From: Treponemataceae bacterium
GTDB lineage: Bacteria; Spirochaetota; Spirochaetia; Treponematales; Rectinemataceae
Reading direction: 5' to 3'
Length of the DNA: 64,000 bases
NCBI GenBank assembly: GCA_963678065.2
Contig: CAXXVZ010000003.1
Location: 160,001 to 224,000, forward strand
This document shows positions 1-64,000 of the stretch, one piece after another (position 1 is the first letter of the stretch; each line of letters begins with the position of its first letter). A program made the position numbers and the translations under genes. A model generated the notes under the pieces. It worked only from the letters and a program-made list of their open reading frames with translations. It made no database searches and was not told where the DNA came from.

Positions 1-1
1 G

Positions 2-445
2 GAGGGGGCGGACACCATCGGCATCGTGAATAAACTCATAGAGTGGCACGCGGGCTCCGAACTGCGCCTGACGCACATCGTAGGCTCGGATGTCCTTCCG
101 CTCGTGGTAAAGTATATTGGGATCGACCTCGACTCGTGGCGGCAGAGCTGCGCCCGCTGCGGCGTCTGCATGGATTTTTCGGGCTTCGTCGTCCGGCGCA
201 ACCTGGGCGGATCCAGCGCGGATCTCCTGGGCGCGGTCAGGAAAGCCGGGGTCAGGATGACCCTCGACAGGCGGAGGATAGGCACACCCTCGAGCACAGA
301 CTTCCGCTCGGACCGGGCCATAACCATCGTGTTCCCCTCGGAGGCCATGCTGGCGCGGCTCGAGATCCTCTTCCGCTACTCCATGCACACTCCCTGGCGG
401 GTCAAGGGCGATCCCAACGATCCTGTCTTCCGCTGGGAAATCTGA
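2..445 (+). CDS. 5'-partial nucleotidyltransferase-like (NadD/cytidylyltransferase superfamily) protein
   Basis: Frame is open back to the window edge. 'ADTIGIVNKL...HIVGSD' and 'PSSTDFR' resemble the NadD 'DTL...FIIGAD' and 'ISSTEIR' motifs. The HIGH motif would lie outside the window. Confidence 0.45.
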   Translation, partial: EGADTIGIVNKLIEWHAGSELRLTHIVGSDVLPLVVKYIGIDLDSWRQSCARCGVCMDFSGFVVRRNLGGSSADLLGAVRKAGVRMTLDRRRIGTPSSTDFRSDRAITIVFPSEAMLARLEILFRYSMHTPWRVKGDPNDPVFRWEI

Positions 446-544
446 AGGAAAGGTAGTGCGGTGCCTCATAAATAAAACACGACAAGAAGGGTAGTATACC
501 TGTCGACCCGCTGTAGGGTATTCTTCGGCAAGGAGTACCGTGAC

Positions 545-1174
545 ATGAACCTGATTTTTCTCGGCCCCCCCGGCGCCGGAAAGGGCACCATAGCAGCGCT
601 CGCCATCAAGACACTTGGCCTTCCCCACATTTCGACGGGCGACCTTTTCCGCGCCGCCGTCAAGAACGAAACCCCGCTCGGCCTCAAGGTGAAGGACATC
701 CTGGCTTCGGGTGGCCTTGTTCCCGATAGAATAACCATCGATCTCGTCGCGGAGCGCCTCTGTGCTCCCGACGCCGCAAAAGGCTGGATACTCGACGGCT
801 TTCCCCGGACTATTCCCCAGGCCGAAGCTCTCGCGGCCATAGCGGTGATCGACAGGGTCGTCAATTTCGACGTCGCGGACGAGGTTGTCATCAGGCGGCT
901 CGCGGGAAGGCGCGTCTGTCGCGCCTGCGGCAAGATCTACCATGTTACGAGCATGCCCCCCACCCGCGAAGGCCTCTGCGATCTCTGCTCCGGCGAAGTC
1001 TACACGCGCCCGGACGACGCGGAGGAAGCCATCCGCGTGCGGCTCGAAAACTACCGCAGGCAGACTGCACCCCTCATCGAGTGGTATGGATCCCGCGGCT
1101 GCCTCCTGACCATCGACGGCGTCGGCTCGCCCGAAGTCGTTCTCGGCCGATTCACCGAGGCGATGTCGATCTGA
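545..1174 (+). CDS. adk: adenylate kinase (zinc-finger LID type)
   Basis: GPPGAGKGT P-loop, HISTGDLFR, LDGFPRT, LID with CRAC...CDLC; AAGGAG RBS. Confidence 0.97.
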   Translation: MNLIFLGPPGAGKGTIAALAIKTLGLPHISTGDLFRAAVKNETPLGLKVKDILASGGLVPDRITIDLVAERLCAPDAAKGWILDGFPRTIPQAEALAAIAVIDRVVNFDVADEVVIRRLAGRRVCRACGKIYHVTSMPPTREGLCDLCSGEVYTRPDDAEEAIRVRLENYRRQTAPLIEWYGSRGCLLTIDGVGSPEVVLGRFTEAMSI

Positions 1175-1178
1175 GCCG

Positions 1179-2651
1179 ATGATCATGCTTCGGCGGTTCA
1201 TTGTCCTGGCTCTGATCGTGCTCGGAGTGGGGACGGCATTTGCCCGCGATCCGGACCGGCCGGCCCACGCGGAGGCAGCCGCGCAGACAAGGCCGGGTGC
1301 CGGAAGCGGGATACGACCCGGGCTCTGGGAAGGAAGCGTGGAGCTCCGACCCAAGGCCTCCGCAGCGGCGCCTCAGGATGCCTCGGGCAAGGTTGCGTCC
1401 CCAGCGCCCGGCGGCGCCGATGCCCGGATACAAAAGGTTTCGAGTCCGCTCTCCCTGCGCCTCCTCGAGCCTGCCTCGGGCGGGCTCCTCGATATGCCCG
1501 AACAGTCCATGTTCGGCTTTCCGCTTTCCAATCTTTCCTGGCGACAGGATAGGATTTCTTTCAGGCTTGAGACCGGCTCCGATGTGTCGGCGATCGCATT
1601 CAACGGATTCCTGGCCAAGACCGCCCAGGGGGCTGCGCCGAAAATTGTCGGGAGTCTCCGCGGAGAAGAGCTTTCGGGCTCCTTCGCGATCAGCCTCGTC
1701 CCCGATCGCCTTCTGCCCGGGGAGACCCGCCTCTCTGTTGACACGGGCATGGGGCTGATTCCCGGCTCCCTCATCATCCCCGAGAGCGCGGGTTCGCCCA
1801 TGCCCCTCGTCCTCATGATATCCGCCTCGGGAACGACGGACAGGGACGGGAACAATTTCAATGTGCCGGGAAAGAATGACGCTTTCAGGCTTCTCGCCTC
1901 TGCCCTCGCACAGGAAGGCATCGCGAGTTACCGCTACGACAAGAGGGGGGCGGGAGAGGCGTACAAGCTCGTGTACGATGAGTCCTTCCTGCGGTTCTAC
2001 CAGTACGTGAACGACGCGGCGGAAGTCATCGCGCGCTTCAGGGGCGACGAGCGGTTTTCCCGCATCGTCCTCCTCTGCCATGCGGAGGGAGCCCTCGTCG
2101 GGGCAGCGGCGCTCAACCGGCTCGGTCTTTCCGGCACCTTCGTGGACGCCATGATGATGCTCTGCGCCTCGGACAAGAGCCCCTCGCGGGGCGTGGAGGA
2201 CTCGCTCGCCGACACTCCTGCCGAACTCGAAAAAGAGGCGAAAGCCATCATGCAGGCTCTGAAGGCTGGGAAAGAGTATCCTTCGCCTTCGCCCTACTTT
2301 TCGGATTTTTTCAGGCCTTCATTTCAGGCTTACCTCTCGTCCTGGTTCCAGTACGACCCTTTCGTCGAAATCCCCTCGGTGATGGTGCCTTTGGCCTTCG
2401 TTCATGGCGGCAGGGATCTCCAGGTTTCCCAGGAGGAGCTGGACGGACTCCTCGCCCTCCGGCCGAGCGCCTCCGCATACATCCTCCCCGGCATGAACCA
2501 CGCGCTCAAAGAAGTTCCTGAGGACAGGGACAGGAATTTCGATGCTTTTACCGACCCTTCCTTTCCTCTCGGAAAGGGGCTGGTCGAGCTCGTCGCGGCG
2601 TTCGCCAAGGTGAAACCGATCCCGCCCTCGATACAGCGATACCGACGCTGA
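1179..2651 (+). CDS. secreted alpha/beta-hydrolase-fold protein, nucleophile Ser apparently replaced
   Basis: Signal peptide; SGTTDRDGN, RYDKRG, HGGRDLQV and GMNHALK motifs; elbow reads CHAEG instead of GHSEG. Confidence 0.8.
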   Translation: MIMLRRFIVLALIVLGVGTAFARDPDRPAHAEAAAQTRPGAGSGIRPGLWEGSVELRPKASAAAPQDASGKVASPAPGGADARIQKVSSPLSLRLLEPASGGLLDMPEQSMFGFPLSNLSWRQDRISFRLETGSDVSAIAFNGFLAKTAQGAAPKIVGSLRGEELSGSFAISLVPDRLLPGETRLSVDTGMGLIPGSLIIPESAGSPMPLVLMISASGTTDRDGNNFNVPGKNDAFRLLASALAQEGIASYRYDKRGAGEAYKLVYDESFLRFYQYVNDAAEVIARFRGDERFSRIVLLCHAEGALVGAAALNRLGLSGTFVDAMMMLCASDKSPSRGVEDSLADTPAELEKEAKAIMQALKAGKEYPSPSPYFSDFFRPSFQAYLSSWFQYDPFVEIPSVMVPLAFVHGGRDLQVSQEELDGLLALRPSASAYILPGMNHALKEVPEDRDRNFDAFTDPSFPLGKGLVELVAAFAKVKPIPPSIQRYRR

Positions 2652-3662
2652 TCACATGCCCTGCGCCTGTGCCGATGTCGTCATCCTGAACAGTGAGGAG
2701 TAGGTCGAGGCAGGGATCTCGAGGCCGCGGGAGACGTAGCTGTCGCCTTCGAGCACAAAGCGGGCCTCGGCTTCCTTTGCGGTCGCATTTTCGTCGCCGA
2801 TGAAGGCTTTCGAGAGGGCGAACCACGCGAACTTGAGCGAGGGTCGGTAGATGCGGGCCGACTCGCTGTCCTTCATGACGAAGGAGATACTCGAGAGATA
2901 GAGCGGGCTGCCTCCGCTGCCGACCGATTCGAGCCTTTTCGCGAGGATGCAGATTCCTATGATCGGAATATCGAAGCCCTCCGATGGCAGGTAGGCCGCG
3001 AAGGCGGTGAAGGGATCGGGTATCCAGATGAAAATATCGCCTCCGTAGGGAAAGACAAAACGAGGGGGAAGGGGCGAGTTCCCCGCCGGGTCGAAGGATT
3101 TGAGCCTCTGCGCGAGGCTGTTCGCCGAACCATGCTCGGCATCCCTTCCCTCGGGGCCGGGATTGCCGATGCTCCGCGCGAGGACGAGCCTGTCCGCAGG
3201 GGATGCGACCTGGATTCCCGAAGGATCGTTCACGAAGGATTGCCCGTCCTTCCTCCATTCCGGATTGACGGAGAGGGCGAGGTCGACAGAGTTCCTGGAG
3301 TAATCGCCGACGATAGCGAGATCGTAGTTCATACCCGATGGGCCGGCCGGTGTTGTCCCTATTGCGGCCGTGCTCGTCCTGTCGACGAGGGCGGCGAAGG
3401 ACGCGGTGCGGTCGCCGGGAAGGATCGAGGGCGCGAGATCTTTCAGGGCCGGCTTGGTGAAACGGGCGTATAGAGCCGCTCCCCGGGGCAAATAGAGGAC
3501 CGGATCGGGCTCGGCAGGCATGCGGGGTCGCATCGTGCTGCAGCCCGCTATCACCGAGAGGAGGGCGCAGAGGGCGATGGCGGGAACCGCCCTTGAGCTG
3601 ATATGGGCGGCTTTCTGCCTTCGCCAGGCAGTGACAGTCGGCAGAACCAATGCGCGATTCAT
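2652..3662 (-). CDS. hypothetical lipoprotein
   Basis: 336-aa ORF; hydrophobic stretch ending in lipobox-like IAGC; ATGA overlap with the upstream gene. Confidence 0.65.
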   Translation of the reverse strand: MNRALVLPTVTAWRRQKAAHISSRAVPAIALCALLSVIAGCSTMRPRMPAEPDPVLYLPRGAALYARFTKPALKDLAPSILPGDRTASFAALVDRTSTAAIGTTPAGPSGMNYDLAIVGDYSRNSVDLALSVNPEWRKDGQSFVNDPSGIQVASPADRLVLARSIGNPGPEGRDAEHGSANSLAQRLKSFDPAGNSPLPPRFVFPYGGDIFIWIPDPFTAFAAYLPSEGFDIPIIGICILAKRLESVGSGGSPLYLSSISFVMKDSESARIYRPSLKFAWFALSKAFIGDENATAKEAEARFVLEGDSYVSRGLEIPASTYSSLFRMTTSAQAQGM

Positions 3663-4690
3663 CGCGAACCTCCGGAGTCAAAAAGGGTTTTTGCCGCGGT
3701 GCGGTGCGCATCGGCCGCTTCGCTCCATCTGTGGAGCCGCGAGCCGAAGAAGAGCCCGGCATCCGTATGGTGCAACTTCCCGGCAGTGCCTGAATCGCCG
3801 CGGGATCCACCCTCCTGGCCGAACAGCGTACCGGCCAGGGTCGATTTCAGCCAGGTCAGGCGGTCGTAGCCACCTCCGAAGGGATCTTCGTTTCTCGCCG
3901 GATCTGAGATGCCCGCTTCGGTCATCCAGAGGCCGCGCTCCCGCGGAGGGATTCCAAGGTCGACGATATAGGCGCCGATGCGCGCTTTTTTTGCCTCATG
4001 CGCGCTCTCCCCCGGTCGTTTTCCCGACCAGATCTGCCCCAGAGCGTCCAGGACAAAGTCCTCGTCGACGAAGGGACGGCGTCTCCATGTACAGAGGAAG
4101 CGGTATATCTTGCGCGCCGCGGCCAGAAAGCGCTCACTGTTTACCACGGTCCGCAGGTCGGGTACAAGCCTTCCGTCCTCCCAGGTTCCCCCCGGATCGT
4201 CCGGCGCCCCGAGCACTTGGAGATGACCCGCGGGGGGCAGAAGGGAGGCGGGGTCGACGATGTTCGTGCTCCCTGCGATCCCGGAAAAATGCTGATGGGC
4301 CCAGGTGTCGGCGTAGGCGTGGAGGGCGATGCCAATTCTGAACAGGTCATCCGTACGGAGAGCCGCGATGAGGAGAGTTCTCGCGTTCGGACTGTCCGGC
4401 GTGACGACTCCCTCATCGGCGTCGCCGTTGCGCTCCGATCTCGCCTTCGCGCGATCTCCCGGAACAAAATGGAAGGGCATGTAGACTTCACGCTGTATCT
4501 CCGCGCTCCAGAACCGGTAGTTCTGGGTAGCCTGGACGCGGTAATCCTTCACTTCCGTGTGTATATCGAGGGAGACGAGGATATCGTCGACGAGCTGCGA
4601 TGATCCTGCCACCGTCTCCGCCTCTTGTGCGGAAAGTCCGGCCGCGGTGCACAGGTAGTGGACGGCGTAGTAGTGGAACTCGATGTTCAT
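3659..4690 (-). CDS. DUF6765-like protein, putative Zn-dependent hydrolase
   Basis: Starts MNIEFHYY (ATG 4690); contains PFHFVPG and GIALHAYADTWAHQ. Confidence 0.7.
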   Translation of the reverse strand: MNIEFHYYAVHYLCTAAGLSAQEAETVAGSSQLVDDILVSLDIHTEVKDYRVQATQNYRFWSAEIQREVYMPFHFVPGDRAKARSERNGDADEGVVTPDSPNARTLLIAALRTDDLFRIGIALHAYADTWAHQHFSGIAGSTNIVDPASLLPPAGHLQVLGAPDDPGGTWEDGRLVPDLRTVVNSERFLAAARKIYRFLCTWRRRPFVDEDFVLDALGQIWSGKRPGESAHEAKKARIGAYIVDLGIPPRERGLWMTEAGISDPARNEDPFGGGYDRLTWLKSTLAGTLFGQEGGSRGDSGTAGKLHHTDAGLFFGSRLHRWSEAADAHRTAAKTLFDSGGSR

Positions 4691-4829
4691 CGTCCGGGAA
4701 GTATGCCCTGTCTGGCGGTCGGCAACAAGACATGGTATGGTTTCATCCTGTCGTATCCGGCACCATCCGCATTGTTCGGCCGCGGTGCCGCGCCATGGGA
4801 TGGAGCAAATCAGACAGGGGGAAGGTGTC

Positions 4830-5279
4830 ATGGCAGTGGAACGGACCTTCGCGATGCTGAAGCCGGGAGTTCTTTCCCGCAGGTTGGCGGGAGAGATAAT
4901 CGCGAGAATCGAACGGAAGGGTTTCGCCATCGTGGGCATGAAGCTCATGAGCGTACCCCGTTCCCTCGCCGAGGCCCATTACAGCGAACACCGCGACAAG
5001 GAATTCTTCGGGTCTCTCGTCGACTACATCACGAGCGGCCCCGTCATCGCCATGGCCCTTGAGGGCGACCAGGCTGTCCTCATGCTGCGCAAGCTCTGCG
5101 GCCCGACCCGCGCCGAGGATGCCGCCCCCGGAAGCATCCGGGGCGACTATGCCATGCACACGGGGCTCAACATCATCCACGCCTCCGACTCTCCCGAGGC
5201 CGCCCTGACCGAACTCGCGCGTTTTTTCGGCCCGGAGGAACTTGTCGACTGGCGTGACGGCAACGGCGACTGGATCTGA
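4830..5279 (+). CDS. ndk: nucleoside-diphosphate kinase
   Basis: ERTFAMLKP, HYSEH, SGPV, PGSIRGD, NIIHASDS. Confidence 0.97.
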   Translation: MAVERTFAMLKPGVLSRRLAGEIIARIERKGFAIVGMKLMSVPRSLAEAHYSEHRDKEFFGSLVDYITSGPVIAMALEGDQAVLMLRKLCGPTRAEDAAPGSIRGDYAMHTGLNIIHASDSPEAALTELARFFGPEELVDWRDGNGDWI

Positions 5280-5374
5280 ACCTCTGCCAGAAGTCCTCCT
5301 CGCCGCGCTGCCGGTGGCGAGGGCTATTTCAGGGCGAGGGTCGAAGCCGGGAAAAACAGGGTCGAGAGTTCGGC

Positions 5375-5687
5375 AATCCCCCGTCGCCGGGAAATCGGGT
5401 GAGTCTAGATCACCTCCGGGGCGAAAGCAGCCATGGCCCGGGACCAGGGCCTTTCCAATTGAGGGACTCCTCCCCTCAGTCCCCGGGAGAACCACGTCGA
5501 GGCGGTCCTTGTGGACCGCCTCGACTCGTGCGGGGATTTCCTTCGGGCAAGCGGTCCGGATGAAATCGTTGAGTATATCGTCCGTGAAACCGAAACCGGA
5601 GAGCGAGGCCCTCATGGCCTCCACGGACAGTTCTGTAGATGCATTGTTCTTTTCGGACACAGCGTGATCCTTGAATCGGTCTGACAT
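5375..5687 (-). pseudogene. rsgA: 5' remnant of an RsgA-type ribosome GTPase
   Basis: ARVEAVHKDRLDV...DFPATGD matches the RsgA N-terminal OB domain. No G-motifs or Zn finger follow, and the frame runs antisense into ndk. Confidence 0.55.
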
Positions 5688-5925
5688 GTCGGAGTCCGAC
5701 GGGAATCCATCGTCATGTCCCTAGGTCCGGCCCGGACCTAAAGGCATGACGAAGCCTGCGACGGGCTGCCGAACATCATCGGATGGATCGGCGGCCTGTC
5801 AGGGCTCTCCGCGATGTCCGGTATACGGGCATGCAGAGACAGCTCTGCGCGCGGTCGGCTTTTTAGAGTCGTTTTCCCTGTGCGTCTGGGGGCGGTCATG
5901 GAAGGCGGGGAGCCTTCCAGAAGAA

Positions 5926-5994
5926 TCAGATGACCGTTTGGGTGACGGACGCCGGGATGCCGACGGCGGCGGTGCGTGCAATGGCCATTAACAT
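5926..5994 (-). promoter_or_regulatory. 22-aa leader uORF MLMAIARTAAVGIPASVTQTVI upstream of the rsgA remnant
   Basis: CAGGAGG RBS (6007-6001) 6 nt before the ATG; several hairpins follow between 5690 and 5920. Confidence 0.5.
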
Positions 5995-6028
5995 TCTGCG
6001 CCTCCTGTGGCCGGAAAACCCGGCAAGC

Positions 6029-6062
6029 AAAAAAATGGACGGCACCATGACGATGCCGTCCA
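6029..6062 (-). terminator. intrinsic terminator downstream of lysS
   Basis: TGGACGGCA/TGCCGTCCA stem followed by T7 on the minus strand. Confidence 0.65.
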
Positions 6063-6108
6063 AAAAAGATTATCGTAAGTTTTTTGTTTTGTCCAGTGGT
6101 CCTGGGAA

Positions 6109-7695
6109 TCAATACACGGAAAGGATGCTCTGGGCCTTCTCTTTCCCGATTATGGACAGGAATCCGGCGAGCCGCGGCCCCTGGTCTTTCGCGATGAGGG
6201 CCTGGTAGGTCGCGCGGAAGAGGGCTTTGGAATCGATGCCTGCCGCCGCGGCCACGGCGTAGATCGCTTCGGCCACGGCCTTCTCGTCGGCGAAGCTCTC
6301 CAGCACGGCGACGACATCGTCGCGGAGACGGACGATGGCGGTCACTTCGGCCTCGCTGAGTTCGGCCTTCTCTCCGGGAGTCCGGAAGGCGAAGCGGAAA
6401 TCCTCGGGGGCGCACTCGGTGATCCAGTACCAGGCGCAGGTCGCCCTCTGTCGGACGCGGGGAATCTGGGCCTCGGCTATGCCCGGCAGGAGAGAGATGA
6501 CCTTCTCGATGTCGCCCTGGTAAATCTGGAGGAGGTTGCAGAGGTGGCGGAAAGCTATCTGGTAGGGAGCCTCGGCCGGCACTGCCTCGACCTGGGAGAG
6601 TTCGTAGATGCGCTTTTCCTTGAGGAAGGTCTGCTCATCCTTGGCTTTGTCGAGGCTCCAGTAGATCCGCTCGGTCCTGTCGTAGTCCTCGTAGATCTTT
6701 ATGACGTCGAGGTCGAAGCTGATGACGAACTCGGTGTTAGGACGGGTGCCCGCGAAGAGGTAGCGCACGATCTCGGGCTGGTAGACGCGCAGAAGGTCGT
6801 AGAGGTCGACAACCTTGCCCTTTGAGGAGGACATCTTGCCGGGCGAGCCCTTGATTCCGATGAAGTCGTAGCGGAAAGTGACGGGGGGCTTGCGGCCGTA
6901 AACTTCCTCGACGACATGCTTGGAAGTGTCGAAGGAACCGCCCTGGCTGTGGTGATCCTTGCCGGCCGGTTCGAAGTCGACGCCTTCACGGGCCCAGCGC
7001 ATGGGCCAGTCGACGCGCCAGACGAGCTTTGCGCCTTTCAGGGTCCGCAGGTCTCCCGTCTCGGAGTGGCCGCAGGTCTCGCAGTGGTAGCTGAGTCCCC
7101 AGTCGCCGTCCCAGCCGTCGATCTGGGTGGTGTCGCGGTTGCAGGCTGTGCAGAAGACCGACACGGGCCACCACTCGCCCTGGATCTTGTGGTCATCGTC
7201 GCGGTACTTGTCCAGGATGGTTTTGAGGTGCTCGCGCATTTCAAGGGCGCGGCGCATGCCTTCGGCGTACATGCCGGAGCGGTAGCGCTCGGCCTGGAAG
7301 AGGAAGTCGGGGTGGATGCCGACGGCCGGGAGCACGGTCTCTACGTCGACCTCGTGGTGCCTCGCGTAGCTCGCGTCCCGCTTCCAGGGATCGGGAACCA
7401 TGGTGATGGGGAAGCGGAGGTGTGCGGCGAGGCTCTCCTGCTCCGGCATGTTGACGGGAACCTTGCGGAAGACGTCGTAGTCGTCCCAGCTGTAGATGAA
7501 GCGGACATTCTTGCCCCTGGCCCTGAGGGCCCGGACGACGAGTTCGACGGATATCATCTCGCGGAAATTGCCGACGTGGACTGTGCCTGAGGGCGTGATG
7601 CCGGAGGCGCAGGTGTAGAGTTCCTTGTCGCCCCACTCGGCGATTATCTTTTCGGCCGTCTGGTCGGCCCAGTGCGGTGATCTGGTCTGTTCCAT
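6109..7695 (-). CDS. lysS: lysine--tRNA ligase, class I
   Basis: HWAD, SGITPSGTVHVGN, WRVDWPMRW, FEPAGKDH, KMSSSKG, QGPRL. Confidence 0.97.
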   Translation of the reverse strand: MEQTRSPHWADQTAEKIIAEWGDKELYTCASGITPSGTVHVGNFREMISVELVVRALRARGKNVRFIYSWDDYDVFRKVPVNMPEQESLAAHLRFPITMVPDPWKRDASYARHHEVDVETVLPAVGIHPDFLFQAERYRSGMYAEGMRRALEMREHLKTILDKYRDDDHKIQGEWWPVSVFCTACNRDTTQIDGWDGDWGLSYHCETCGHSETGDLRTLKGAKLVWRVDWPMRWAREGVDFEPAGKDHHSQGGSFDTSKHVVEEVYGRKPPVTFRYDFIGIKGSPGKMSSSKGKVVDLYDLLRVYQPEIVRYLFAGTRPNTEFVISFDLDVIKIYEDYDRTERIYWSLDKAKDEQTFLKEKRIYELSQVEAVPAEAPYQIAFRHLCNLLQIYQGDIEKVISLLPGIAEAQIPRVRQRATCAWYWITECAPEDFRFAFRTPGEKAELSEAEVTAIVRLRDDVVAVLESFADEKAVAEAIYAVAAAAGIDSKALFRATYQALIAKDQGPRLAGFLSIIGKEKAQSILSVY

Positions 7696-7752
7696 TCAGC
7701 CAGTATACCAAGTCAGGTCCCGCGTGAAAATAACCTCCGGCGCGACAGGCCG

Positions 7753-8889
7753 TCAGATCAGGAGACGGCCGTTTCCCATGACGACGCGGCCGCATCCGTC
7801 CTCCATGAAGAGTTCCACGGTCGGATACGGGACGAGTCCGTCGAGATGGATGAGGGCGGGCGCGTCGCCGTCGTAGTTGGCGCCGATCGCGAAATGACAG
7901 GTGGAGAGAACCTTTTCATCCTCCAGCATGAGGCCCCGGACGCGCGCCGCGGGATTGAGCCCGATTCCGAACTCACCGAGGTTGCGCGCGTTCGCGGCAT
8001 AGGCCGCGGCCTGGACAGGATCGGCAGGCCCTCCGGCCTCGGGGTCGAGCGCGCGTCTCTTTCCTGTCCCGAGCGCCTCTTCCAGTCTCTCCGAGCCGGT
8101 CCCGCCGGAGATCCGCACGACGAAACCCTTCTCGAAACTGCAGAAAACCGGATCGGGCAGAAGAATCTCCCCGCCGATGACGCTGATCGAGCCCTGGAAG
8201 GCGATGATGCCTTCCGCCGTGCCGAGTTCGGGAGAGATGAAGACTTCCCCCGCCGGAAGGTTTCCCCCTGAGCCTGGCTGCGAGTAGTCGCCTGTATCCT
8301 CGGAGGCGAGGCGGCCGCACAGGCCGAAACGGACCTCCGTCCCGGCTTGGCTGGTGACACGGGCGGAGACTGCCCTGTCGAGCAGTCGGGCGAGGATAGC
8401 CGCGCTTTCGCGCATCCGCCGGTAATCGATCGGGACCGTCCTTCCGAACATCTCGCGGGTCGTGCCGGGCGACCAGAACGCCCTGATTTCCTTCGTTCCC
8501 GAGCGCAGGTAGTGAAAGATGTGGTCGTAGCTCCGGCCATCCGGAGTCCTGTACGGGGCAGCGATTCCTCTGCCGTCCTTGCCGAGTTTCGCGGAAGAGA
8601 TCGAGGCGACGATCTCCGGCTTTGTCGCTATGGCGGCGAGCACTGCCGGGTCGGCCTCGTCGAGCTGTGTCTTTTCGGGCTGAACGAGGAGAAGGGGAAA
8701 GGCCCCGGCCGCTGCCGCTGCGTCGTAGAGCGCTCGGGAAACGGCGAGGACTTCGCTGCCCGGATTGGTGACGATGAGAAAGCGCTCGCCGGGTTTTGCC
8801 GCGAGGCAATCCGCGACAGCGGTGCGCGCGGCGGTTTCGAGAAAGCCGTCTTCGCTCGCAGCGAGCCCCTCATCCTTGACGGTTGTCAG
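7753..8889 (-). CDS. aminopeptidase (thermophilic metalloprotease/M29-like), probable CTG start
   Basis: NLPAGEVF, NLGEFGIGLNP, LEDEK, HFAIG and IHLD motifs. Frame open 82 codons upstream of the first GTG (8643) to a CTG at 8889 preceded by AGGAGG. Confidence 0.8.
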   Translation of the reverse strand: MTTVKDEGLAASEDGFLETAARTAVADCLAAKPGERFLIVTNPGSEVLAVSRALYDAAAAAGAFPLLLVQPEKTQLDEADPAVLAAIATKPEIVASISSAKLGKDGRGIAAPYRTPDGRSYDHIFHYLRSGTKEIRAFWSPGTTREMFGRTVPIDYRRMRESAAILARLLDRAVSARVTSQAGTEVRFGLCGRLASEDTGDYSQPGSGGNLPAGEVFISPELGTAEGIIAFQGSISVIGGEILLPDPVFCSFEKGFVVRISGGTGSERLEEALGTGKRRALDPEAGGPADPVQAAAYAANARNLGEFGIGLNPAARVRGLMLEDEKVLSTCHFAIGANYDGDAPALIHLDGLVPYPTVELFMEDGCGRVVMGNGRLLI

Positions 8890-8890
8890 G

Positions 8891-9961
8891 TCAGAGCCTC
8901 CTGTAGAGCGGTACCCGCGACAGGACGTTGAGCGAAAGGGGCGAAATCTCGCCTTTCTCGAGGTATTTGCAGCCGATGCCGGCTATCATGGCGCCATTGT
9001 CGCCGCAGAGCCGGAGGGGCGGAAAGACGGCCCTGATGTCGGGGCGCGCCGCGAGCTCTCTGCGGAGGTAGCTGTTGGCCGCCACACCGCCTCCTGCGAC
9101 CACAGTCCGTATCCCCGAGTCCTCCACGGCGCGGAAGAGGCGCACGAGCAGGATGTCGACGGCGGTTTTCCGGAATGAGGCAGCTATGTTTTCCGGACTC
9201 GCCTCGGCCCCCGGCCGGCGATACTGCTCCAGCTGGTGGATGACAGCGGTCTTGAGCCCCGAATAGGAGACATCGTAGCGGTGTCCGCCCTTGTGCAGCG
9301 AGGGTTTCGGGAAAGAGAAGGCTGTCTCGTCGCCCTTTTCCGCGAGTCGGTCGATGTAGGCTCCCCCCGGGTAGCCGAAACCGTAGTATTTTGCGACCTT
9401 GTCGAAGGCCTCTCCCACAGCGTCGTCTATCGTCGTGCCGAGAACCTCGATTCTGTCGAAATCTTCGACCCTGCAGAGGATGCTGTGGCCGCCCGACACG
9501 AGGAGGCCGATGTAGGGGTAGGGGATAGGCTCGGAAGCGGCTTTGCCCGCCGCATCAGGAACCGATGTGCCGCCGCCAGCCGTCTCTGTCGCCTGCGAGA
9601 GCTGCGAGGCGTAGAGGTGGGCGAGAATGTGGTTGACGCCGATGAAGGGCAGCTCGAGGGCCCAGGCCATCGCCTTCGCGAAGGACAGCCCCACGAGGAG
9701 GGAGCCGATAAGTCCGGGGCGTGAGGTTGCGGCTACCCCATCCAGGTCCGCGGGCTTCATGCCGGCCTCGGCGATCGCGCGGGCGACGATGCCTGAAACC
9801 CATTCCGTGTGCTTGCGGCTCGCTATCTCGGGTACGACGCCCTGGTATTTTTCGTGAAAGGGAATCTGCGTGAGGACCACATCGGAGAGTATCGTCCTGC
9901 CGTCCTCGACGACGGATGCCGCGCATTCGTCGCAGGAGGATTCAATCCCCAGAACCCGCAT
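8891..9961 (-). CDS. tsaD: tRNA threonylcarbamoyltransferase TsaD
   Basis: GIESSCDE, GVVPEIASRKH, HILAH, SGGH, DDAVGEAFDK, GGVAAN, DNGAMI. Confidence 0.97.
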   Translation of the reverse strand: MRVLGIESSCDECAASVVEDGRTILSDVVLTQIPFHEKYQGVVPEIASRKHTEWVSGIVARAIAEAGMKPADLDGVAATSRPGLIGSLLVGLSFAKAMAWALELPFIGVNHILAHLYASQLSQATETAGGGTSVPDAAGKAASEPIPYPYIGLLVSGGHSILCRVEDFDRIEVLGTTIDDAVGEAFDKVAKYYGFGYPGGAYIDRLAEKGDETAFSFPKPSLHKGGHRYDVSYSGLKTAVIHQLEQYRRPGAEASPENIAASFRKTAVDILLVRLFRAVEDSGIRTVVAGGGVAANSYLRRELAARPDIRAVFPPLRLCGDNGAMIAGIGCKYLEKGEISPLSLNVLSRVPLYRRL

Positions 9962-11018
9962 CGTCTTCGAACTCCGGATCGGACTGATTCATCATGAAGC
10001 GGGCGATGGACGAGAGCGAATAGCCCTCCTCGACGAGACCCGGGTATATCTCCATGAGAGTGCGGGCGAGGTCGGCGGACCAGACGTGGCCGATCATGAC
10101 GGCCGCGCCGTTCGAGGAGGCGATTTTTTTGCCTTCGTCCATGGCGTGGATTATAGAGGCTCTGTCCGGAGTATTGTCGAGAAACACATCCCGCTCCCAA
10201 TGACGAAGGTTGATCCGGCGGGCTACTTCCCTGGTTGCAGAACCGGATGTGGTGAGTGAATCAAGATAGTAAATCCCCTTTCTTTTTGCAAGCTCCATGA
10301 CGGTGGTCATGATAGCTGCATCCTCGGACACGGCGGAGCCCATGTGGTTGTTCATTCCGACGATGCCGGGGACGGTCGCCATGTTCTCCTCCAGTATCCT
10401 TTCGACCTCGCCGGCACTCATGCCGAGACGGAGCGCCCGTGGTCCCGGATCCTGACCGTCTCGCGCCTGCATGGGCTGGTGCATGATGAGTTCCTTGCCC
10501 GCCGCGAGAACTCTGGCAGCCGCCTCGGAGGAGTGGGGGAGGGAGGGCAGGACGGCGATGGTGAGGGGGAAAGGGAGATCGAGGAATGCCTGAAGCTGTT
10601 CGAGACTGTATCCCGCATCGTCGATGACGATGATGAGGCTAGCCTTTCCTTCCTGCGCTCCCGGGCCATTTCCGGGCAGGGCAGCCCCGAGAGGGGTCCC
10701 TCGGACTCCCGGGGCCCGGCCTCCCGGCCTCGCGCCGGACTCTCGGAGTGCGAGCCCGGCGGAACCCGTGGAAGGAGCCTCCGGCGAATACTCAGGGAAG
10801 AGGGTCCTGGTTTCCGTGGGAGCGGAATTCGTCTCCGCTTCCTTTCCCTCCGCGAGGTCTGAGGTCCTCACAATCGTCGTGCTGCTCCCGGTGACCGCGG
10901 TTTTTTTCGCCCCGGAGGGAGAGAACACGATAATGGCGATGGAAAGAAGTATGGAAAACGTCGCGAGGACGGCCGGGAAGACCGTCTTCGGCGGGCGTAT
11001 CTTTTTTACGGAAGGCAT
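9942..11018 (-). CDS. divergent polysaccharide deacetylase family protein (YibQ-like)
   Basis: N-terminal TM; IVIDDAG, HQPMQ, NNHMGS, LDSLT, RDVFLDN, IGH. Confidence 0.9.
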   Translation of the reverse strand: MPSVKKIRPPKTVFPAVLATFSILLSIAIIVFSPSGAKKTAVTGSSTTIVRTSDLAEGKEAETNSAPTETRTLFPEYSPEAPSTGSAGLALRESGARPGGRAPGVRGTPLGAALPGNGPGAQEGKASLIIVIDDAGYSLEQLQAFLDLPFPLTIAVLPSLPHSSEAAARVLAAGKELIMHQPMQARDGQDPGPRALRLGMSAGEVERILEENMATVPGIVGMNNHMGSAVSEDAAIMTTVMELAKRKGIYYLDSLTTSGSATREVARRINLRHWERDVFLDNTPDRASIIHAMDEGKKIASSNGAAVMIGHVWSADLARTLMEIYPGLVEEGYSLSSIARFMMNQSDPEFEDDAGSGD

Positions 11019-11065
11019 TGAGCGAAATCATACATTCATGCGGAAAAGGGTTCAAGGAGAGGCTG

Positions 11066-11923
11066 TCACACCGCGGGCCGCTCGAAGACATAATCGTATT
11101 CGCGCCGCGATACCGTATCCTTGAGCTTCCGGATAGCCCTCTTCTCCACTTGGCGGATGGTCTCGGGAGAGAGACCGAGATCGTTGCCCAGGGTCTTGAG
11201 AGTCCGGTGCTTCTGGCCGAAAAGCTCGAATCGGGCCGAGAGAACCTGCTTCTCGTTCTCCTGCAGGGTCGAGAGAAGCTCTCGCGTCGCCTCGTGGATA
11301 GCCTCCCTGTCGTATTCCCGCTCGGGAGAGAATGAGTAGTCCGCGTAGATGTCGAGGACGGAGCCCGAGTCTTCTTCGGTCTCGTTCTCCAGCGGGACGA
11401 GGCTTCCGGAGATGGAGAGGACTTCTCCGACATCCTCGGTCCTGACATTGAGTTCCCTGGCGAGCTCTTCGGTCGTGGGGACGCGTTTCAGGGTCTGGCC
11501 GAGAATGTTGGCGGCGACCTGAACGTGCTTGAGGAGCTCCTCCTTCCTGTGGGGGAGGCGGATCGCCCGTCCGGTGTTCACGAGAGCCCTGGAGATGGAT
11601 TGTTTGATCCACCAGGCCGCGTAGGTCGAAAACCGGACACTCCGGTTGCCGTCGAACTTTTCCGCAGCCTTGATGAGGCCTATGTTGCCTTCCTGGATCA
11701 GGTCCATGAGGCTCATCTCGCTTGTAGGATAGGCCCGCGCGATCTTCACGACGAGGCGGAGGTTGGCCTCGATGAGCTTCTGCCGTGCGAGCTTGTCGCC
11801 CTTCGCGATCCCTTCGGCGAGTTTCCGTTCGCCTTCCGCATCCAGAAGTCTGATGTGCTGGATGGATGCATAGTAGGCCTTGAGAAGTTCGTTGCAAGTG
11901 TCGGAACCGGAATGTGCACGCAT
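11066..11923 (-). CDS. sigma70-family RpoS-like (group 2) sigma factor
   Basis: Regions 1.2, 2 (ANLRLVV, DLIQEGNIGL, FSTYAAWWIKQ), 3 and 4 (ETIRQVE), no region 1.1; ATG 11923 has an AAGGGAG RBS. Confidence 0.9.
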   Translation of the reverse strand: MRAHSGSDTCNELLKAYYASIQHIRLLDAEGERKLAEGIAKGDKLARQKLIEANLRLVVKIARAYPTSEMSLMDLIQEGNIGLIKAAEKFDGNRSVRFSTYAAWWIKQSISRALVNTGRAIRLPHRKEELLKHVQVAANILGQTLKRVPTTEELARELNVRTEDVGEVLSISGSLVPLENETEEDSGSVLDIYADYSFSPEREYDREAIHEATRELLSTLQENEKQVLSARFELFGQKHRTLKTLGNDLGLSPETIRQVEKRAIRKLKDTVSRREYDYVFERPAV

Positions 11924-11948
11924 GGTATCTCCCTTGTGCCTTCTATAC

Positions 11949-11965
11949 AGCAGCATGCGTGCCAA
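11949..11965 (-). promoter_or_regulatory. sigma54 (-24/-12) promoter of the RpoS-like gene
   Basis: TTGGCACGCATGCTGCT, exact GG-N10-GC spacing, 25 nt before the ATG. Confidence 0.8.
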
Positions 11966-12058
11966 TCTTGAAGCATTTTGTAGAAAAATTTTAACTATAT
12001 ATTATATAGATAAATAGATTGATGGCCGTGATTGCCGAAAGACAGTTGATTTCCGATC

Positions 12059-12110
12059 TGTATGGAAAAGTGTACAAAATCGGCTGTACCTCTGTATGAA
12101 ATACAATACA
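12059..12110. promoter_or_regulatory. two TGTA-N10-TACA palindromes, putative enhancer-binding-protein sites
   Basis: TGTATGGAAAAGTGTACA (12059-12076) and TGTATGAAATACAATACA (12093-12110), about 120-170 bp upstream of the inferred sigma54 start. Confidence 0.55.
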
Positions 12111-12145
12111 AAAAAAGCCATCCGGTTTGTGCCGGACGGCTTTTT
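12111..12145. terminator. intrinsic terminator after the LysM/M23 gene (possibly bidirectional)
   Basis: AAAAAAGCCATCCGG...CCGGACGGCTTTTT stem with A/T runs on both sides. Confidence 0.7.
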
Positions 12146-12177
12146 CGTCGATCCACTCGGAAGATGAAGACCGCAGT

Positions 12178-13734
12178 CTATTTGAGAAGTTTCGCCGGGT
12201 TGATCGCCGTACCTTTCTTAAAGAGGCCGAGATGGAGGTGGGGGCCTGTGCTGTAGCCGGTATTGCCTGAGCGGCCGATCACTGCGCCCTGCGAGATGCT
12301 CTGTCCCTTTTTGACGCCCACTGCGCTCAGGTGACCGTACAGAGTCTGGTAGCCTTCGCCGTGGGTGACGATGATGTAGTTGCCGAACACGCCGTTGTAG
12401 CCCGTGTCGGAGACTGAGCCGTCCATGATCGTTTTGACGGGTGTGCCCGTGTTGACGACGATATCCATACCCGCATGGAAGGTCCGGACTCCCGTGAAGG
12501 GATTGGAGCGGTAGCCGAAGGGCGAGGAGATGGGGCCGCGCGCGGGCCAGATCATCTTGACGGCGTAGAAGCCCTGGAGGGCCGAAGGCGCCAGTTTTGC
12601 TCCCGGGATGAAGAGGTCGCTGCCCGCCCTCAAGGATGCGTTGGAAAGATCGTTCGTATCGGCAAGTTTCGTCATGTCGACGCCGTACTTTTTCGCGAGG
12701 GCCGGCAGGCTGTCTCCTCTGCCGACCCTGTGGGTGATGCCGTCCATGTTAGGTATTTTGAGCTCGAGGCCGACCTTGAAGCCCGAAGCGTTGCGGATGT
12801 TGTTGATGGAGATGATGGTGTCCTGCCGGAGGTGAAATTTCCTCGCGACGGTGGCGATGCTGTCGCCCTTACGGATGACGTAGGTCCGCGTCTCGAGGCT
12901 GACAGGGAGGGCCGGCAGCTCAGGACTATCCGCGTCGTCGGGGGACTGTGCGAGTTCGGGGGACACATACGCGAGGAGGAGTTCCTGCGCGGTGGTCTCG
13001 TCGGGAAGGAGGATATCTCCCGTCAGGGGGAACCGTGGCTGACTCGCGAGGGAGATCGCGGCCGAAACGGCGAAGACGAAGGCCACCGGGGCGGCGAGAA
13101 GGGCGAGCAGCCTGAGCGGGGACTTTTTCGCGAGACCGACAAGTTTTCCCGTGAGCGCGGCGGCGCGGGACGGCACAGAATCGATGAACAGCAGCCATCC
13201 TGGCTCGAGAAGGTTCCCTTTGAAGGAAACCGAAGCGGCGGAGGAGCTGGCAGGCAATCCCCCGGCATGATCATGAGCCGACAGAGATCTGTTCCGGAAT
13301 GCCCCGGCCCTGCTCTTTGCGCGGTTCGCTATTCCGTTGAACAACGAGAGGGTTTTGCCGGACTGCTTGCGGAACGCCGTTCCGAATCTGTCGCGGAAGT
13401 TGTCCAGCGCTATTCCCGACCGTATCCTGAAGGAGCGGGAAATCTTGCGCCAGCCCACCCGGAGGGCTTCGAAATTGATGAAAGGCGCTGTATAGCGCAC
13501 CGACCGCGGCGATGCGTGAGGACGCGAAGGTCGGGGACGGACGATGTCTGGACCTCTGTCCCGGCGTTCCGCAGGAGCGAGAGGATCTCTCTGCGGAATT
13601 TCCGGTTTGCCGGAGAAAAAGTTGCGGCGGCCCGAGATCGACGATCCTTCTAGGATGCTTATGTACCCCTTGCCCTGCTGGCCGGAGAGAGGGCGGCGGC
13701 GGGCGACTTTCTGGCTCTTGATGAATGTATCCAT
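12178..13734 (-). CDS. membrane-anchored LysM + M23 peptidase protein
   Basis: Basic N-terminus, TM, two LysM repeats, HAGMD, YGHL and STGPHLH motifs. Confidence 0.9.
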   Translation of the reverse strand: MDTFIKSQKVARRRPLSGQQGKGYISILEGSSISGRRNFFSGKPEIPQRDPLAPAERRDRGPDIVRPRPSRPHASPRSVRYTAPFINFEALRVGWRKISRSFRIRSGIALDNFRDRFGTAFRKQSGKTLSLFNGIANRAKSRAGAFRNRSLSAHDHAGGLPASSSAASVSFKGNLLEPGWLLFIDSVPSRAAALTGKLVGLAKKSPLRLLALLAAPVAFVFAVSAAISLASQPRFPLTGDILLPDETTAQELLLAYVSPELAQSPDDADSPELPALPVSLETRTYVIRKGDSIATVARKFHLRQDTIISINNIRNASGFKVGLELKIPNMDGITHRVGRGDSLPALAKKYGVDMTKLADTNDLSNASLRAGSDLFIPGAKLAPSALQGFYAVKMIWPARGPISSPFGYRSNPFTGVRTFHAGMDIVVNTGTPVKTIMDGSVSDTGYNGVFGNYIIVTHGEGYQTLYGHLSAVGVKKGQSISQGAVIGRSGNTGYSTGPHLHLGLFKKGTAINPAKLLK

Positions 13735-13790
13735 GCTTGTCCCTGTTTATCGACATTTTCCCGCATGGACATTATAGTCCGTTTACGAAG

Positions 13791-14219
13791 ATGTGCAAAA
13801 CAATTCCGCGTTTTGTCGCGATAATCCTCGCGGCCTTCCTCCTTGTCCTCACTGCAAAGAGCTTTGTCCTCGATCTGGCCCTTGTCGAGGGGCCCTCCAT
13901 GTACCCAACCCTGAGACCCGGCTCCGTCGTCGTCGTGCTCCGCTGTGCCTACGGTCTCCGCTTTCCTGGCGGGAACTACCTCCTCCGGTGGTCTGTCCCG
14001 CGGACAGGAGAAGTCGTCGCGGCGTTGAATCCGCAGAGCGGCAGGGCAGTGGTCAAGCGCGTCGTGGCCGCCCTGCCCGGTCTGCCCTCGACAGAGCCGA
14101 GCCTTTTTCTCATGGGCGACAATCCCGACGAATCGCTCGATTCGCGTGAATACGGCCTTCTGCCTGTTGAGTCAGTCCTTGGACGGGTGATAATCTTGAA
14201 AACAAGGGTGAATAGGTGA
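13791..14219 (+). CDS. signal peptidase I (S26) family protein
   Basis: TM, GPSMYPTL, VVKRV, MGDNPDESLDSR; start uncertain. Confidence 0.8.
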   Translation: MCKTIPRFVAIILAAFLLVLTAKSFVLDLALVEGPSMYPTLRPGSVVVVLRCAYGLRFPGGNYLLRWSVPRTGEVVAALNPQSGRAVVKRVVAALPGLPSTEPSLFLMGDNPDESLDSREYGLLPVESVLGRVIILKTRVNR

Positions 14220-16111
14220 ATTACCACAAGTCGCGGCGCTATTGGCTCGCCATCGTGCTACTGTGCGCCGTCTCGGCAGGATTGATCGCGCGCTACGCCA
14301 CGCTGGCCTCGCAGCAGGATTCCGCTCAGCCCCTGCGGGATGTGCGCGTCGAGCGCGGACGCATTCTCGACCGCAATGGCCTCGTCCTCGCCGTCGATTC
14401 TCCTATGTACAACATCGCGATCTGGAAGCCGGAGACTGACAGGGAAAATTTTCCGAAAGAGGTCGAAAGGCTCTCCTCCATCCTCGGCGTTCCCGCCGAC
14501 GAGATTCTCAGCAAATGGAGCTCGGGGAGCGCCGATTTCTTCTATATCAAGAAAAGGGTCACGCCGCAGGTCGCTCGCGCCATCCAGGACATCAAGTCTA
14601 CGGGAGCCCTCACTGGGGTAACTGTAGAGCAAGTCTCCGGCAGGCTCTATCCCGAAGGCCGTCTCGCCTCCCATCTTCTCGGTTTCGTCGGAGATGAGAA
14701 CAGGGGACTCACCGGCGTGGAGAACAAGTACGACGAAGTGCTGACCGCCCCGCCCCCCGGCGTCTCTCCGGGTGTCTCCACCGAAAACAGGACGGAGGTC
14801 CTCCGCGGCAAGGACGTCGTGCTCACTATAGACGCCAACCTCCAGTTCGTCCTCGAGGAAGTCGGCCGCAAAGCCTTCACCGACAATGGCGCGGAGGCTG
14901 TCATGATCCTCGCGGAGGATGTAAAGTCCGGCGAGATTCTTTCGTATGTCAATTTTCCCGATTTCGACCCGAATAACTACACCGCGTATTCCCCGGAATC
15001 CTGGCGCGACATGCCGGCCACCTACGCCTACGAGCCGGGCTCCGTCTTCAAGGTTTTTTCTCTCTCCTCGATACTCGACCTCGGGGCGATCACGGCACAG
15101 ACCACCTTCGAGTGCAACGGCGAATACGTGAAGGTAACTCCCTCGGGCGAACGGATAGTCATCAAGGATCTCAACAAGTACGGCACACTCAATCTCGAGG
15201 GCATACTCGCCCACTCCAGCAACGCCGGCACGGGCTATGCCTCGGACCGCGTCGACGCGATCGATCTCTACGACAGGCTCCGGTCCTTCGGCTTCGGTTC
15301 GAGGACGGGCATAGCGCTTCTCGGCGAAGTTCCGGGGGGCCTCAAGGAACCGGCTGACTGGTCGATCCGTTCCAAGCCGACAATCGCCATGGGACAGGAG
15401 GTGACGGTGACCGCCATACAGATGGTGAACGCCGCCTGTGCAGTCGGCAACGCGGGCATCCTCATGAAGCCGGTCGCCGTGCGCTCCGTCCGTGATCCTG
15501 ACGGCAAGATAGTCTACGAGAACAAGCCCCAGCCCGTCCGGAGGGTCATCTCCGAAGAATCCTCCCGGACAGTCCTGGCGGCGATGGAGTCGGCGGCGGC
15601 CATGACGGGCACCGGCTGGAGGGCCAAGATCGGCGACATGCGGATGTCGGTCAAGACCGGGACGGCCCAGATGTACGACCCGGCCACCGGAAAATACTCG
15701 GACAAGGATTACCTCGCGAGCACGCTGGCCCTTTTCCCGGCTGAAGATCCCCGGATCGCGGTCTACATCGCCATCGTGAAGCCCCGCGGCGAGAATTACC
15801 TGGGCGGTCGCGTCGCGGCTCCCGTGGTGAAGGAAGCGACCGAAGCCGTCCTGTCCATACTCGATATTCCCCGGGGCAACACGGCGACCATCGTGCATCC
15901 CGGCACAGTGGCCCTGCCCCGCGTCAGGCTTCCTGAGATCGCATCCATCATGCCCGACCTCACCGGAATACCGAAGCGCCTCCTTCTGCCCCTTCTGGAC
16001 AGAAAGGATCTGCAGGTCGTACTCAGAGGCGATGGATACGTGTTCAGTCAGTCGCCCAAGGCCGGAACGGCCCTCGCCCCGGGCGCCTCCCTCATACTCG
16101 AGCTGAAGTAG
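14216..16111 (+). CDS. class B penicillin-binding protein (FtsI-like) with C-terminal PASTA-like domain
   Basis: RGRILDRNG, YEPGSVFK (SxxK), HSSN (SxN), KTGTAQ. Confidence 0.92.
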   Translation: MNYHKSRRYWLAIVLLCAVSAGLIARYATLASQQDSAQPLRDVRVERGRILDRNGLVLAVDSPMYNIAIWKPETDRENFPKEVERLSSILGVPADEILSKWSSGSADFFYIKKRVTPQVARAIQDIKSTGALTGVTVEQVSGRLYPEGRLASHLLGFVGDENRGLTGVENKYDEVLTAPPPGVSPGVSTENRTEVLRGKDVVLTIDANLQFVLEEVGRKAFTDNGAEAVMILAEDVKSGEILSYVNFPDFDPNNYTAYSPESWRDMPATYAYEPGSVFKVFSLSSILDLGAITAQTTFECNGEYVKVTPSGERIVIKDLNKYGTLNLEGILAHSSNAGTGYASDRVDAIDLYDRLRSFGFGSRTGIALLGEVPGGLKEPADWSIRSKPTIAMGQEVTVTAIQMVNAACAVGNAGILMKPVAVRSVRDPDGKIVYENKPQPVRRVISEESSRTVLAAMESAAAMTGTGWRAKIGDMRMSVKTGTAQMYDPATGKYSDKDYLASTLALFPAEDPRIAVYIAIVKPRGENYLGGRVAAPVVKEATEAVLSILDIPRGNTATIVHPGTVALPRVRLPEIASIMPDLTGIPKRLLLPLLDRKDLQVVLRGDGYVFSQSPKAGTALAPGASLILELK

Positions 16112-17330
16112 CGTTCCGGCGCAGTTCCCCGAGGGTCGAAACCACGGTAGCTTCGAGCCGGGCTGAATCCGTGTCGGTTATCGGCGCGGGCGAGCGCAAG
16201 AGGACATCCATATCCTTCATGCCCGAACCCGTCAGCATGAGGACGACTCTTTTGCCTTCGCCGATGGCGCCTGAGCGCGCGAGTTTCCGGAGGGCCGCAA
16301 GGACGGTCGCCGTTCCCGGTTCGACGAAGAATCCCGCCGACGCGAAGGTCCGCTGGGATTCGAGGATCTCCTCTTCCGCGGCGCTCTCCGCGAGCCAGGA
16401 GAACCGGGCGGCTTTGTCGATGATCTCGCCGCCGCCGGGAGGATTGCCCGAGCTGAGGGCTTCGGCGACCGTGGTGAAATCGCGGAAGGGCACGACTGTC
16501 TTCGATCCCGATTTGATCGCCGTCACGAGGGGACTATTGTTGGTCGCCTGCACGACGATCATCCTCGGGAGTCTGTCCGTGTATCCGGCGGCGAGGAGTT
16601 CGATGAAGCCCTTGAAGATGCCGCGGATGTGGCCGCAGGCCGAGGTGGGGACTGCGATGAAATCGGGAACGGAGCGTCCGAGCTGTTCGTAGAGCTCGAA
16701 GGCCGTCAGCTTGTAGCCTTCTGCCCGGATGGGGCCGTTGCCCGACACGATCCTGAGGCCGAGCCCCTCCGCCATCGCGAGGACCCGCGATTTCATGTCC
16801 GCGTAATCGCCGTCCACCCTGACGACGCGGGCGCCGTGGAAGGCCATGGACAGGATCTTTTCCTTCGGGGCGAAGGAGGGGACGAAGACTATGACACCGA
16901 GTCCCGAGCGGGCGCCGTACGCGGCCATGGACTGGCCCATGTTGCCCGTGGAGATGGTCGCCGTCACTCTCTCGCCCGTTTCGGCGCACATGGCCGCGCA
17001 GGCCACCGAACCCCTGTCCTTGAAGCTCCAGGTCGGATTCACGGTCTCGTTCTTGAGGTAGAGAGCGCCCGTTTCCGCATACGCGCACAGAGCCCTGCCG
17101 GCGGGCAGAAGGGGAGTGGAGCCTTCGCCGAGCGAGAATTGCCCAAGGGGCAGCGCGAAGGGCAGGAATTCGGAAAAACGTTCGGAAGGAGTCTGACCTG
17201 GTCGGATACGGGCTTTTTCGATGTTCTCTATCGCGACTTCCAGGGATTCTCCGGCGGGAGAGAACTCCGCGAGCCTTTCGAAGGGAAATGTTTCTCCCGT
17301 CAGGGTTGATCTCAGCCACCGGCCTCTCAT
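16092..17330 (-). CDS. thrC: threonine synthase-family PLP enzyme
   Basis: LGEGSTP, NPTWSFKDRG, STGN, EGYK, LTGSGMKD; AAGGAG RBS before ATG 17330. Confidence 0.75.
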   Translation of the reverse strand: MRGRWLRSTLTGETFPFERLAEFSPAGESLEVAIENIEKARIRPGQTPSERFSEFLPFALPLGQFSLGEGSTPLLPAGRALCAYAETGALYLKNETVNPTWSFKDRGSVACAAMCAETGERVTATISTGNMGQSMAAYGARSGLGVIVFVPSFAPKEKILSMAFHGARVVRVDGDYADMKSRVLAMAEGLGLRIVSGNGPIRAEGYKLTAFELYEQLGRSVPDFIAVPTSACGHIRGIFKGFIELLAAGYTDRLPRMIVVQATNNSPLVTAIKSGSKTVVPFRDFTTVAEALSSGNPPGGGEIIDKAARFSWLAESAAEEEILESQRTFASAGFFVEPGTATVLAALRKLARSGAIGEGKRVVLMLTGSGMKDMDVLLRSPAPITDTDSARLEATVVSTLGELRRNATSARV

Positions 17331-17464
17331 GCGATCTCCTTCCGGATCGACTCCGCTTAAGGATCGATTCCGCGCTTGCCCTCGCATCTATGGAGCGATA
17401 CAATCGTGCAAAATCAGGAAGCAGTCCACCCTGTCTGCGGTCCGGCTTCCCTTTGGAGTATACC

Positions 17465-18031
17465 ATGCAAACTCGAGAAGAAGCTCTCGCGCTATGGCGC
17501 GCGAACAACGATGACGAGTCGCTTTTCCGCCACGCCCTTTCCGTCGAGGCCTGTATGAAGCATTTCGCCGCGAAACACGGCGAGGATCCGGCGTATTGGG
17601 GCCTGGTGGGCCTCTTGCACGATGTCGACTATCAGCGCCATCCCGAAGAACACCTCAAGCATGCCCGCCCCATCCTCGCTCCCGCAGGATATCCCGAAGA
17701 CTTCATCCGCGCCGTGGAGAGCCATGGCTGGGGACTCTGCACCGATGTCGAGCCTGTGTCGACGATGGAGAAAGTGCTCTTCGCCGTGGACGAGCTCACC
17801 GGCTTCGTCGCCGCCTGCGCCTATGTCAGGCCGTCCCGCAGCGTCCTCGACATGGAAGTGAGATCGGTGAAGAAGAAGTGGGGCGCAGTCAATTTCGCCG
17901 CCGGCGTACACCGCGACGTGATCGAGAAGGGCGCCGCGATGCTCGGCATGCCCCTCGAGGAGCTCATCTCCGAAACCATCCTCGCCCTGCGCGGCCAGGC
18001 CGAGGCGACAGGGCTCAAAGGAAATCTCTGA
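17465..18031 (+). CDS. HD-domain metal-dependent hydrolase
   Basis: RHALSVE, GLLHDVDY, AVDELTGF, FAAGV. Confidence 0.85.
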   Translation: MQTREEALALWRANNDDESLFRHALSVEACMKHFAAKHGEDPAYWGLVGLLHDVDYQRHPEEHLKHARPILAPAGYPEDFIRAVESHGWGLCTDVEPVSTMEKVLFAVDELTGFVAACAYVRPSRSVLDMEVRSVKKKWGAVNFAAGVHRDVIEKGAAMLGMPLEELISETILALRGQAEATGLKGNL

Positions 18032-18122
18032 CGGCGCGCGGCGGTTGACCTCCTCGGGCCGGACAGGCTAGCCTCTCACGATCATCGCGCTGCCATCACC
18101 CACACTGTGAGGTTTTCGATCT

Positions 18123-19454
18123 ATGCTTGAGTCCCTGAGCGAAAAATTCGTCGATATCGTCCGCAGCCTCGGCGGAAAATCGACAATAACCGAGAAGAAT
18201 GTCGACGAAGCCGTCGAACGCATCAAGATCGCCCTCCTCGAGGCCGACGTCAACATCAGGGTCGTTCGCCGTTTTGTCAACTCGACGCTGGAGGAGGCCC
18301 GCGGCGAGAAGGTTCTGCGCGCCGTCAGCCCCGCCGAGCAGTTCATCAAGATCGTCCACGACAAGATGGTCGCCCTCCTCGGCGACACGCGTCAGGACCT
18401 CCAGCTGCGCGGCCCCGACACCCAGAGCGTCATCCTCCTCCTCGGACTTCAGGGCTCCGGAAAGACCACCACGGCCTCGAAGCTCGCCAACCTCCTGAAA
18501 GGCAAGGGGCGCAAGGTCCTCCTCGTGGCCTGCGACCTCGTGCGACCGGCCGCCGTGGAGCAGCTCGCCGTACTCGGAAGCCAGGTCGGAGTCACGGTCT
18601 ACCGCGAGGACACGAAAGACGCCGTCCGCGTGGCCGAGAACGCCATGCAGCTTGCACGCCGCGAGGGATACGATACCGTCATCGTCGACACGGCTGGACG
18701 CCTTCAGATCGACGAGGCCCTCATGGCCGAACTCGTCCGCATCCGCAATGCCGTCAAACCTGTGGAATCCCTCCTCGTCGCCGATTCCATGACGGGCCAG
18801 GCCGCCGCCGAAATAGCCAAGACCTTCGACGAGAAGGTCGGCATCACGGGCGTCATCCTCTCCAAGTTCGACTCCGATGCCCGCGGCGGCGCGGCCCTCT
18901 CGCTGAAGTCCGTCACCGGAAAGCCGATCAAGTTCATCGGAACGAGCGAGCGGGCCGACGGCATCGAGCCCTTCTACCCCGAGCGTATCGCCGGCCGCAT
19001 CCTCGGCATGGGCGATGTCGTCAGCCTCGTCGAGAAGGCCCAGAGCGTCTACGATCAGAAAGAGGCCGCCCAGCTCGAAGAGAAGATGGCCACCGAGACC
19101 TTCACCCTCCAGGACTACCTGGAACAGATCTCCAAGGTGAAGAAGATGGGCTCGGTCAAGTCGATGATCGACATGATTCCGGGACTCGCGGGCCAGGTCA
19201 CCGAAGACCAGATCGATACCGCCGAGATGAAGCGCGAGGAAGCTATCCTCCTCTCCATGTCCAAGAAGGAAAGGAACAACTACCTCATCATCGGCCCCTC
19301 GCGCAGGACCCGGATCGCCAAGGGCTCCGGCACCTCGGTCGCCGAGGTGAACCGCCTCCTCAAGAAGTTCGAGAAGACCAAGCTCATGATGAAGAAGATG
19401 ATGAAGACCAAGGGCAAGAACGACTTCGCGAAGCGTTTCGGGATCGGCAAATAG
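18123..19454 (+). CDS. ffh: signal recognition particle protein
   Basis: ALLEADV, GLQGSGKTT, DTAGRL, DARGGAALS, Met-rich M domain. Confidence 0.98.
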   Translation: MLESLSEKFVDIVRSLGGKSTITEKNVDEAVERIKIALLEADVNIRVVRRFVNSTLEEARGEKVLRAVSPAEQFIKIVHDKMVALLGDTRQDLQLRGPDTQSVILLLGLQGSGKTTTASKLANLLKGKGRKVLLVACDLVRPAAVEQLAVLGSQVGVTVYREDTKDAVRVAENAMQLARREGYDTVIVDTAGRLQIDEALMAELVRIRNAVKPVESLLVADSMTGQAAAEIAKTFDEKVGITGVILSKFDSDARGGAALSLKSVTGKPIKFIGTSERADGIEPFYPERIAGRILGMGDVVSLVEKAQSVYDQKEAAQLEEKMATETFTLQDYLEQISKVKKMGSVKSMIDMIPGLAGQVTEDQIDTAEMKREEAILLSMSKKERNNYLIIGPSRRTRIAKGSGTSVAEVNRLLKKFEKTKLMMKKMMKTKGKNDFAKRFGIGK

Positions 19455-19534
19455 ACCTTGGGATACGTCAATGTACGCCGCCATCGGCCCGGAGCGTTCC
19501 GCGGGTCAGCCGGCCTTCTTTCCGCTTGAGCCCC

Positions 19535-19564
19535 TTTACATTCGGAAGCCTGAACGGATATACT
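19535..19564 (+). promoter_or_regulatory. sigma70-type promoter of rpmB
   Basis: TTTACA-18-TATACT. Confidence 0.55.
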
Positions 19565-19594
19565 GCGCCCACAATTCCGGCTTGGAGTCATACT

Positions 19595-19786
19595 ATGGCA
19601 AGAAAATGCGAAATCTGCGGCAAAGGCACGATCTTTGGAAATACTGTTTCCCATGCCAAGAACCGCTCCCGGAGAACATGGTTTCCCAATCTCCTCGAAG
19701 TAAAAACCAAGGTCGAAGGCACGGTGAAGTCGGTGAAGATCTGCACCCGCTGCCTCAAGGCCGGCAAGGTCGTCAAGTACGTCTGA
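19595..19786 (+). CDS. rpmB: 50S ribosomal protein L28 (Zn-binding CxxC form)
   Basis: MARKCEICGK...GNTVSHA...WFPNL...CTRCLK. Confidence 0.97.
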   Translation: MARKCEICGKGTIFGNTVSHAKNRSRRTWFPNLLEVKTKVEGTVKSVKICTRCLKAGKVVKYV

Positions 19787-19811
19787 TTTCTTTTCAGACT
19801 GATTGGACAGG

Positions 19812-19840
19812 AAGGGCTTCCCAGAGGGGAAGCCTTTTTT
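19812..19840 (+). terminator. intrinsic terminator of rpmB
   Basis: GGCTTCCC/GGGAAGCC stem followed by T6. Confidence 0.75.
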
Positions 19841-19867
19841 ATGCCCCGGAGATCAATAACAAGAATC

Positions 19868-19910
19868 AAAAACAAGGGCCGTCCCGGATTCCTTTCCGGG
19901 ACGGCCCTTT
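19868..19910 (-). terminator. intrinsic terminator of the convergent gene
   Basis: 15-bp perfect stem AAGGGCCGTCCCGGA/TCCGGGACGGCCCTT, T-run on the minus strand. Confidence 0.7.
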
Positions 19911-20015
19911 CACTATCTCAAGAATTCCGCAGGATGATCGCCCGGAGGGAATCGGTCGCCGGGCAAGGCCTCAGGCCGATTCCCTCCGGAGCCGACTGTC
20001 GGCAGACGGAGTCGC

Positions 20016-20498
20016 TCAGTACCTCCCGTGCATGCCGCCGAAGCCTGATCCCTGCCCCATCATTCCGCCCATCATGCCTTCCTGCATCCCGAGTCCGGCC
20101 ATGGCCTTCGCGGAGAGATCGATGACCCTGCTTCCGAGAGTCAGCTTCTCGACGTGGAAGACGAAGCTGTCCTTGACCGACGGAATGGCGAATTTGTAGC
20201 CTTCGAGCTTGACTTGGGCTCCTTCCTTGAAGCCGTCAATGAAACCGTAGAGCATTCCGGGAAGCCGCACGTAATAGGTGAGGGCTCCGTCCTTGATGGC
20301 GGGCGAGCCGTTCACGAGTTCGAGTTTACCCTCGATCGTTTCGATGACGGGGGCGGTGGGAAGATTTGCCTGGCTCCGCGCCATAGGCTCGAAGCCGGGT
20401 CCGCGGCCGGGACCGGGTCCGTAACCCGAGAAACCCTGGGCTGAAACCGCTCCGGTGAGGGCGATGGCGATGACGAGGGGAAGAATAGCTTTCTTCAT
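20016..20498 (-). CDS. secreted hypothetical protein with Gly/Pro N-arm and Gly/Met-rich tail
   Basis: Signal peptide MKKAILPLVIAIALTGAVSA; CAGGAG RBS; beta-rich core. Confidence 0.8.
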   Translation of the reverse strand: MKKAILPLVIAIALTGAVSAQGFSGYGPGPGRGPGFEPMARSQANLPTAPVIETIEGKLELVNGSPAIKDGALTYYVRLPGMLYGFIDGFKEGAQVKLEGYKFAIPSVKDSFVFHVEKLTLGSRVIDLSAKAMAGLGMQEGMMGGMMGQGSGFGGMHGRY

Positions 20499-20570
20499 GA
20501 TGAACTCCTGGAAGATATGGATTGCCGGGCCGAATGCCCGGCGTCGACTGTTGGTCGACGTGAATTCATA

Positions 20571-20587
20571 TGCATTAATCGTACCAA
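20571..20587 (-). promoter_or_regulatory. sigma54-like promoter
   Basis: TTGGTACGATTAATGCA (GG-N10-GC) with an AT-rich tract upstream. Confidence 0.55.
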
Positions 20588-20892
20588 CAGTCGTGAAATA
20601 GTATGGAAAATTTTGAGAATATTTCTAACTTGTTTTGATGCAATCAGTTGGTAGCGAAGGCGCCTGAACGTACCCGCGGGCACGCGATGGGCCTGGCCGA
20701 ATTCTCCGCGCTCCTTCGGGTGGAATGGCGCGTCGTTTGGGAAAATTTTTCCGCGGCCGCGCAGGCTTTTCCCCTCGAAGAGTGCGCAGGGTATCCGGAT
20801 TCGCTGTTCTTGGTTTTTCGAAGGCTTTGAAGTATGATCGGCACTGCAATATGCCGATAAGTAATCGAGACCAATTCCGGAGAACTACGCGA

Positions 20893-21924
20893 ATGCCTTC
20901 CCGTACATCTTTGATCCCTGTTGCGCTTTTTCTTCTGTTTACGCAGACCGCCCTCTTCGCGAAGGACAGGGGCAATGCTCCGCGTCCTTTTGCGGGAGTC
21001 TGGACGAAGCCCCTGAGCCAGGACTTGGCGGCGCCGCGCCCCTACTCTGTGTTTCCGAGTCTTTACTACACCTCTCGCCTCGCAAAACTGCCGGACGGCG
21101 TGCCGCAACGGTATCTTCCGGGGTATCCTCCGCCCGACATCATGGACCGACTTCCGGTGATCGCGAACAATCAGATTCTCGCGTTCTACGGCAGCCCCAT
21201 TTCCAAGAAGATGGGCATCCTCGGAGTCTACCCCAAGGAAGAGCTGACGAAGATGCTCCTCGAGTACGCGCGGCTCTACGACGACGCCAACGGCCCCCTC
21301 GGGGTCGTTCCGGCGTTCTACCTTATATATGGAACATGTTGGCCCAAAGGCGAAATCGGCTATCTCGACGATTCCATCGCTGAAGAGTATATCCGCTACG
21401 CCGCGGAGCGTGGCATCATCGTCTTCATCGACCACCAGATCGGCCGGTATTCAGTCGAGGCATCCATGAGCCGCATACTGCCCTTCCTCAAGTATCCCAA
21501 CGTGCATCTGGCCATCGATCCTGAATGGAGAACCCTGAAACCCATGCAGGAGATCGGTTCGATCACGGCCGCGGAACTCAACGCCGCGCAGAGGCAGATG
21601 CAGGACTATATTGTCGCGAACAATATTCCGGGACTGCGGATGCTCGTCGTCCATCAGTTCCAGGACAGGATGATCACGGAGCGGGAAACGGTGAGGGCGG
21701 ATTTTGACCGGATTCTCCTCATCCATACCGCCGACGGATTCGGTTCGCCAGCGCTCAAAAGACACTCCTACGCGCAAAACGCCAAGGCGGCGAACATTCC
21801 CCTCAAGGGTTTTAAACTGTTTTTCAAATCCGGAGTTCCGGGGGCGGGATTCGACGAACCTCTCCTGTCCCCTCCCGAGGTTCTGGCCCTCGATCCGGAA
21901 CCGGTCTTGGTGATGTATCAGTAG
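20893..21924 (+). CDS. conserved exported hypothetical protein (possible TIM-barrel hydrolase-like)
   Basis: Signal-like N-terminus; AFYG.P...MGILG, HLAIDPEW, VVHQF, DGFG, GFKLF, MYQ end; start uncertain. Confidence 0.75.
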   Translation: MPSRTSLIPVALFLLFTQTALFAKDRGNAPRPFAGVWTKPLSQDLAAPRPYSVFPSLYYTSRLAKLPDGVPQRYLPGYPPPDIMDRLPVIANNQILAFYGSPISKKMGILGVYPKEELTKMLLEYARLYDDANGPLGVVPAFYLIYGTCWPKGEIGYLDDSIAEEYIRYAAERGIIVFIDHQIGRYSVEASMSRILPFLKYPNVHLAIDPEWRTLKPMQEIGSITAAELNAAQRQMQDYIVANNIPGLRMLVVHQFQDRMITERETVRADFDRILLIHTADGFGSPALKRHSYAQNAKAANIPLKGFKLFFKSGVPGAGFDEPLLSPPEVLALDPEPVLVMYQ

Positions 21925-22033
21925 TTTTCGGAAAGGAATGACGATATGTTACGGGAAAGCATGTCTGGAACGGAGTCGATTCCGGGCCACGGCATCACGG
22001 AACCGCGACCTTGTGCATAGAGGAGGCTTCTGT

Positions 22034-25000
22034 ATGAAGGCTGGGCGACTGAAGATAGTATGCTGTGTGTTTGCAGCTTTTGTTTGTTCCGTGCCGCTCA
22101 TGGCCTACGACCCTCCTGCGGGCGCCGTGTATGTTCCCGCCCTGACCGCTCCGGGGACTCTCGTCTCGTCGGGCAGCGACACCGGCTCGGGAACGGAGGC
22201 GGCCCTCGATCCCTCCTCGAGCGCAAACCCCGCATGGCAGGCCGGAGCCCGCCTGAAGCGGCTCGACGCGGCCTATCTCGGCCTTACGGACTGGGGCGTC
22301 GCGACTCAGGGCTGGGGTTCGGCGGCATCCCTGTCCTACACGCTTCCCAAAGCCTATGGTGTCTGGGGATTCGGACTCCGTTTCCTGTCCGTTCCCAGCG
22401 CCATGACTCAGCTCCCTCTCGGGACCTTCGGGGAAGGGCGGGTTTCCTTTGCCAAGCAGGTGTTCTCCAACCTGGCCCTCGGAGCGGGAGTCTCCGCGCA
22501 GGCAGGTGGCAATGGAAGTTTCGGATGGGGCGCGGGTCTCGACCTCGGGTTCCGGCACGACATCGGCGACGCGGGATTCCTGAAGGCCCTGAGCTGGGGA
22601 ATGTCACTCTCCACCATCGGCAAAGGTTTCTCCTACGCGATACCCTCCCCTGTAAACGGCGTCTTCGGCACGGCTGCGACAGCCATCACGACACCCTTCA
22701 CCCTCGGCATCGAGGCGCGGGGCTTCCTCGTGAGGACAGAAAACTGGCGCATCGGCCTCGGCCTCGGCCTCTCGACTCCAGGTTTCGGCGACCTCGATTT
22801 CAAGGCCGACCTCGGCATCGGGTATAGGGATATCTTCTCTCTCGGCGTCGGCTGGGACGCAGGGCTCAAGGATCTTCGCGCGACAACGAGCCGGAGCCTT
22901 CTGCCCTCGGTGGGGCTCTCGGTCACCATCCCCCTCGCCGGAAACGGTTCGCCCGAGGCCCCCGGCTCGATCACGACCTCGGCGGCCTACGCTCCCCTGT
23001 ACGGCGACGTATCCGCTGTCGGCGGAGGAGTCGGCATCACTTTCGGAAAACGCGACAAGTCAGCGCCCTCTGTCACCCTCGATCTCCCTGGTGCCCCGCA
23101 CGAAACCTACTACCTCTCTCCCAACGGCGACAATGTCCAAGACAGTCTCGAGATTCCTGTCCGCGTGAGCGACGAAGGCTACCTCGCGGGATGGTCCTTC
23201 AGGGTCGAAGACAAGGCCGCCGGAAAAATGATCTTCCACAAGGAGGTCGAGCGAAAGCTTCCCGACCATTTGGCGGGAGCCTCCAGCCTCGCCGAGGGAC
23301 TTGGCTACGTGAGGGCCAGTCTTCCCGTGCCGGCAAAACTTGTGTGGAACGGCTACACCGACGAGGGCAGGCGTGCCCCGAACGGCGCCTATCTCGTCAG
23401 CTTCGAGGCCTGGGACGACGAGGGGCGCCGCAATGCCGACTACATCAACTGCCTTACCGTCGTCGTCGACAACGACGCGCCGAAGGTCTCCGTGTCCGGC
23501 ATCGACAAGAACAACATTTTCAGCCCCGACGGGGACGGCATCCGCGAAAGCATCCAGTTCCGCCTCGGTGGATCCGTGGAGAAGCTCTGGAAACTCGATA
23601 TCCAGGACAAGGACGGATCCGTCGTCAGGACGGAAAAGTGGCCAAACCAATCGCCTCCCGATTTTGTGTGGGACGGAACCGACGACAAGGGCACCGTTGT
23701 GCCGGACGGCACCTACTCCCTCCATCTCTCCGCGTCCAAGGAATCGGGCTTCGCTGCCGCGAAGACGATCGAGGGCATCGTAGTCGACACCCGCAGGCCG
23801 GCTGTCGCCGTCGAGCTCGTCGGCAATATCATGAGTCCCAACGGAGACGGAAAGAAAGATTCCATTGTAATCAGACCCAAACTCGAATCGAAGTCCGGAC
23901 TGGAGAAGTTCCGGGTCTTCGTGCTCGACGTGGACAGGAAGGAAGTCTGGTCGGTGTCCGGAACCGATCCTGCACGGCTCCTCGATTCCTACACGTTCAC
24001 CGGCAAGGATGCCGCGGGAAAGACTCTGCCCGACGGTCTTTACGAGGCGGGAATCAGTCTCGAATACATAAACGGATACAGTCCGCAGAAATTCAGTCCG
24101 CCCATTTTGGTCGATTCGACTCCGCCCTCCGCCGTTCTGGCGCTCAACGATCCCAACCGCGTTTTCAGTCCGGATGGAGACGGATCGCGGGACAGCTACG
24201 CCTTCTCGATCACTGGGTCTAAGGAAGATCTCTGGACCCTCGTCATGAAGAATGAGGCTGGCGCCGTGGTCCGAACCCTCGAATACAGGGACTCGGAACC
24301 CGTCGAGTTTGTCTGGGACGGGCGCGACGACAAGGGAAAGGTCGTGCCTGATGGAAAATACCGCCTCGAACTGAGCAGTACCGACAAGGCAGACAACTCC
24401 GCCCGCTTCGTCTCCGAGCAGGTCGTGGTAGACAACCGCAGGCCGGCCCTCAAGATGCTCATCGACTGGACCGATTTCAGTCCCAACGGAGACGGAATCC
24501 GCGATACGGTCAGGCTCGTCCCGAACCTCGAGTCCAGGGATGGGCTCGTTTCCTGGAAGGTCTCGGTCTCCGATTCATCCGGCCGGGAAGTCTGGAAGGT
24601 TTCAGGCACGGACCCCGCTGCTTTGAAGGACAAATACGATTTCGACGGCATGGACCCCGCGACGGGCAAACTCCTGCCCGAAGGCGCCTACCAGGCGAAG
24701 ACCGAACTCGTCTACGCCTCAGGCTACATGCCCCAGGCTTCGACCCCCGTCTTCAACCTGGACGCGACGTATCCCGTCGTCACGCTGAAAGCGGATGATA
24801 CTAATATTTTCTTCAGCCCCGACGGTGACGGAGTGCGCGACAGCCTGTCGTTCGCCATAAAGGGATCGAAGGAAGATCTCTGGTCCCTCGAAGTGCGCAG
24901 CGAGGACAACGTCCTCGTCCGCCTCGTCGAATTCCGCGATCGGGAGCCCGAATCCTTTGTCTGGGATGGCAAGGACAATTTCGGAAAGACTTTGCCCGAT

Positions 25001-28000
25001 GGAACCTACACTCTGACTATCGCCTCGACAGACAAGGCAGGGAATGCCTCCAAGCCGGTTTCTGCGACGGTGAAGATAGACACGCGCAAGCCAGTGGTGA
25101 CGCTGAGTGTGGATCGAGATGCGTTCAGTCCGAACGGGGATGGGATCAAGGATACGGTGACGCTGAGTCCGAAGCTGGAGCAGAAGGACGGGATACTGAG
25201 CTGGAAGCTGTGGGTTCGGGATCTAGCGGGGAAGGATATCTGGACAGTCTCAGGAGACGGGACGGCGCTGCCGGCAGGGGCGTACGTGCTGGACGGGAAG
25301 ACGGATGGGACTGGTGCGAAGGTGATATGGCCGGAAGGTGAGTACAAGGCAGGGATCGAGCTGGTGTACGCGTCGGGGCCGAGTCCGAAAGCGGAGACGG
25401 GGAGTTTTGTGCTGGATGCGACGTATCCGGCGGCGAGCCTTACGGAGAAGGAAGCAGGGTCGGTGTTCAGTCCGGACGGGGATGGGGTGAAGGATGTGAA
25501 AGCCTACGCCATCACGGGGACGAAGGAAGAGTTGTGGGTTCTGGAGATCAAGGATGGTGCTGGGCAGGTAGTGCGGTTGCAGGAATACCGGAATGCATCG
25601 CCGGAAGAGTTTGTGTGGGATGGGCGGGACAACACGGGCAAGATAGCGCCGGATGGGAGCTACGTACTTGAGCTGAGGAGTGAGGACAAGGCGGGGAACG
25701 CGGTGAAGCTGGTATCGCGGGCGGTGAAGATAGACACGCGCAAGCCAGCGGTATCGGTGGGAGTGGACAAGGACGCGTTCAGTCCGAACGGGGACGGGAT
25801 CAAGGACAGTCTGGAACTGACGGTGAAAGTGCCGTTGCGGGAAGGGTTGACGAAGTGGAGTGTTCGGATAGTCGGGAAGGCAGGGAACACGGTATGGAGT
25901 CGGGAAGGGAGTGATCCTGCTGGGCTTGGGGATAAGTATGTGCTGGATGGGAAGATCTCGGTAGCTGGTGCGAGTGGAGCGGAAGTGTCGCAGTGGCCGG
26001 AAGGGGAATACAAGGCGGTGATGGAGCTGTCGTACGACTCGGGGTATGAGCCGAAGGCGGAGACGGGATGGTTCCTGATGGACTCGGTGTTTCCGAAGGC
26101 GACGATGGAAGAGAAGGAGCCAGGGACGGTGTTCAGTCCGGACGGGGATGGGGTACGGGATGTGAAGGGCTGGACGATCACGGGATCGGTGGAAGAGCTA
26201 TGGACTCTGGAAGTGAAGGACAAAGCGGGGAAGGTAGTTCGTTCGGTGGAATACCGGAACGCGAAGCCGGAAGATTTCGTGTGGGACGGTCGGGACAATG
26301 TGGGGAAACCCGCATCAGATGGCGAGTATGTGGTGGAGTTAAGGAGTGCGGACAGGGCGGGGAACGCGGTGAAGCTGGTATCGCGGACGGTGAAGATAGA
26401 CACGCGCAAGCCAGTGGTGACGCTGAGTGTGGATCGAGATGCGTTCAGTCCGAACGGGGATGGGATCAAGGATACGGTGACGCTGAGTCCGAAGCTGGAG
26501 CAGAAGGACGGGATACTGAGCTGGAAGCTGTGGGTTCGGGATCTAGCGGGGAAGGATATCTGGACAGTCTCAGGAGACGGGACGGCGCTGCCGGCAGGGG
26601 CGTACGTGCTGGACGGGAAGACGGATGGGACTGGTGCGAAAGTGATATGGCCGGAAGGCGAGTACAAGGCAGGGATCGAGCTGGTGTACGCGTCGGGGCC
26701 GAGTCCGAAAGCGGAGACGGGGAGTTTTGTGCTGGATGCGACGTATCCGGCGGCGAGTGTTACGGAGAAGGAAGCAGGGTCGGTGTTCAGTCCGGACGGG
26801 GATGGGGTGAAGGATGTGAAAGCCTACGCCATCACGGGGACGAAGGAAGAGTTGTGGGTTCTGGAGATCAAGGATGGTGCTGGGCAGGTAGTGCGGTTGC
26901 AGGAATACCGGAATGCATCGCCGGAAGAGTTTGTGTGGGATGGGCGGGACAACACGGGCAAGATAGCGCCGGATGGGAGCTACGTACTTGAGCTGAGGAG
27001 TGAGGACAAGGCGGGGAACGCGGTGAAGCTGGTATCGCGGGCGGTGAAGATAGACACGCGCAAGCCAGCGGTATCGGTGGGAGTGGACAAGGACGCGTTC
27101 AGTCCGAACGGGGACGGGATCAAGGACAGTCTGGAACTGACGGTGAAAGTGCCGTTGCGGGAAGGGTTGACGAAGTGGAGTGTTCGGATAGTCGGGAAGG
27201 CAGGGAACACGGTATGGAGCCGGGAAGGGAGTGATCCTGCTGGGCTTGGGGATAAGTATGTGCTGGATGGGAAGATCTCGGTAGCTGGTGCGAGTGGAGC
27301 GGAAGTGTCGCAGTGGCCGGAAGGGGAATACAAGGCGGTGATGGAGCTGTCGTACGACTCGGGGTATGAGCCGAAGGCGGAGACGGGATGGTTCCTGATG
27401 GACTCGGTGTTTCCGAAGGCGACGATGGAAGAGAAGGAGCCAGGGACGGTGTTCAGTCCGGACGGGGATGGGGTACGGGATGTGAAGGGCTGGACGATCA
27501 CGGGATCGGTGGAAGAGCTATGGACTCTGGAAGTGAAGGACAAAGCGGGGAAGGTAGTTCGTTCGGTGGAATACCGGAACGCGAAGCCGGAAGATTTTGT
27601 GTGGGACGGTCGGGACAATGTGGGGAAACCCGCATCAGATGGCGAGTATGTGGTGGAGTTAAGGAGTGCGGACAGGGCGGGGAACGCGGTGAAGCTGGTA
27701 TCGCGGACGGTGAAGATAGACACGCGCAAGCCAGTGGTGACGCTGAGTGTGGATCGAGATGCGTTCAGTCCGAACGGGGATGGGATCAAGGATACGGTGA
27801 CGCTGAGTCCGAAGCTGGAGCAGAAGGACGGGATACTGAGCTGGAAGCTGTGGGTTCGGGATCTAGCGGGGAAGGATATCTGGACAGTCTCAGGAGACGG
27901 GACGGCGCTGCCGGCAGGGGCGTACGTGCTGGACGGGAAGACGGATGGGACTGGTGCGAAGGTGATATGGCCGGAAGGTGAGTACAAGGCAGGGATCGAG

Positions 28001-31000
28001 CTGGTGTACGCGTCGGGGCCGAGTCCGAAAGCGGAGACGGGGAGTTTTGTGCTGGATGCGACGTATCCGGCGGCGAGCCTTACGGAGAAGGAAGCAGGGT
28101 CGGTGTTCAGTCCGGACGGGGATGGGGTGAAGGATGTGAAAGCCTACGCCATCACGGGGACGAAGGAAGAGTTGTGGGTTCTGGAGATCAAGGATGGTGC
28201 TGGGCAGGTAGTGCGGTTGCAGGAATACCGGAATGCATCGCCGGAAGAGTTTGTGTGGGATGGGCGGGACAACACGGGCAAGATAGCGCCGGATGGGAGC
28301 TACGTACTTGAGCTGAGGAGTGAGGACAAGGCGGGGAACGCGGTGAAGCTGGTATCGCGGGCGGTGAAGATAGACACGCGCAAGCCAGCGGTATCGGTGG
28401 GAGTGGACAAGGACGCGTTCAGTCCGAACGGGGACGGGATCAAGGACAGTCTGGAACTGACGGTGAAAGTGCCGTTGCGGGAAGGGTTGACGAAGTGGAG
28501 TGTTCGGATAGTCGGGAAGGCAGGGAACACGGTATGGAGTCGGGAAGGGAGTGATCCTGCTGGGCTTGGGGATAAGTATGTGCTGGATGGGAAGATCTCG
28601 GTAGCTGGTGCGAGTGGAGCGGAAGTGTCGCTGTGGCCGGAAGGGGAATACAAGGCGGTGATGGAGCTGTCGTACGACTCGGGGTATGAGCCGAAGGCGG
28701 AGACGGGATGGTTCCTGATGGACTCGGTGTTTCCGAAGGCGACGATGGAAGAGAAGGAGCCAGGGACGGTGTTCAGTCCGGACGGGGATGGGGTACGGGA
28801 TGTGAAGGGCTGGACGATCACGGGATCGGTGGAAGAGCTATGGACTCTGGAAGTGAAGGACAAAGCGGGGAAGGTAGTTCGTTCGGTGGAATACCGGAAC
28901 GCGAAGCCGGAAGATTTCGTGTGGGACGGTCGGGACAATGTGGGGAAACCCGCATCAGATGGCGAGTATGTGGTGGAGTTAAGGAGTGCGGACAGGGCGG
29001 GGAACGCGGTGAAGCTGGTATCGCGGACGGTGAAGATAGACACGCGCAAGCCAGTGGTGACGCTGAGTGTGGATCGAGATGCGTTCAGTCCGAACGGGGA
29101 TGGGATCAAGGATACGGTGACGCTGAGTCCGAAGCTGGAGCAGAAGGACGGGATACTGAGCTGGAAGCTGTGGGTTCGGGATCTAGCGGGGAAGGATATC
29201 TGGACAGTCTCAGGAGACGGGACGGCGCTGCCGGCAGGGGCGTACGTGCTGGACGGGAAGACGGATGGGACTGGTGCGAAAGTGATATGGCCGGAAGGCG
29301 AGTACAAGGCAGGGATCGAGCTGGTGTACGCGTCGGGGCCGAGTCCGAAAGCGGAGACGGGGAGTTTTGTGCTGGATGCGACGTATCCGGCGGCGAGTGT
29401 TACGGAGAAGGAAGCAGGGTCGGTGTTCAGTCCGGACGGGGATGGGGTGAAGGATGTGAAAGCCTACGCCATCACGGGGACGAAGGAAGAGTTGTGGGTT
29501 CTGGAGATCAAGGATGGTGCTGGGCAGGTAGTGCGGTTGCAGGAATACCGGAATGCATCGCCGGAAGAGTTTGTGTGGGATGGGCGGGACAACACGGGCA
29601 AGATAGCGCCGGATGGGAGCTACGTACTTGAGCTGAGGAGTGAGGACAAGGCGGGGAACGCGGTGAAGCTGGTATCGCGGGCGGTGAAGATAGACACGCG
29701 CAAGCCAGCGGTATCGGTGGGAGTGGACAAGGACGCGTTCAGTCCGAACGGGGACGGGATCAAGGACAGTCTGGAACTGACGGTGAAAGTGCCGTTGCGG
29801 GAAGGGTTGACGAAGTGGAGTGTTCGGATAGTCGGGAAGGCAGGGAACACGGTATGGAGCCGGGAAGGGAGTGATCCTGCTGGGCTTGGGGATAAGTATG
29901 TGCTGGATGGGAAGATCTCGGTAGCTGGTGCGAGTGGAGCGGAAGTGTCGCAGTGGCCGGAAGGGGAATACAAGGCGGTGATGGAGCTGTCGTACGACTC
30001 GGGGTATGAGCCGAAGGCGGAGACGGGATGGTTCCTGATGGACTCGGTGTTTCCGAAGGCGACGATGGAAGAGAAGGAGCCAGGGACGGTGTTCAGTCCG
30101 GACGGGGATGGGGTACGGGATGTGAAGGGCTGGACGATCACGGGATCGGTGGAAGAGCTATGGACTCTGGAAGTGAAGGACAAAGCGGGGAAGGTAGTTC
30201 GTTCGGTGGAATACCGGAACGCGAAGCCGGAAGATTTTGTGTGGGACGGTCGGGACAATGTGGGGAAACCCGCATCAGATGGCGAGTATGTGGTGGAGTT
30301 AAGGAGTGCGGACAGGGCGGGGAACGCGGTGAAGCTGGTATCGCGGACGGTGAAGATAGACACGCGCAAGCCAGTGGTGACGCTGAGTGTGGATCGAGAT
30401 GCGTTCAGTCCGAACGGGGATGGGATCAAGGAAAACCTGACTGTGAGCGTCAATGTTCCGCTCAGGGAAGGGCTGACATCCTGGAAGCTGGCCGTATCGG
30501 ACAAATCCGGCAAGGAAATGTGGTCGGCGAGCGGAAAAGATTCTTCGACTCTTCCTGGATATATTGTCCTCGATTCCGAGCACCCCGAAGCGGGGCTTGT
30601 GGCCTCCTGGCCCGATGGCGAATACCTCGCCACCCTCTCTCTGGGCTACGCTTCCGGCTACGCTCCTTCAGTGCGGTCGTCGGTGTTCATTCTGGACAGG
30701 AAGTACCCGCAGGCATCCGTCTCCGTTGACCGGACCGCTTTCAACCCATCGGGAAGTGTCGGGCAGAATCTTGTCCGCATCACCCAGAAAGGAAGCGCCG
30801 AGGAGACGTGGAACGGGGAGATTCAGGACTCCACCGGGAGCTCGGTGCGATCCTGGAAATTCACGGGAGAGCCGCAGGCGGTGCTGGAGTGGGACGGCAT
30901 GGACCGGAACGGCAAGCTGTTGCCCGACGGGATGTATTCGTATGTCCTTAAGTCGACCGACCGTGCGGGGAACTCTTTCTCCACGGCCCCGATCCAGATC

Positions 31001-34000
31001 GCAGTCGATACAGAGAAGAAGACTCTCATTCTCACCTCGGATCGCAGGGCGTTCAGTCCGAACGGCGATGGAGTGAACGAGACCCTGACATTTACAGTCC
31101 GTTTCCGTGCGGCTGAGCGAATAAAGAGTTACGAGCTGACCGTAACGCCTCTCGGAGCTTCCGCTTCCGCTACATCCAGAACTGTCAGAACCTGGAAGGG
31201 CAGCTCGGGCTTGTTCGAAACCTATGTGTGGGATGGACTTGCCGACGATGGTTCCCGCATGCCTGATGGCAGCTATGTGGCGAAGCTGGTCGTAGTTTAC
31301 CAGAACGATGACAGGATCGAGGCCGTGACACCTCCCCTCATCATCGATACGGTCCGTCCGTCTATCACGGTCTCTGTCTCTCCTCTCATTTTCTCTCCGA
31401 ACGGGGACGGGAGGAGCGATTTCGTACTGTTTAAACAAAGATCGGTCGTGGGCGATGATTGGACAGGTACAATAACCTCTCCGTCCGGAGCGGAAGTCCG
31501 GGTCTGGTCCTGGAAATCCGACGCAGGCGATTTCATCTGGGACGGTAAAGACAGGGCAGGAAACATACTGCCTGACGGTACATACACGTATCGCATTGTC
31601 GCTACGGACTCTGCCGGTAACTTCTGCGATTCGGGCCCGATCGCCATACAGCTGGAGACGGAGAAGAAAGCGGTGACGCTGAGCGCGGACAAGAGAGCGT
31701 TCAGTCCGAACGGGGATGGGGTGAACGACACGCTGTCGCTGTTGGTGCAGGCGGCCACACCGACAAAAGTCAAGAGTTATGAACTTGTGATATCGGCGCA
31801 GAATGTGTCTGGTCTTTCTGCCGGCAAGACGGTGCGCAGCTGGAAGGGTGTCGATGGCTTGCAGTCTCTGTACCAGTGGGATGGACTCACGGATGAAGGG
31901 CTCAAGGCGCCTGACGGGATGTACAGTGCGAAGCTGTCGGTGCTGTACAAGAACGACGACAAGTTTGACGTTTCGGTGAGCGATCTGGCGATGGACCGGG
32001 TTGTGCCGAGCGCGAAAGTGTCGGCGAGCCTGGAAATATTCTCACCGAACGGGGATGGGCGGAGCGACACGGTGACCTACGTGCAGAGCTCGGTGCCTGG
32101 GGATGACTGGACGGGGAGGATGAAGGACCAGGCGGGGAAGGTGGTGAGGAGCTGGGTCTGGAAGAATGAGCTGAAAGATTTCGTGTGGGACGGGAAGGAC
32201 GCTGGTGGAGCGCTGTTGCCCGACGGGATCTACAGCTATGAGGTGAGCGCGACGGACATCGCGGGGAACAGCTTCACGGCGGGACCGGTGACGGTGAGAT
32301 TGGAGACGGCGAAGAAGGCGGTGACGCTGAGCGCGGACAAGAGAGCGTTCAGTCCGAACGGGGACAAGGTGAACGACACGCTGACACTGCGGGTGCAGGC
32401 AGCTACGCCGGAGAAGATCAAGAGCTTCGAGCTGGCGGTGACAGCCCAGGCAGTGACGGGAGTCACGCCGGGGATGGCGGTGAAGAGCTGGAAGGGGAAA
32501 GAGGGAATACAGGATCTGTATGTGTGGGACGGGCTGACGGATGAGGGGAGGAAAGCACCGGACGGGATGTACGGAGCGAAGCTGTCGGTGCTCTATCAGA
32601 ACGACGACAGGTTCGACGTTTCGGTGAGCGGAATAGCGATGGACAGCGTGGTTCCGAGCGCGACGGTATCGGTTGGGTCCGAGATCTTCTCTCCGAACGG
32701 TGATGGGCGGAGCGACACGGTGACGTTCAGCCAGAGCTCGGTGCCGGGAGACGACTGGACCGGCGTGATGAAGAACGAAACGGGGAAGGTGGTGAGGAGC
32801 TGGGCCTGGAAGAATGAGCTGAAGGATCTGGTGTGGGACGGGAAGGACCAGAGTGGAGTACTCCTGCCCGATGGGATCTACAGCTATGAGGTGAGCGCGA
32901 CGGACATCGCGGGGAACAGCTTCACGGCAGGACCGGTGACGGTGAGACTGGAGACGGAGAAGAAAGCGGTGACGCTGAGCGCGGACAAGAGAGCGTTCAG
33001 TCCGAACGGCGACAAATTGAACGACACGCTGACGCTGATGGTGCAAGCGAGTACTCCTGCGAGGATCAAGAGTTGGGAACTTGTGATATCGGCGCAGAAC
33101 GCGCAGGGACTTGCGTCTGGAGTGGTGCGCAGCTGGAAGGGGAGTGAGGATCTGCAGAGCCGGTACGAGTGGGATGGCATGAGCGACGGCAAGAGCGCGG
33201 CACCTGACGGGATGTACAGTGCGAAACTGTCGGTTTTGTACAAGAACGACGACAAGTTTGACGTTTCGGTGAGCGATCTGGCGATGGATCGGGTTGTGCC
33301 GAGCGCGAAAGTGTCGGCGAGCCTGGAAATCTTCTCTCCGAACGGGGATGGGCGGAGCGACACGGTGACGTTCAGCCAGAGCTCGGTGCCGGGAGACGAC
33401 TGGACCGGCGTGATGAAGAACGAAACGGGCAAGGTGGTGAGGAGCTGGGCCTGGAAGAATGAACTGAAAGATTTCGCCTGGGACGGGAAGGATCAGAATG
33501 GGATACTCCAGCCCGACGGGATCTACGTGTACACGGTGAGCGCGACGGACATCGCGGGGAACAGCTTCACGGCGGGACCGCTTTCCGTCCGACTCGAGAA
33601 CGAGAAGAAGGCGGTGACGCTGAGCGCGGACAAGAGAGCGTTCAGTCCGAACGGGGATGGGGTGAACGACACGCTGTCGCTGCTGGTGCAGGCGGCCACA
33701 CCGACAAAAGTCAAGAGTTATGAACTTGTGATATCGGCGCAGAATGTGTCCGGACTTTCTGCCGGCAAGACGGTGCGCAGCTGGAAGGGCGTCGATGGCT
33801 TGCAGTCTCTGTACCAGTGGGACGGACTCACGGATGAGGGGCTCAAGGCGCCTGACGGGATGTACAGTGCGAAGCTGTCGGTGCTGTACAAGAACGACGA
33901 CAAGTTTGACGTTTCGGTGAGCGATCTGGCGATGGACCGGGTTGTGCCGAGCGCGAAAGTGTCGGCGAGCCTGGAAATATTCTCACCGAACGGGGATGGG

Positions 34001-37000
34001 CGGAGCGACACGGTGACCTACGTGCAGAGCTCGGTGCCTGGGGATGACTGGACGGGGAGGATGAAGGACCAGGCGGGGAAGGTGGTGAGGAGCTGGGTCT
34101 GGAAGAATGAGCTGAAAGATTTCGTGTGGGACGGGAAGGATGCTGGTGGAGCGCTGTTGCCCGACGGGATCTACAGCTATGAGGTGAGTGCGACGGACAT
34201 CGCGGGGAACAGCTTCACGGCGGGACCGGTGACGGTGAGACTGGAGACGGCGAAGAAGGCGGTGACGCTGAGCGCGGACAAGAGAGCGTTCAGTCCGAAC
34301 GGGGACAAGGTGAACGACACGCTGACACTGCGGGTGCAGGCAGCTACGCCGGAGAAGATCAAGAGCTTCGAGCTGGCGGTGACAGCCCAGGCAGTGACGG
34401 GAGTCACGCCGGGGATGGCGGTGAAGAGCTGGAAGGGGAAAGAAGGAATACAGGATCTGTATGTGTGGGACGGGCTGACGGATGATGGGAGGAAAGCACC
34501 GGACGGGATGTACGGAGCGAAGCTGTCGGTGCTCTATCAGAACGACGACAGGTTCGATGTTTCGGTGAGCGGAATAGCGATGGACAGCGTGGTTCCGAGC
34601 GCGACGGTATCGGTTGGGTCCGAGATCTTCTCTCCGAACGGTGATGGGCGGAGCGACACGGTGACGTTCAGCCAGAGCTCGGTGCCGGGAGACGACTGGA
34701 CCGGCGTGATGAAGAACGAAACGGGGAAGGTGGTGAGGAGCTGGGCCTGGAAGAGTGAGCTGAAGGATCTGGTGTGGGACGGGAAGGACCAGAGTGGAGT
34801 ACTCCTGCCCGACGGGATCTACAGCTATGAGGTGAGCGCGACGGACATCGCGGGGAACAGCTTCACGGCAGGACCGGTGACGGTGAGACTGGAGACGGAG
34901 AAGAAAGCGGTGACGCTGAGCGCGGACAAGAGAGCGTTCAGTCCGAACGGCGACAAATTGAACGACACGCTGACGCTGATGGTGCAAGCGAGTACTCCTG
35001 CGAGGATCAAGAGTTGGGAACTTGTGATATCGGCGCAGAACGCGCAGGGACTTGCGTCTGGAGTGGTGCGCAGCTGGAAGGGGAGTGAGGATCTGCAGAG
35101 CCGGTACGAGTGGGATGGCATGAGCGACGGCAAGAGCGCGGCACCTGACGGGATGTACAGTGCGAAACTGTCGGTTTTGTACAAGAACGACGACAAGTTT
35201 GACGTTTCGGTGAGCGATCTGGCGATGGATCGGGTTGTGCCGAGCGCGAAAGTGTCGGCGAGCCTGGAAATCTTCTCTCCGAACGGTGATGGGCGGAGCG
35301 ACACGGTGACGTTCAGCCAGAGCTCGGTGCCGGGAGACGATTGGATCGGCGTGATGAAGAACGAAACGGGCAAGGTGGTGAGGAGCTGGGTCTGGAAGAA
35401 TGAACTGAAAGATTTCGCCTGGGACGGGAAGGATCAGAATGGGATACTCCAGTCCGACGGGATCTACGTGTACACGGTGAGCGCGACGGACATCGCGGGG
35501 AACAGCTTCACGGCGGGACCGCTTTCCGTCCGACTCGAGAACGAGAAGAAGGCGGTGACGCTGAGCGCGGACAAGAGAGCGTTCAGTCCGAACGGGGATG
35601 GGGTGAACGACACGCTGTCGCTGTTGGTGCAGGCGGCCACACCGACAAAAGTCAAGAGTTATGAACTTGTGATATCGGCGCAGAATGTGTCTGGTCTTTC
35701 TGCCGGCAAGACGGTGCGCAGCTGGAAGGGTGTCGATGGCTTGCAGTCTCTGTACCAGTGGGATGGACTCACGGATGAGGGGCTCAAGGCGCCTGACGGG
35801 ATGTACAGTGCGAAGCTGTCGGTGCTGTACAAGAACGACGACAAGTTTGACGTTTCGGTGAGCGATCTGGCGATGGACCGGGTTGTGCCGAGCGCGAAAG
35901 TGTCGGCGAGCCTGGAAATATTCTCACCGAACGGGGATGGGCGGAGCGACACGGTGACCTACGTGCAGAGCTCGGTGCCTGGGGATGACTGGACGGGGAG
36001 GATGAAGGACCAGGCGGGGAAGGTGGTGAGGAGCTGGGTCTGGAAGAATGAGCTGAAAGATTTCGTGTGGGACGGGAAGGACGCTGGTGGAGCGCTGTTG
36101 CCCGACGGGATCTACAGCTATGAGGTGAGCGCGACGGACATCGCGGGGAACAGCTTCACGGCGGGACCGGTGACGGTGAGATTGGAGACGGCGAAGAAGG
36201 CGGTGACGCTGAGCGCGGACAAGAGAGCGTTCAGTCCGAACGGGGACAAGGTGAACGACACGCTGACACTGCGGGTGCAGGCAGCTACGCCGGAGAAGAT
36301 CAAGAGCTTCGAGCTGGCGGTGACAGCCCAGGCAGTGACGGGAGTCACGCCGGGGATGGCGGTGAAGAGCTGGAAGGGGAAAGAGGGAATACAGGATCTG
36401 TATGTGTGGGACGGGCTGACGGATGAGGGGAGGAAAGCACCGGACGGGATGTACGGAGCGAAGCTGTCGGTGCTCTATCAGAACGACGACAGGTTCGACG
36501 TTTCGGTGAGCGGAATAGCGATGGACAGCGTGGTTCCGAGCGCGACGGTATCGGTTGGGTCCGAGATCTTCTCTCCGAACGGTGATGGGCGGAGCGACAC
36601 GGTGACGTTCAGCCAGAGCTCGGTGCCGGGAGACGACTGGACCGGCGTGATGAAGAACGAAACGGGGAAGGTGGTGAGGAGCTGGGCCTGGAAGAATGAG
36701 CTGAAGGATCTGGTGTGGGACGGGAAGGACCAGAGTGGAGTACTCCTGCCCGATGGGATCTACAGCTATGAGGTGAGCGCGACGGACATCGCGGGGAACA
36801 GCTTCACGGCGGGACCGGTGACGGTGAGACTGGAGACGGAGAAGAAAGCGGTGACACTGAGCGCGGACAAGAGAGCGTTCAGTCCGAACGGCGACAAATT
36901 GAACGACACGCTCGCCCTGCGGGTCCAGGCTGCCTCCCCGACCAAGGTCAGGAGCTTCGAACTCGCCGTGATCACGCAGAATGTGTCCGGTCTTTCTGCC

Positions 37001-39238
37001 GGCAAGAAGGTGCGCAGCTGGAAGGGTGTCGATGGCTTGCAGTCTCTCTACCAGTGGGATGGCCTCACAGACGATGGACTCAAGGCCCCCGATGGACTCT
37101 ACGGCGCCAGACTCACTGTCCTCTACCAGAACGACGACTTGTTCGAGATTCCCCTCGCGGGCATCATTCTGGACACGGTCGCCCCCAAGATAGAGGTATC
37201 CGTGACCTCCGCCATCTTCTCGCCCAACGGCGACAAGCGCAATGATTTTGCTGAATACATACAGAAATCCCTGCCGGGCGATGACTGGACCGGCAGGATG
37301 AAAGACCATGATGGAAAGACTGTACGGACCTGGACCTGGAAGAACGAGGCGAAGAACTTTGTCTGGGACGGAAAGGATCAGGCCGGGAATCTCCTCAAGG
37401 ACGGCAGCTACTATTACGAAGCCACTTCGACCGATGTGGCTGGCAACAGCTTCACGAGCGCGCCTCTGGCAGTCATTCTCGAGAGTGAAAAAAGGGTTGT
37501 GCGGCTTGCCGCCGATCAGCGCGCCTTCAGCCCCAACGGCGACGGCGTCAAGGACATCCTCCTTCTCTCGCCGCAGGTCCAGGCGCCCGACAAGATGACC
37601 TCCTTCTCCCTCGCCGTCACGGCGCTGGAAGTCCCTGGCATCGAGGCGGGAACGCCGGTCCGGACCTGGAAGGGAGCGCGGGATGTGGCCGACACCTACG
37701 TCTGGGACGGCTCAGGAGACTCCGGCAAACCCCTGCCCGACGGCAGGTACGCCGCGAATCTCACGGTCACTTACAGGAACGGCGACGTGATGGAAGCCGC
37801 CACGCCCACTATTCTCCTCGACCGCGTCGCGCCGAAGATCACCCTGAGCGCCTCGCCCCTCGTCTTCTCCCCCAACGGAGACGGCGTGAAGGACATCATT
37901 ACGTTCACACAGAGCTCTGTGCCGGGCGACGACTGGACGGGTCGCATCGTTGCAGCGAACGGCATCACGGTGAAAGCCCTGAGCTGGAAGACTCAGGCGA
38001 AGAGCTTCTCCTGGGACGGCCTCGACGATTCAGGAAAACTGGTGCGGGACGGGAACTACCGGTACGAGGTCTCCTCGACGGACGCCGCCGGCAACAAAGG
38101 CGCGGCCGCGGTCGAAGGTATCCTGGTGGACGCCTTCGTGCCCAAGGTCTACCTGACCGCATCCGAGACGGGCATCTCCCCCAACGGGGACGGCTTCAAA
38201 GACGATGTCTCCTTCACCCTCGTCGTGGACAGGCGGGAAGAGATAGAGTCCTGGAGCATCACTATTGTCGCGGCGGACGGAAGCATCAAAAACTCCTTCG
38301 GCGGCTCGGCCGGCGAAGTCCCTGGACGACTCGTCTGGGACGGCATGGACACCGCAGGTCAGGTCGCCACAGGCACCATCGTCGGCAAGCTCGTCGTGAA
38401 ATACGCGAAGGGCGATATCGCGGAAGCCACGAGCGACAAAGTCTACGTCAATGTCGCACCGCCCAAGGTGGACGTCACCCTCACACCCGAGTTCTTCAGC
38501 CCGGACGGGGACGGCGCCGACGACAAGCTTACCTTCGGCATAAAAGTCGCTGACCCGGCCAAGGTTGCCGAGTGGCGGCTCGAGGTCATCGAGGAAGCGG
38601 TGGTGGAAGGCTCGGCCCAGGACGCAGCCGCAACGCAGCGCCTCTTCAGGGCCTGGTCCGGGAAGGGTACCCCGCCCGCCTCCATCGTGTGGGACGGAAA
38701 GGGGCAGGAGGGCGAACTCGTGGAGGCCGCCACCAATTATCCCTTCACGTTCATGATCAAAGACGCCCTCGGCAACGCGACGAAGATTTCAGGCGTAGTC
38801 GCTGTCGACGTGCTCGTTCTGCGCGAGGGCGACAGACTCAAGATCAAGGTCCCCTCCATCGTTTTCCGGGCCAACCACGCCGACTTCGAGGGATTGGATC
38901 CCGAGATCACGGCTAACAACGCCCGCGTCATCAAGCGCATCGCCCAGATTCTCAACAAGTTCCCGGACTACCGGATCAGGATCGAGGGCCACGCCAACAA
39001 CGTCGGCAAGATGCTCGGCTACTCGGAGGCCCGGATCAACACCGAGGAGACGAAGGAACTCATCCCTCTCTCCACGGGACGCGCCGAACTCGTGCGCAAG
39101 CTCCTCGTCGAAGACAATGTCGATGCACGCAGGCTTTCGGTGAAGGGGCTCGGCTCCAGCGAGCCTGTCGTCAGCTTCCGCGACGCGAGCAACAGGTGGA
39201 AAAACAGGAGGGTCGAGTTCATCCTTATAAAGAATTAG
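22034..39238 (+). CDS. giant envelope protein (~5,734 aa): signal peptide, beta-barrel-like domain, 48 FlgD/CHU_C-like Ig modules, C-terminal OmpA-like domain
   Basis: AGGAGG RBS before ATG 22034; amphipathic strands at aa ~30-340; repeated FSP(N/D)GDG...WDG...PDGxY modules; IEGHAN...LSTGRA...GLG...NRRVEF at the C-terminus. Confidence 0.9.
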   Translation: MKAGRLKIVCCVFAAFVCSVPLMAYDPPAGAVYVPALTAPGTLVSSGSDTGSGTEAALDPSSSANPAWQAGARLKRLDAAYLGLTDWGVATQGWGSAASLSYTLPKAYGVWGFGLRFLSVPSAMTQLPLGTFGEGRVSFAKQVFSNLALGAGVSAQAGGNGSFGWGAGLDLGFRHDIGDAGFLKALSWGMSLSTIGKGFSYAIPSPVNGVFGTAATAITTPFTLGIEARGFLVRTENWRIGLGLGLSTPGFGDLDFKADLGIGYRDIFSLGVGWDAGLKDLRATTSRSLLPSVGLSVTIPLAGNGSPEAPGSITTSAAYAPLYGDVSAVGGGVGITFGKRDKSAPSVTLDLPGAPHETYYLSPNGDNVQDSLEIPVRVSDEGYLAGWSFRVEDKAAGKMIFHKEVERKLPDHLAGASSLAEGLGYVRASLPVPAKLVWNGYTDEGRRAPNGAYLVSFEAWDDEGRRNADYINCLTVVVDNDAPKVSVSGIDKNNIFSPDGDGIRESIQFRLGGSVEKLWKLDIQDKDGSVVRTEKWPNQSPPDFVWDGTDDKGTVVPDGTYSLHLSASKESGFAAAKTIEGIVVDTRRPAVAVELVGNIMSPNGDGKKDSIVIRPKLESKSGLEKFRVFVLDVDRKEVWSVSGTDPARLLDSYTFTGKDAAGKTLPDGLYEAGISLEYINGYSPQKFSPPILVDSTPPSAVLALNDPNRVFSPDGDGSRDSYAFSITGSKEDLWTLVMKNEAGAVVRTLEYRDSEPVEFVWDGRDDKGKVVPDGKYRLELSSTDKADNSARFVSEQVVVDNRRPALKMLIDWTDFSPNGDGIRDTVRLVPNLESRDGLVSWKVSVSDSSGREVWKVSGTDPAALKDKYDFDGMDPATGKLLPEGAYQAKTELVYASGYMPQASTPVFNLDATYPVVTLKADDTNIFFSPDGDGVRDSLSFAIKGSKEDLWSLEVRSEDNVLVRLVEFRDREPESFVWDGKDNFGKTLPDGTYTLTIASTDKAGNASKPVSATVKIDTRKPVVTLSVDRDAFSPNGDGIKDTVTLSPKLEQKDGILSWKLWVRDLAGKDIWTVSGDGTALPAGAYVLDGKTDGTGAKVIWPEGEYKAGIELVYASGPSPKAETGSFVLDATYPAASLTEKEAGSVFSPDGDGVKDVKAYAITGTKEELWVLEIKDGAGQVVRLQEYRNASPEEFVWDGRDNTGKIAPDGSYVLELRSEDKAGNAVKLVSRAVKIDTRKPAVSVGVDKDAFSPNGDGIKDSLELTVKVPLREGLTKWSVRIVGKAGNTVWSREGSDPAGLGDKYVLDGKISVAGASGAEVSQWPEGEYKAVMELSYDSGYEPKAETGWFLMDSVFPKATMEEKEPGTVFSPDGDGVRDVKGWTITGSVEELWTLEVKDKAGKVVRSVEYRNAKPEDFVWDGRDNVGKPASDGEYVVELRSADRAGNAVKLVSRTVKIDTRKPVVTLSVDRDAFSPNGDGIKDTVTLSPKLEQKDGILSWKLWVRDLAGKDIWTVSGDGTALPAGAYVLDGKTDGTGAKVIWPEGEYKAGIELVYASGPSPKAETGSFVLDATYPAASVTEKEAGSVFSPDGDGVKDVKAYAITGTKEELWVLEIKDGAGQVVRLQEYRNASPEEFVWDGRDNTGKIAPDGSYVLELRSEDKAGNAVKLVSRAVKIDTRKPAVSVGVDKDAFSPNGDGIKDSLELTVKVPLREGLTKWSVRIVGKAGNTVWSREGSDPAGLGDKYVLDGKISVAGASGAEVSQWPEGEYKAVMELSYDSGYEPKAETGWFLMDSVFPKATMEEKEPGTVFSPDGDGVRDVKGWTITGSVEELWTLEVKDKAGKVVRSVEYRNAKPEDFVWDGRDNVGKPASDGEYVVELRSADRAGNAVKLVSRTVKIDTRKPVVTLSVDRDAFSPNGDGIKDTVTLSPKLEQKDGILSWKLWVRDLAGKDIWTVSGDGTALPAGAYVLDGKTDGTGAKVIWPEGEYKAGIELVYASGPSPKAETGSFVLDATYPAASLTEKEAGSVFSPDGDGVKDVKAYAITGTKEELWVLEIKDGAGQVVRLQEYRNASPEEFVWDGRDNTGKIAPDGSYVLELRSEDKAGNAVKLVSRAVKIDTRKPAVSVGVDKDAFSPNGDGIKDSLELTVKVPLREGLTKWSVRIVGKAGNTVWSREGSDPAGLGDKYVLDGKISVAGASGAEVSLWPEGEYKAVMELSYDSGYEPKAETGWFLMDSVFPKATMEEKEPGTVFSPDGDGVRDVKGWTITGSVEELWTLEVKDKAGKVVRSVEYRNAKPEDFVWDGRDNVGKPASDGEYVVELRSADRAGNAVKLVSRTVKIDTRKPVVTLSVDRDAFSPNGDGIKDTVTLSPKLEQKDGILSWKLWVRDLAGKDIWTVSGDGTALPAGAYVLDGKTDGTGAKVIWPEGEYKAGIELVYASGPSPKAETGSFVLDATYPAASVTEKEAGSVFSPDGDGVKDVKAYAITGTKEELWVLEIKDGAGQVVRLQEYRNASPEEFVWDGRDNTGKIAPDGSYVLELRSEDKAGNAVKLVSRAVKIDTRKPAVSVGVDKDAFSPNGDGIKDSLELTVKVPLREGLTKWSVRIVGKAGNTVWSREGSDPAGLGDKYVLDGKISVAGASGAEVSQWPEGEYKAVMELSYDSGYEPKAETGWFLMDSVFPKATMEEKEPGTVFSPDGDGVRDVKGWTITGSVEELWTLEVKDKAGKVVRSVEYRNAKPEDFVWDGRDNVGKPASDGEYVVELRSADRAGNAVKLVSRTVKIDTRKPVVTLSVDRDAFSPNGDGIKENLTVSVNVPLREGLTSWKLAVSDKSGKEMWSASGKDSSTLPGYIVLDSEHPEAGLVASWPDGEYLATLSLGYASGYAPSVRSSVFILDRKYPQASVSVDRTAFNPSGSVGQNLVRITQKGSAEETWNGEIQDSTGSSVRSWKFTGEPQAVLEWDGMDRNGKLLPDGMYSYVLKSTDRAGNSFSTAPIQIAVDTEKKTLILTSDRRAFSPNGDGVNETLTFTVRFRAAERIKSYELTVTPLGASASATSRTVRTWKGSSGLFETYVWDGLADDGSRMPDGSYVAKLVVVYQNDDRIEAVTPPLIIDTVRPSITVSVSPLIFSPNGDGRSDFVLFKQRSVVGDDWTGTITSPSGAEVRVWSWKSDAGDFIWDGKDRAGNILPDGTYTYRIVATDSAGNFCDSGPIAIQLETEKKAVTLSADKRAFSPNGDGVNDTLSLLVQAATPTKVKSYELVISAQNVSGLSAGKTVRSWKGVDGLQSLYQWDGLTDEGLKAPDGMYSAKLSVLYKNDDKFDVSVSDLAMDRVVPSAKVSASLEIFSPNGDGRSDTVTYVQSSVPGDDWTGRMKDQAGKVVRSWVWKNELKDFVWDGKDAGGALLPDGIYSYEVSATDIAGNSFTAGPVTVRLETAKKAVTLSADKRAFSPNGDKVNDTLTLRVQAATPEKIKSFELAVTAQAVTGVTPGMAVKSWKGKEGIQDLYVWDGLTDEGRKAPDGMYGAKLSVLYQNDDRFDVSVSGIAMDSVVPSATVSVGSEIFSPNGDGRSDTVTFSQSSVPGDDWTGVMKNETGKVVRSWAWKNELKDLVWDGKDQSGVLLPDGIYSYEVSATDIAGNSFTAGPVTVRLETEKKAVTLSADKRAFSPNGDKLNDTLTLMVQASTPARIKSWELVISAQNAQGLASGVVRSWKGSEDLQSRYEWDGMSDGKSAAPDGMYSAKLSVLYKNDDKFDVSVSDLAMDRVVPSAKVSASLEIFSPNGDGRSDTVTFSQSSVPGDDWTGVMKNETGKVVRSWAWKNELKDFAWDGKDQNGILQPDGIYVYTVSATDIAGNSFTAGPLSVRLENEKKAVTLSADKRAFSPNGDGVNDTLSLLVQAATPTKVKSYELVISAQNVSGLSAGKTVRSWKGVDGLQSLYQWDGLTDEGLKAPDGMYSAKLSVLYKNDDKFDVSVSDLAMDRVVPSAKVSASLEIFSPNGDGRSDTVTYVQSSVPGDDWTGRMKDQAGKVVRSWVWKNELKDFVWDGKDAGGALLPDGIYSYEVSATDIAGNSFTAGPVTVRLETAKKAVTLSADKRAFSPNGDKVNDTLTLRVQAATPEKIKSFELAVTAQAVTGVTPGMAVKSWKGKEGIQDLYVWDGLTDDGRKAPDGMYGAKLSVLYQNDDRFDVSVSGIAMDSVVPSATVSVGSEIFSPNGDGRSDTVTFSQSSVPGDDWTGVMKNETGKVVRSWAWKSELKDLVWDGKDQSGVLLPDGIYSYEVSATDIAGNSFTAGPVTVRLETEKKAVTLSADKRAFSPNGDKLNDTLTLMVQASTPARIKSWELVISAQNAQGLASGVVRSWKGSEDLQSRYEWDGMSDGKSAAPDGMYSAKLSVLYKNDDKFDVSVSDLAMDRVVPSAKVSASLEIFSPNGDGRSDTVTFSQSSVPGDDWIGVMKNETGKVVRSWVWKNELKDFAWDGKDQNGILQSDGIYVYTVSATDIAGNSFTAGPLSVRLENEKKAVTLSADKRAFSPNGDGVNDTLSLLVQAATPTKVKSYELVISAQNVSGLSAGKTVRSWKGVDGLQSLYQWDGLTDEGLKAPDGMYSAKLSVLYKNDDKFDVSVSDLAMDRVVPSAKVSASLEIFSPNGDGRSDTVTYVQSSVPGDDWTGRMKDQAGKVVRSWVWKNELKDFVWDGKDAGGALLPDGIYSYEVSATDIAGNSFTAGPVTVRLETAKKAVTLSADKRAFSPNGDKVNDTLTLRVQAATPEKIKSFELAVTAQAVTGVTPGMAVKSWKGKEGIQDLYVWDGLTDEGRKAPDGMYGAKLSVLYQNDDRFDVSVSGIAMDSVVPSATVSVGSEIFSPNGDGRSDTVTFSQSSVPGDDWTGVMKNETGKVVRSWAWKNELKDLVWDGKDQSGVLLPDGIYSYEVSATDIAGNSFTAGPVTVRLETEKKAVTLSADKRAFSPNGDKLNDTLALRVQAASPTKVRSFELAVITQNVSGLSAGKKVRSWKGVDGLQSLYQWDGLTDDGLKAPDGLYGARLTVLYQNDDLFEIPLAGIILDTVAPKIEVSVTSAIFSPNGDKRNDFAEYIQKSLPGDDWTGRMKDHDGKTVRTWTWKNEAKNFVWDGKDQAGNLLKDGSYYYEATSTDVAGNSFTSAPLAVILESEKRVVRLAADQRAFSPNGDGVKDILLLSPQVQAPDKMTSFSLAVTALEVPGIEAGTPVRTWKGARDVADTYVWDGSGDSGKPLPDGRYAANLTVTYRNGDVMEAATPTILLDRVAPKITLSASPLVFSPNGDGVKDIITFTQSSVPGDDWTGRIVAANGITVKALSWKTQAKSFSWDGLDDSGKLVRDGNYRYEVSSTDAAGNKGAAAVEGILVDAFVPKVYLTASETGISPNGDGFKDDVSFTLVVDRREEIESWSITIVAADGSIKNSFGGSAGEVPGRLVWDGMDTAGQVATGTIVGKLVVKYAKGDIAEATSDKVYVNVAPPKVDVTLTPEFFSPDGDGADDKLTFGIKVADPAKVAEWRLEVIEEAVVEGSAQDAAATQRLFRAWSGKGTPPASIVWDGKGQEGELVEAATNYPFTFMIKDALGNATKISGVVAVDVLVLREGDRLKIKVPSIVFRANHADFEGLDPEITANNARVIKRIAQILNKFPDYRIRIEGHANNVGKMLGYSEARINTEETKELIPLSTGRAELVRKLLVEDNVDARRLSVKGLGSSEPVVSFRDASNRWKNRRVEFILIKN
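25066..30432 (+). repeat. intragenic tandem array A: ~4.07 copies of a 1,320-bp unit (4 Ig modules each)
   Basis: Lines 25081/26401/27721/29041/30361 are identical; only a handful of substitutions between copies. Confidence 0.97.
31661..36912 (+). repeat. intragenic tandem array B: ~2.7 copies of a 1,941-bp unit (6 Ig modules; three ~647-bp subunits)
   Basis: Unit starts at 31661/33602/35543; copies near-identical. Confidence 0.95.
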
Positions 39239-39310
39239 TGTAAAGCTTGTTCTGAGACACACGACGGCCGCTCCCGAGCCTTGGCAGAGGAGTGGCCGTC
39301 GTGTATCCGG

Positions 39311-40246
39311 TCAGAAATCTCCCGCCATGATTATTTCCGGTTCGAGTGTGAAACCGAGTTTTTCTCTCACTTCGTCCTGTGCGAGGCGGATGAGGAGCCT
39401 CATATCGCTCGCCCTGGCCACGCCTGCGTTGACGAAGATGTTGGCGTGCCAGTCGGAGACGGCGGCATCCCCGATCCTTTTACCCCTGAAGCCGAGCGAG
39501 TCGAGGACGGCTCCGCTCGGCGCGCCTATCAGTCTGTCGTTCTTGAAGACCGAGCCGGCGGAGGGAAGGCGGTAATGCCCCTTGCGCTCCCTGTCCGTCC
39601 GGCGCTCGCGCATGATGCAGGCCGTGCGCGCGGGGTCTCCGGAGTCGAGCTCGAAGCTCGCTCCGAGGATGAGGCTGCCCGCGAGAGGCTCCCTGTCCTG
39701 GAAGGGGGAGCGCTTGTAGGACCATTCGGCGGGGTCGAAGGGGTGAACGAAGAGTCTGCCGTCGGGACCCGCGGCGAGAACTTCGGGGCTGAGGTCGGCG
39801 ATCTCCGTATCGTAGCAGCGCGCGTTCATGAGGATGGCCCCGCCGAGCGAGCCCGGCATGCCGGCAAAATTCCCGAAACCCTTGAGTCCGCGCGCGAGGG
39901 TTTCGAGGCAAACTTCATCCACGGAGAGACCCGCCTCCGCCGTGAAGCGCTTTCCGCGAACCGACACGGAACGGAGGTTTTCGGTGCTCGCGACGATTCC
40001 CCGGATACCGCGGTCCCCCACGAGGAGGTTCGCCCCGCCGCCGATCACGAAGACGGGGATGCCTTCCGCCCGCGCCGCTTCGAGGAGGCGGAGAAACTCC
40101 GAGCGGTTCCCGGGCGCGATCCAGGCGTCGGCGGGGCCGCCTATCCGCATCGTCGTGTGTCCCGACAGGGGCTCATCGAAGGAAGGGCGGGCCCCAATAT
40201 TGATTTTTCCGAAGAATTGCCGTAGTTTGTTCGTCATTACCCGCAT
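39311..40246 (-). CDS. murB: UDP-N-acetylmuramate dehydrogenase
   Basis: HTTMRIGGPA, GGGANLL, MPGSLGGA.MNA, PSAGSVFKN, HANIFVN, LEPE; start may be 40237. Confidence 0.96.
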   Translation of the reverse strand: MRVMTNKLRQFFGKINIGARPSFDEPLSGHTTMRIGGPADAWIAPGNRSEFLRLLEAARAEGIPVFVIGGGANLLVGDRGIRGIVASTENLRSVSVRGKRFTAEAGLSVDEVCLETLARGLKGFGNFAGMPGSLGGAILMNARCYDTEIADLSPEVLAAGPDGRLFVHPFDPAEWSYKRSPFQDREPLAGSLILGASFELDSGDPARTACIMRERRTDRERKGHYRLPSAGSVFKNDRLIGAPSGAVLDSLGFRGKRIGDAAVSDWHANIFVNAGVARASDMRLLIRLAQDEVREKLGFTLEPEIIMAGDF

Positions 40247-40293
40247 AGTATGGAAGCATCTGCGGGAGATTCAAGACACCGACGGAGGACCAC

Positions 40294-41742
40294 ATGCCCG
40301 AGCTGAGACTTTTCAACACTCTGGGGCGCGAAATGCAGACATTTCGCCCCCTCGAACCCGGAAAGGTCGGCTTCTACGGCTGCGGACCCACAGTCTACAA
40401 CTTCGCCCACATAGGAAATCTGCGCGCCTACGTCTTCGACGACGTTCTCACTCGGACCCTGCGCTACTTTGGTTACGAGGTGACCCACGTCATGAATCTC
40501 ACCGATGTCGGTCACCTTTCCGGCGACGACGACACCGGCGAGGACAAGATGGTCAAGAGCGCGGTGGAGAGAAACCAGACCGTACTCGACATAGCGCGCT
40601 TCTACACCGAGGCCTTCTTCCGCGACACGGACAGGCTCGGCATCGCGAGGCCGAACGTCGTGTGCAAGGCCACCGAGCACGTCGGCGAGATGATCGCCCT
40701 CATCAAGAGAATCGAGGCTAAGGGCTTCACCTACAGTGCGGGCGGAAACCTCTACTTCGACATCACGAAGATGCCCTCCTACGGCGAGCTCGCCATGCTC
40801 AGGACCGAGGACTTGAGAGCGGGCGCGCGCATCGAGGTCGACGAGAACAAGCGCAATCCCCACGATTTCGTCCTCTGGTTCACCAAGTCCAAGTTCGAGA
40901 ATCAGGCGCTCGTCTGGGACAGCCCCTGGGGCCGTGGCTACCCCGGCTGGCACATCGAGTGCTCGGCCATGAGCATGAAATACCTCGGCGAGCAGTTCGA
41001 CATCCACGCGGGCGGCATCGACCACATCCCCGTCCACCACACGAACGAAATCGCCCAGTCCGAGGCGGCTACCGGCAAGAAATGGGTCAACTATTGGCTT
41101 CACAATGAATTCCTTGTTCTCGACAAAGGCAAGATGTCCAAGTCCGCTGGCGGCTTCCTCACTCTTCAGACCCTTGTGGACAGAGGCTACGATCCCATGG
41201 ATTACCGCTACTTCCTCCTCGGCGGTCACTACCGCTCCCAGCTCCAGTTTTCATGGGAGGGGCTCGACTCGGCCCGGTCCTCGCGCAAGTCGATGGCCGA
41301 CCGCGTCCTCGCGCTGAGGGCGAAGGCGGGGCTCGCCGGGGACGAAGTGCCGGGTCTGGCGGGTCTGTCCGAATCCGAGAGGGCCGGCCTCGCTCCGAGG
41401 CTCGAAGCCTTCGCGACGGCCCTCGGCGAGGATCTCGCGACGCCGAGGGCGCTCGCCGAGGCCTGGGCGATACTCAAGGACGGCAGCCTCCCGCCTCGCG
41501 CCGCGCTGGCCGCCGCCTTCGACATGGACCGGGTCCTCGGACTCGGGCTTGCTGCCCTCCGCCCCGCGGAGAGCAGTCTGGACTCGGGGCTTGCGACCGA
41601 AATCGAGGGCCTCATCGTCGAGCGCGCACAGGCAAAGAAGGACCGGAATTTCGCCCGGGCCGACGAGATCCGCAATGGGCTGAAGGCGAGGGGCATCATT
41701 CTCGAAGACAGCCCGGCAGGGACAGCCTGGAAACGCGCATGA
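40294..41742 (+). CDS. cysS: cysteine--tRNA ligase
   Basis: [25 protein letters not shown]. Confidence 0.98.
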
Positions 41743-41787
41743 GAGGCGAAGTGACTGAGCGGATCGCGTAACCACAGGGTATGTCCT

Positions 41788-42369
41788 TTGTTTGATACAA
41801 AAGGGAGAGAGACCACCATCGACGTAAAGAGCCTCTATGACTCGCTCATGCCGATGCTGTTTCGTGTGGCTGTTCGCATAGTCCAGTCCCCTGAAACCGC
41901 TGAGGACATTGTCCACGAGGCTTTTGTCAAGCTGGTGGAGAAAAATATTCCCTTTCCCAGCCCCGACGACGCCAAGTACTGGCTCATCAGGGTCGTGAAA
42001 AACAGTGCCATCAACCATTCCAAACGGAAGGTTAGAGAAAACCGTGCGTACGAGAAGTGGTGGAAGGGCGAAACGGCCTTGGACACCGAAACTCGGACAA
42101 GGGGTGCTCAGGTCGATGCGGATGGGGTCTTCGTGGGGGTCTCGGAGGGCGCAGACGCGGAGCTGCTCCGCGCGGAAGCCGCAGAGGAACTCCGCACGGC
42201 TCTCGCGGGCCTGCCGGAGCGTCTCAGAACGGTGTTGATACTCAAGGAGTACGGCGGTTTGAACTACAAGGAAATCGGAAAAGTCATGGGTATAAGCGAA
42301 GGCAACGTGAAAGTGCGCGCTTTTCGCGCCCGCGAACAACTTCTGGCCATCCTCGGAGAAAAAAAATGA
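41788..42369 (+). CDS. ECF RNA polymerase sigma factor
   Basis: AEDIVHEAF, WLIRV, YKEIG...GNVKVRAFRAR; start uncertain. Confidence 0.9.
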   Translation: MFDTKGRETTIDVKSLYDSLMPMLFRVAVRIVQSPETAEDIVHEAFVKLVEKNIPFPSPDDAKYWLIRVVKNSAINHSKRKVRENRAYEKWWKGETALDTETRTRGAQVDADGVFVGVSEGADAELLRAEAAEELRTALAGLPERLRTVLILKEYGGLNYKEIGKVMGISEGNVKVRAFRAREQLLAILGEKK

Positions 42370-42935
42370 ACTGCCCCGACAGAAAGCTTCTGTCCGTGTA
42401 CGCGGACGGCGAACTCGATTCCCCGTGGAAGCAGAAGGTGGAAGCCCATATCGCGGGTTGCCCTTCCTGCGCTGGCATCTGCCGATCATACACTTCACTT
42501 TCAGAAAGCCTTGACCTCCTCGGCACCTCGAGGGAGAAGGCTGTTCTCGCCCGGATGACGGTCATGCCTCCCGCCGCCATCGCCTCACCGCCGCGTGGCC
42601 GGATAACGGTGTCTGCTCCGTCCATCCCATTCTGGCGTCGCCCTGTCGCGCTTCCTTTCCCTGTCGTCACGGCAGCTGCCCTCGTCCTGACTCTCGCGAC
42701 AGCCTTCGCCATCGCCGGGCGCATTCCATTGGGAAACCGTGGCACAAGCATGCCCGCGATCGCCAAGACTGTCATTTCGGCCCAGCCCGCGACTTTCGAG
42801 GCCCTCGTCCGCTCCATCGACGCTCAAGGGGGCGATTCGGTGATGACAATCGTCCTTCCGCCGGAGGCCACCATACAGAGCTCCGGCGATCCTGTCCTCA
42901 TGACGGCGTCGACGGCCACAGGCGGCAACAGGTGA
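42366..42935 (+). CDS. zinc-finger (HxxxCxxC) anti-sigma factor
   Basis: CPDRKLLSVYADGEL...HIAGCPSC, TM helix; ATGA overlap with the sigma gene. Confidence 0.85.
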   Translation: MNCPDRKLLSVYADGELDSPWKQKVEAHIAGCPSCAGICRSYTSLSESLDLLGTSREKAVLARMTVMPPAAIASPPRGRITVSAPSIPFWRRPVALPFPVVTAAALVLTLATAFAIAGRIPLGNRGTSMPAIAKTVISAQPATFEALVRSIDAQGGDSVMTIVLPPEATIQSSGDPVLMTASTATGGNR

Positions 42936-43663
42936 GATTCAGCCTCCGGACTTCTGGCGAAAGTGGAATGCTCCTGCTGTTCGCCGCTTTCCTGTTCGCA
43001 AGGATGCCGCTGTCGGCGCAGACCAAGCCCGCTCAGGCCGGAGCGTCCACGACGGTTCCCGCACAGGGACAGGTTCAGCCCAGTCCTCCGCCTCAGGGAC
43101 AGTCCGCGTCCACGACGGTTCCCGCGAACCCGAAGACCTCCGTTCCAGCGAAGACCTACTCGATACGGGTCCGCGCGAGTGTCGTGGGAATCGGAAAGGA
43201 TTCCGCCGACTCAAGCGCTCTCTCTCAGCAGAGCACCCGGCAGCAGGGATCTGGCTCTGCCCCGGCAGCCGTCCAATCGGCGCCCAGCCTCAGCGCGTCT
43301 CTTCCGGATTCTCCGGAAGCGAAGGGGGGCTTCGTCGAAGCCCTCGACAGAAAGGCCAAGTGGGGCGTCGAGCAGATCAAATACGCCTCGCCGGGAACAC
43401 CGATCCAGGTCAAACTCATCGGCGCTAACATAGTATCCCTCATCCAGCTCATTCCTTTCGAAAATGGCCCCAACTCCCTCGACGTTGTCGCCTCGGGCCA
43501 GGTCTGGGTCATGATGCCCGACGGCGGAATAAAATACCGGACGACGGTGAGCACACTCTCGGTGACCCTGGCGGAGCGGATGTTCTTTTTCCCTCTCGGA
43601 TACGGGCCCGACGGCTCGGCCCCTCTCGTCGTCGAAATAATCGTAGACAGGCTCGCGAAATGA
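42932..43663 (+). CDS. exported hypothetical protein
   Basis: GTGA overlap; signal peptide; low-complexity linker with a 20-bp repeat (43043 and 43106, ASTTVPA). Confidence 0.7.
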   Translation: MRFSLRTSGESGMLLLFAAFLFARMPLSAQTKPAQAGASTTVPAQGQVQPSPPPQGQSASTTVPANPKTSVPAKTYSIRVRASVVGIGKDSADSSALSQQSTRQQGSGSAPAAVQSAPSLSASLPDSPEAKGGFVEALDRKAKWGVEQIKYASPGTPIQVKLIGANIVSLIQLIPFENGPNSLDVVASGQVWVMMPDGGIKYRTTVSTLSVTLAERMFFFPLGYGPDGSAPLVVEIIVDRLAK

Positions 43664-44115
43664 AATCTGGCGGAGCGCCGCAGCCCGATAATGGGGAACG
43701 CGCCGCCCCCCAGACGCCCAAAAGACCGAAACGGAGACTGAAAAACATTCTCGCTGCTTTCCTCGTCGTGTCTGTCGCCTCGGGCGGCCTGTACGCGTAT
43801 GTCCGCCTCAGCTCTCCTTTCATCCTCGCCCTGGAGCCTGCCGTCGCCGAGCCCGGATCTGTCATCAGGATCATCGGAAGCAATTTCGGGGACCGCCAGG
43901 GGGACTCCCGTGTTCTCATGGACGGAGTCGAGCCGACGCGCTCGTCCTACCGTTCGTGGACCGCTACGGCCATAGATATAGCAGTTCCCCCGACCGTGGA
44001 CTCCGGCCTCGTGCGGGTGTATACCTCGCACGGAGCGTCAAATCCCGCCATGTTCCTCAGCGCGGCCCTGCTGCCCCTCGTCGTCTCTTCTTCTTCTGGG
44101 GTAAAAAGCCCCTGA
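43660..44115 (+). CDS. membrane-anchored IPT/TIG-domain protein (short)
   Basis: TM, then PGSVIRIIGSNFG...W...VP...SG.V.V.T.HGASN. Confidence 0.7.
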   Translation: MKSGGAPQPDNGERAAPQTPKRPKRRLKNILAAFLVVSVASGGLYAYVRLSSPFILALEPAVAEPGSVIRIIGSNFGDRQGDSRVLMDGVEPTRSSYRSWTATAIDIAVPPTVDSGLVRVYTSHGASNPAMFLSAALLPLVVSSSSGVKSP

Positions 44116-44233
44116 GGGTCGGTCGGTTGCGACGAGTGCGGCCCGGGAGCCTGCCGTTGCGAAGATGCGGATTTCCTTTTATACATAGAGAAGCCGCCGG
44201 GTTCCGACGGACCGGCGCCCTTGAGGAGGAAAC

Positions 44234-45517
44234 ATGTCATTGATTCAAACACAGGATCCGGAACTCTGGAAGGCGATGGAGCTCGAATCCGCGCGGCAGA
44301 GAGACAAACTCGAACTGATCGCGAGCGAGAACTACACCTCGCGCGCCGTCATGGAGGCGGTCGGCTCCGTGCTGACCAACAAATACGCGGAAGGCTATCC
44401 GGGCAAGCGCTACTACGGCGGCTGCGAGTTCGTCGACATGGCGGAAAACCTCGCCCGCGATCGGGCAAAAGCCCTCTTCGGATCCGACCACGCCAATGTC
44501 CAGCCCCACTCGGGAAGCCAGGCGAACATGGGCGTACTCTTCGCGGTCCTCCAGCCGGGCGACACCATCCTGGGCATGGACCTCGCGCACGGCGGTCACC
44601 TGACGCACGGGGCTCCCGTCTCCTTCTCGGGAAAGATGTACAAGGTGGCGCGCTACGGGGTGAACCGCGAGACGGAGACCATCGACTACGAGGCTCTCGC
44701 CACCCTCGCGAGAGAGAACAAGCCGAAGGTCATCATCGCGGGCGCCTCGGCCTATTCGCGGGTCATCGACTTTGCCCGCTTCCGCGCCATAGCCGACGAA
44801 GTGGGCGCCTACCTCATGGTAGATATGGCGCATATCGCGGGACTGGTCGCGACGGGCCATCATCCGAGCCCGATACGGATCGCGGATTTCACGACGACGA
44901 CGACGCACAAGACCCTTCGCGGGCCGCGGGGCGGAGCGATCTTCGTCGGCACCGACAGGGAAAACGACCAAGGCATCATGACGCCGAAGAAAGACAGAGC
45001 GAAACTCTGGTCCGAGGTTGTGGACGGCACGATCATGCCGGGAATCCAGGGCGGACCGCTGATGCACGTGATCGCGGGCAAGGCGGTCGCCTTCCGCGAG
45101 GCTCTCGAGCCGGGCTTCAAGACCTACATCGGACAGGTGGTGGAGAATGCGGGGGCGATGGCCGCCGCCCTGGCCGCTGGCGGGGCGAGGATCGTGTCGG
45201 GCGGGACGGACAATCATCTTATGCTCGTCGACCTGACGCCGCTCGGAATTACGGGCAAGGAGGCGGAGGTCTGGCTCGACGAGGCGAACATCACGGTGAA
45301 CAAGAACGGCATCCCATTCGACCAGAAGAGCCCCTTCGTGACCTCCGGCATCCGCGTCGGGACCCCCGCCGTGACGACCCGGGGTATGAAGAAGGAAGAG
45401 ATGGGCGAGATTGCGGGCTACATCATGGATGTCCTTAAGTCCAAGGGCGACGCCTCCGTCATCTCCTCTGTCAAGTCCAAAGTACTGGCTCTCACCGCGC
45501 GCTTCCCTCTGCCGTGA
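44234..45517 (+). CDS. glyA: serine hydroxymethyltransferase
   Basis: [45 protein letters not shown]. Confidence 0.98.
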
Positions 45518-46605
45518 TCTGCGGTCTTTCGGCGGCAGGATTGCTCGGCCGCGAAGCCTTCCTCGAGCTGCTGGACCGGTGCGGAACCGACAGACTAGTC
45601 CGCGCGCGGTACGGTATGGATTCCGTGAAGGCTGTGCTGGTCGGTGCCCTCGCCTACGGCGAGGGCACTCTGCCTCCGCCCGCCTGGGCGACCGGGCGGA
45701 ACGGGATGGGGCAGGGCTCCGTGCTCCGGATCGCCCGCTTCGCGCGCGCCGACTGGTACGCCGAACTCACTGCCTGCCTGAAAAGTCTGGCCCGCGGCAT
45801 CCACGACGGACTTCCTGACGATCATCCCGCGCGCGCCTTCGGATTCAGGCAAGGCTGGCATTGCCTCGCCAACTCCCGTCTCCCCGAAAAAGCCCTCGCT
45901 GTTGCGGCCGGTCTCGGATTCATCGGCAGAAACAGTCTCCTCATCGTCACCCGATCGCGCGGTGCCGGATTCCCCTCTCAGGAGTCAGCCGGCGCGGCCC
46001 TGGGGCCGGGAGTCGTCCTCGGCCTTCTCCTCATGCCTGTCGACGCGGATACTGCGCGGAACGCCATTCTGCGCCTCTCCGGCGGAGCCGTATCCGATCC
46101 TGACGACCCCGCAATCCCTTCCGGCGAATGTGTCGCCACCAGACCGGCCATCTCCGCGAATCCGGATTTTCCGGGAAAACCCGGAGCTCTCTGCGGTTCC
46201 TGTCGGGCCTGCGTCGATGCCTGCCCCACGCATGCGGTGCTGCCCGGAGGCGGGATCGAACGGGAGCTCTGCCTCCAGCACTGGTCGACCATTCCGGGCG
46301 AGCTTCCCGATGCAATCAAGAGGAATTGGGGTGAGCGGCTCTACGGCTGCGATGTCTGCCTCGAGGCATGTCCCTGGTTCCGGGACTCGTCGAATGGTCG
46401 CCTTCCGACTCGCGGGATACTCGGTCCTTCGCTGCCGACGGGTTTCTTCCTCTCCGCCACGGACAGCGAGATCCGTACGCGCCTTTCGCGCACCGCCCTT
46501 GGGCTCGGCTGGATGCCGCCTGAGGCCTTCAGGCGGAACGCCGGGGTCGCGGCCGGGACTGCCGGAACAATCGAAGCGACCGGGACAGCCGGAGCGCGTC
46601 CATGA
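45514..46605 (+). CDS. queG: epoxyqueuosine reductase-like 4Fe-4S protein
   Basis: [41 protein letters not shown]. Confidence 0.7.
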
Positions 46606-47555
46606 TCGATGCCGCGACCATGCGCGCCCGCTCACGAATCGTGACTGCGACGCGGGACTTCTTCCTTTCACGGGGCTACCTCGAGAGCGACACGCCAGCC
46701 CTCGCCCCCTCCCTCATCCCAGAATCCAGCATCGAAGTCTTCGCGACATCCCTCGTCCATCCCTGGAAACCCGCGAGGGAACTCTATCTCGTCCCCTCGC
46801 CCGAAGTCTGGATGAAGCGCATCATCGCGCGGACCGGGTCCAGCGTCTTCCAGATCTGCAAATCTTTCCGGAACGCCGAATCATCCGGTCCCGTGCACAG
46901 CCACGAGTTCACCATGCTCGAGTACTACACTGTCGGCGCCTCGAGTAGGGACAACATCGCCCTCACCGAGGAACTCTTCTCGGCTTGTCTTCAGTACGAC
47001 AGCCCGCCGTGGCTGCGGCCGCCTTTCCGGGTCATGACCATGGCCGAGGCCTTCAGCGAGATCGCCCGCCTCGACTTGCTCCACCTCGACTCGGTCGGGG
47101 CGATGGCTGAAGCCGCCCGTTCCAGAGGCCTCATGGTCCCCGAAGGAAGCTCCTGGGAGGATGCCTTCAACATCCTCTTTCTCTCCCTCGTCGAGCCGGA
47201 ACTCCCCGCCGACAGGGCCCTCGTTCTCGACGAATACCCCTCAGGGATAGAGTGCCTCGCGCGCGATCTGCCCGGAGGCGTCTTCAAGGAGCGTTGGGAG
47301 CTCTACGTCCGCGGCGTCGAGCTGGCCAACTGCTACACCGAAGAGAGGAACCCTGCCGCGGTGCGGCGCTACTTCGATTCGCAGACGGCGCGCAAGGCGA
47401 CCGCCCTCGTTCCCCACGCTGTCGACTCAGGCTATCCGGAGCTTTTCCGCGATTTTCCCGCCTGTTCGGGCGTCGCCGTCGGCTTCGACCGCTTTGTCAT
47501 GTCGCTCCTCGGGCGCACGCGCCTCGCCGAGGTCCTCATGTCCTGTTTCGAATGA
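46602..47555 (+). CDS. epmA: EF-P lysine aminoacylase (EpmA/GenX)
   Basis: LysRS2-like catalytic core without anticodon domain; SPE, FRNAE, EFTMLEYY, ELANCYTE, GVAVGFDR; next to efp. Confidence 0.85.
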   Translation: MIDAATMRARSRIVTATRDFFLSRGYLESDTPALAPSLIPESSIEVFATSLVHPWKPARELYLVPSPEVWMKRIIARTGSSVFQICKSFRNAESSGPVHSHEFTMLEYYTVGASSRDNIALTEELFSACLQYDSPPWLRPPFRVMTMAEAFSEIARLDLLHLDSVGAMAEAARSRGLMVPEGSSWEDAFNILFLSLVEPELPADRALVLDEYPSGIECLARDLPGGVFKERWELYVRGVELANCYTEERNPAAVRRYFDSQTARKATALVPHAVDSGYPELFRDFPACSGVAVGFDRFVMSLLGRTRLAEVLMSCFE

Positions 47556-47621
47556 CGGGCTGGCCGCCTGGCTCTCTGGCCGATCCAGATCCTGCGCAGA
47601 CAAACATCCCTGCGAAATGGC

Positions 47622-47650
47622 TTTACTTAATCTCTTTCGTTCCGTAGTAT
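47622..47650 (+). promoter_or_regulatory. sigma70-type promoter of efp
   Basis: TTTACT-17-TAGTAT. Confidence 0.55.
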
Positions 47651-47731
47651 GTCTTGGGAAAAACGGAACCGGCCGGCAGGGGCTCAAGGCTACAGGTTCC
47701 CGGCAACGAGAAGGAACGAGGAGCATCGATC

Positions 47732-48295
47732 ATGATCCGTGGCGGGGAAATCAATATAGGAACCTGTCTTCTGATCAACGGGAATCCCCACGTCGTCGTC
47801 GAACGGGATTTCGTGAGCCCCGGAAAGGGCTCGGCCTTCGCCCGCGTCAAGGCCAAAAACCTCAAATCGGGCAACGTCATCACCCAGGCCATCAAGACAG
47901 CCGACTTCGTCGAGGACGCCCAGGTCGAGCTCTCCGATTGTCAGTACCAGTACTCCGACGGCGAGAACTTCGTCTTCATGGACAACGAGAGCTTCGAGCA
48001 GTTTCTGATCCCCATCGCGACCCAGAAAGAGAAGCGGGTCTACCTCAAGGAGGGCGAGACCTACACCATCGTGATGTGGGAGGGCGATCCGATCGATATA
48101 AAGATTCCCTACAAGATGGTCTTCACGGTTGTGGAGAGCGAAAACTATGTCAGGGGCGACACGGTCTCGGGGGCGACAAAGCCTGTTACCACAGAAACCG
48201 GACTTGTCGTCAGGGTTCCTCTGTTCATCAAGCAGGGCGAGAAGATCCTGGTCAACACCGAGTCCAACGATTACGTGGAGAGAGTCAACGATTAA
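47732..48295 (+). CDS. efp: elongation factor P
   Basis: PGKG loop, FMDNESFEQ, GDTVSGATKP, VPLFIKQGE, YVER. Confidence 0.97.
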   Translation: MIRGGEINIGTCLLINGNPHVVVERDFVSPGKGSAFARVKAKNLKSGNVITQAIKTADFVEDAQVELSDCQYQYSDGENFVFMDNESFEQFLIPIATQKEKRVYLKEGETYTIVMWEGDPIDIKIPYKMVFTVVESENYVRGDTVSGATKPVTTETGLVVRVPLFIKQGEKILVNTESNDYVERVND

Positions 48296-49637
48296 CCTCA
48301 CAGAGCTTGTCAACAAAACGGTGGCTTTCCGGTTCATGGGCGCCGATCTCAGACTGGATCTTTCGCACGCCCTGTTCTCCTCTTTCGATATCGACCAAGG
48401 TACGAGGATGCTCCTCAAAGCGGTGGCCAGGGACGAGGTTCTCGCGAGGGCGCGTCATGTCCTCGACGCGGGTTGCGGAACAGGCGTCATCGGGCTCTCC
48501 ATAGCCAAGGCTTTCGGGCAGGCAGAAGTCGTCATGCGGGACCGCGATCTCCTAGCCGTCGCCTTTTCAGAGCGAAACCGTGTGCAGAACCGGCTTGTCG
48601 GTGTCACGGCATGGACCGATCCCGTCACGGGCGCGGTCCGGAATCCTGTCGCCGCTCCGCTCGCCTGTCCCGGCCTTCTCGCCGACGGGCGCGAGGGCGG
48701 TCCCTACGATTTCATCCTGTCCAACCTTCCCGCAAAGGCCGGAGCCCCTGTTCTCGAGGCCTTTTTCCGCAACTGCGGCGCGACCGGCATACTCGCTCCG
48801 GGCGGACGCCTCGCCGTCGTCATCGTGAACACCCTCGCCGAAAATGCGGCACAGTGGATCGCAGGCGCCGGGCTTGCCTCCGTAAAGATCGAGAAGGGAG
48901 GGGGACACACCGTCTACATTGCGGAAAAGCCTCTTCTCGAGAGCTTCCGGCGGGACGGTTTAGGGCAGGGGACGCTGCCATCCGCTTCCGGCGCTCTGCC
49001 GGAGCCCGCGTCCGGAGTGGCTTTCGAAGCCCCGAAGGATTTGAGCCTCTCCGCTATGGGCCTCTATCTGCGCCATGAAGGAAACGTCAGGGTCGGAACG
49101 CGCAGCTTCGCGGCGAAAGGATACTGGGGGCTTCCTGACTTCGACACCGTGAACCACGCCACGAATCTCGCCGCGGAGGTCATGAGCCGCACCCTCGCCG
49201 GCTCCCTCATACGCGAGTGCCTTCTCGTGAATCCGGGAGTCGGCCACCTCGCGCTCTGGATTTCCCGGGTTTTCGGTCCGAAAACGATCCGAGTGGCCTC
49301 CCGCGACACGCTCTCCCTCCTCGCCGTACAGGACAACCTCGCGCTCTCGGGACGTGCAGAGATGGAGTGCCTGCCCATGAGCTCCCTCGAACTGGAGGGG
49401 CTCAAGACGGCAGGAACCGACCTCGTCGTCTGGACGCCCGATCTCGTTCCCGACTTCGACTGGACACAGCCCGCCTGGGCTACGGCGAGTTCGATCTGCA
49501 AGGTCGGTGCCTGCATCGTCCTCATCTCGACTCCGACGGAGCTGGTCCGTTTTGCGAAGCGCAAGCCGGCGGGCTGGCGCTCTCTCGTCGACAAGCGCAG
49601 AAGGGGTATGGCTGTCATGGTGTTCCGCCGGGAGTGA
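48291..49637 (+). CDS. class I SAM-dependent methyltransferase (RsmC/MTS-like, two-domain); start uncertain (ATT 48291 or GTG 48321)
   Basis: LFSS.DID.GT, VLDAGCGTGVIG, ILSNLPAKAG. Confidence 0.8.
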   Translation: MNLTELVNKTVAFRFMGADLRLDLSHALFSSFDIDQGTRMLLKAVARDEVLARARHVLDAGCGTGVIGLSIAKAFGQAEVVMRDRDLLAVAFSERNRVQNRLVGVTAWTDPVTGAVRNPVAAPLACPGLLADGREGGPYDFILSNLPAKAGAPVLEAFFRNCGATGILAPGGRLAVVIVNTLAENAAQWIAGAGLASVKIEKGGGHTVYIAEKPLLESFRRDGLGQGTLPSASGALPEPASGVAFEAPKDLSLSAMGLYLRHEGNVRVGTRSFAAKGYWGLPDFDTVNHATNLAAEVMSRTLAGSLIRECLLVNPGVGHLALWISRVFGPKTIRVASRDTLSLLAVQDNLALSGRAEMECLPMSSLELEGLKTAGTDLVVWTPDLVPDFDWTQPAWATASSICKVGACIVLISTPTELVRFAKRKPAGWRSLVDKRRRGMAVMVFRRE

Positions 49638-49695
49638 GGGCCTCGCGTCCACCCTTCCGCTTCCTGCGCTGGCTTGCCGACACCTGTGCACGATA

Positions 49696-49724
49696 TTGTA
49701 CACCTCGCCGTATCTTGTTATAGT
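49696..49724 (+). promoter_or_regulatory. sigma70 promoter of a leaderless gene
   Basis: TTGTAC-17-TATAGT with TGn extension, 6 nt before ATG 49731. Confidence 0.6.
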
Positions 49725-49730
49725 ATTTGG

Positions 49731-50597
49731 ATGAACAAAGCCGAAAGCGCCATCATGGGCGCCAGGACTCCCGAAGCCTACATTGAAGCTTCTTTCGCGT
49801 CGAAGCTCGCGCCCTCGGTGAAAGTGCGCCTTGCGCGCGCCTGGATGCGGGCGACCGGATATACAGCCGAAGACATCCAGAGGGCGCGCAACAGACACCC
49901 TTTCTGGAAAGCGAAGAAAGCGGAAGGCGCCGCCGAACGCACCAAGAAGCGCCAGGGCGAGCACGACTACTCGGGTGGAGTCGAACTGGTCTGGACTGCC
50001 TCTCTTGTCGGTGAATTTCTCGGCATGAACGGCAAAGACGAGACGGGACGCTACCAGAACAAGGACTGGGAAATGGCGAAGCGCTTCCGCACGACCATCC
50101 CCTCCATACAGTACATGCGGCGCAGACTCGCCCTTGCGAAGCGCAGCCTCGGCCCCAGGGCCGGCAAATCCGAAATCATCGCGTTCCTCTGTCATGGCCA
50201 GACCGCCGAAGCGATACCCGGCAAAAAAACTTTGCCGGCAGTGCCGAAATCCAAAAGCAAGGCGGGCGCGGACTCAAGGCCCAGAGCCAAATCCGCGTTC
50301 GGCGTCAAACCCGTAAGCGGGAGAAAACCGGATGAGCCGGGGAGACGAGAGGGATCGACCGCCTCCACAAGGAGCCTTTCCAGAGCCAGTTCTGCAGGCA
50401 GGACCCCGGAAGCTGCGGCACCGAAGAAGTCTGGACTCCGAAGCGGATCAGACAGGAGAGAGGCCCCGAGAAGCTCCGCGAAGGACAAGTTCAGGAGTGA
50501 AAAAAAGGCCGTCGGGGCGAAGCGGAACCTTGCGGGAAAGAAACCGGCCCCGTCCAGGTCCGCGACCCGTCCCGGAAAACCGCCCAGGCAGAAGTGA
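49731..50597 (+). CDS. hypothetical basic protein with Lys/Arg/Ser/Ala-rich C-terminal tail
   Basis: 288-aa ORF; HTH-like DWEMAKRFRTTIPSIQYMRRR; ~120-aa low-complexity basic tail. Confidence 0.75.
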   Translation: MNKAESAIMGARTPEAYIEASFASKLAPSVKVRLARAWMRATGYTAEDIQRARNRHPFWKAKKAEGAAERTKKRQGEHDYSGGVELVWTASLVGEFLGMNGKDETGRYQNKDWEMAKRFRTTIPSIQYMRRRLALAKRSLGPRAGKSEIIAFLCHGQTAEAIPGKKTLPAVPKSKSKAGADSRPRAKSAFGVKPVSGRKPDEPGRREGSTASTRSLSRASSAGRTPEAAAPKKSGLRSGSDRREAPRSSAKDKFRSEKKAVGAKRNLAGKKPAPSRSATRPGKPPRQK

Positions 50598-50618
50598 CCT
50601 GACCGGATAGCCGCCTTT

Positions 50619-52688
50619 CTACGCCCCGCTGCCCGTCGAGCCCTCGCCGAAGGGCGGCGCCCGCTTCAGAACCTCGCGCAGGACAGTGTTCTCGCTTCCG
50701 AGCAGACCCGGGTCCGCCGCAGCTATCCCGAAGGCGTCCGCCCGCGCTTTTTCCAGGATTCCGATGTCGCCGATGGGATCCGCTATGGCGAGTTTGAGGG
50801 CTCCCGCCTGCGCGGTCCCTGCGATCTCGCCGGGGCCGCGGATGCGAAGGTCCTCTTCAGCGAGGACGAAGCCGTCCGAAGTCGAGAGCATGGCTTTGAG
50901 CCTGGCCTTCGCGTCCTCCGTCGGCTGTTCCGCGTAGACGAGAAAGCAGTAGGACTGTGCGCTTCCGCGTCCGACCCTTCCTCTGAGCTGGTGCAGGGCG
51001 GCCAGGCCGAAACGCTCGGCGTGCTCCACGACCATGACGGCCGCGTTCGGTACGTCGACGCCGACTTCCACGACGGTTGTCGCCACCAGGACCGAGCTTC
51101 TTCCTTTCACGAAATCGTCCATCACGCTTCGCTTGTCGACTTCTTTGAGCCGGGAATGAATGAGGCCGACCCTGTATCCCGCGAAGACCATCGAGGAGAG
51201 CTCCTGTGCCATGGACTGTGCGTCCTTGAGGTCTGCCTTTTCCGACTCTTCTATGAGCGGATACACGAAATATGCCTGCCTGCCCTCGGCGAGGAGTTTG
51301 CGGACGAAATCGTAGACCTTGGGGGCGTTTTTCGTCGTCGCGAGGTGGGTGACGATGGGTTTGCGGCCGGGCGGCATCGTGCGGATGGTTGAAACCGCGA
51401 GATCTCCGAAGACGGTGAGGGCGAGAGTCCTCGGGATGGGGGTGGCCGTCATCATGAGAAGGTCGGGCATGTCGCCTTTGCGCCCCATGGCCACCCTCTG
51501 GAGGACTCCGAAACGGTGCTGTTCGTCCACGACGGCGAGCCTGAGGTTTTTGTAGACGACATCCTCCGAAAAGAGAGCGTGCGTCCCGAGGACGATGTCG
51601 AGGCTGCCCGAGGCCAGGGCGGCGAGAACCTCCCTGCGCGAAGCGTCGTCGGTGGTTCCCGAGAGAAAGGCGAGCCGCAGGCCGAGGGGTTCGAGGAGGC
51701 TCGCGGTCGTCGCGGCGTGCTGACGCGCGAGGAGCTCGGTCGGAGCGAGAATTGCGGCCTGGCCGCCTGATTCGACGGCGTGGAGGCAGGCGACGAGGGC
51801 GACCAGGGTCTTGCCCGAACCGACATCGCCCTGGAGGAGGCGGGCCATGGGATGCGGACCTGACATGTCCTGGACGATTTCCGCGCACGACCTGTCCTGG
51901 TCGGGCGTGAGTTCGAAGGGCAGCCGTTCGCGCAGCCGTCGCTCGAGAAGCCCTGTCGAGATTCCGCGCGGAATCTCGATCTGCCTCCGGTACAGAGCCC
52001 TGCGCGCCACGGCGAGCTGGAAGAAGAACAGCTCTTCGTAGGCCAGACTCTCCCGGGCGGCGCGATACTCTTCGACGGAGGCCGGAAAATGGATATGCCG
52101 CAGCGCCTCGGCCTTGTGCAGGAGACCGCGCGAGGAGAGGAGGGAAGGGGGTAGTTCGTCCTCTACGCGGCTGCCCGAGACCTCGAGGGCCGTCTTGACG
52201 AGGCGCCTGACCGTCCCCTGGGCGAGTCCTTCCGTGAGGGCGTAGACGGGCACCATGCCCGACTTGGGCTCCTGACCCCCTTCCAGGGGCTCGACTTCGA
52301 AGGCGGAAGACTGAATGACGCCGTAGCGGAACTGGAATTTTCCGGTGACGAGGACGCGCGATCCGACAGGCATCTGTTTTTCGAGAAAAGCCCTGTTGAA
52401 GCAGACGAGGACGGCACGGGCCGTGTCATCCGCCACGACCAGCTTCAGGGTCCGCATGCGGCCGTAGCCGAACCATTCGTGGGCGAGGACCGTCGCCTCC
52501 GTGTGGACTTTCTCCCCCGTCGCGAAAGCCGAAAGAGGGATAGCGCGGGTCCTGTCGTCGTAGTCGCGGGGAAAGCGCCCGAGAAGATCGGCCACGGTGA
52601 GGATGCCCATCCGGGCCAATTTCTGTATGACGGCCTTGCCCGCTCCGTGCAGGACAGCGACCGGCTGTTTCAACTCGCGCAAAAACAC
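50619..52688 (-). CDS. recG: ATP-dependent DNA helicase RecG
   Basis: QGDVGSGKT, DEQHRFG, MTATPIPRT, QLRGRVGRG, DL.IRGPGE. Confidence 0.97.
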   Translation of the reverse strand: MFLRELKQPVAVLHGAGKAVIQKLARMGILTVADLLGRFPRDYDDRTRAIPLSAFATGEKVHTEATVLAHEWFGYGRMRTLKLVVADDTARAVLVCFNRAFLEKQMPVGSRVLVTGKFQFRYGVIQSSAFEVEPLEGGQEPKSGMVPVYALTEGLAQGTVRRLVKTALEVSGSRVEDELPPSLLSSRGLLHKAEALRHIHFPASVEEYRAARESLAYEELFFFQLAVARRALYRRQIEIPRGISTGLLERRLRERLPFELTPDQDRSCAEIVQDMSGPHPMARLLQGDVGSGKTLVALVACLHAVESGGQAAILAPTELLARQHAATTASLLEPLGLRLAFLSGTTDDASRREVLAALASGSLDIVLGTHALFSEDVVYKNLRLAVVDEQHRFGVLQRVAMGRKGDMPDLLMMTATPIPRTLALTVFGDLAVSTIRTMPPGRKPIVTHLATTKNAPKVYDFVRKLLAEGRQAYFVYPLIEESEKADLKDAQSMAQELSSMVFAGYRVGLIHSRLKEVDKRSVMDDFVKGRSSVLVATTVVEVGVDVPNAAVMVVEHAERFGLAALHQLRGRVGRGSAQSYCFLVYAEQPTEDAKARLKAMLSTSDGFVLAEEDLRIRGPGEIAGTAQAGALKLAIADPIGDIGILEKARADAFGIAAADPGLLGSENTVLREVLKRAPPFGEGSTGSGA

Positions 52689-52758
52689 GGAAAGGAGTAT
52701 ACTCGGAACGCCCCCGTCCGCGGTAGACCTGCAACCGGCCGGGAAAGGAGTACATCAC

Positions 52759-54288
52759 ATGCGAGCAAACCTCGAGATCCTGACGAAAATCGACCGAGAG
52801 CGTCAGCTGCTGACCCACATCGGAGCCATTCTCGGGTGGGACCAGGAAACCTATATGCCGGAAAAGGCCGTCTATGAAAGGGCAGAACAGCTCGCCCTCA
52901 TCGAGAGCATGGCGCACGAGAAGGCAACATCTCCCCGCATCGGAGAGCTGCTCTCCGAACTCGGGTCGACGGACGAGAACCCCGGCGGCAATCCCGAACT
53001 CGGACCGGAGGAGAGAGCCTACCTCCACGCACTCAGGCGCAGCTACGACAGGCTCACCAAACTCCCCGTCGAGCTCGTCGCCGAGACCGCCCGCGCCACG
53101 AGCCTTTCCCAGGCAGTCTGGGTCGACGCGAAGAAGAACAACGACTTCAAATCCTTCGCTCCCCACCTCGCGACCATGATCGACCTGAACCGCCGCAAGG
53201 CGGCCTGCATCAAGCCGGAAGCCAAGCCCTACGATGTCCTTCTCGACCTCTTCGAGCCCGAGTGCACGGAGGAATCCATCGGGGCGATCTTCTCCGCCCT
53301 CAGAACAGAGCTCGTTTCCATTATTTCAGCCATACGCGGCAGACCCCAGGTCGACGATTCCTTCCTCCACCGCCCCGTCCCCGTGGAGCGCCAGAGAAAA
53401 ATCAGCGAGTGGCTCATGGACGTGCTCGCCTACGACAGGACGAAGGGGCGGCTCGATACGACGGTCCATCCCTTCACTACCACCCTCGGAACCGACGACG
53501 TGCGCATCACCACGCGTTTCATCGAAAATTTCCTGCCCTCGTCCGTCTTCAGCACTATCCACGAGACGGGCCACGCCCTCTACGAACTCGGCATCGATCC
53601 GGCGCCGGGTTTCTCCCGCACGGTCCTCTCCGAAGCAGCCTCGATGGCGATCCACGAATCGCAATCCCGCCTCTGGGAGAACATCGTCGGCCGCTCAGAG
53701 GCCTTCTGGAAGGAACATTATCCGACCTTGCAGGGGCTTGCGGGTCCCGCTCTCGCCGATGTCGGCCTTGCCGCCTTCGTCGCGGCCATCAACAAGGTCG
53801 AGCCCTCCCTCATCCGGACGGAGGCCGACGAGGTGACCTACGGGCTTCACATCATCCTCCGCTTCGAACTCGAGGCCGATCTCATTGCGGGAAGGCTCTC
53901 CGTGGAGGATCTCCCGGCGGCGTGGAACGCGAAGATGAAGGAGCTTTTCGACCTCACGCCTCCGGACGACGCGCGCGGATGCCTTCAGGATGTGCACTGG
54001 GCTATAGGCGCCTTCGGCTATTTCCCGAGCTATTCTCTCGGCAACCTGTACTCCGCCCAGTTCTGGGACACCATGAAGCGCGAGATGCCGGGCGAACCTG
54101 CGCTGAGCGGGGCGCCGGGGCGCTACGACCTCAGCCACATTCTCGGCTGGCTCAGGGCCAACATCCACAAGCCGGGCGCCACATACCTGCCCGGCGAGCT
54201 CGTCGAACGGGTGACGGGGCGGAGCCTCGATCCCTCGCACTTCGTCGTCTACCTCCGGGAGAAGTACTCGCGGATATACGGATTCTAA
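52759..54288 (+). CDS. carboxypeptidase M32 (Taq-like)
   Basis: HPF, HETGH, HESQ, IRTEADE, GCLQDVHW, YFPSYSLG; AAAGGAG RBS. Confidence 0.95.
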   Translation: MRANLEILTKIDRERQLLTHIGAILGWDQETYMPEKAVYERAEQLALIESMAHEKATSPRIGELLSELGSTDENPGGNPELGPEERAYLHALRRSYDRLTKLPVELVAETARATSLSQAVWVDAKKNNDFKSFAPHLATMIDLNRRKAACIKPEAKPYDVLLDLFEPECTEESIGAIFSALRTELVSIISAIRGRPQVDDSFLHRPVPVERQRKISEWLMDVLAYDRTKGRLDTTVHPFTTTLGTDDVRITTRFIENFLPSSVFSTIHETGHALYELGIDPAPGFSRTVLSEAASMAIHESQSRLWENIVGRSEAFWKEHYPTLQGLAGPALADVGLAAFVAAINKVEPSLIRTEADEVTYGLHIILRFELEADLIAGRLSVEDLPAAWNAKMKELFDLTPPDDARGCLQDVHWAIGAFGYFPSYSLGNLYSAQFWDTMKREMPGEPALSGAPGRYDLSHILGWLRANIHKPGATYLPGELVERVTGRSLDPSHFVVYLREKYSRIYGF

Positions 54289-54307
54289 GCGGATATACGG
54301 ATTTTAA
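54270..54307 (+). repeat. 19-bp tandem duplication of the carboxypeptidase 3' end
   Basis: GCGGATATACGGATTCTAA followed by GCGGATATACGGATTTTAA. Confidence 0.85.
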
Positions 54308-54341
54308 AAAAGGGAAAGGCGCCTATCGGGGTGCCTTTCCC
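54306..54341 (-). terminator. intrinsic terminator
   Basis: GGGAAAGGC/GCCTTTCCC stem with T6 on the minus strand. Confidence 0.65.
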
Positions 54342-54386
54342 GTCATCGCGGGTATGGGACGCGGGCGCCTTCGCGGCGCGCGGTAT

Positions 54387-55172
54387 CTACATCGTCTTCC
54401 AGAAGCGGTAGTTGACGCGCTCGATCTCCTCGATACTCTTGAGGGGATAGAATTTGCAGCCGTTCTGGCTCGCGAACATGAAGCCGTGGCGCAGGTTCTT
54501 GTACGAGAACTTGTCGAAAGGACAGTCGAGGGAGATGCCCTTCACCTTCTTTCCGGGCGTCTTCAGCATTTCGAGGATGGATTCGTGCAGTCGCGCGGGG
54601 TGGGTGCCCGGCACGAAGGTCGAGATGAAGGGATTCGCGTCGAACTCACCCATGAAATCGTCGACCGAGAACTCGAGCTGGGAGTAGAACATCACGGGCG
54701 CACCCTTGGTGTTGTGCTCGTCGGTGATGAACTTCGCGAACTCGAGGAAATTGTAGCGGGTGAGAACGATGAACTTGACGGGATTGATCTCGAGGATGAT
54801 GCGCATCTCATCGCCGCGGGTCTTGGGATCGTAGTCCGAAGCCTCGAGTGAGACGTAGTCGCCCGTCGAGTTGCAGACGTAGAGGAGCCCCAGTTTTTCG
54901 AAATCGATGTGCTCGAGTACGCGGTAGCTCTTGATGAATTTGGTCGCCTTTGGCCTGCCGTCTTCGTGGGGCTGAAGATCCTTGTAGGCGGCGTCTATGT
55001 CGAAATACGGATGGCGGAAGGCCGTATCGACCTCCGCGAAGATGAGCTTGCCCTCGAAGTAGCGGGTCGAGCCCTGGATGTAGTGCTTGATGAACTGCTC
55101 GGGGGGCAGTTGCGAGGCGATGAGCGAGTGGTTCGGATGCAGTATCAGATACAGATGTTTATCGGATTCCAT
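54387..55172 (-). CDS. conserved hypothetical protein
   Basis: 261-aa ORF MESDKHLYLILHPN..., GGAGG RBS, host-like codon use. Confidence 0.8.
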   Translation of the reverse strand: MESDKHLYLILHPNHSLIASQLPPEQFIKHYIQGSTRYFEGKLIFAEVDTAFRHPYFDIDAAYKDLQPHEDGRPKATKFIKSYRVLEHIDFEKLGLLYVCNSTGDYVSLEASDYDPKTRGDEMRIILEINPVKFIVLTRYNFLEFAKFITDEHNTKGAPVMFYSQLEFSVDDFMGEFDANPFISTFVPGTHPARLHESILEMLKTPGKKVKGISLDCPFDKFSYKNLRHGFMFASQNGCKFYPLKSIEEIERVNYRFWKTM

Positions 55173-55215
55173 GCGCGTCCTCCGGTCGATATGATCCCGA
55201 ACGGGATGTTTTTTT

Positions 55216-56544
55216 TCAAGATGCGGGCTCGGTTTTTTTGGTGGAGACTTCGTATCCCGGAACGCCGGCGATGCCTGCCCGGGCGTCTGCGGCCCTGGCG
55301 TGGGCTTCGAGCCCCTCGATCCGCGCGAATGCGGCCGCATCGCGCGCGAGTTCCTCCGGCTCGTCCAGCGCAAGCCAGGTTCGGGCGCGAAGGAAGGCGA
55401 GGACGGAGAGTCCCGCGGCGAAGCGCGCCGCGCCTCCCGTGGGGAGGCAGTGGTTGGGCCCCGCGCCGTAGTCGCCCATGACCTCCGCGGAGGCCGCGCC
55501 GACGAAGAGAGCTCCCGCGTTCCGGATCCTTTTCCGGTACACATCGGGATCGCGGACGAGGAGTTCGAGATGTTCGGGGGCGAAGCGGTCTGCCGCCTCG
55601 CAGGCGATGTCGATAAAGTCTCCGGCAGAATCAGCGACGGACAGAACCCAGCCATTGCCGAGCGCGGTTGTCGCCGTGCCGCGGTTGGGTTCGGGCAGCG
55701 TCGCGAGCCTGCGGTCCAGCGCTTTCTCGACGGCGCGGGCGAAGCCTTCGTCCGGGGCGACGAGGGCCGGAATCGCGGCAGGATCGTGCTCGGCCTGGGC
55801 GAGGAGGTCGGCGGCCACGATTTCGGGCCCCGCCGAAGCGTCGGCGATCACGAGGAGCTCGGAGGGCCCGGCCGGCGCCTCGGTCCCGACGACGCCGAAG
55901 AGAAGACGCTTCGCTGCCGCGACGTAGCGGCCGCCGGGGCCTACGATGACGTCGCAGGGCGGCGCGCCAACCCCGTAGGCGAGGGCGGCTATGGCCTGTG
56001 CTCCGCCCGCCGCGAGAAAGCCCTCCGCGCCCGCGATGAAGGCCGCCGCGAGTGTGACGCGCGAGGGGCGGGGTCCGGCGCACCAGACTGTGGCCACGCC
56101 TGCGGCCTTGGCCGCGCAGACGGTCATGAGCGCGCTCGAGGGCAGGGGATAGCGCCCGCCGGGAACGTAGCAGCCGGCGCGCGAAACGGGCACGAAGTCG
56201 TGACCGGCGCGGCCGCCCGGCACCGCCATGTCCAGATCGCAAAGGCTCGCCCGCTGGGCGGCCGCGAAGCCCGCTATGCGGTTTTTCGCGCGCTCGAGGA
56301 GGCCCCTCGTCTCCGTGTCCGTGGCCTCGAAGGCCGCCCGGAGCTCATCCCGGGAGATGGCGAAAGGAGCGCCGGGCGCAAGCTCGCCCGTCTTTTCGGC
56401 CCACTCGCGCAAGCCCGCCTCACCGCGCTTCCGGACCGCCTCTATCGCTCTCAGGGCGACGGCCTCGGCCTCGGCGTCGAAACCTTTGCGGCCCGATTCG
56501 GGTATATCCCCGAGCCCGATGCGCCTCAGTGTATGCTGTTCCAT
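55216..56544 (-). CDS. hisD: histidinol dehydrogenase
   Basis: [46 protein letters not shown]. Confidence 0.96.
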
Positions 56545-57842
56545 GAAAGGTCCTCGCCCGAAGTCTTGTAGGCCGGCTTGGCCGCTCCGCCCCTGCGTTT
56601 AACCTTGAGGGCGCGGCGGTCGAGCTCCGCCTCGATGTCGGCCAGTCCCGCCCCCTCGACTTCGGCCTTCACGAGAGCGAAGTAGATGACATCTGCGGCT
56701 TCGGCCGCCGCCTCGACAGGACCTTTCGCCCTTGCGAGTTCGTCGGCCTCTTCCCGGAGCTTGGACCCGAGAAGCGCCTCATCCTCGAAGAGCTTGCGCG
56801 TGTAGGAACCCGCTGGCGCGTCTTTGCGTCGCCCGGAGATCGTGCGGGTCAGCCTCTCGATCCCCTTTCCGTCGTCGAAACATGTCCAGCTGCCCGTATG
56901 GCAGAAGCCCTTCCCCTCCTGGCGGACCGTGAAGCGCAGAGTGTCCCTGTCGCAGTCGGTCTCGACCCGGACGAGGCGCTGGGTGTCGCCCGAGGATTCA
57001 CCCTTGGTCCACAGCCCGCGCCTTCGGGACTGGTAGACGCCGAGGCCGGTCTCGAAAGCCTTTTCTAGACTCTCGCGGCTCGACCAGGTCATGCCGAGAG
57101 CGCGGCCGCCCTCGTCACAGACCAGGGTGGGCCAGAGTCCGTCCGCCCGGTCGGAGACCAGCGGGGCCGCGAAGGCATCCGCGAGGCTCAGCTTGCCGAG
57201 GGCTATGGCCGTCCCTGCCTGGACATCGGCGCCGAGTCTGTCGAGCTCGGCGATTTCCACGGGCAAGGTGGCGCCGCCTGCGAAGGTGACCCGCCTGCCG
57301 CAGGCCGAGCCGACGAGGACCCTCGCCCGGTCGAGGTCGAGCCCCTCCATCGCTCCTTCGCGCTCGATGAAGGTGACGAGGAAGCCCGAAACGTACGGAG
57401 CGAGCTCCTCCATCCTCTTCGAAAGGTCGAAGTCGACGGATTTCGTCCAACCCTCGACCATGACCCTGCCATCCCTCATGTCGAGCGCGGCGATCACCCG
57501 CTCCTTCGGCAGTGCGGAGAGAAATTCCGGGTTGGCCTGGGTCCCGACCATCACCGAGCGGGCGCCTGAGTCGAGCAGTTCCATCGCGAGTTCGACGGTC
57601 CTTATACCGCCGCCCACCCGGGCGGGGTAGCGGCGGATGAGCTTCTTCACCAGTTCTTTGTTGTCGCCGCTTCCGAGGGCAGCGTCCAGGTCGACGATGG
57701 CGATCTCTCCCGCGCGCGAAAGGCGGGCCGCCACGACCTCGGGATCTCCTACGTCGAGCACGGGGAAACGCCCGCCTTCGGGCTTCCCGCCGCGGAGCTG
57801 CACCGCCCTTCCGTTCATAATATCCACACTCGGCACTATCAT
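56526..57842 (-). CDS. HisA-HisI-HisE fusion protein
   Basis: N-terminal IVPSVDIMNGRAVQL, VGGGIR (HisA); LWTKGESSG, DCDRD, CHTG..TCF (HisI); SYT, KLREEA.E, EAADVIY (HisE). Confidence 0.9.
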   Translation of the reverse strand: MIVPSVDIMNGRAVQLRGGKPEGGRFPVLDVGDPEVVAARLSRAGEIAIVDLDAALGSGDNKELVKKLIRRYPARVGGGIRTVELAMELLDSGARSVMVGTQANPEFLSALPKERVIAALDMRDGRVMVEGWTKSVDFDLSKRMEELAPYVSGFLVTFIEREGAMEGLDLDRARVLVGSACGRRVTFAGGATLPVEIAELDRLGADVQAGTAIALGKLSLADAFAAPLVSDRADGLWPTLVCDEGGRALGMTWSSRESLEKAFETGLGVYQSRRRGLWTKGESSGDTQRLVRVETDCDRDTLRFTVRQEGKGFCHTGSWTCFDDGKGIERLTRTISGRRKDAPAGSYTRKLFEDEALLGSKLREEADELARAKGPVEAAAEAADVIYFALVKAEVEGAGLADIEAELDRRALKVKRRGGAAKPAYKTSGEDLSWNSIH

Positions 57843-58651
57843 ATCCGAACCTCCACATTCTTCGACGCGAGAAATCGTTTGAGTTCGCCGACCGAAAGTT
57901 CTCCGCGGTGGAAGACTCCGGCCGCGAGGAGGGCTCCCGCCCCGGCCTCTATGCCTTCAAGAAACTGCCCGGGTCTCGCGGCTCCCCCGGAGGCGATGAC
58001 GGAGATCCCGCATGAGCGGCTCACGAGGCGAAGAAGCTCGGCGTCGTAGCCGATGCCCGTCCCGTCGCGGTCTATCGCGGTCAGGAGGATCTCCCCGGCC
58101 CCGAGCCTTGCGCCTTGCGCGCACCAGAGCACGGGATCGATGCCCGTGGGCTTCCCGCCCGAGTGGACGAAGACTTCCCAGAGCCGGGACGCCGCCGTCT
58201 CAGTCCCCAGAATCGACGCGACTTTCCCGGCAACTCCAGCCGTCTTCCGGCCGGCATCCACCGCGAGCACTACGCATTGTACACCGAATCGCTCGGCGAG
58301 GCGCGATATCAACGCGGGATCGGCCACAGCCGCGCTGTTCACCGATACCCGGTCCGCCCCGGCGGAGAGGAGTCTGCCCGCGTCCTCGACAGAGCGGATG
58401 CCGCCTCCGACCACGACGGGAATGGAGACTGCCTTTCTGATCCTCTCCACGGTCGCGGTGGCTGTCCTCCTCTCCTCAAGAGTCGCGCTGATGTCGAGCA
58501 TGGCGATCTCGTCGGCGCCCTCCGCCTCGTAGCGCGCGGACAGTTCGGCGGGGTCGCCAGAATCGACGAGATTGCCGAACCTGACTCCCTTCACGACGCG
58601 CCCACCCCGCACGTCGAGGCAGGGAATTATCCTGACAGCGGTTCCGCTCAT
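57839..58651 (-). CDS. hisF: imidazole glycerol phosphate synthase cyclase subunit
   Basis: RIIPCLDV, VVKGV, GADE, GAGEILLT.IDRDGT, IASGG. Confidence 0.96.
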   Translation of the reverse strand: MSGTAVRIIPCLDVRGGRVVKGVRFGNLVDSGDPAELSARYEAEGADEIAMLDISATLEERRTATATVERIRKAVSIPVVVGGGIRSVEDAGRLLSAGADRVSVNSAAVADPALISRLAERFGVQCVVLAVDAGRKTAGVAGKVASILGTETAASRLWEVFVHSGGKPTGIDPVLWCAQGARLGAGEILLTAIDRDGTGIGYDAELLRLVSRSCGISVIASGGAARPGQFLEGIEAGAGALLAAGVFHRGELSVGELKRFLASKNVEVRI

Positions 58652-59469
58652 ACTTCGCCTCCCGTGGCGCCGGGCAGCCCGCTGCCGGCCACAACCCTCG
58701 CACGCGTATCCTCGCCTTCGTCCGCTCCGACGCCGAGCCATCGTCTGTACAGGCTCTGTCCCCATGGTCCGGAGAGTTCGGGGTGGAACTGGCACAGAAG
58801 GAGAGAAGGGCTCATGCCTCGTCCCGGCTCTGAGTATTCAAGGGAGGCCACGAAGGGTTCCCCGTATACGGACCGCGAAACCCGGAATCCGGCGGGACCC
58901 TCCGCCACACAGTAACTGTTCGCGTAATAGGCCCAGCCATCGGCGACGAGCCCTCGCTCTCCGGGCCGGTCGGGGTAGCTGCCCGCCGCGACGCGGTTCC
59001 ATCCGAGCTGCGGTAAAGGAAGATTGCAGACAAAGCGCCTGACAGTCGCCTGCACGATGCCCATCCCCTCGACCCCTCCTGACTCCTCGCTCGAGGCGCA
59101 GAAGAGCTGCATCCCGAGACAGATGCCCATGGATGGACGTCCTGCGACGAATCGTTCCCTGAATGCGTCCGCTATTCCGCTCGCCACAAGCTTCTCCATC
59201 GCGGGTCCGAAAGCCCCTACGCCCGGAAGGATTGCGTAGTCGGCCTTCGCGATGTCCGCAGCGTCTTCGGATATCTGCGCATCGCTCCCCGTTCCGGCCA
59301 ATACCCGCCCGAGGGCGGCCATGACTGAGGCGAGGTTGGCCGCTCCGGTGGAAGCGACGAGAATTTTTCTGCCTCCGCGTCGCGCTCCGTCGTCGTCGTC
59401 GACCTTCGCCGCGGTGCCGGATCTCTCCGGCGCAGAGTCACCCTTTTGCACGAGGTTTTCCGGCATCAT
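58648..59469 (-). CDS. hisH: imidazole glycerol phosphate synthase glutaminase subunit
   Basis: [27 protein letters not shown]. Confidence 0.93.
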
Positions 59470-60209
59470 GATCCTTCTCCCCGGAGCTTCTCCCACTCTT
59501 CCCCGTCGAGCTCGACAAGTCGCACCCCGCCCTTCGTGCTCGCAAACCCCCCACTCTCGTCCGCCACTTTCCCCGCCCCGCGGCTTTCCGCCGGCTCGAG
59601 CGCCATCCTGAGGGCGAGAGCCAGGGCCTTGAATGCCGCCTCAGCCCTGTGGTGGTCGTTGTTCCCCCTGATCAGGTCGACGTGGAGATTCATCCTGGCA
59701 GAATACGCGAAGCTTTCGAAGACATGGACGATGTTCTCGCAGGCGAGTTCCCCGACAGCGGGGCGCGCGAGTCCCAGCTCCGCCACGCAGTACGGCCTCC
59801 CCGAAAGGTCCACGACGGCCCTCGCGAGGGATTCGTCGAGGGGGGCGTAGGCGTATCCGAATCGCCTCGTCCTGCCCGACTTCTGCAGAATGCGGAACAG
59901 GGCTTCGCCGAGAAGGATGGCGCAATCCTCCGCGCTGTGGTGGTCGTCCACGCAAAGATCGCCCCGGCACCGAAGGTCCACTGACCATCCTGCGTGCGTC
60001 GCGAGGGATGTCAGCATGTGGTCGAGAAAGCCTATACCGGTATCCACATTGATGCGCCTGTTCCCGGGGCCGTCTCCGCCCACTTCTTTTCTCTCCGCCC
60101 CGACTACGCCGTCCAGATCGAGCCAGAGGGAGATACTCGTCTCCGCGCTCGTCCGCGAGAGCGCGATCGCGCGTCCCTTTGCCGAAAAATCCGACATTCC
60201 GGTACTCAT
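59466..60209 (-). CDS. hisB: imidazoleglycerol-phosphate dehydratase
   Basis: [40 protein letters not shown]. Confidence 0.95.
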
Positions 60210-61237
60210 GCGAGCCTCCCTATATCGTCTAGAACCGAAAGTAGCCTCTGAAACTCTTCCTCACTGCCGGGACAGGTGATCCGGACGAGCCCCTCGAAGC
60301 CGGGCTTGCCCGGCCAGTGCCTGATGAGAACCTCCCTGTCGGCCAGAGCCGCCGCGAAGCCCGGCGCGTCCGCCACCCTCGCGCAGATGAAGTTCGCCTC
60401 GCTCGGGCAGGGCTCGGCGCCCGTGGCTTCCAGAACCGAGAACAGCCGCGCGCGCTCGGAGCGCACCTGGGCGAGAAAAGCTTCGTCCATCGCCGGGGCC
60501 GAGTCCAGCGACATGCATGCGGCCGCGATCGCCGGCGCGGAGAGCGAGTAGGGCGGCCCCGCCCTGCGCAGCGCCGCGACGAGATCCGATGACTCCCCGC
60601 ATGCCGCGGCCCATCCGACACGGAAGCCCGCGAGTCCGTAGGACTTGGAGAAACTTCCGGTCACCACCACGTTCCGCGTCGCGAGCGCCCGTTTCCGGAG
60701 CCTCTTGTCCGAGCCGAAGTCGTCGTAGGTCACGTCGACGACGAGGATCGTCCCGGATTGCAGGCAGGCCGAGGCGAGGACTTCGAACTCCTCCTCCGTC
60801 AGGATTCCACCGCCGGGATTATCGGGACTCGCCACGAGGAACATCGCCGGCCTGTTTTCCCGTATCATCGCCGAGGCGGCGCCGAGGGGGAAGGGCGCCT
60901 CGGGCCTCCGCTCCACCGAAATGCACTCCGCTCCCGAGCGCTCCGCCGCATCCGCGTACTCGCCGAAGGAGGGCGCCGTCGTCGCGATCGTCGATCCTGG
61001 ACCCGCGAGCATGCGGACGGCGCGGTCGATGGCATCGTCGGCTCCCGCCGTCGCGATGACGAGGGAGGGATCGAGCCCGAGAAGGGCGCCGAGCTTTTTC
61101 TCGAGGGGGCGCGCGTCCGGATAGCGGCGAACCCTCTCCGGGGCGAGGAGCCCGGCCAGCTGGTCGGAGGAGAGGATGCATCGACCTTCGTTCGCGTCGA
61201 GCCGCAGAGGCTCTGGCGCCGGTATGGTGGCTGTCAT
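60206..61237 (-). CDS. hisC: histidinol-phosphate aminotransferase
   Basis: [29 protein letters not shown]; position in the his operon. Confidence 0.9.
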
Positions 61238-61283
61238 GCCCGTTTCCTTGCCGTTATCGGCTGCATCCGCGATCGCTCCGCCC

Positions 61284-62219
61284 TCATGGGACGAGCTGGC
61301 TGAGCTCTGTGACGACGATGTCCGTGCCGCCACGCTTCTTGATCTCCGGAATGAGGTGTGCGAGCATCGCGCGCGGGGCCGCGATCCTGACAGCGAAAGC
61401 CTGTCCGCCGTCAAGGGGCGAAATCGTCGGCGAGCGCAGGCAGGGCAGGATGTCCGTCACCGCCTGGAGCCGCTCGATCCCCACGTTGAGTTCGACCATG
61501 ACCCTCGTGCGCGCCTCGATCACCGACGTGAGGAGGAGGACGATGGATTCCGCGGCTTCCCTCTTGGCGGGGTCGGCCATCGCGGCTTTGGATGCGTAGA
61601 GCCTCGTCGAGCTCTTCATGATCTCGTCCAGGATGACGAGGCCGTTCGCCTTCAGCGTCGAACCGGTCGCGCAGTTGTCGACGATGATGTCGGCGTCTTC
61701 GGGCGGGAAGACCTCCGTCGCGCCGTAGGAGCGGAGGAAGACAGCGCCCGGCGTGTTGCGCGTCATCCAGTACTTCGTGATTCCCTGATATTCCGAGGCG
61801 ACGACGAGGGAATTGCGGGCATTCTTGATGCCATCGGGGCGCGCATCGGCCTTGAGCCTCCCGTTTTCAGTCAGGTAGGCCGGGGCCGCCGCGACGATCT
61901 TCACAGGATCGAGCCCCGTGTCCATGAGCTCGACGAGGTCGGCCTCGAGCTCGCGCACCCAGTCTGCGCCTGCGAAGCCCACGTCGCGGCTTCCCGTCGC
62001 GAGCATCTCGACGATGTTCTGCGGCTTGAGGAACTTGGCTTCGAAGGCGATGTTGAGGGCCCCTTCGATCACCTGCTCCGGATCCGACCCCACCTGTGGC
62101 CTGTAGCCGCGGTCATCGGCCCGGACCGGAAGCCCCGCATCGCCCATGAGACGAAGAACTTCGGCCTGCATCCTTCCCTTCGGCAATCCGAGCCTCACCA
62201 CTGTCTGACCTGCACTCAT
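61284..62219 (-). CDS. hisG: ATP phosphoribosyltransferase, long form
   Basis: LPKGRM, GADWVRE, GATEVFP, DIIVD...TGSTL, C-terminal SPTISPL regulatory domain. Confidence 0.95.
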   Translation of the reverse strand: MSAGQTVVRLGLPKGRMQAEVLRLMGDAGLPVRADDRGYRPQVGSDPEQVIEGALNIAFEAKFLKPQNIVEMLATGSRDVGFAGADWVRELEADLVELMDTGLDPVKIVAAAPAYLTENGRLKADARPDGIKNARNSLVVASEYQGITKYWMTRNTPGAVFLRSYGATEVFPPEDADIIVDNCATGSTLKANGLVILDEIMKSSTRLYASKAAMADPAKREAAESIVLLLTSVIEARTRVMVELNVGIERLQAVTDILPCLRSPTISPLDGGQAFAVRIAAPRAMLAHLIPEIKKRGGTDIVVTELSQLVP

Positions 62220-62236
62220 CGAAAACTCCTTGTATG

Positions 62237-62266
62237 AAAAAAGCCGGCTCCTCGGGGCCGGCTTTT
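62237..62266 (-). terminator. his attenuator terminator
   Basis: AAAAGCCGGC/GCCGGCTTTT stem followed by T6, immediately before the hisG RBS. Confidence 0.85.
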
Positions 62267-62386
62267 CAGGAACGCGGGATTGTGGTTTCCCTCTCGTGCC
62301 TCAATAAACGGAGCGCCGGCCCCTGCAGTCCGGGACCGGCGCTCTCCGTATGGTTTCGCGCGTATCGCGCATCTACCCCGGACAAC

Positions 62387-62455
62387 TCACGGTCCCTGAA
62401 AATGACCGTGATGCCGATGGTTGAGGATGGCGACAGCGACGACTTCGTAGTTCAT
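62387..62455 (-). promoter_or_regulatory. hisL: his operon leader peptide MNYEVVAVAILNHRHHGHFQGP
   Basis: 4 His in 6 codons, upstream of alternative hairpins and a terminator before hisG. Confidence 0.8.
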
Positions 62456-62624
62456 GACGGATATACTAGACCATGAGCGCGGCGTCACTGTCAAGAACCG
62501 CGCCGCCGCTTCTGTATAAAAATGCAAAAACAACCCCGCCTTGCGCGGAAATCGCGGCGTGTCCCTCGGGAAAACCGGCGGCGGCCTGTAGTCCGAATCC
62601 GCGGCAATCGATACTATTATCGCA

Positions 62625-63524
62625 ATGAACACGGAAACGGATCGGTTGCCGATGCCCCAGCCGAAGCAGAAACTTTCGCAGGAGAACCACTCACGGGCGG
62701 TGCTGGGCGAAAGCCTTGTCTATCCCGTCCTCTCGCGCCGCTCAGGCGGACTATCTGTCGGCATAAATCTCTTTCCTGACCGCAAGACCTGCTCCTTCGA
62801 CTGCCCCTACTGCGAGGTTTTCCCCTTCGAGTCTCCCGAGACCCGCGATCCGGCCGCTCTCCTTCAGAAGCTGGAGCGCGATGTCGACGATTTTCTTGGC
62901 CGCATATATCCGGACTCTTTCGCGCCGGAGCCCCTGCGCGACCTCTGCATCTCCGGGAACGGCGAACCGACTCTCTCGCCCTGCCTGGAGCCCTGCCTCG
63001 CCCTCCTCGAATCGGCCCGGAAGCGCCATCCGGAGATCCTCGCGGCGACGCCGACCGTCATCATCACCAATTCGACGGGATTCCTGAACTCCGCCACCCG
63101 GGAGCTTCTGTCCCGCTTCGCTTCGCTCGGCAGGCTCGATATCTGGGCCAAGCTCGACGCGGGCAGCCCCGGGGTATTCCGTCTCATGTCAGGATCGGGC
63201 TTCCGCCTCGACGAGGTCCTCGCTGGCCTTCTCGCTTTTTCTCAGAAGACGCCCGTCATCATCCAGAGCATGCTCTGCTCCGTAGGGGACTTCAGTCCGG
63301 GCAGGGCTGAAATCGAGGCGCGCGCCGCCCTCCTCGGAGAATTCGCCGGCCGCGGCGCCCTGATCCGCGAAGTCCATCTCTACACACTCTCTCGCGAGGC
63401 CTGCCACCCGGGAGTCCGTCCCGTCTGTGACGCGGAACTCCTCGAGGCCGCGCGCATCCTGTCGCGCGCCCTGCCTTCCGGCGTGCCGGTCAAAACCTTC
63501 GGGCCGCACGGACTACTCGTTTGA
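62625..63524 (+). CDS. radical SAM protein
   Basis: YPVLSRRSGGLSVGINL, CSFDCPYC, SGNGEPT, ITNS, AKLDAG. Confidence 0.9.
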   Translation: MNTETDRLPMPQPKQKLSQENHSRAVLGESLVYPVLSRRSGGLSVGINLFPDRKTCSFDCPYCEVFPFESPETRDPAALLQKLERDVDDFLGRIYPDSFAPEPLRDLCISGNGEPTLSPCLEPCLALLESARKRHPEILAATPTVIITNSTGFLNSATRELLSRFASLGRLDIWAKLDAGSPGVFRLMSGSGFRLDEVLAGLLAFSQKTPVIIQSMLCSVGDFSPGRAEIEARAALLGEFAGRGALIREVHLYTLSREACHPGVRPVCDAELLEAARILSRALPSGVPVKTFGPHGLLV

Positions 63525-64000
63525 TCGATCTGCACACCCATTCCACGGCCTCGGACGGCTGCCTTTCGCCCGCCGCCCTCATCGGGCTCGCCGCTGACTC
63601 GGGGCTCAGGCTGATAGCCCTCACCGACCACGACAGTCTCGAGGGCTTGCCGGAGGCCGAAGCTGCGGCCAGGGCGAAAGGCATCGGTTTCATACGGGGC
63701 ATCGAGATGGAAGTCGCCTGGGAACCCGGCGAATTTCACATGCTCGGACTCGACCTCGCCGACCTGGGCGGGGAACTCGCCGAAGCGACGCTGACCATGG
63801 CCCGTTCGCGCGGAAACCGCAATCGTCTCATCATGGACAAGATCAGGGAAGCGGGCATCCCCGCGACGATGGAGGAGCTCAGAACCCATGCGGGGGCGGG
63901 CAGCATAGGCCGTCCCCATTTCGCGGACATGCTCGTCAAGCGGAACGCGGCGCGGAACCGTCAGGACGCCTTCGACAAGTACCTTGCGAAGGGCAGACCC
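63521..64000 (+). CDS. PHP-domain phosphoesterase (YciV/TrpH-like), 3'-partial
   Basis: TTG start; IDLHTHSTASDG, ALTDHD, GIE, HMLG, GRPHFA. Confidence 0.9.
   Translation, partial: MIDLHTHSTASDGCLSPAALIGLAADSGLRLIALTDHDSLEGLPEAEAAARAKGIGFIRGIEMEVAWEPGEFHMLGLDLADLGGELAEATLTMARSRGNRNRLIMDKIREAGIPATMEELRTHAGAGSIGRPHFADMLVKRNAARNRQDAFDKYLAKGRP

Follow-up and report, generated by a model that had tools for sequence, protein, structure and literature searches.

A 48-module barrel–Ig–OmpA protein as the extreme member of a widespread spirochaete family of candidate outer-membrane tethers

The protein encoded at positions 22034-39238 of the window (the whole stretch of DNA analysed here, 64,000 nucleotides with zero N) is, judged from its sequence, an extreme, six-fold lengthened member of a widespread spirochaete family, the usual form of which contains 8 Ig modules. 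It holds 48 modules between a predicted outer-membrane β-barrel and a C-terminal OmpA-like (OmpA-C) domain. The preferred reading, to which a probability of roughly 0.55 is attached, is a non-covalent tether from the outer membrane to the peptidoglycan, with an adaptive long form. Barrel-plus-OmpA tethers are already known as a kind, and the 48-module protein would be an extreme variant of an apparently unstudied spirochaete family of such tethers.

Gene and overall architecture

The ORF listing of the window contains a single + strand open frame at 21938-39238 (5,766 codons). Its likely start is the ATG at 22034, which yields a protein of 5,734 amino acids, and the mature protein would begin at a conserved YDPP motif. 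A sequence-only reading of this DNA had proposed a signal peptide, a barrel, 48 modules and a terminal OmpA-like domain; all four were borne out by the ORF listing, motif scan, Pfam and AlphaFold2. The sequence itself shows the architecture, the number of modules and the history of the repeats. The features are as follows, all on the + strand.

20893-21924, +: upstream gene with a likely signal peptide; conserved neighbour, possible operon partner
22021-22026, +: ribosome-binding site AGGAGG, preceding the likely ATG at 22034 (sequence)
22034-22105, +: likely Sec signal peptide, residues 1-24 (sequence; the conserved part of homologues begins at the same YDPP motif)
22106-22255, +: predicted plug (hatch) of the barrel, NPA motif at 22226 (fold model and structure match; N41 and P42 invariant in 102 rows)
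22256-23044, +: predicted 14-stranded FadL/PorV-like outer-membrane β-barrel (AlphaFold2 strands; FadL/PorV matches)
23054-23080, +: first strand of Ig module 1, likely donor strand (strand in model; remains on the barrel protein where the gene is split)
23081-23494, +: remainder of Ig module 1, family position 1 (motif scan, position profiles)
23495-30715, +: arm 1, modules 2-23, 11 copies of the family position 2/3 pair (motif scan, position profiles)
25100-30379, +: four-module unit of 1,320 bp in 4 tandem copies (modules 7-22), with differences at 1-7 bases
30716-31027, +: module 24, the lone central module (family position 4), with the sole degenerate Asp loop
31028-38149, +: arm 2, modules 25-46, 11 pairs mostly of family position 5/6 type (motif scan, position profiles)
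31676-36856, +: six-module unit of 1,941 bp, repeated in tandem about 2.7 times (modules 27-42)
38150-38815, +: modules 47-48, family positions 7 and 8 (motif scan, position profiles, fold model)
38816-39238, +: OmpA-C domain and stop, GHAN at 38987 and LSxxRA at 39068 with Arg kept (Pfam, fold match, alignment)

The upstream gene matches no known family. It accompanies the family gene at 58 of 122 loci and in the window (loci overlap and some are incomplete), in many of them immediately adjacent, and 41 rows of it share 58-71% identity. Of the genes that recur as neighbours at the family loci, none for transport was prominent. Envelope-related genes occur elsewhere in the window, at 9945-16108 (a divergent polysaccharide deacetylase, a LysM-M23 peptidase, a signal peptidase and a PASTA-domain PBP), and murB lies just downstream on the opposite strand (39311-40246); PBP genes are present in the source genome. 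Two other very long frames of that genome, G000:C3:287918-298672 (3,585 codons) and C3:1628765-1634992 (2,076 codons), have signal-peptide-like starts and are unrelated to the Ig module profile.

The barrel domain

The fold of the N-terminal domain is predicted. AlphaFold2, applied to the mature N-terminal 567 amino acids with a 39-row alignment, returned a helical N-terminal plug followed by 14 strands, with a mean pLDDT of 88.0. After re-alignment of Foldseek's top 1,000 chains, FadL (Z 27.0, rmsd 3.4, 271 aligned) and PorV (Z 26.5, rmsd 3.4, 274 aligned) are tied as matches of this model, while the best match outside the FadL/PorV-like barrels reaches Z 17.9. These results agree with the PorV/FadL-type barrel suggested from the sequence. 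A language-model search with the barrel led to FadL-named spirochaete clusters and to PorV clusters, and the NPA motif is kept, N41 and P42 being invariant. Searches of Pfam and the PDB with the barrel sequence gave no useful match: PF03349 is absent from the window protein and weak in 2 of 102 homologous barrels (best E 0.037). The PorV/PorQ family NF033709 (90 bits) has no match anywhere in the source genome and is weak in 29 of the 102 (best E 3.8e-9).

Ig modules and their repeat history

The repeats match Pfam FlgD_ig, CHU_C and Big_13 in the three protein fragments scanned, which cover both ends. A motif scan delimits exactly 48 modules in two alternating types, long (107-134 residues) and short (102-104 residues), and an HMM built from these modules also finds 48 domains. 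An Asp-rich loop is present in 47 of the 48, which suggests calcium binding. Position profiles trained on 108 eight-module proteins assign the order 1,(2,3)x11,4,(5,6)x11,7,8, with a few uncertain calls.

As the repeat units are 99% identical, a count of 48 could in principle be an assembly artefact, an explanation that is hardly credible. In a second strain, on a contig of 3.04 Mb, two frameshift-broken parts, P0012 (4,065 residues, 34 modules) and P0162 (1,669 residues, 14 modules), are collinear with the window protein, on which they align end to end with 96 substitutions and no insertions. That strain thus also has 48 modules, with its own substitutions in each copy, and the number is therefore not an assembly error. 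A database protein identical to the window protein is moreover on record for 2 contigs; the source genome itself comprises 5.27 Mb in 5 contigs. GC skew is about 0.43 over 25100-30379 and about 0.30 over 31676-36856, against about 0 elsewhere.

The two strains are 1.7% apart. A substitution specific to one strain is often seen at the equivalent position of all repeat copies, which implies homogenisation of the copies inside each strain with no change in the count of 48. The repeat blocks are hence a clear case of concerted evolution.

The OmpA-C domain and its pocket

The C-terminal domain scores 45.8 bits against OmpA PF00691 (Pfam cut-off 27.2), and its predicted fold, in a model with the last three modules (pLDDT 89.6), matches the periplasmic domain of OmpA (Z 16.2, rmsd 2.5, 118 aligned) and Treponema pallidum Tp0624 (Z 15.1). 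In the alignment, the wall-binding pocket reads GHAN instead of the canonical GHTD, the Asp being replaced by Asn, and the Arg is kept. PMC7192894 describes Asp, Asn and Arg as the three wall-binding side chains of PorE; only the Arg is clearly kept here, since the Asn position is not kept in the alignments either. This Arg does not vary in 38 rows. A regular expression applied to 193 distinct C-terminal domains counts GHAN in 111, GHAV in 23 and GHTD in 9, with about 20 rows mis-parsed. The GHTD forms come from genomes outside the class of the window, and the canonical GHTD...R is found in deep-branching homologues, so peptidoglycan binding is likely ancestral in the family. The OmpA-C domain of the 48-module protein is accordingly best described as a candidate peptidoglycan binder with a modified pocket. 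Treponemal walls contain ornithine rather than DAP, which could explain the change from Asp to Asn.

The barrel and the pocket together raise another explanation: a FadL-type channel for hydrophobic molecules, in which the Ig chain would serve as periplasmic conduit or scaffold and the altered OmpA domain may not bind the wall. PorV, which is a docking barrel and not a channel, nevertheless fits the model as well as FadL, the nominal best match. The retained NPA motif and the replacement of the pocket Asp in most Spirochaetia members speak for a channel, as do the FadL-like barrels of T. pallidum with C-terminal periplasmic domains, which PMC8407342 presents as proposed transporters. The near-absence of PF03349, the lack of prominent transport genes among the conserved neighbours and the invariant Arg all point the other way, and a channel appears distinctly unlikely.

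Distribution and module number in the family

Searches for the barrel matched 40 of 41 related genomes, 168 of 251 genomes of the class and 155 of 301 Spirochaetota genomes; of the 39 relatives in which it matched, 37 carry a single copy. The closest named records belong to Rectinemataceae, Rectinema, Treponema and other spirochaetes. No match was obtained in several whole families of the class (f8, 0/22; f67, 0/22) or of the phylum (f26, 0/34; f21, 0/61); in f21, 34 of 61 genomes contain a barrel-less form like Leptospira Lsa66. The literature search, which left subscription papers outside, retrieved no study of a barrel-(Ig)n-OmpA architecture, and Lsa66 was the only studied homologue that it found. 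The protein, put forward earlier as the best candidate for an undescribed system, is not unique, given the breadth of this distribution.

Among 82 distinct complete ORFs from the loci, 61 have 8 modules; the others have 4 (5), 9 (2), 10 (1), 12 (1), 16 (10) or 20 (2). The 48-module protein nests inside the family tree and follows the family order, in which the barrel is succeeded by positions 1 to 8 and then by OmpA-C. Among the matches listed, no other open frame exceeds 2,684 residues. The numbers fall mostly on multiples of four (4, 8, 12, 16, 20, 48), a suggestive pattern: in related sequences 44 of 54 proteins with a number other than 8 obey it, and none with a barrel has 6 modules. Counted by eye as distinct events, about 10 of 13 are multiples of four (p = 0.046 against an even split, a rough estimate). 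The second repeat unit of the window protein, with its six modules, departs from this pattern. Hairpin symmetry, seen here as 22 + 22 modules around module 24, was rejected as a family rule, because most 12-, 16- and 20-module forms are asymmetric.

Several paralogues were recorded. A 9-module paralogue in the source genome, L001:7268-11986 (- strand; G000:C5), lacks about the first 48 residues of the barrel, i.e., the plug, and may form an open barrel; it groups with the 48-module protein in the tree. In short paralogues (L002:7062-8813, - strand, G000:C4; L113; L118), a linker that is Pro/Ala/Thr-rich or made of Ala/Lys repeats is combined with a single Ig module of terminal type and the same OmpA-C domain; L002 looks lipoprotein-like. 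Barrel-plus-Ig paralogues without an OmpA domain (L147:2872-6399 and L148:3689-5863, both - strand) and barrel-less Ig-OmpA paralogues with 4, 6 or 8 modules (L167-L171) also occur.

Split genes and topology of the chain

In many treponemes the gene is split into a barrel and a separately exported Ig-OmpA protein. At 5 loci, a barrel gene that ends in the first strand of module 1 is adjacent to an Ig8-OmpA gene, whose own signal peptide lies just before the first Asp loop. Barrel-only proteins make up 36 of 160 database proteins, and nearly all of them end in the first Ig strand. This arrangement suggests donor-strand completion in the periplasm between the barrel and its split Ig-OmpA partner. 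Complex prediction for one split pair gave 0.37 against 0.00 for the best control, with at least 84% contact agreement between runs and a partner pLDDT of at least 81. Of 157 solved pairs, 116 pass the mark used, as do 2 of 215 mismatched ones; values at or below 0.60 belong to 18 of the 157 and to both of these mismatches. The prediction weakly backs the pairing and adds little to it, because the halves of a split gene tend to pass.

According to the secondary structure of the AlphaFold2 model, strand 14 ends on the side of the barrel that also bears the short turns. By the usual rule for barrels this side would be the periplasm, and the chain would exit there. That the split barrel keeps the first Ig strand supports a periplasmic chain. 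The periplasmic location, which had been anticipated from the sequence, is thus favored both by the strand topology of the model and by split Ig-OmpA genes with signal peptides of their own.

The same observations bear on a different proposal, a surface adhesin like SiiE or Lsa66 that is held outside the cell by the barrel. Long homogenised repeats are typical of adhesins, and giant adhesin repeats are the top Foldseek matches for the Ig part. Lsa66 is the best NCBIfam match, and a further match of the modules is to the type-B sorting domain of the T9SS, for which PMC9143113 describes cell-surface docking on a barrel. In the model, the barrel C-terminus is nevertheless on the short-turn side and the lumen is plugged, the chain terminates in an OmpA-C domain, the split forms have a plain signal peptide and no PorV-family gene was found in the genome; a SprA_N search found no match in the source genome or in any control genome. 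An adhesin is therefore judged very unlikely.

Flagella and lengthening of the chain

Among 69 genomes of the family to which the window belongs, flagellin was found in 28 and FlhA in 30. In the 66 with a barrel match, frames longer than 2,000 residues occur in 23 of 37 genomes of non-flagellated genera versus 0 of 29 of flagellated genera, where the longest frame has 1,820 residues. The other 14 non-flagellated genomes have frames below 1,700 residues, some ending at contig ends, and none within the range of 1,300-1,500 residues typical of 8 modules. In a tree of 29 sequences, 8 long non-flagellated forms (7 relatives and the window protein) and the paralogue of the window protein form one clade with support 1.0. 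The long forms thus represent one event, and no statistical claim can be made for the flagellum link. A sister clade is steady at 16 or 20 modules across many genera.

The flagellar status of other genomes sets bounds to this link. Loss of flagella as a general law of tether lengthening was rejected, as five other FliF-negative families have no barrel match (0/32); G029 was likewise discarded as a second loss, being without FliF but with FlaA present. The gene is not essential, because the flagellated families f8 and f26 lack a match.

The source genome has no match for flagellin, FlaA or rod/hook proteins, nor for the flagellin cluster of a relative, though the flanks of that cluster match. 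Outside the window, at L179:1700-16750 (G000:C3 about 1,177,700-1,192,750), it keeps frames of the export core: fliF, fliG, fliH, fliI, fliO, fliP, fliR, flhB, flhA, flhF and a fliA-like sigma factor. This core could be either a vestige in decay or a type III export apparatus put to another use. The 39 other flagellin-negative genomes of the family outside genus g10 are also without FlhA.

Whether the extra length is adaptive is a separate matter from the tether itself. The same tether could have neutral extra length, if loss of flagella relaxed a limit on length and unequal crossing-over inflated the repeats. The near-identical 1,320-bp and 1,941-bp units, which indicate recent recombination, the 9-module paralogue in the same genome and the fact that other expansions copied different modules are in line with such a history. 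The count of exactly 48 kept by two strains 1.7% apart despite homogenised copies is the evidence for adaptive length and, together with the steady 16 or 20 modules of the sister clade, makes neutrality doubtful.

Comparison with known systems

A survey (bioRxiv 10.1101/2021.05.31.446380) lists OmpA as the only known tether system in Spirochaetes. Like OmpA-type tethers such as E. coli OmpA and OprF, the family combines an outer-membrane barrel and a C-terminal PF00691 domain in one chain. It differs in the predicted 14 strands and plug of the window protein, as compared to the 8 strands of classical OmpA, in the 4-48 Ig modules that replace a short linker between the two ends, and in the Asn of the pocket.

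Leptospira Lsa66 (LIC10258; NF053608) shares homologous Ig modules followed by an OmpA-like domain, but the window protein reaches 278.7 bits against a cut-off of 700 for NF053608. The Lsa66-like proteins that were fetched have 4 modules and a degenerate OmpA motif; at 3/3 loci, neither the protein nor the DNA within about 6 kb of its gene encodes a barrel. The barrel itself resembles FadL/TodX, PorV and the FadL-like proteins of T. pallidum in its 14 strands, N-terminal plug and NPA motif; unlike FadL/TodX and PorV, to which identity is about 11-15% and below family cut-offs, it is fused to an Ig rod and an OmpA-C domain.

SiiE-type giant adhesins are exported by type I secretion and extend outward. 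They and the ice-binding adhesin resemble the window protein in having Ig modules by the dozen in tandem, repeats that are nearly identical, and acidic loops, whereas the window protein has a Sec signal, a barrel of its own and an OmpA-C end. The spacer of Thermotoga Omp-alpha is a coiled coil, and the Omp-alpha/Omp-beta system uses an SLH domain and a porin; no homology was seen, and Pfam gave no SLH match in the three scanned protein fragments covering both ends. The likeness lies in a long spacer from sheath to wall, and in Thermotoga the barrel and the part that binds the wall can be encoded by two neighbouring genes, as bioRxiv 10.1101/2021.05.31.446380 reports. The PorP-PorE-type B CTD complex of the T9SS, as presented in PMC9143113, also unites a barrel, CHU_C-like Ig domains and a periplasmic OmpA-C anchor. 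There, three proteins are involved and the CTD is outside the cell; here, one chain is used and its modules would be periplasmic. No T9SS was found in the source genome by searches for the PorV family or for SprA_N, the latter being without match in the controls as well.

Proposed function

In the tether reading, the protein would be exported by Sec and its barrel inserted into the outer membrane. The chain would leave the barrel on the short-turn side and lie in the periplasm, where the modules, as long/short pairs, would form a semi-rigid rod to which calcium at the Asp loops probably lends stiffness, and the OmpA-C domain would grip peptidoglycan through its modified pocket. The combination of a predicted outer-membrane barrel, a periplasmic chain and an OmpA-C end in one protein favors the tether put forward in the sequence-only reading. 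Against it stand the altered pocket, the families devoid of the gene, the restriction of the flagellum link to a single clade, and the report, in PMC3130794, of the barrel-less relative Lsa66 on the Leptospira surface.

The part of that reading which did not stand is a ruler: the usual number is 8 modules, seen in 61 of 82 complete ORFs, members run from 4 to 48, and no link between length and periplasm width was seen here. An Ig domain is about 4 nm long; at this value 8 modules would extend over about 30 nm and 48 modules over about 190 nm. In PMC13547282, membrane-to-membrane distances in Leptospira are given within a 25-nm range. As about 190 nm is far beyond a spirochaete periplasm, the chain would be slack, or a strut or leash along the cell, rather than a gap setter. 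Lengthening from 8 to 16-48 modules would have arisen on the branch that lost the flagellar filament, and a longer tether might allow a looser yet attached outer sheath or provide extra envelope support.

A bolder and unlikely extension may be added, that of a length-tunable spirochaete tether changing in steps of four since both ends must keep their orientation. After loss of the periplasmic flagella, it would have become a periplasmic strut of about 190 nm, or a hairpin of about 90 nm bent at the central module 24 between two 22-module arms, replacing the filaments as envelope support or holding a ballooned sheath.

Significance

Newly observed here are the steps of four, suggestive as they are, the split form with its putative donor strand, the lengthening on a filament-less branch, and the Asn in place of a wall-binding Asp. 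How the loose outer membrane of spirochaetes is fastened over rotating periplasmic flagella is poorly understood, and the barrel-(Ig)n-OmpA family is a direct candidate. Otherwise, tether length that scales with the spacing of the envelope is known chiefly for Lpp (cited in PMC13547282). The family offers a natural length series (4, 8, 12, 16, 20 and 48 modules), fused and split, in flagellated and non-flagellated sister genera, by which it becomes testable whether tether length sets the envelope gap. The 48-module protein is the most informative extreme: should its organism have a normal gap, the ruler would fail and a lateral strut would come into consideration.
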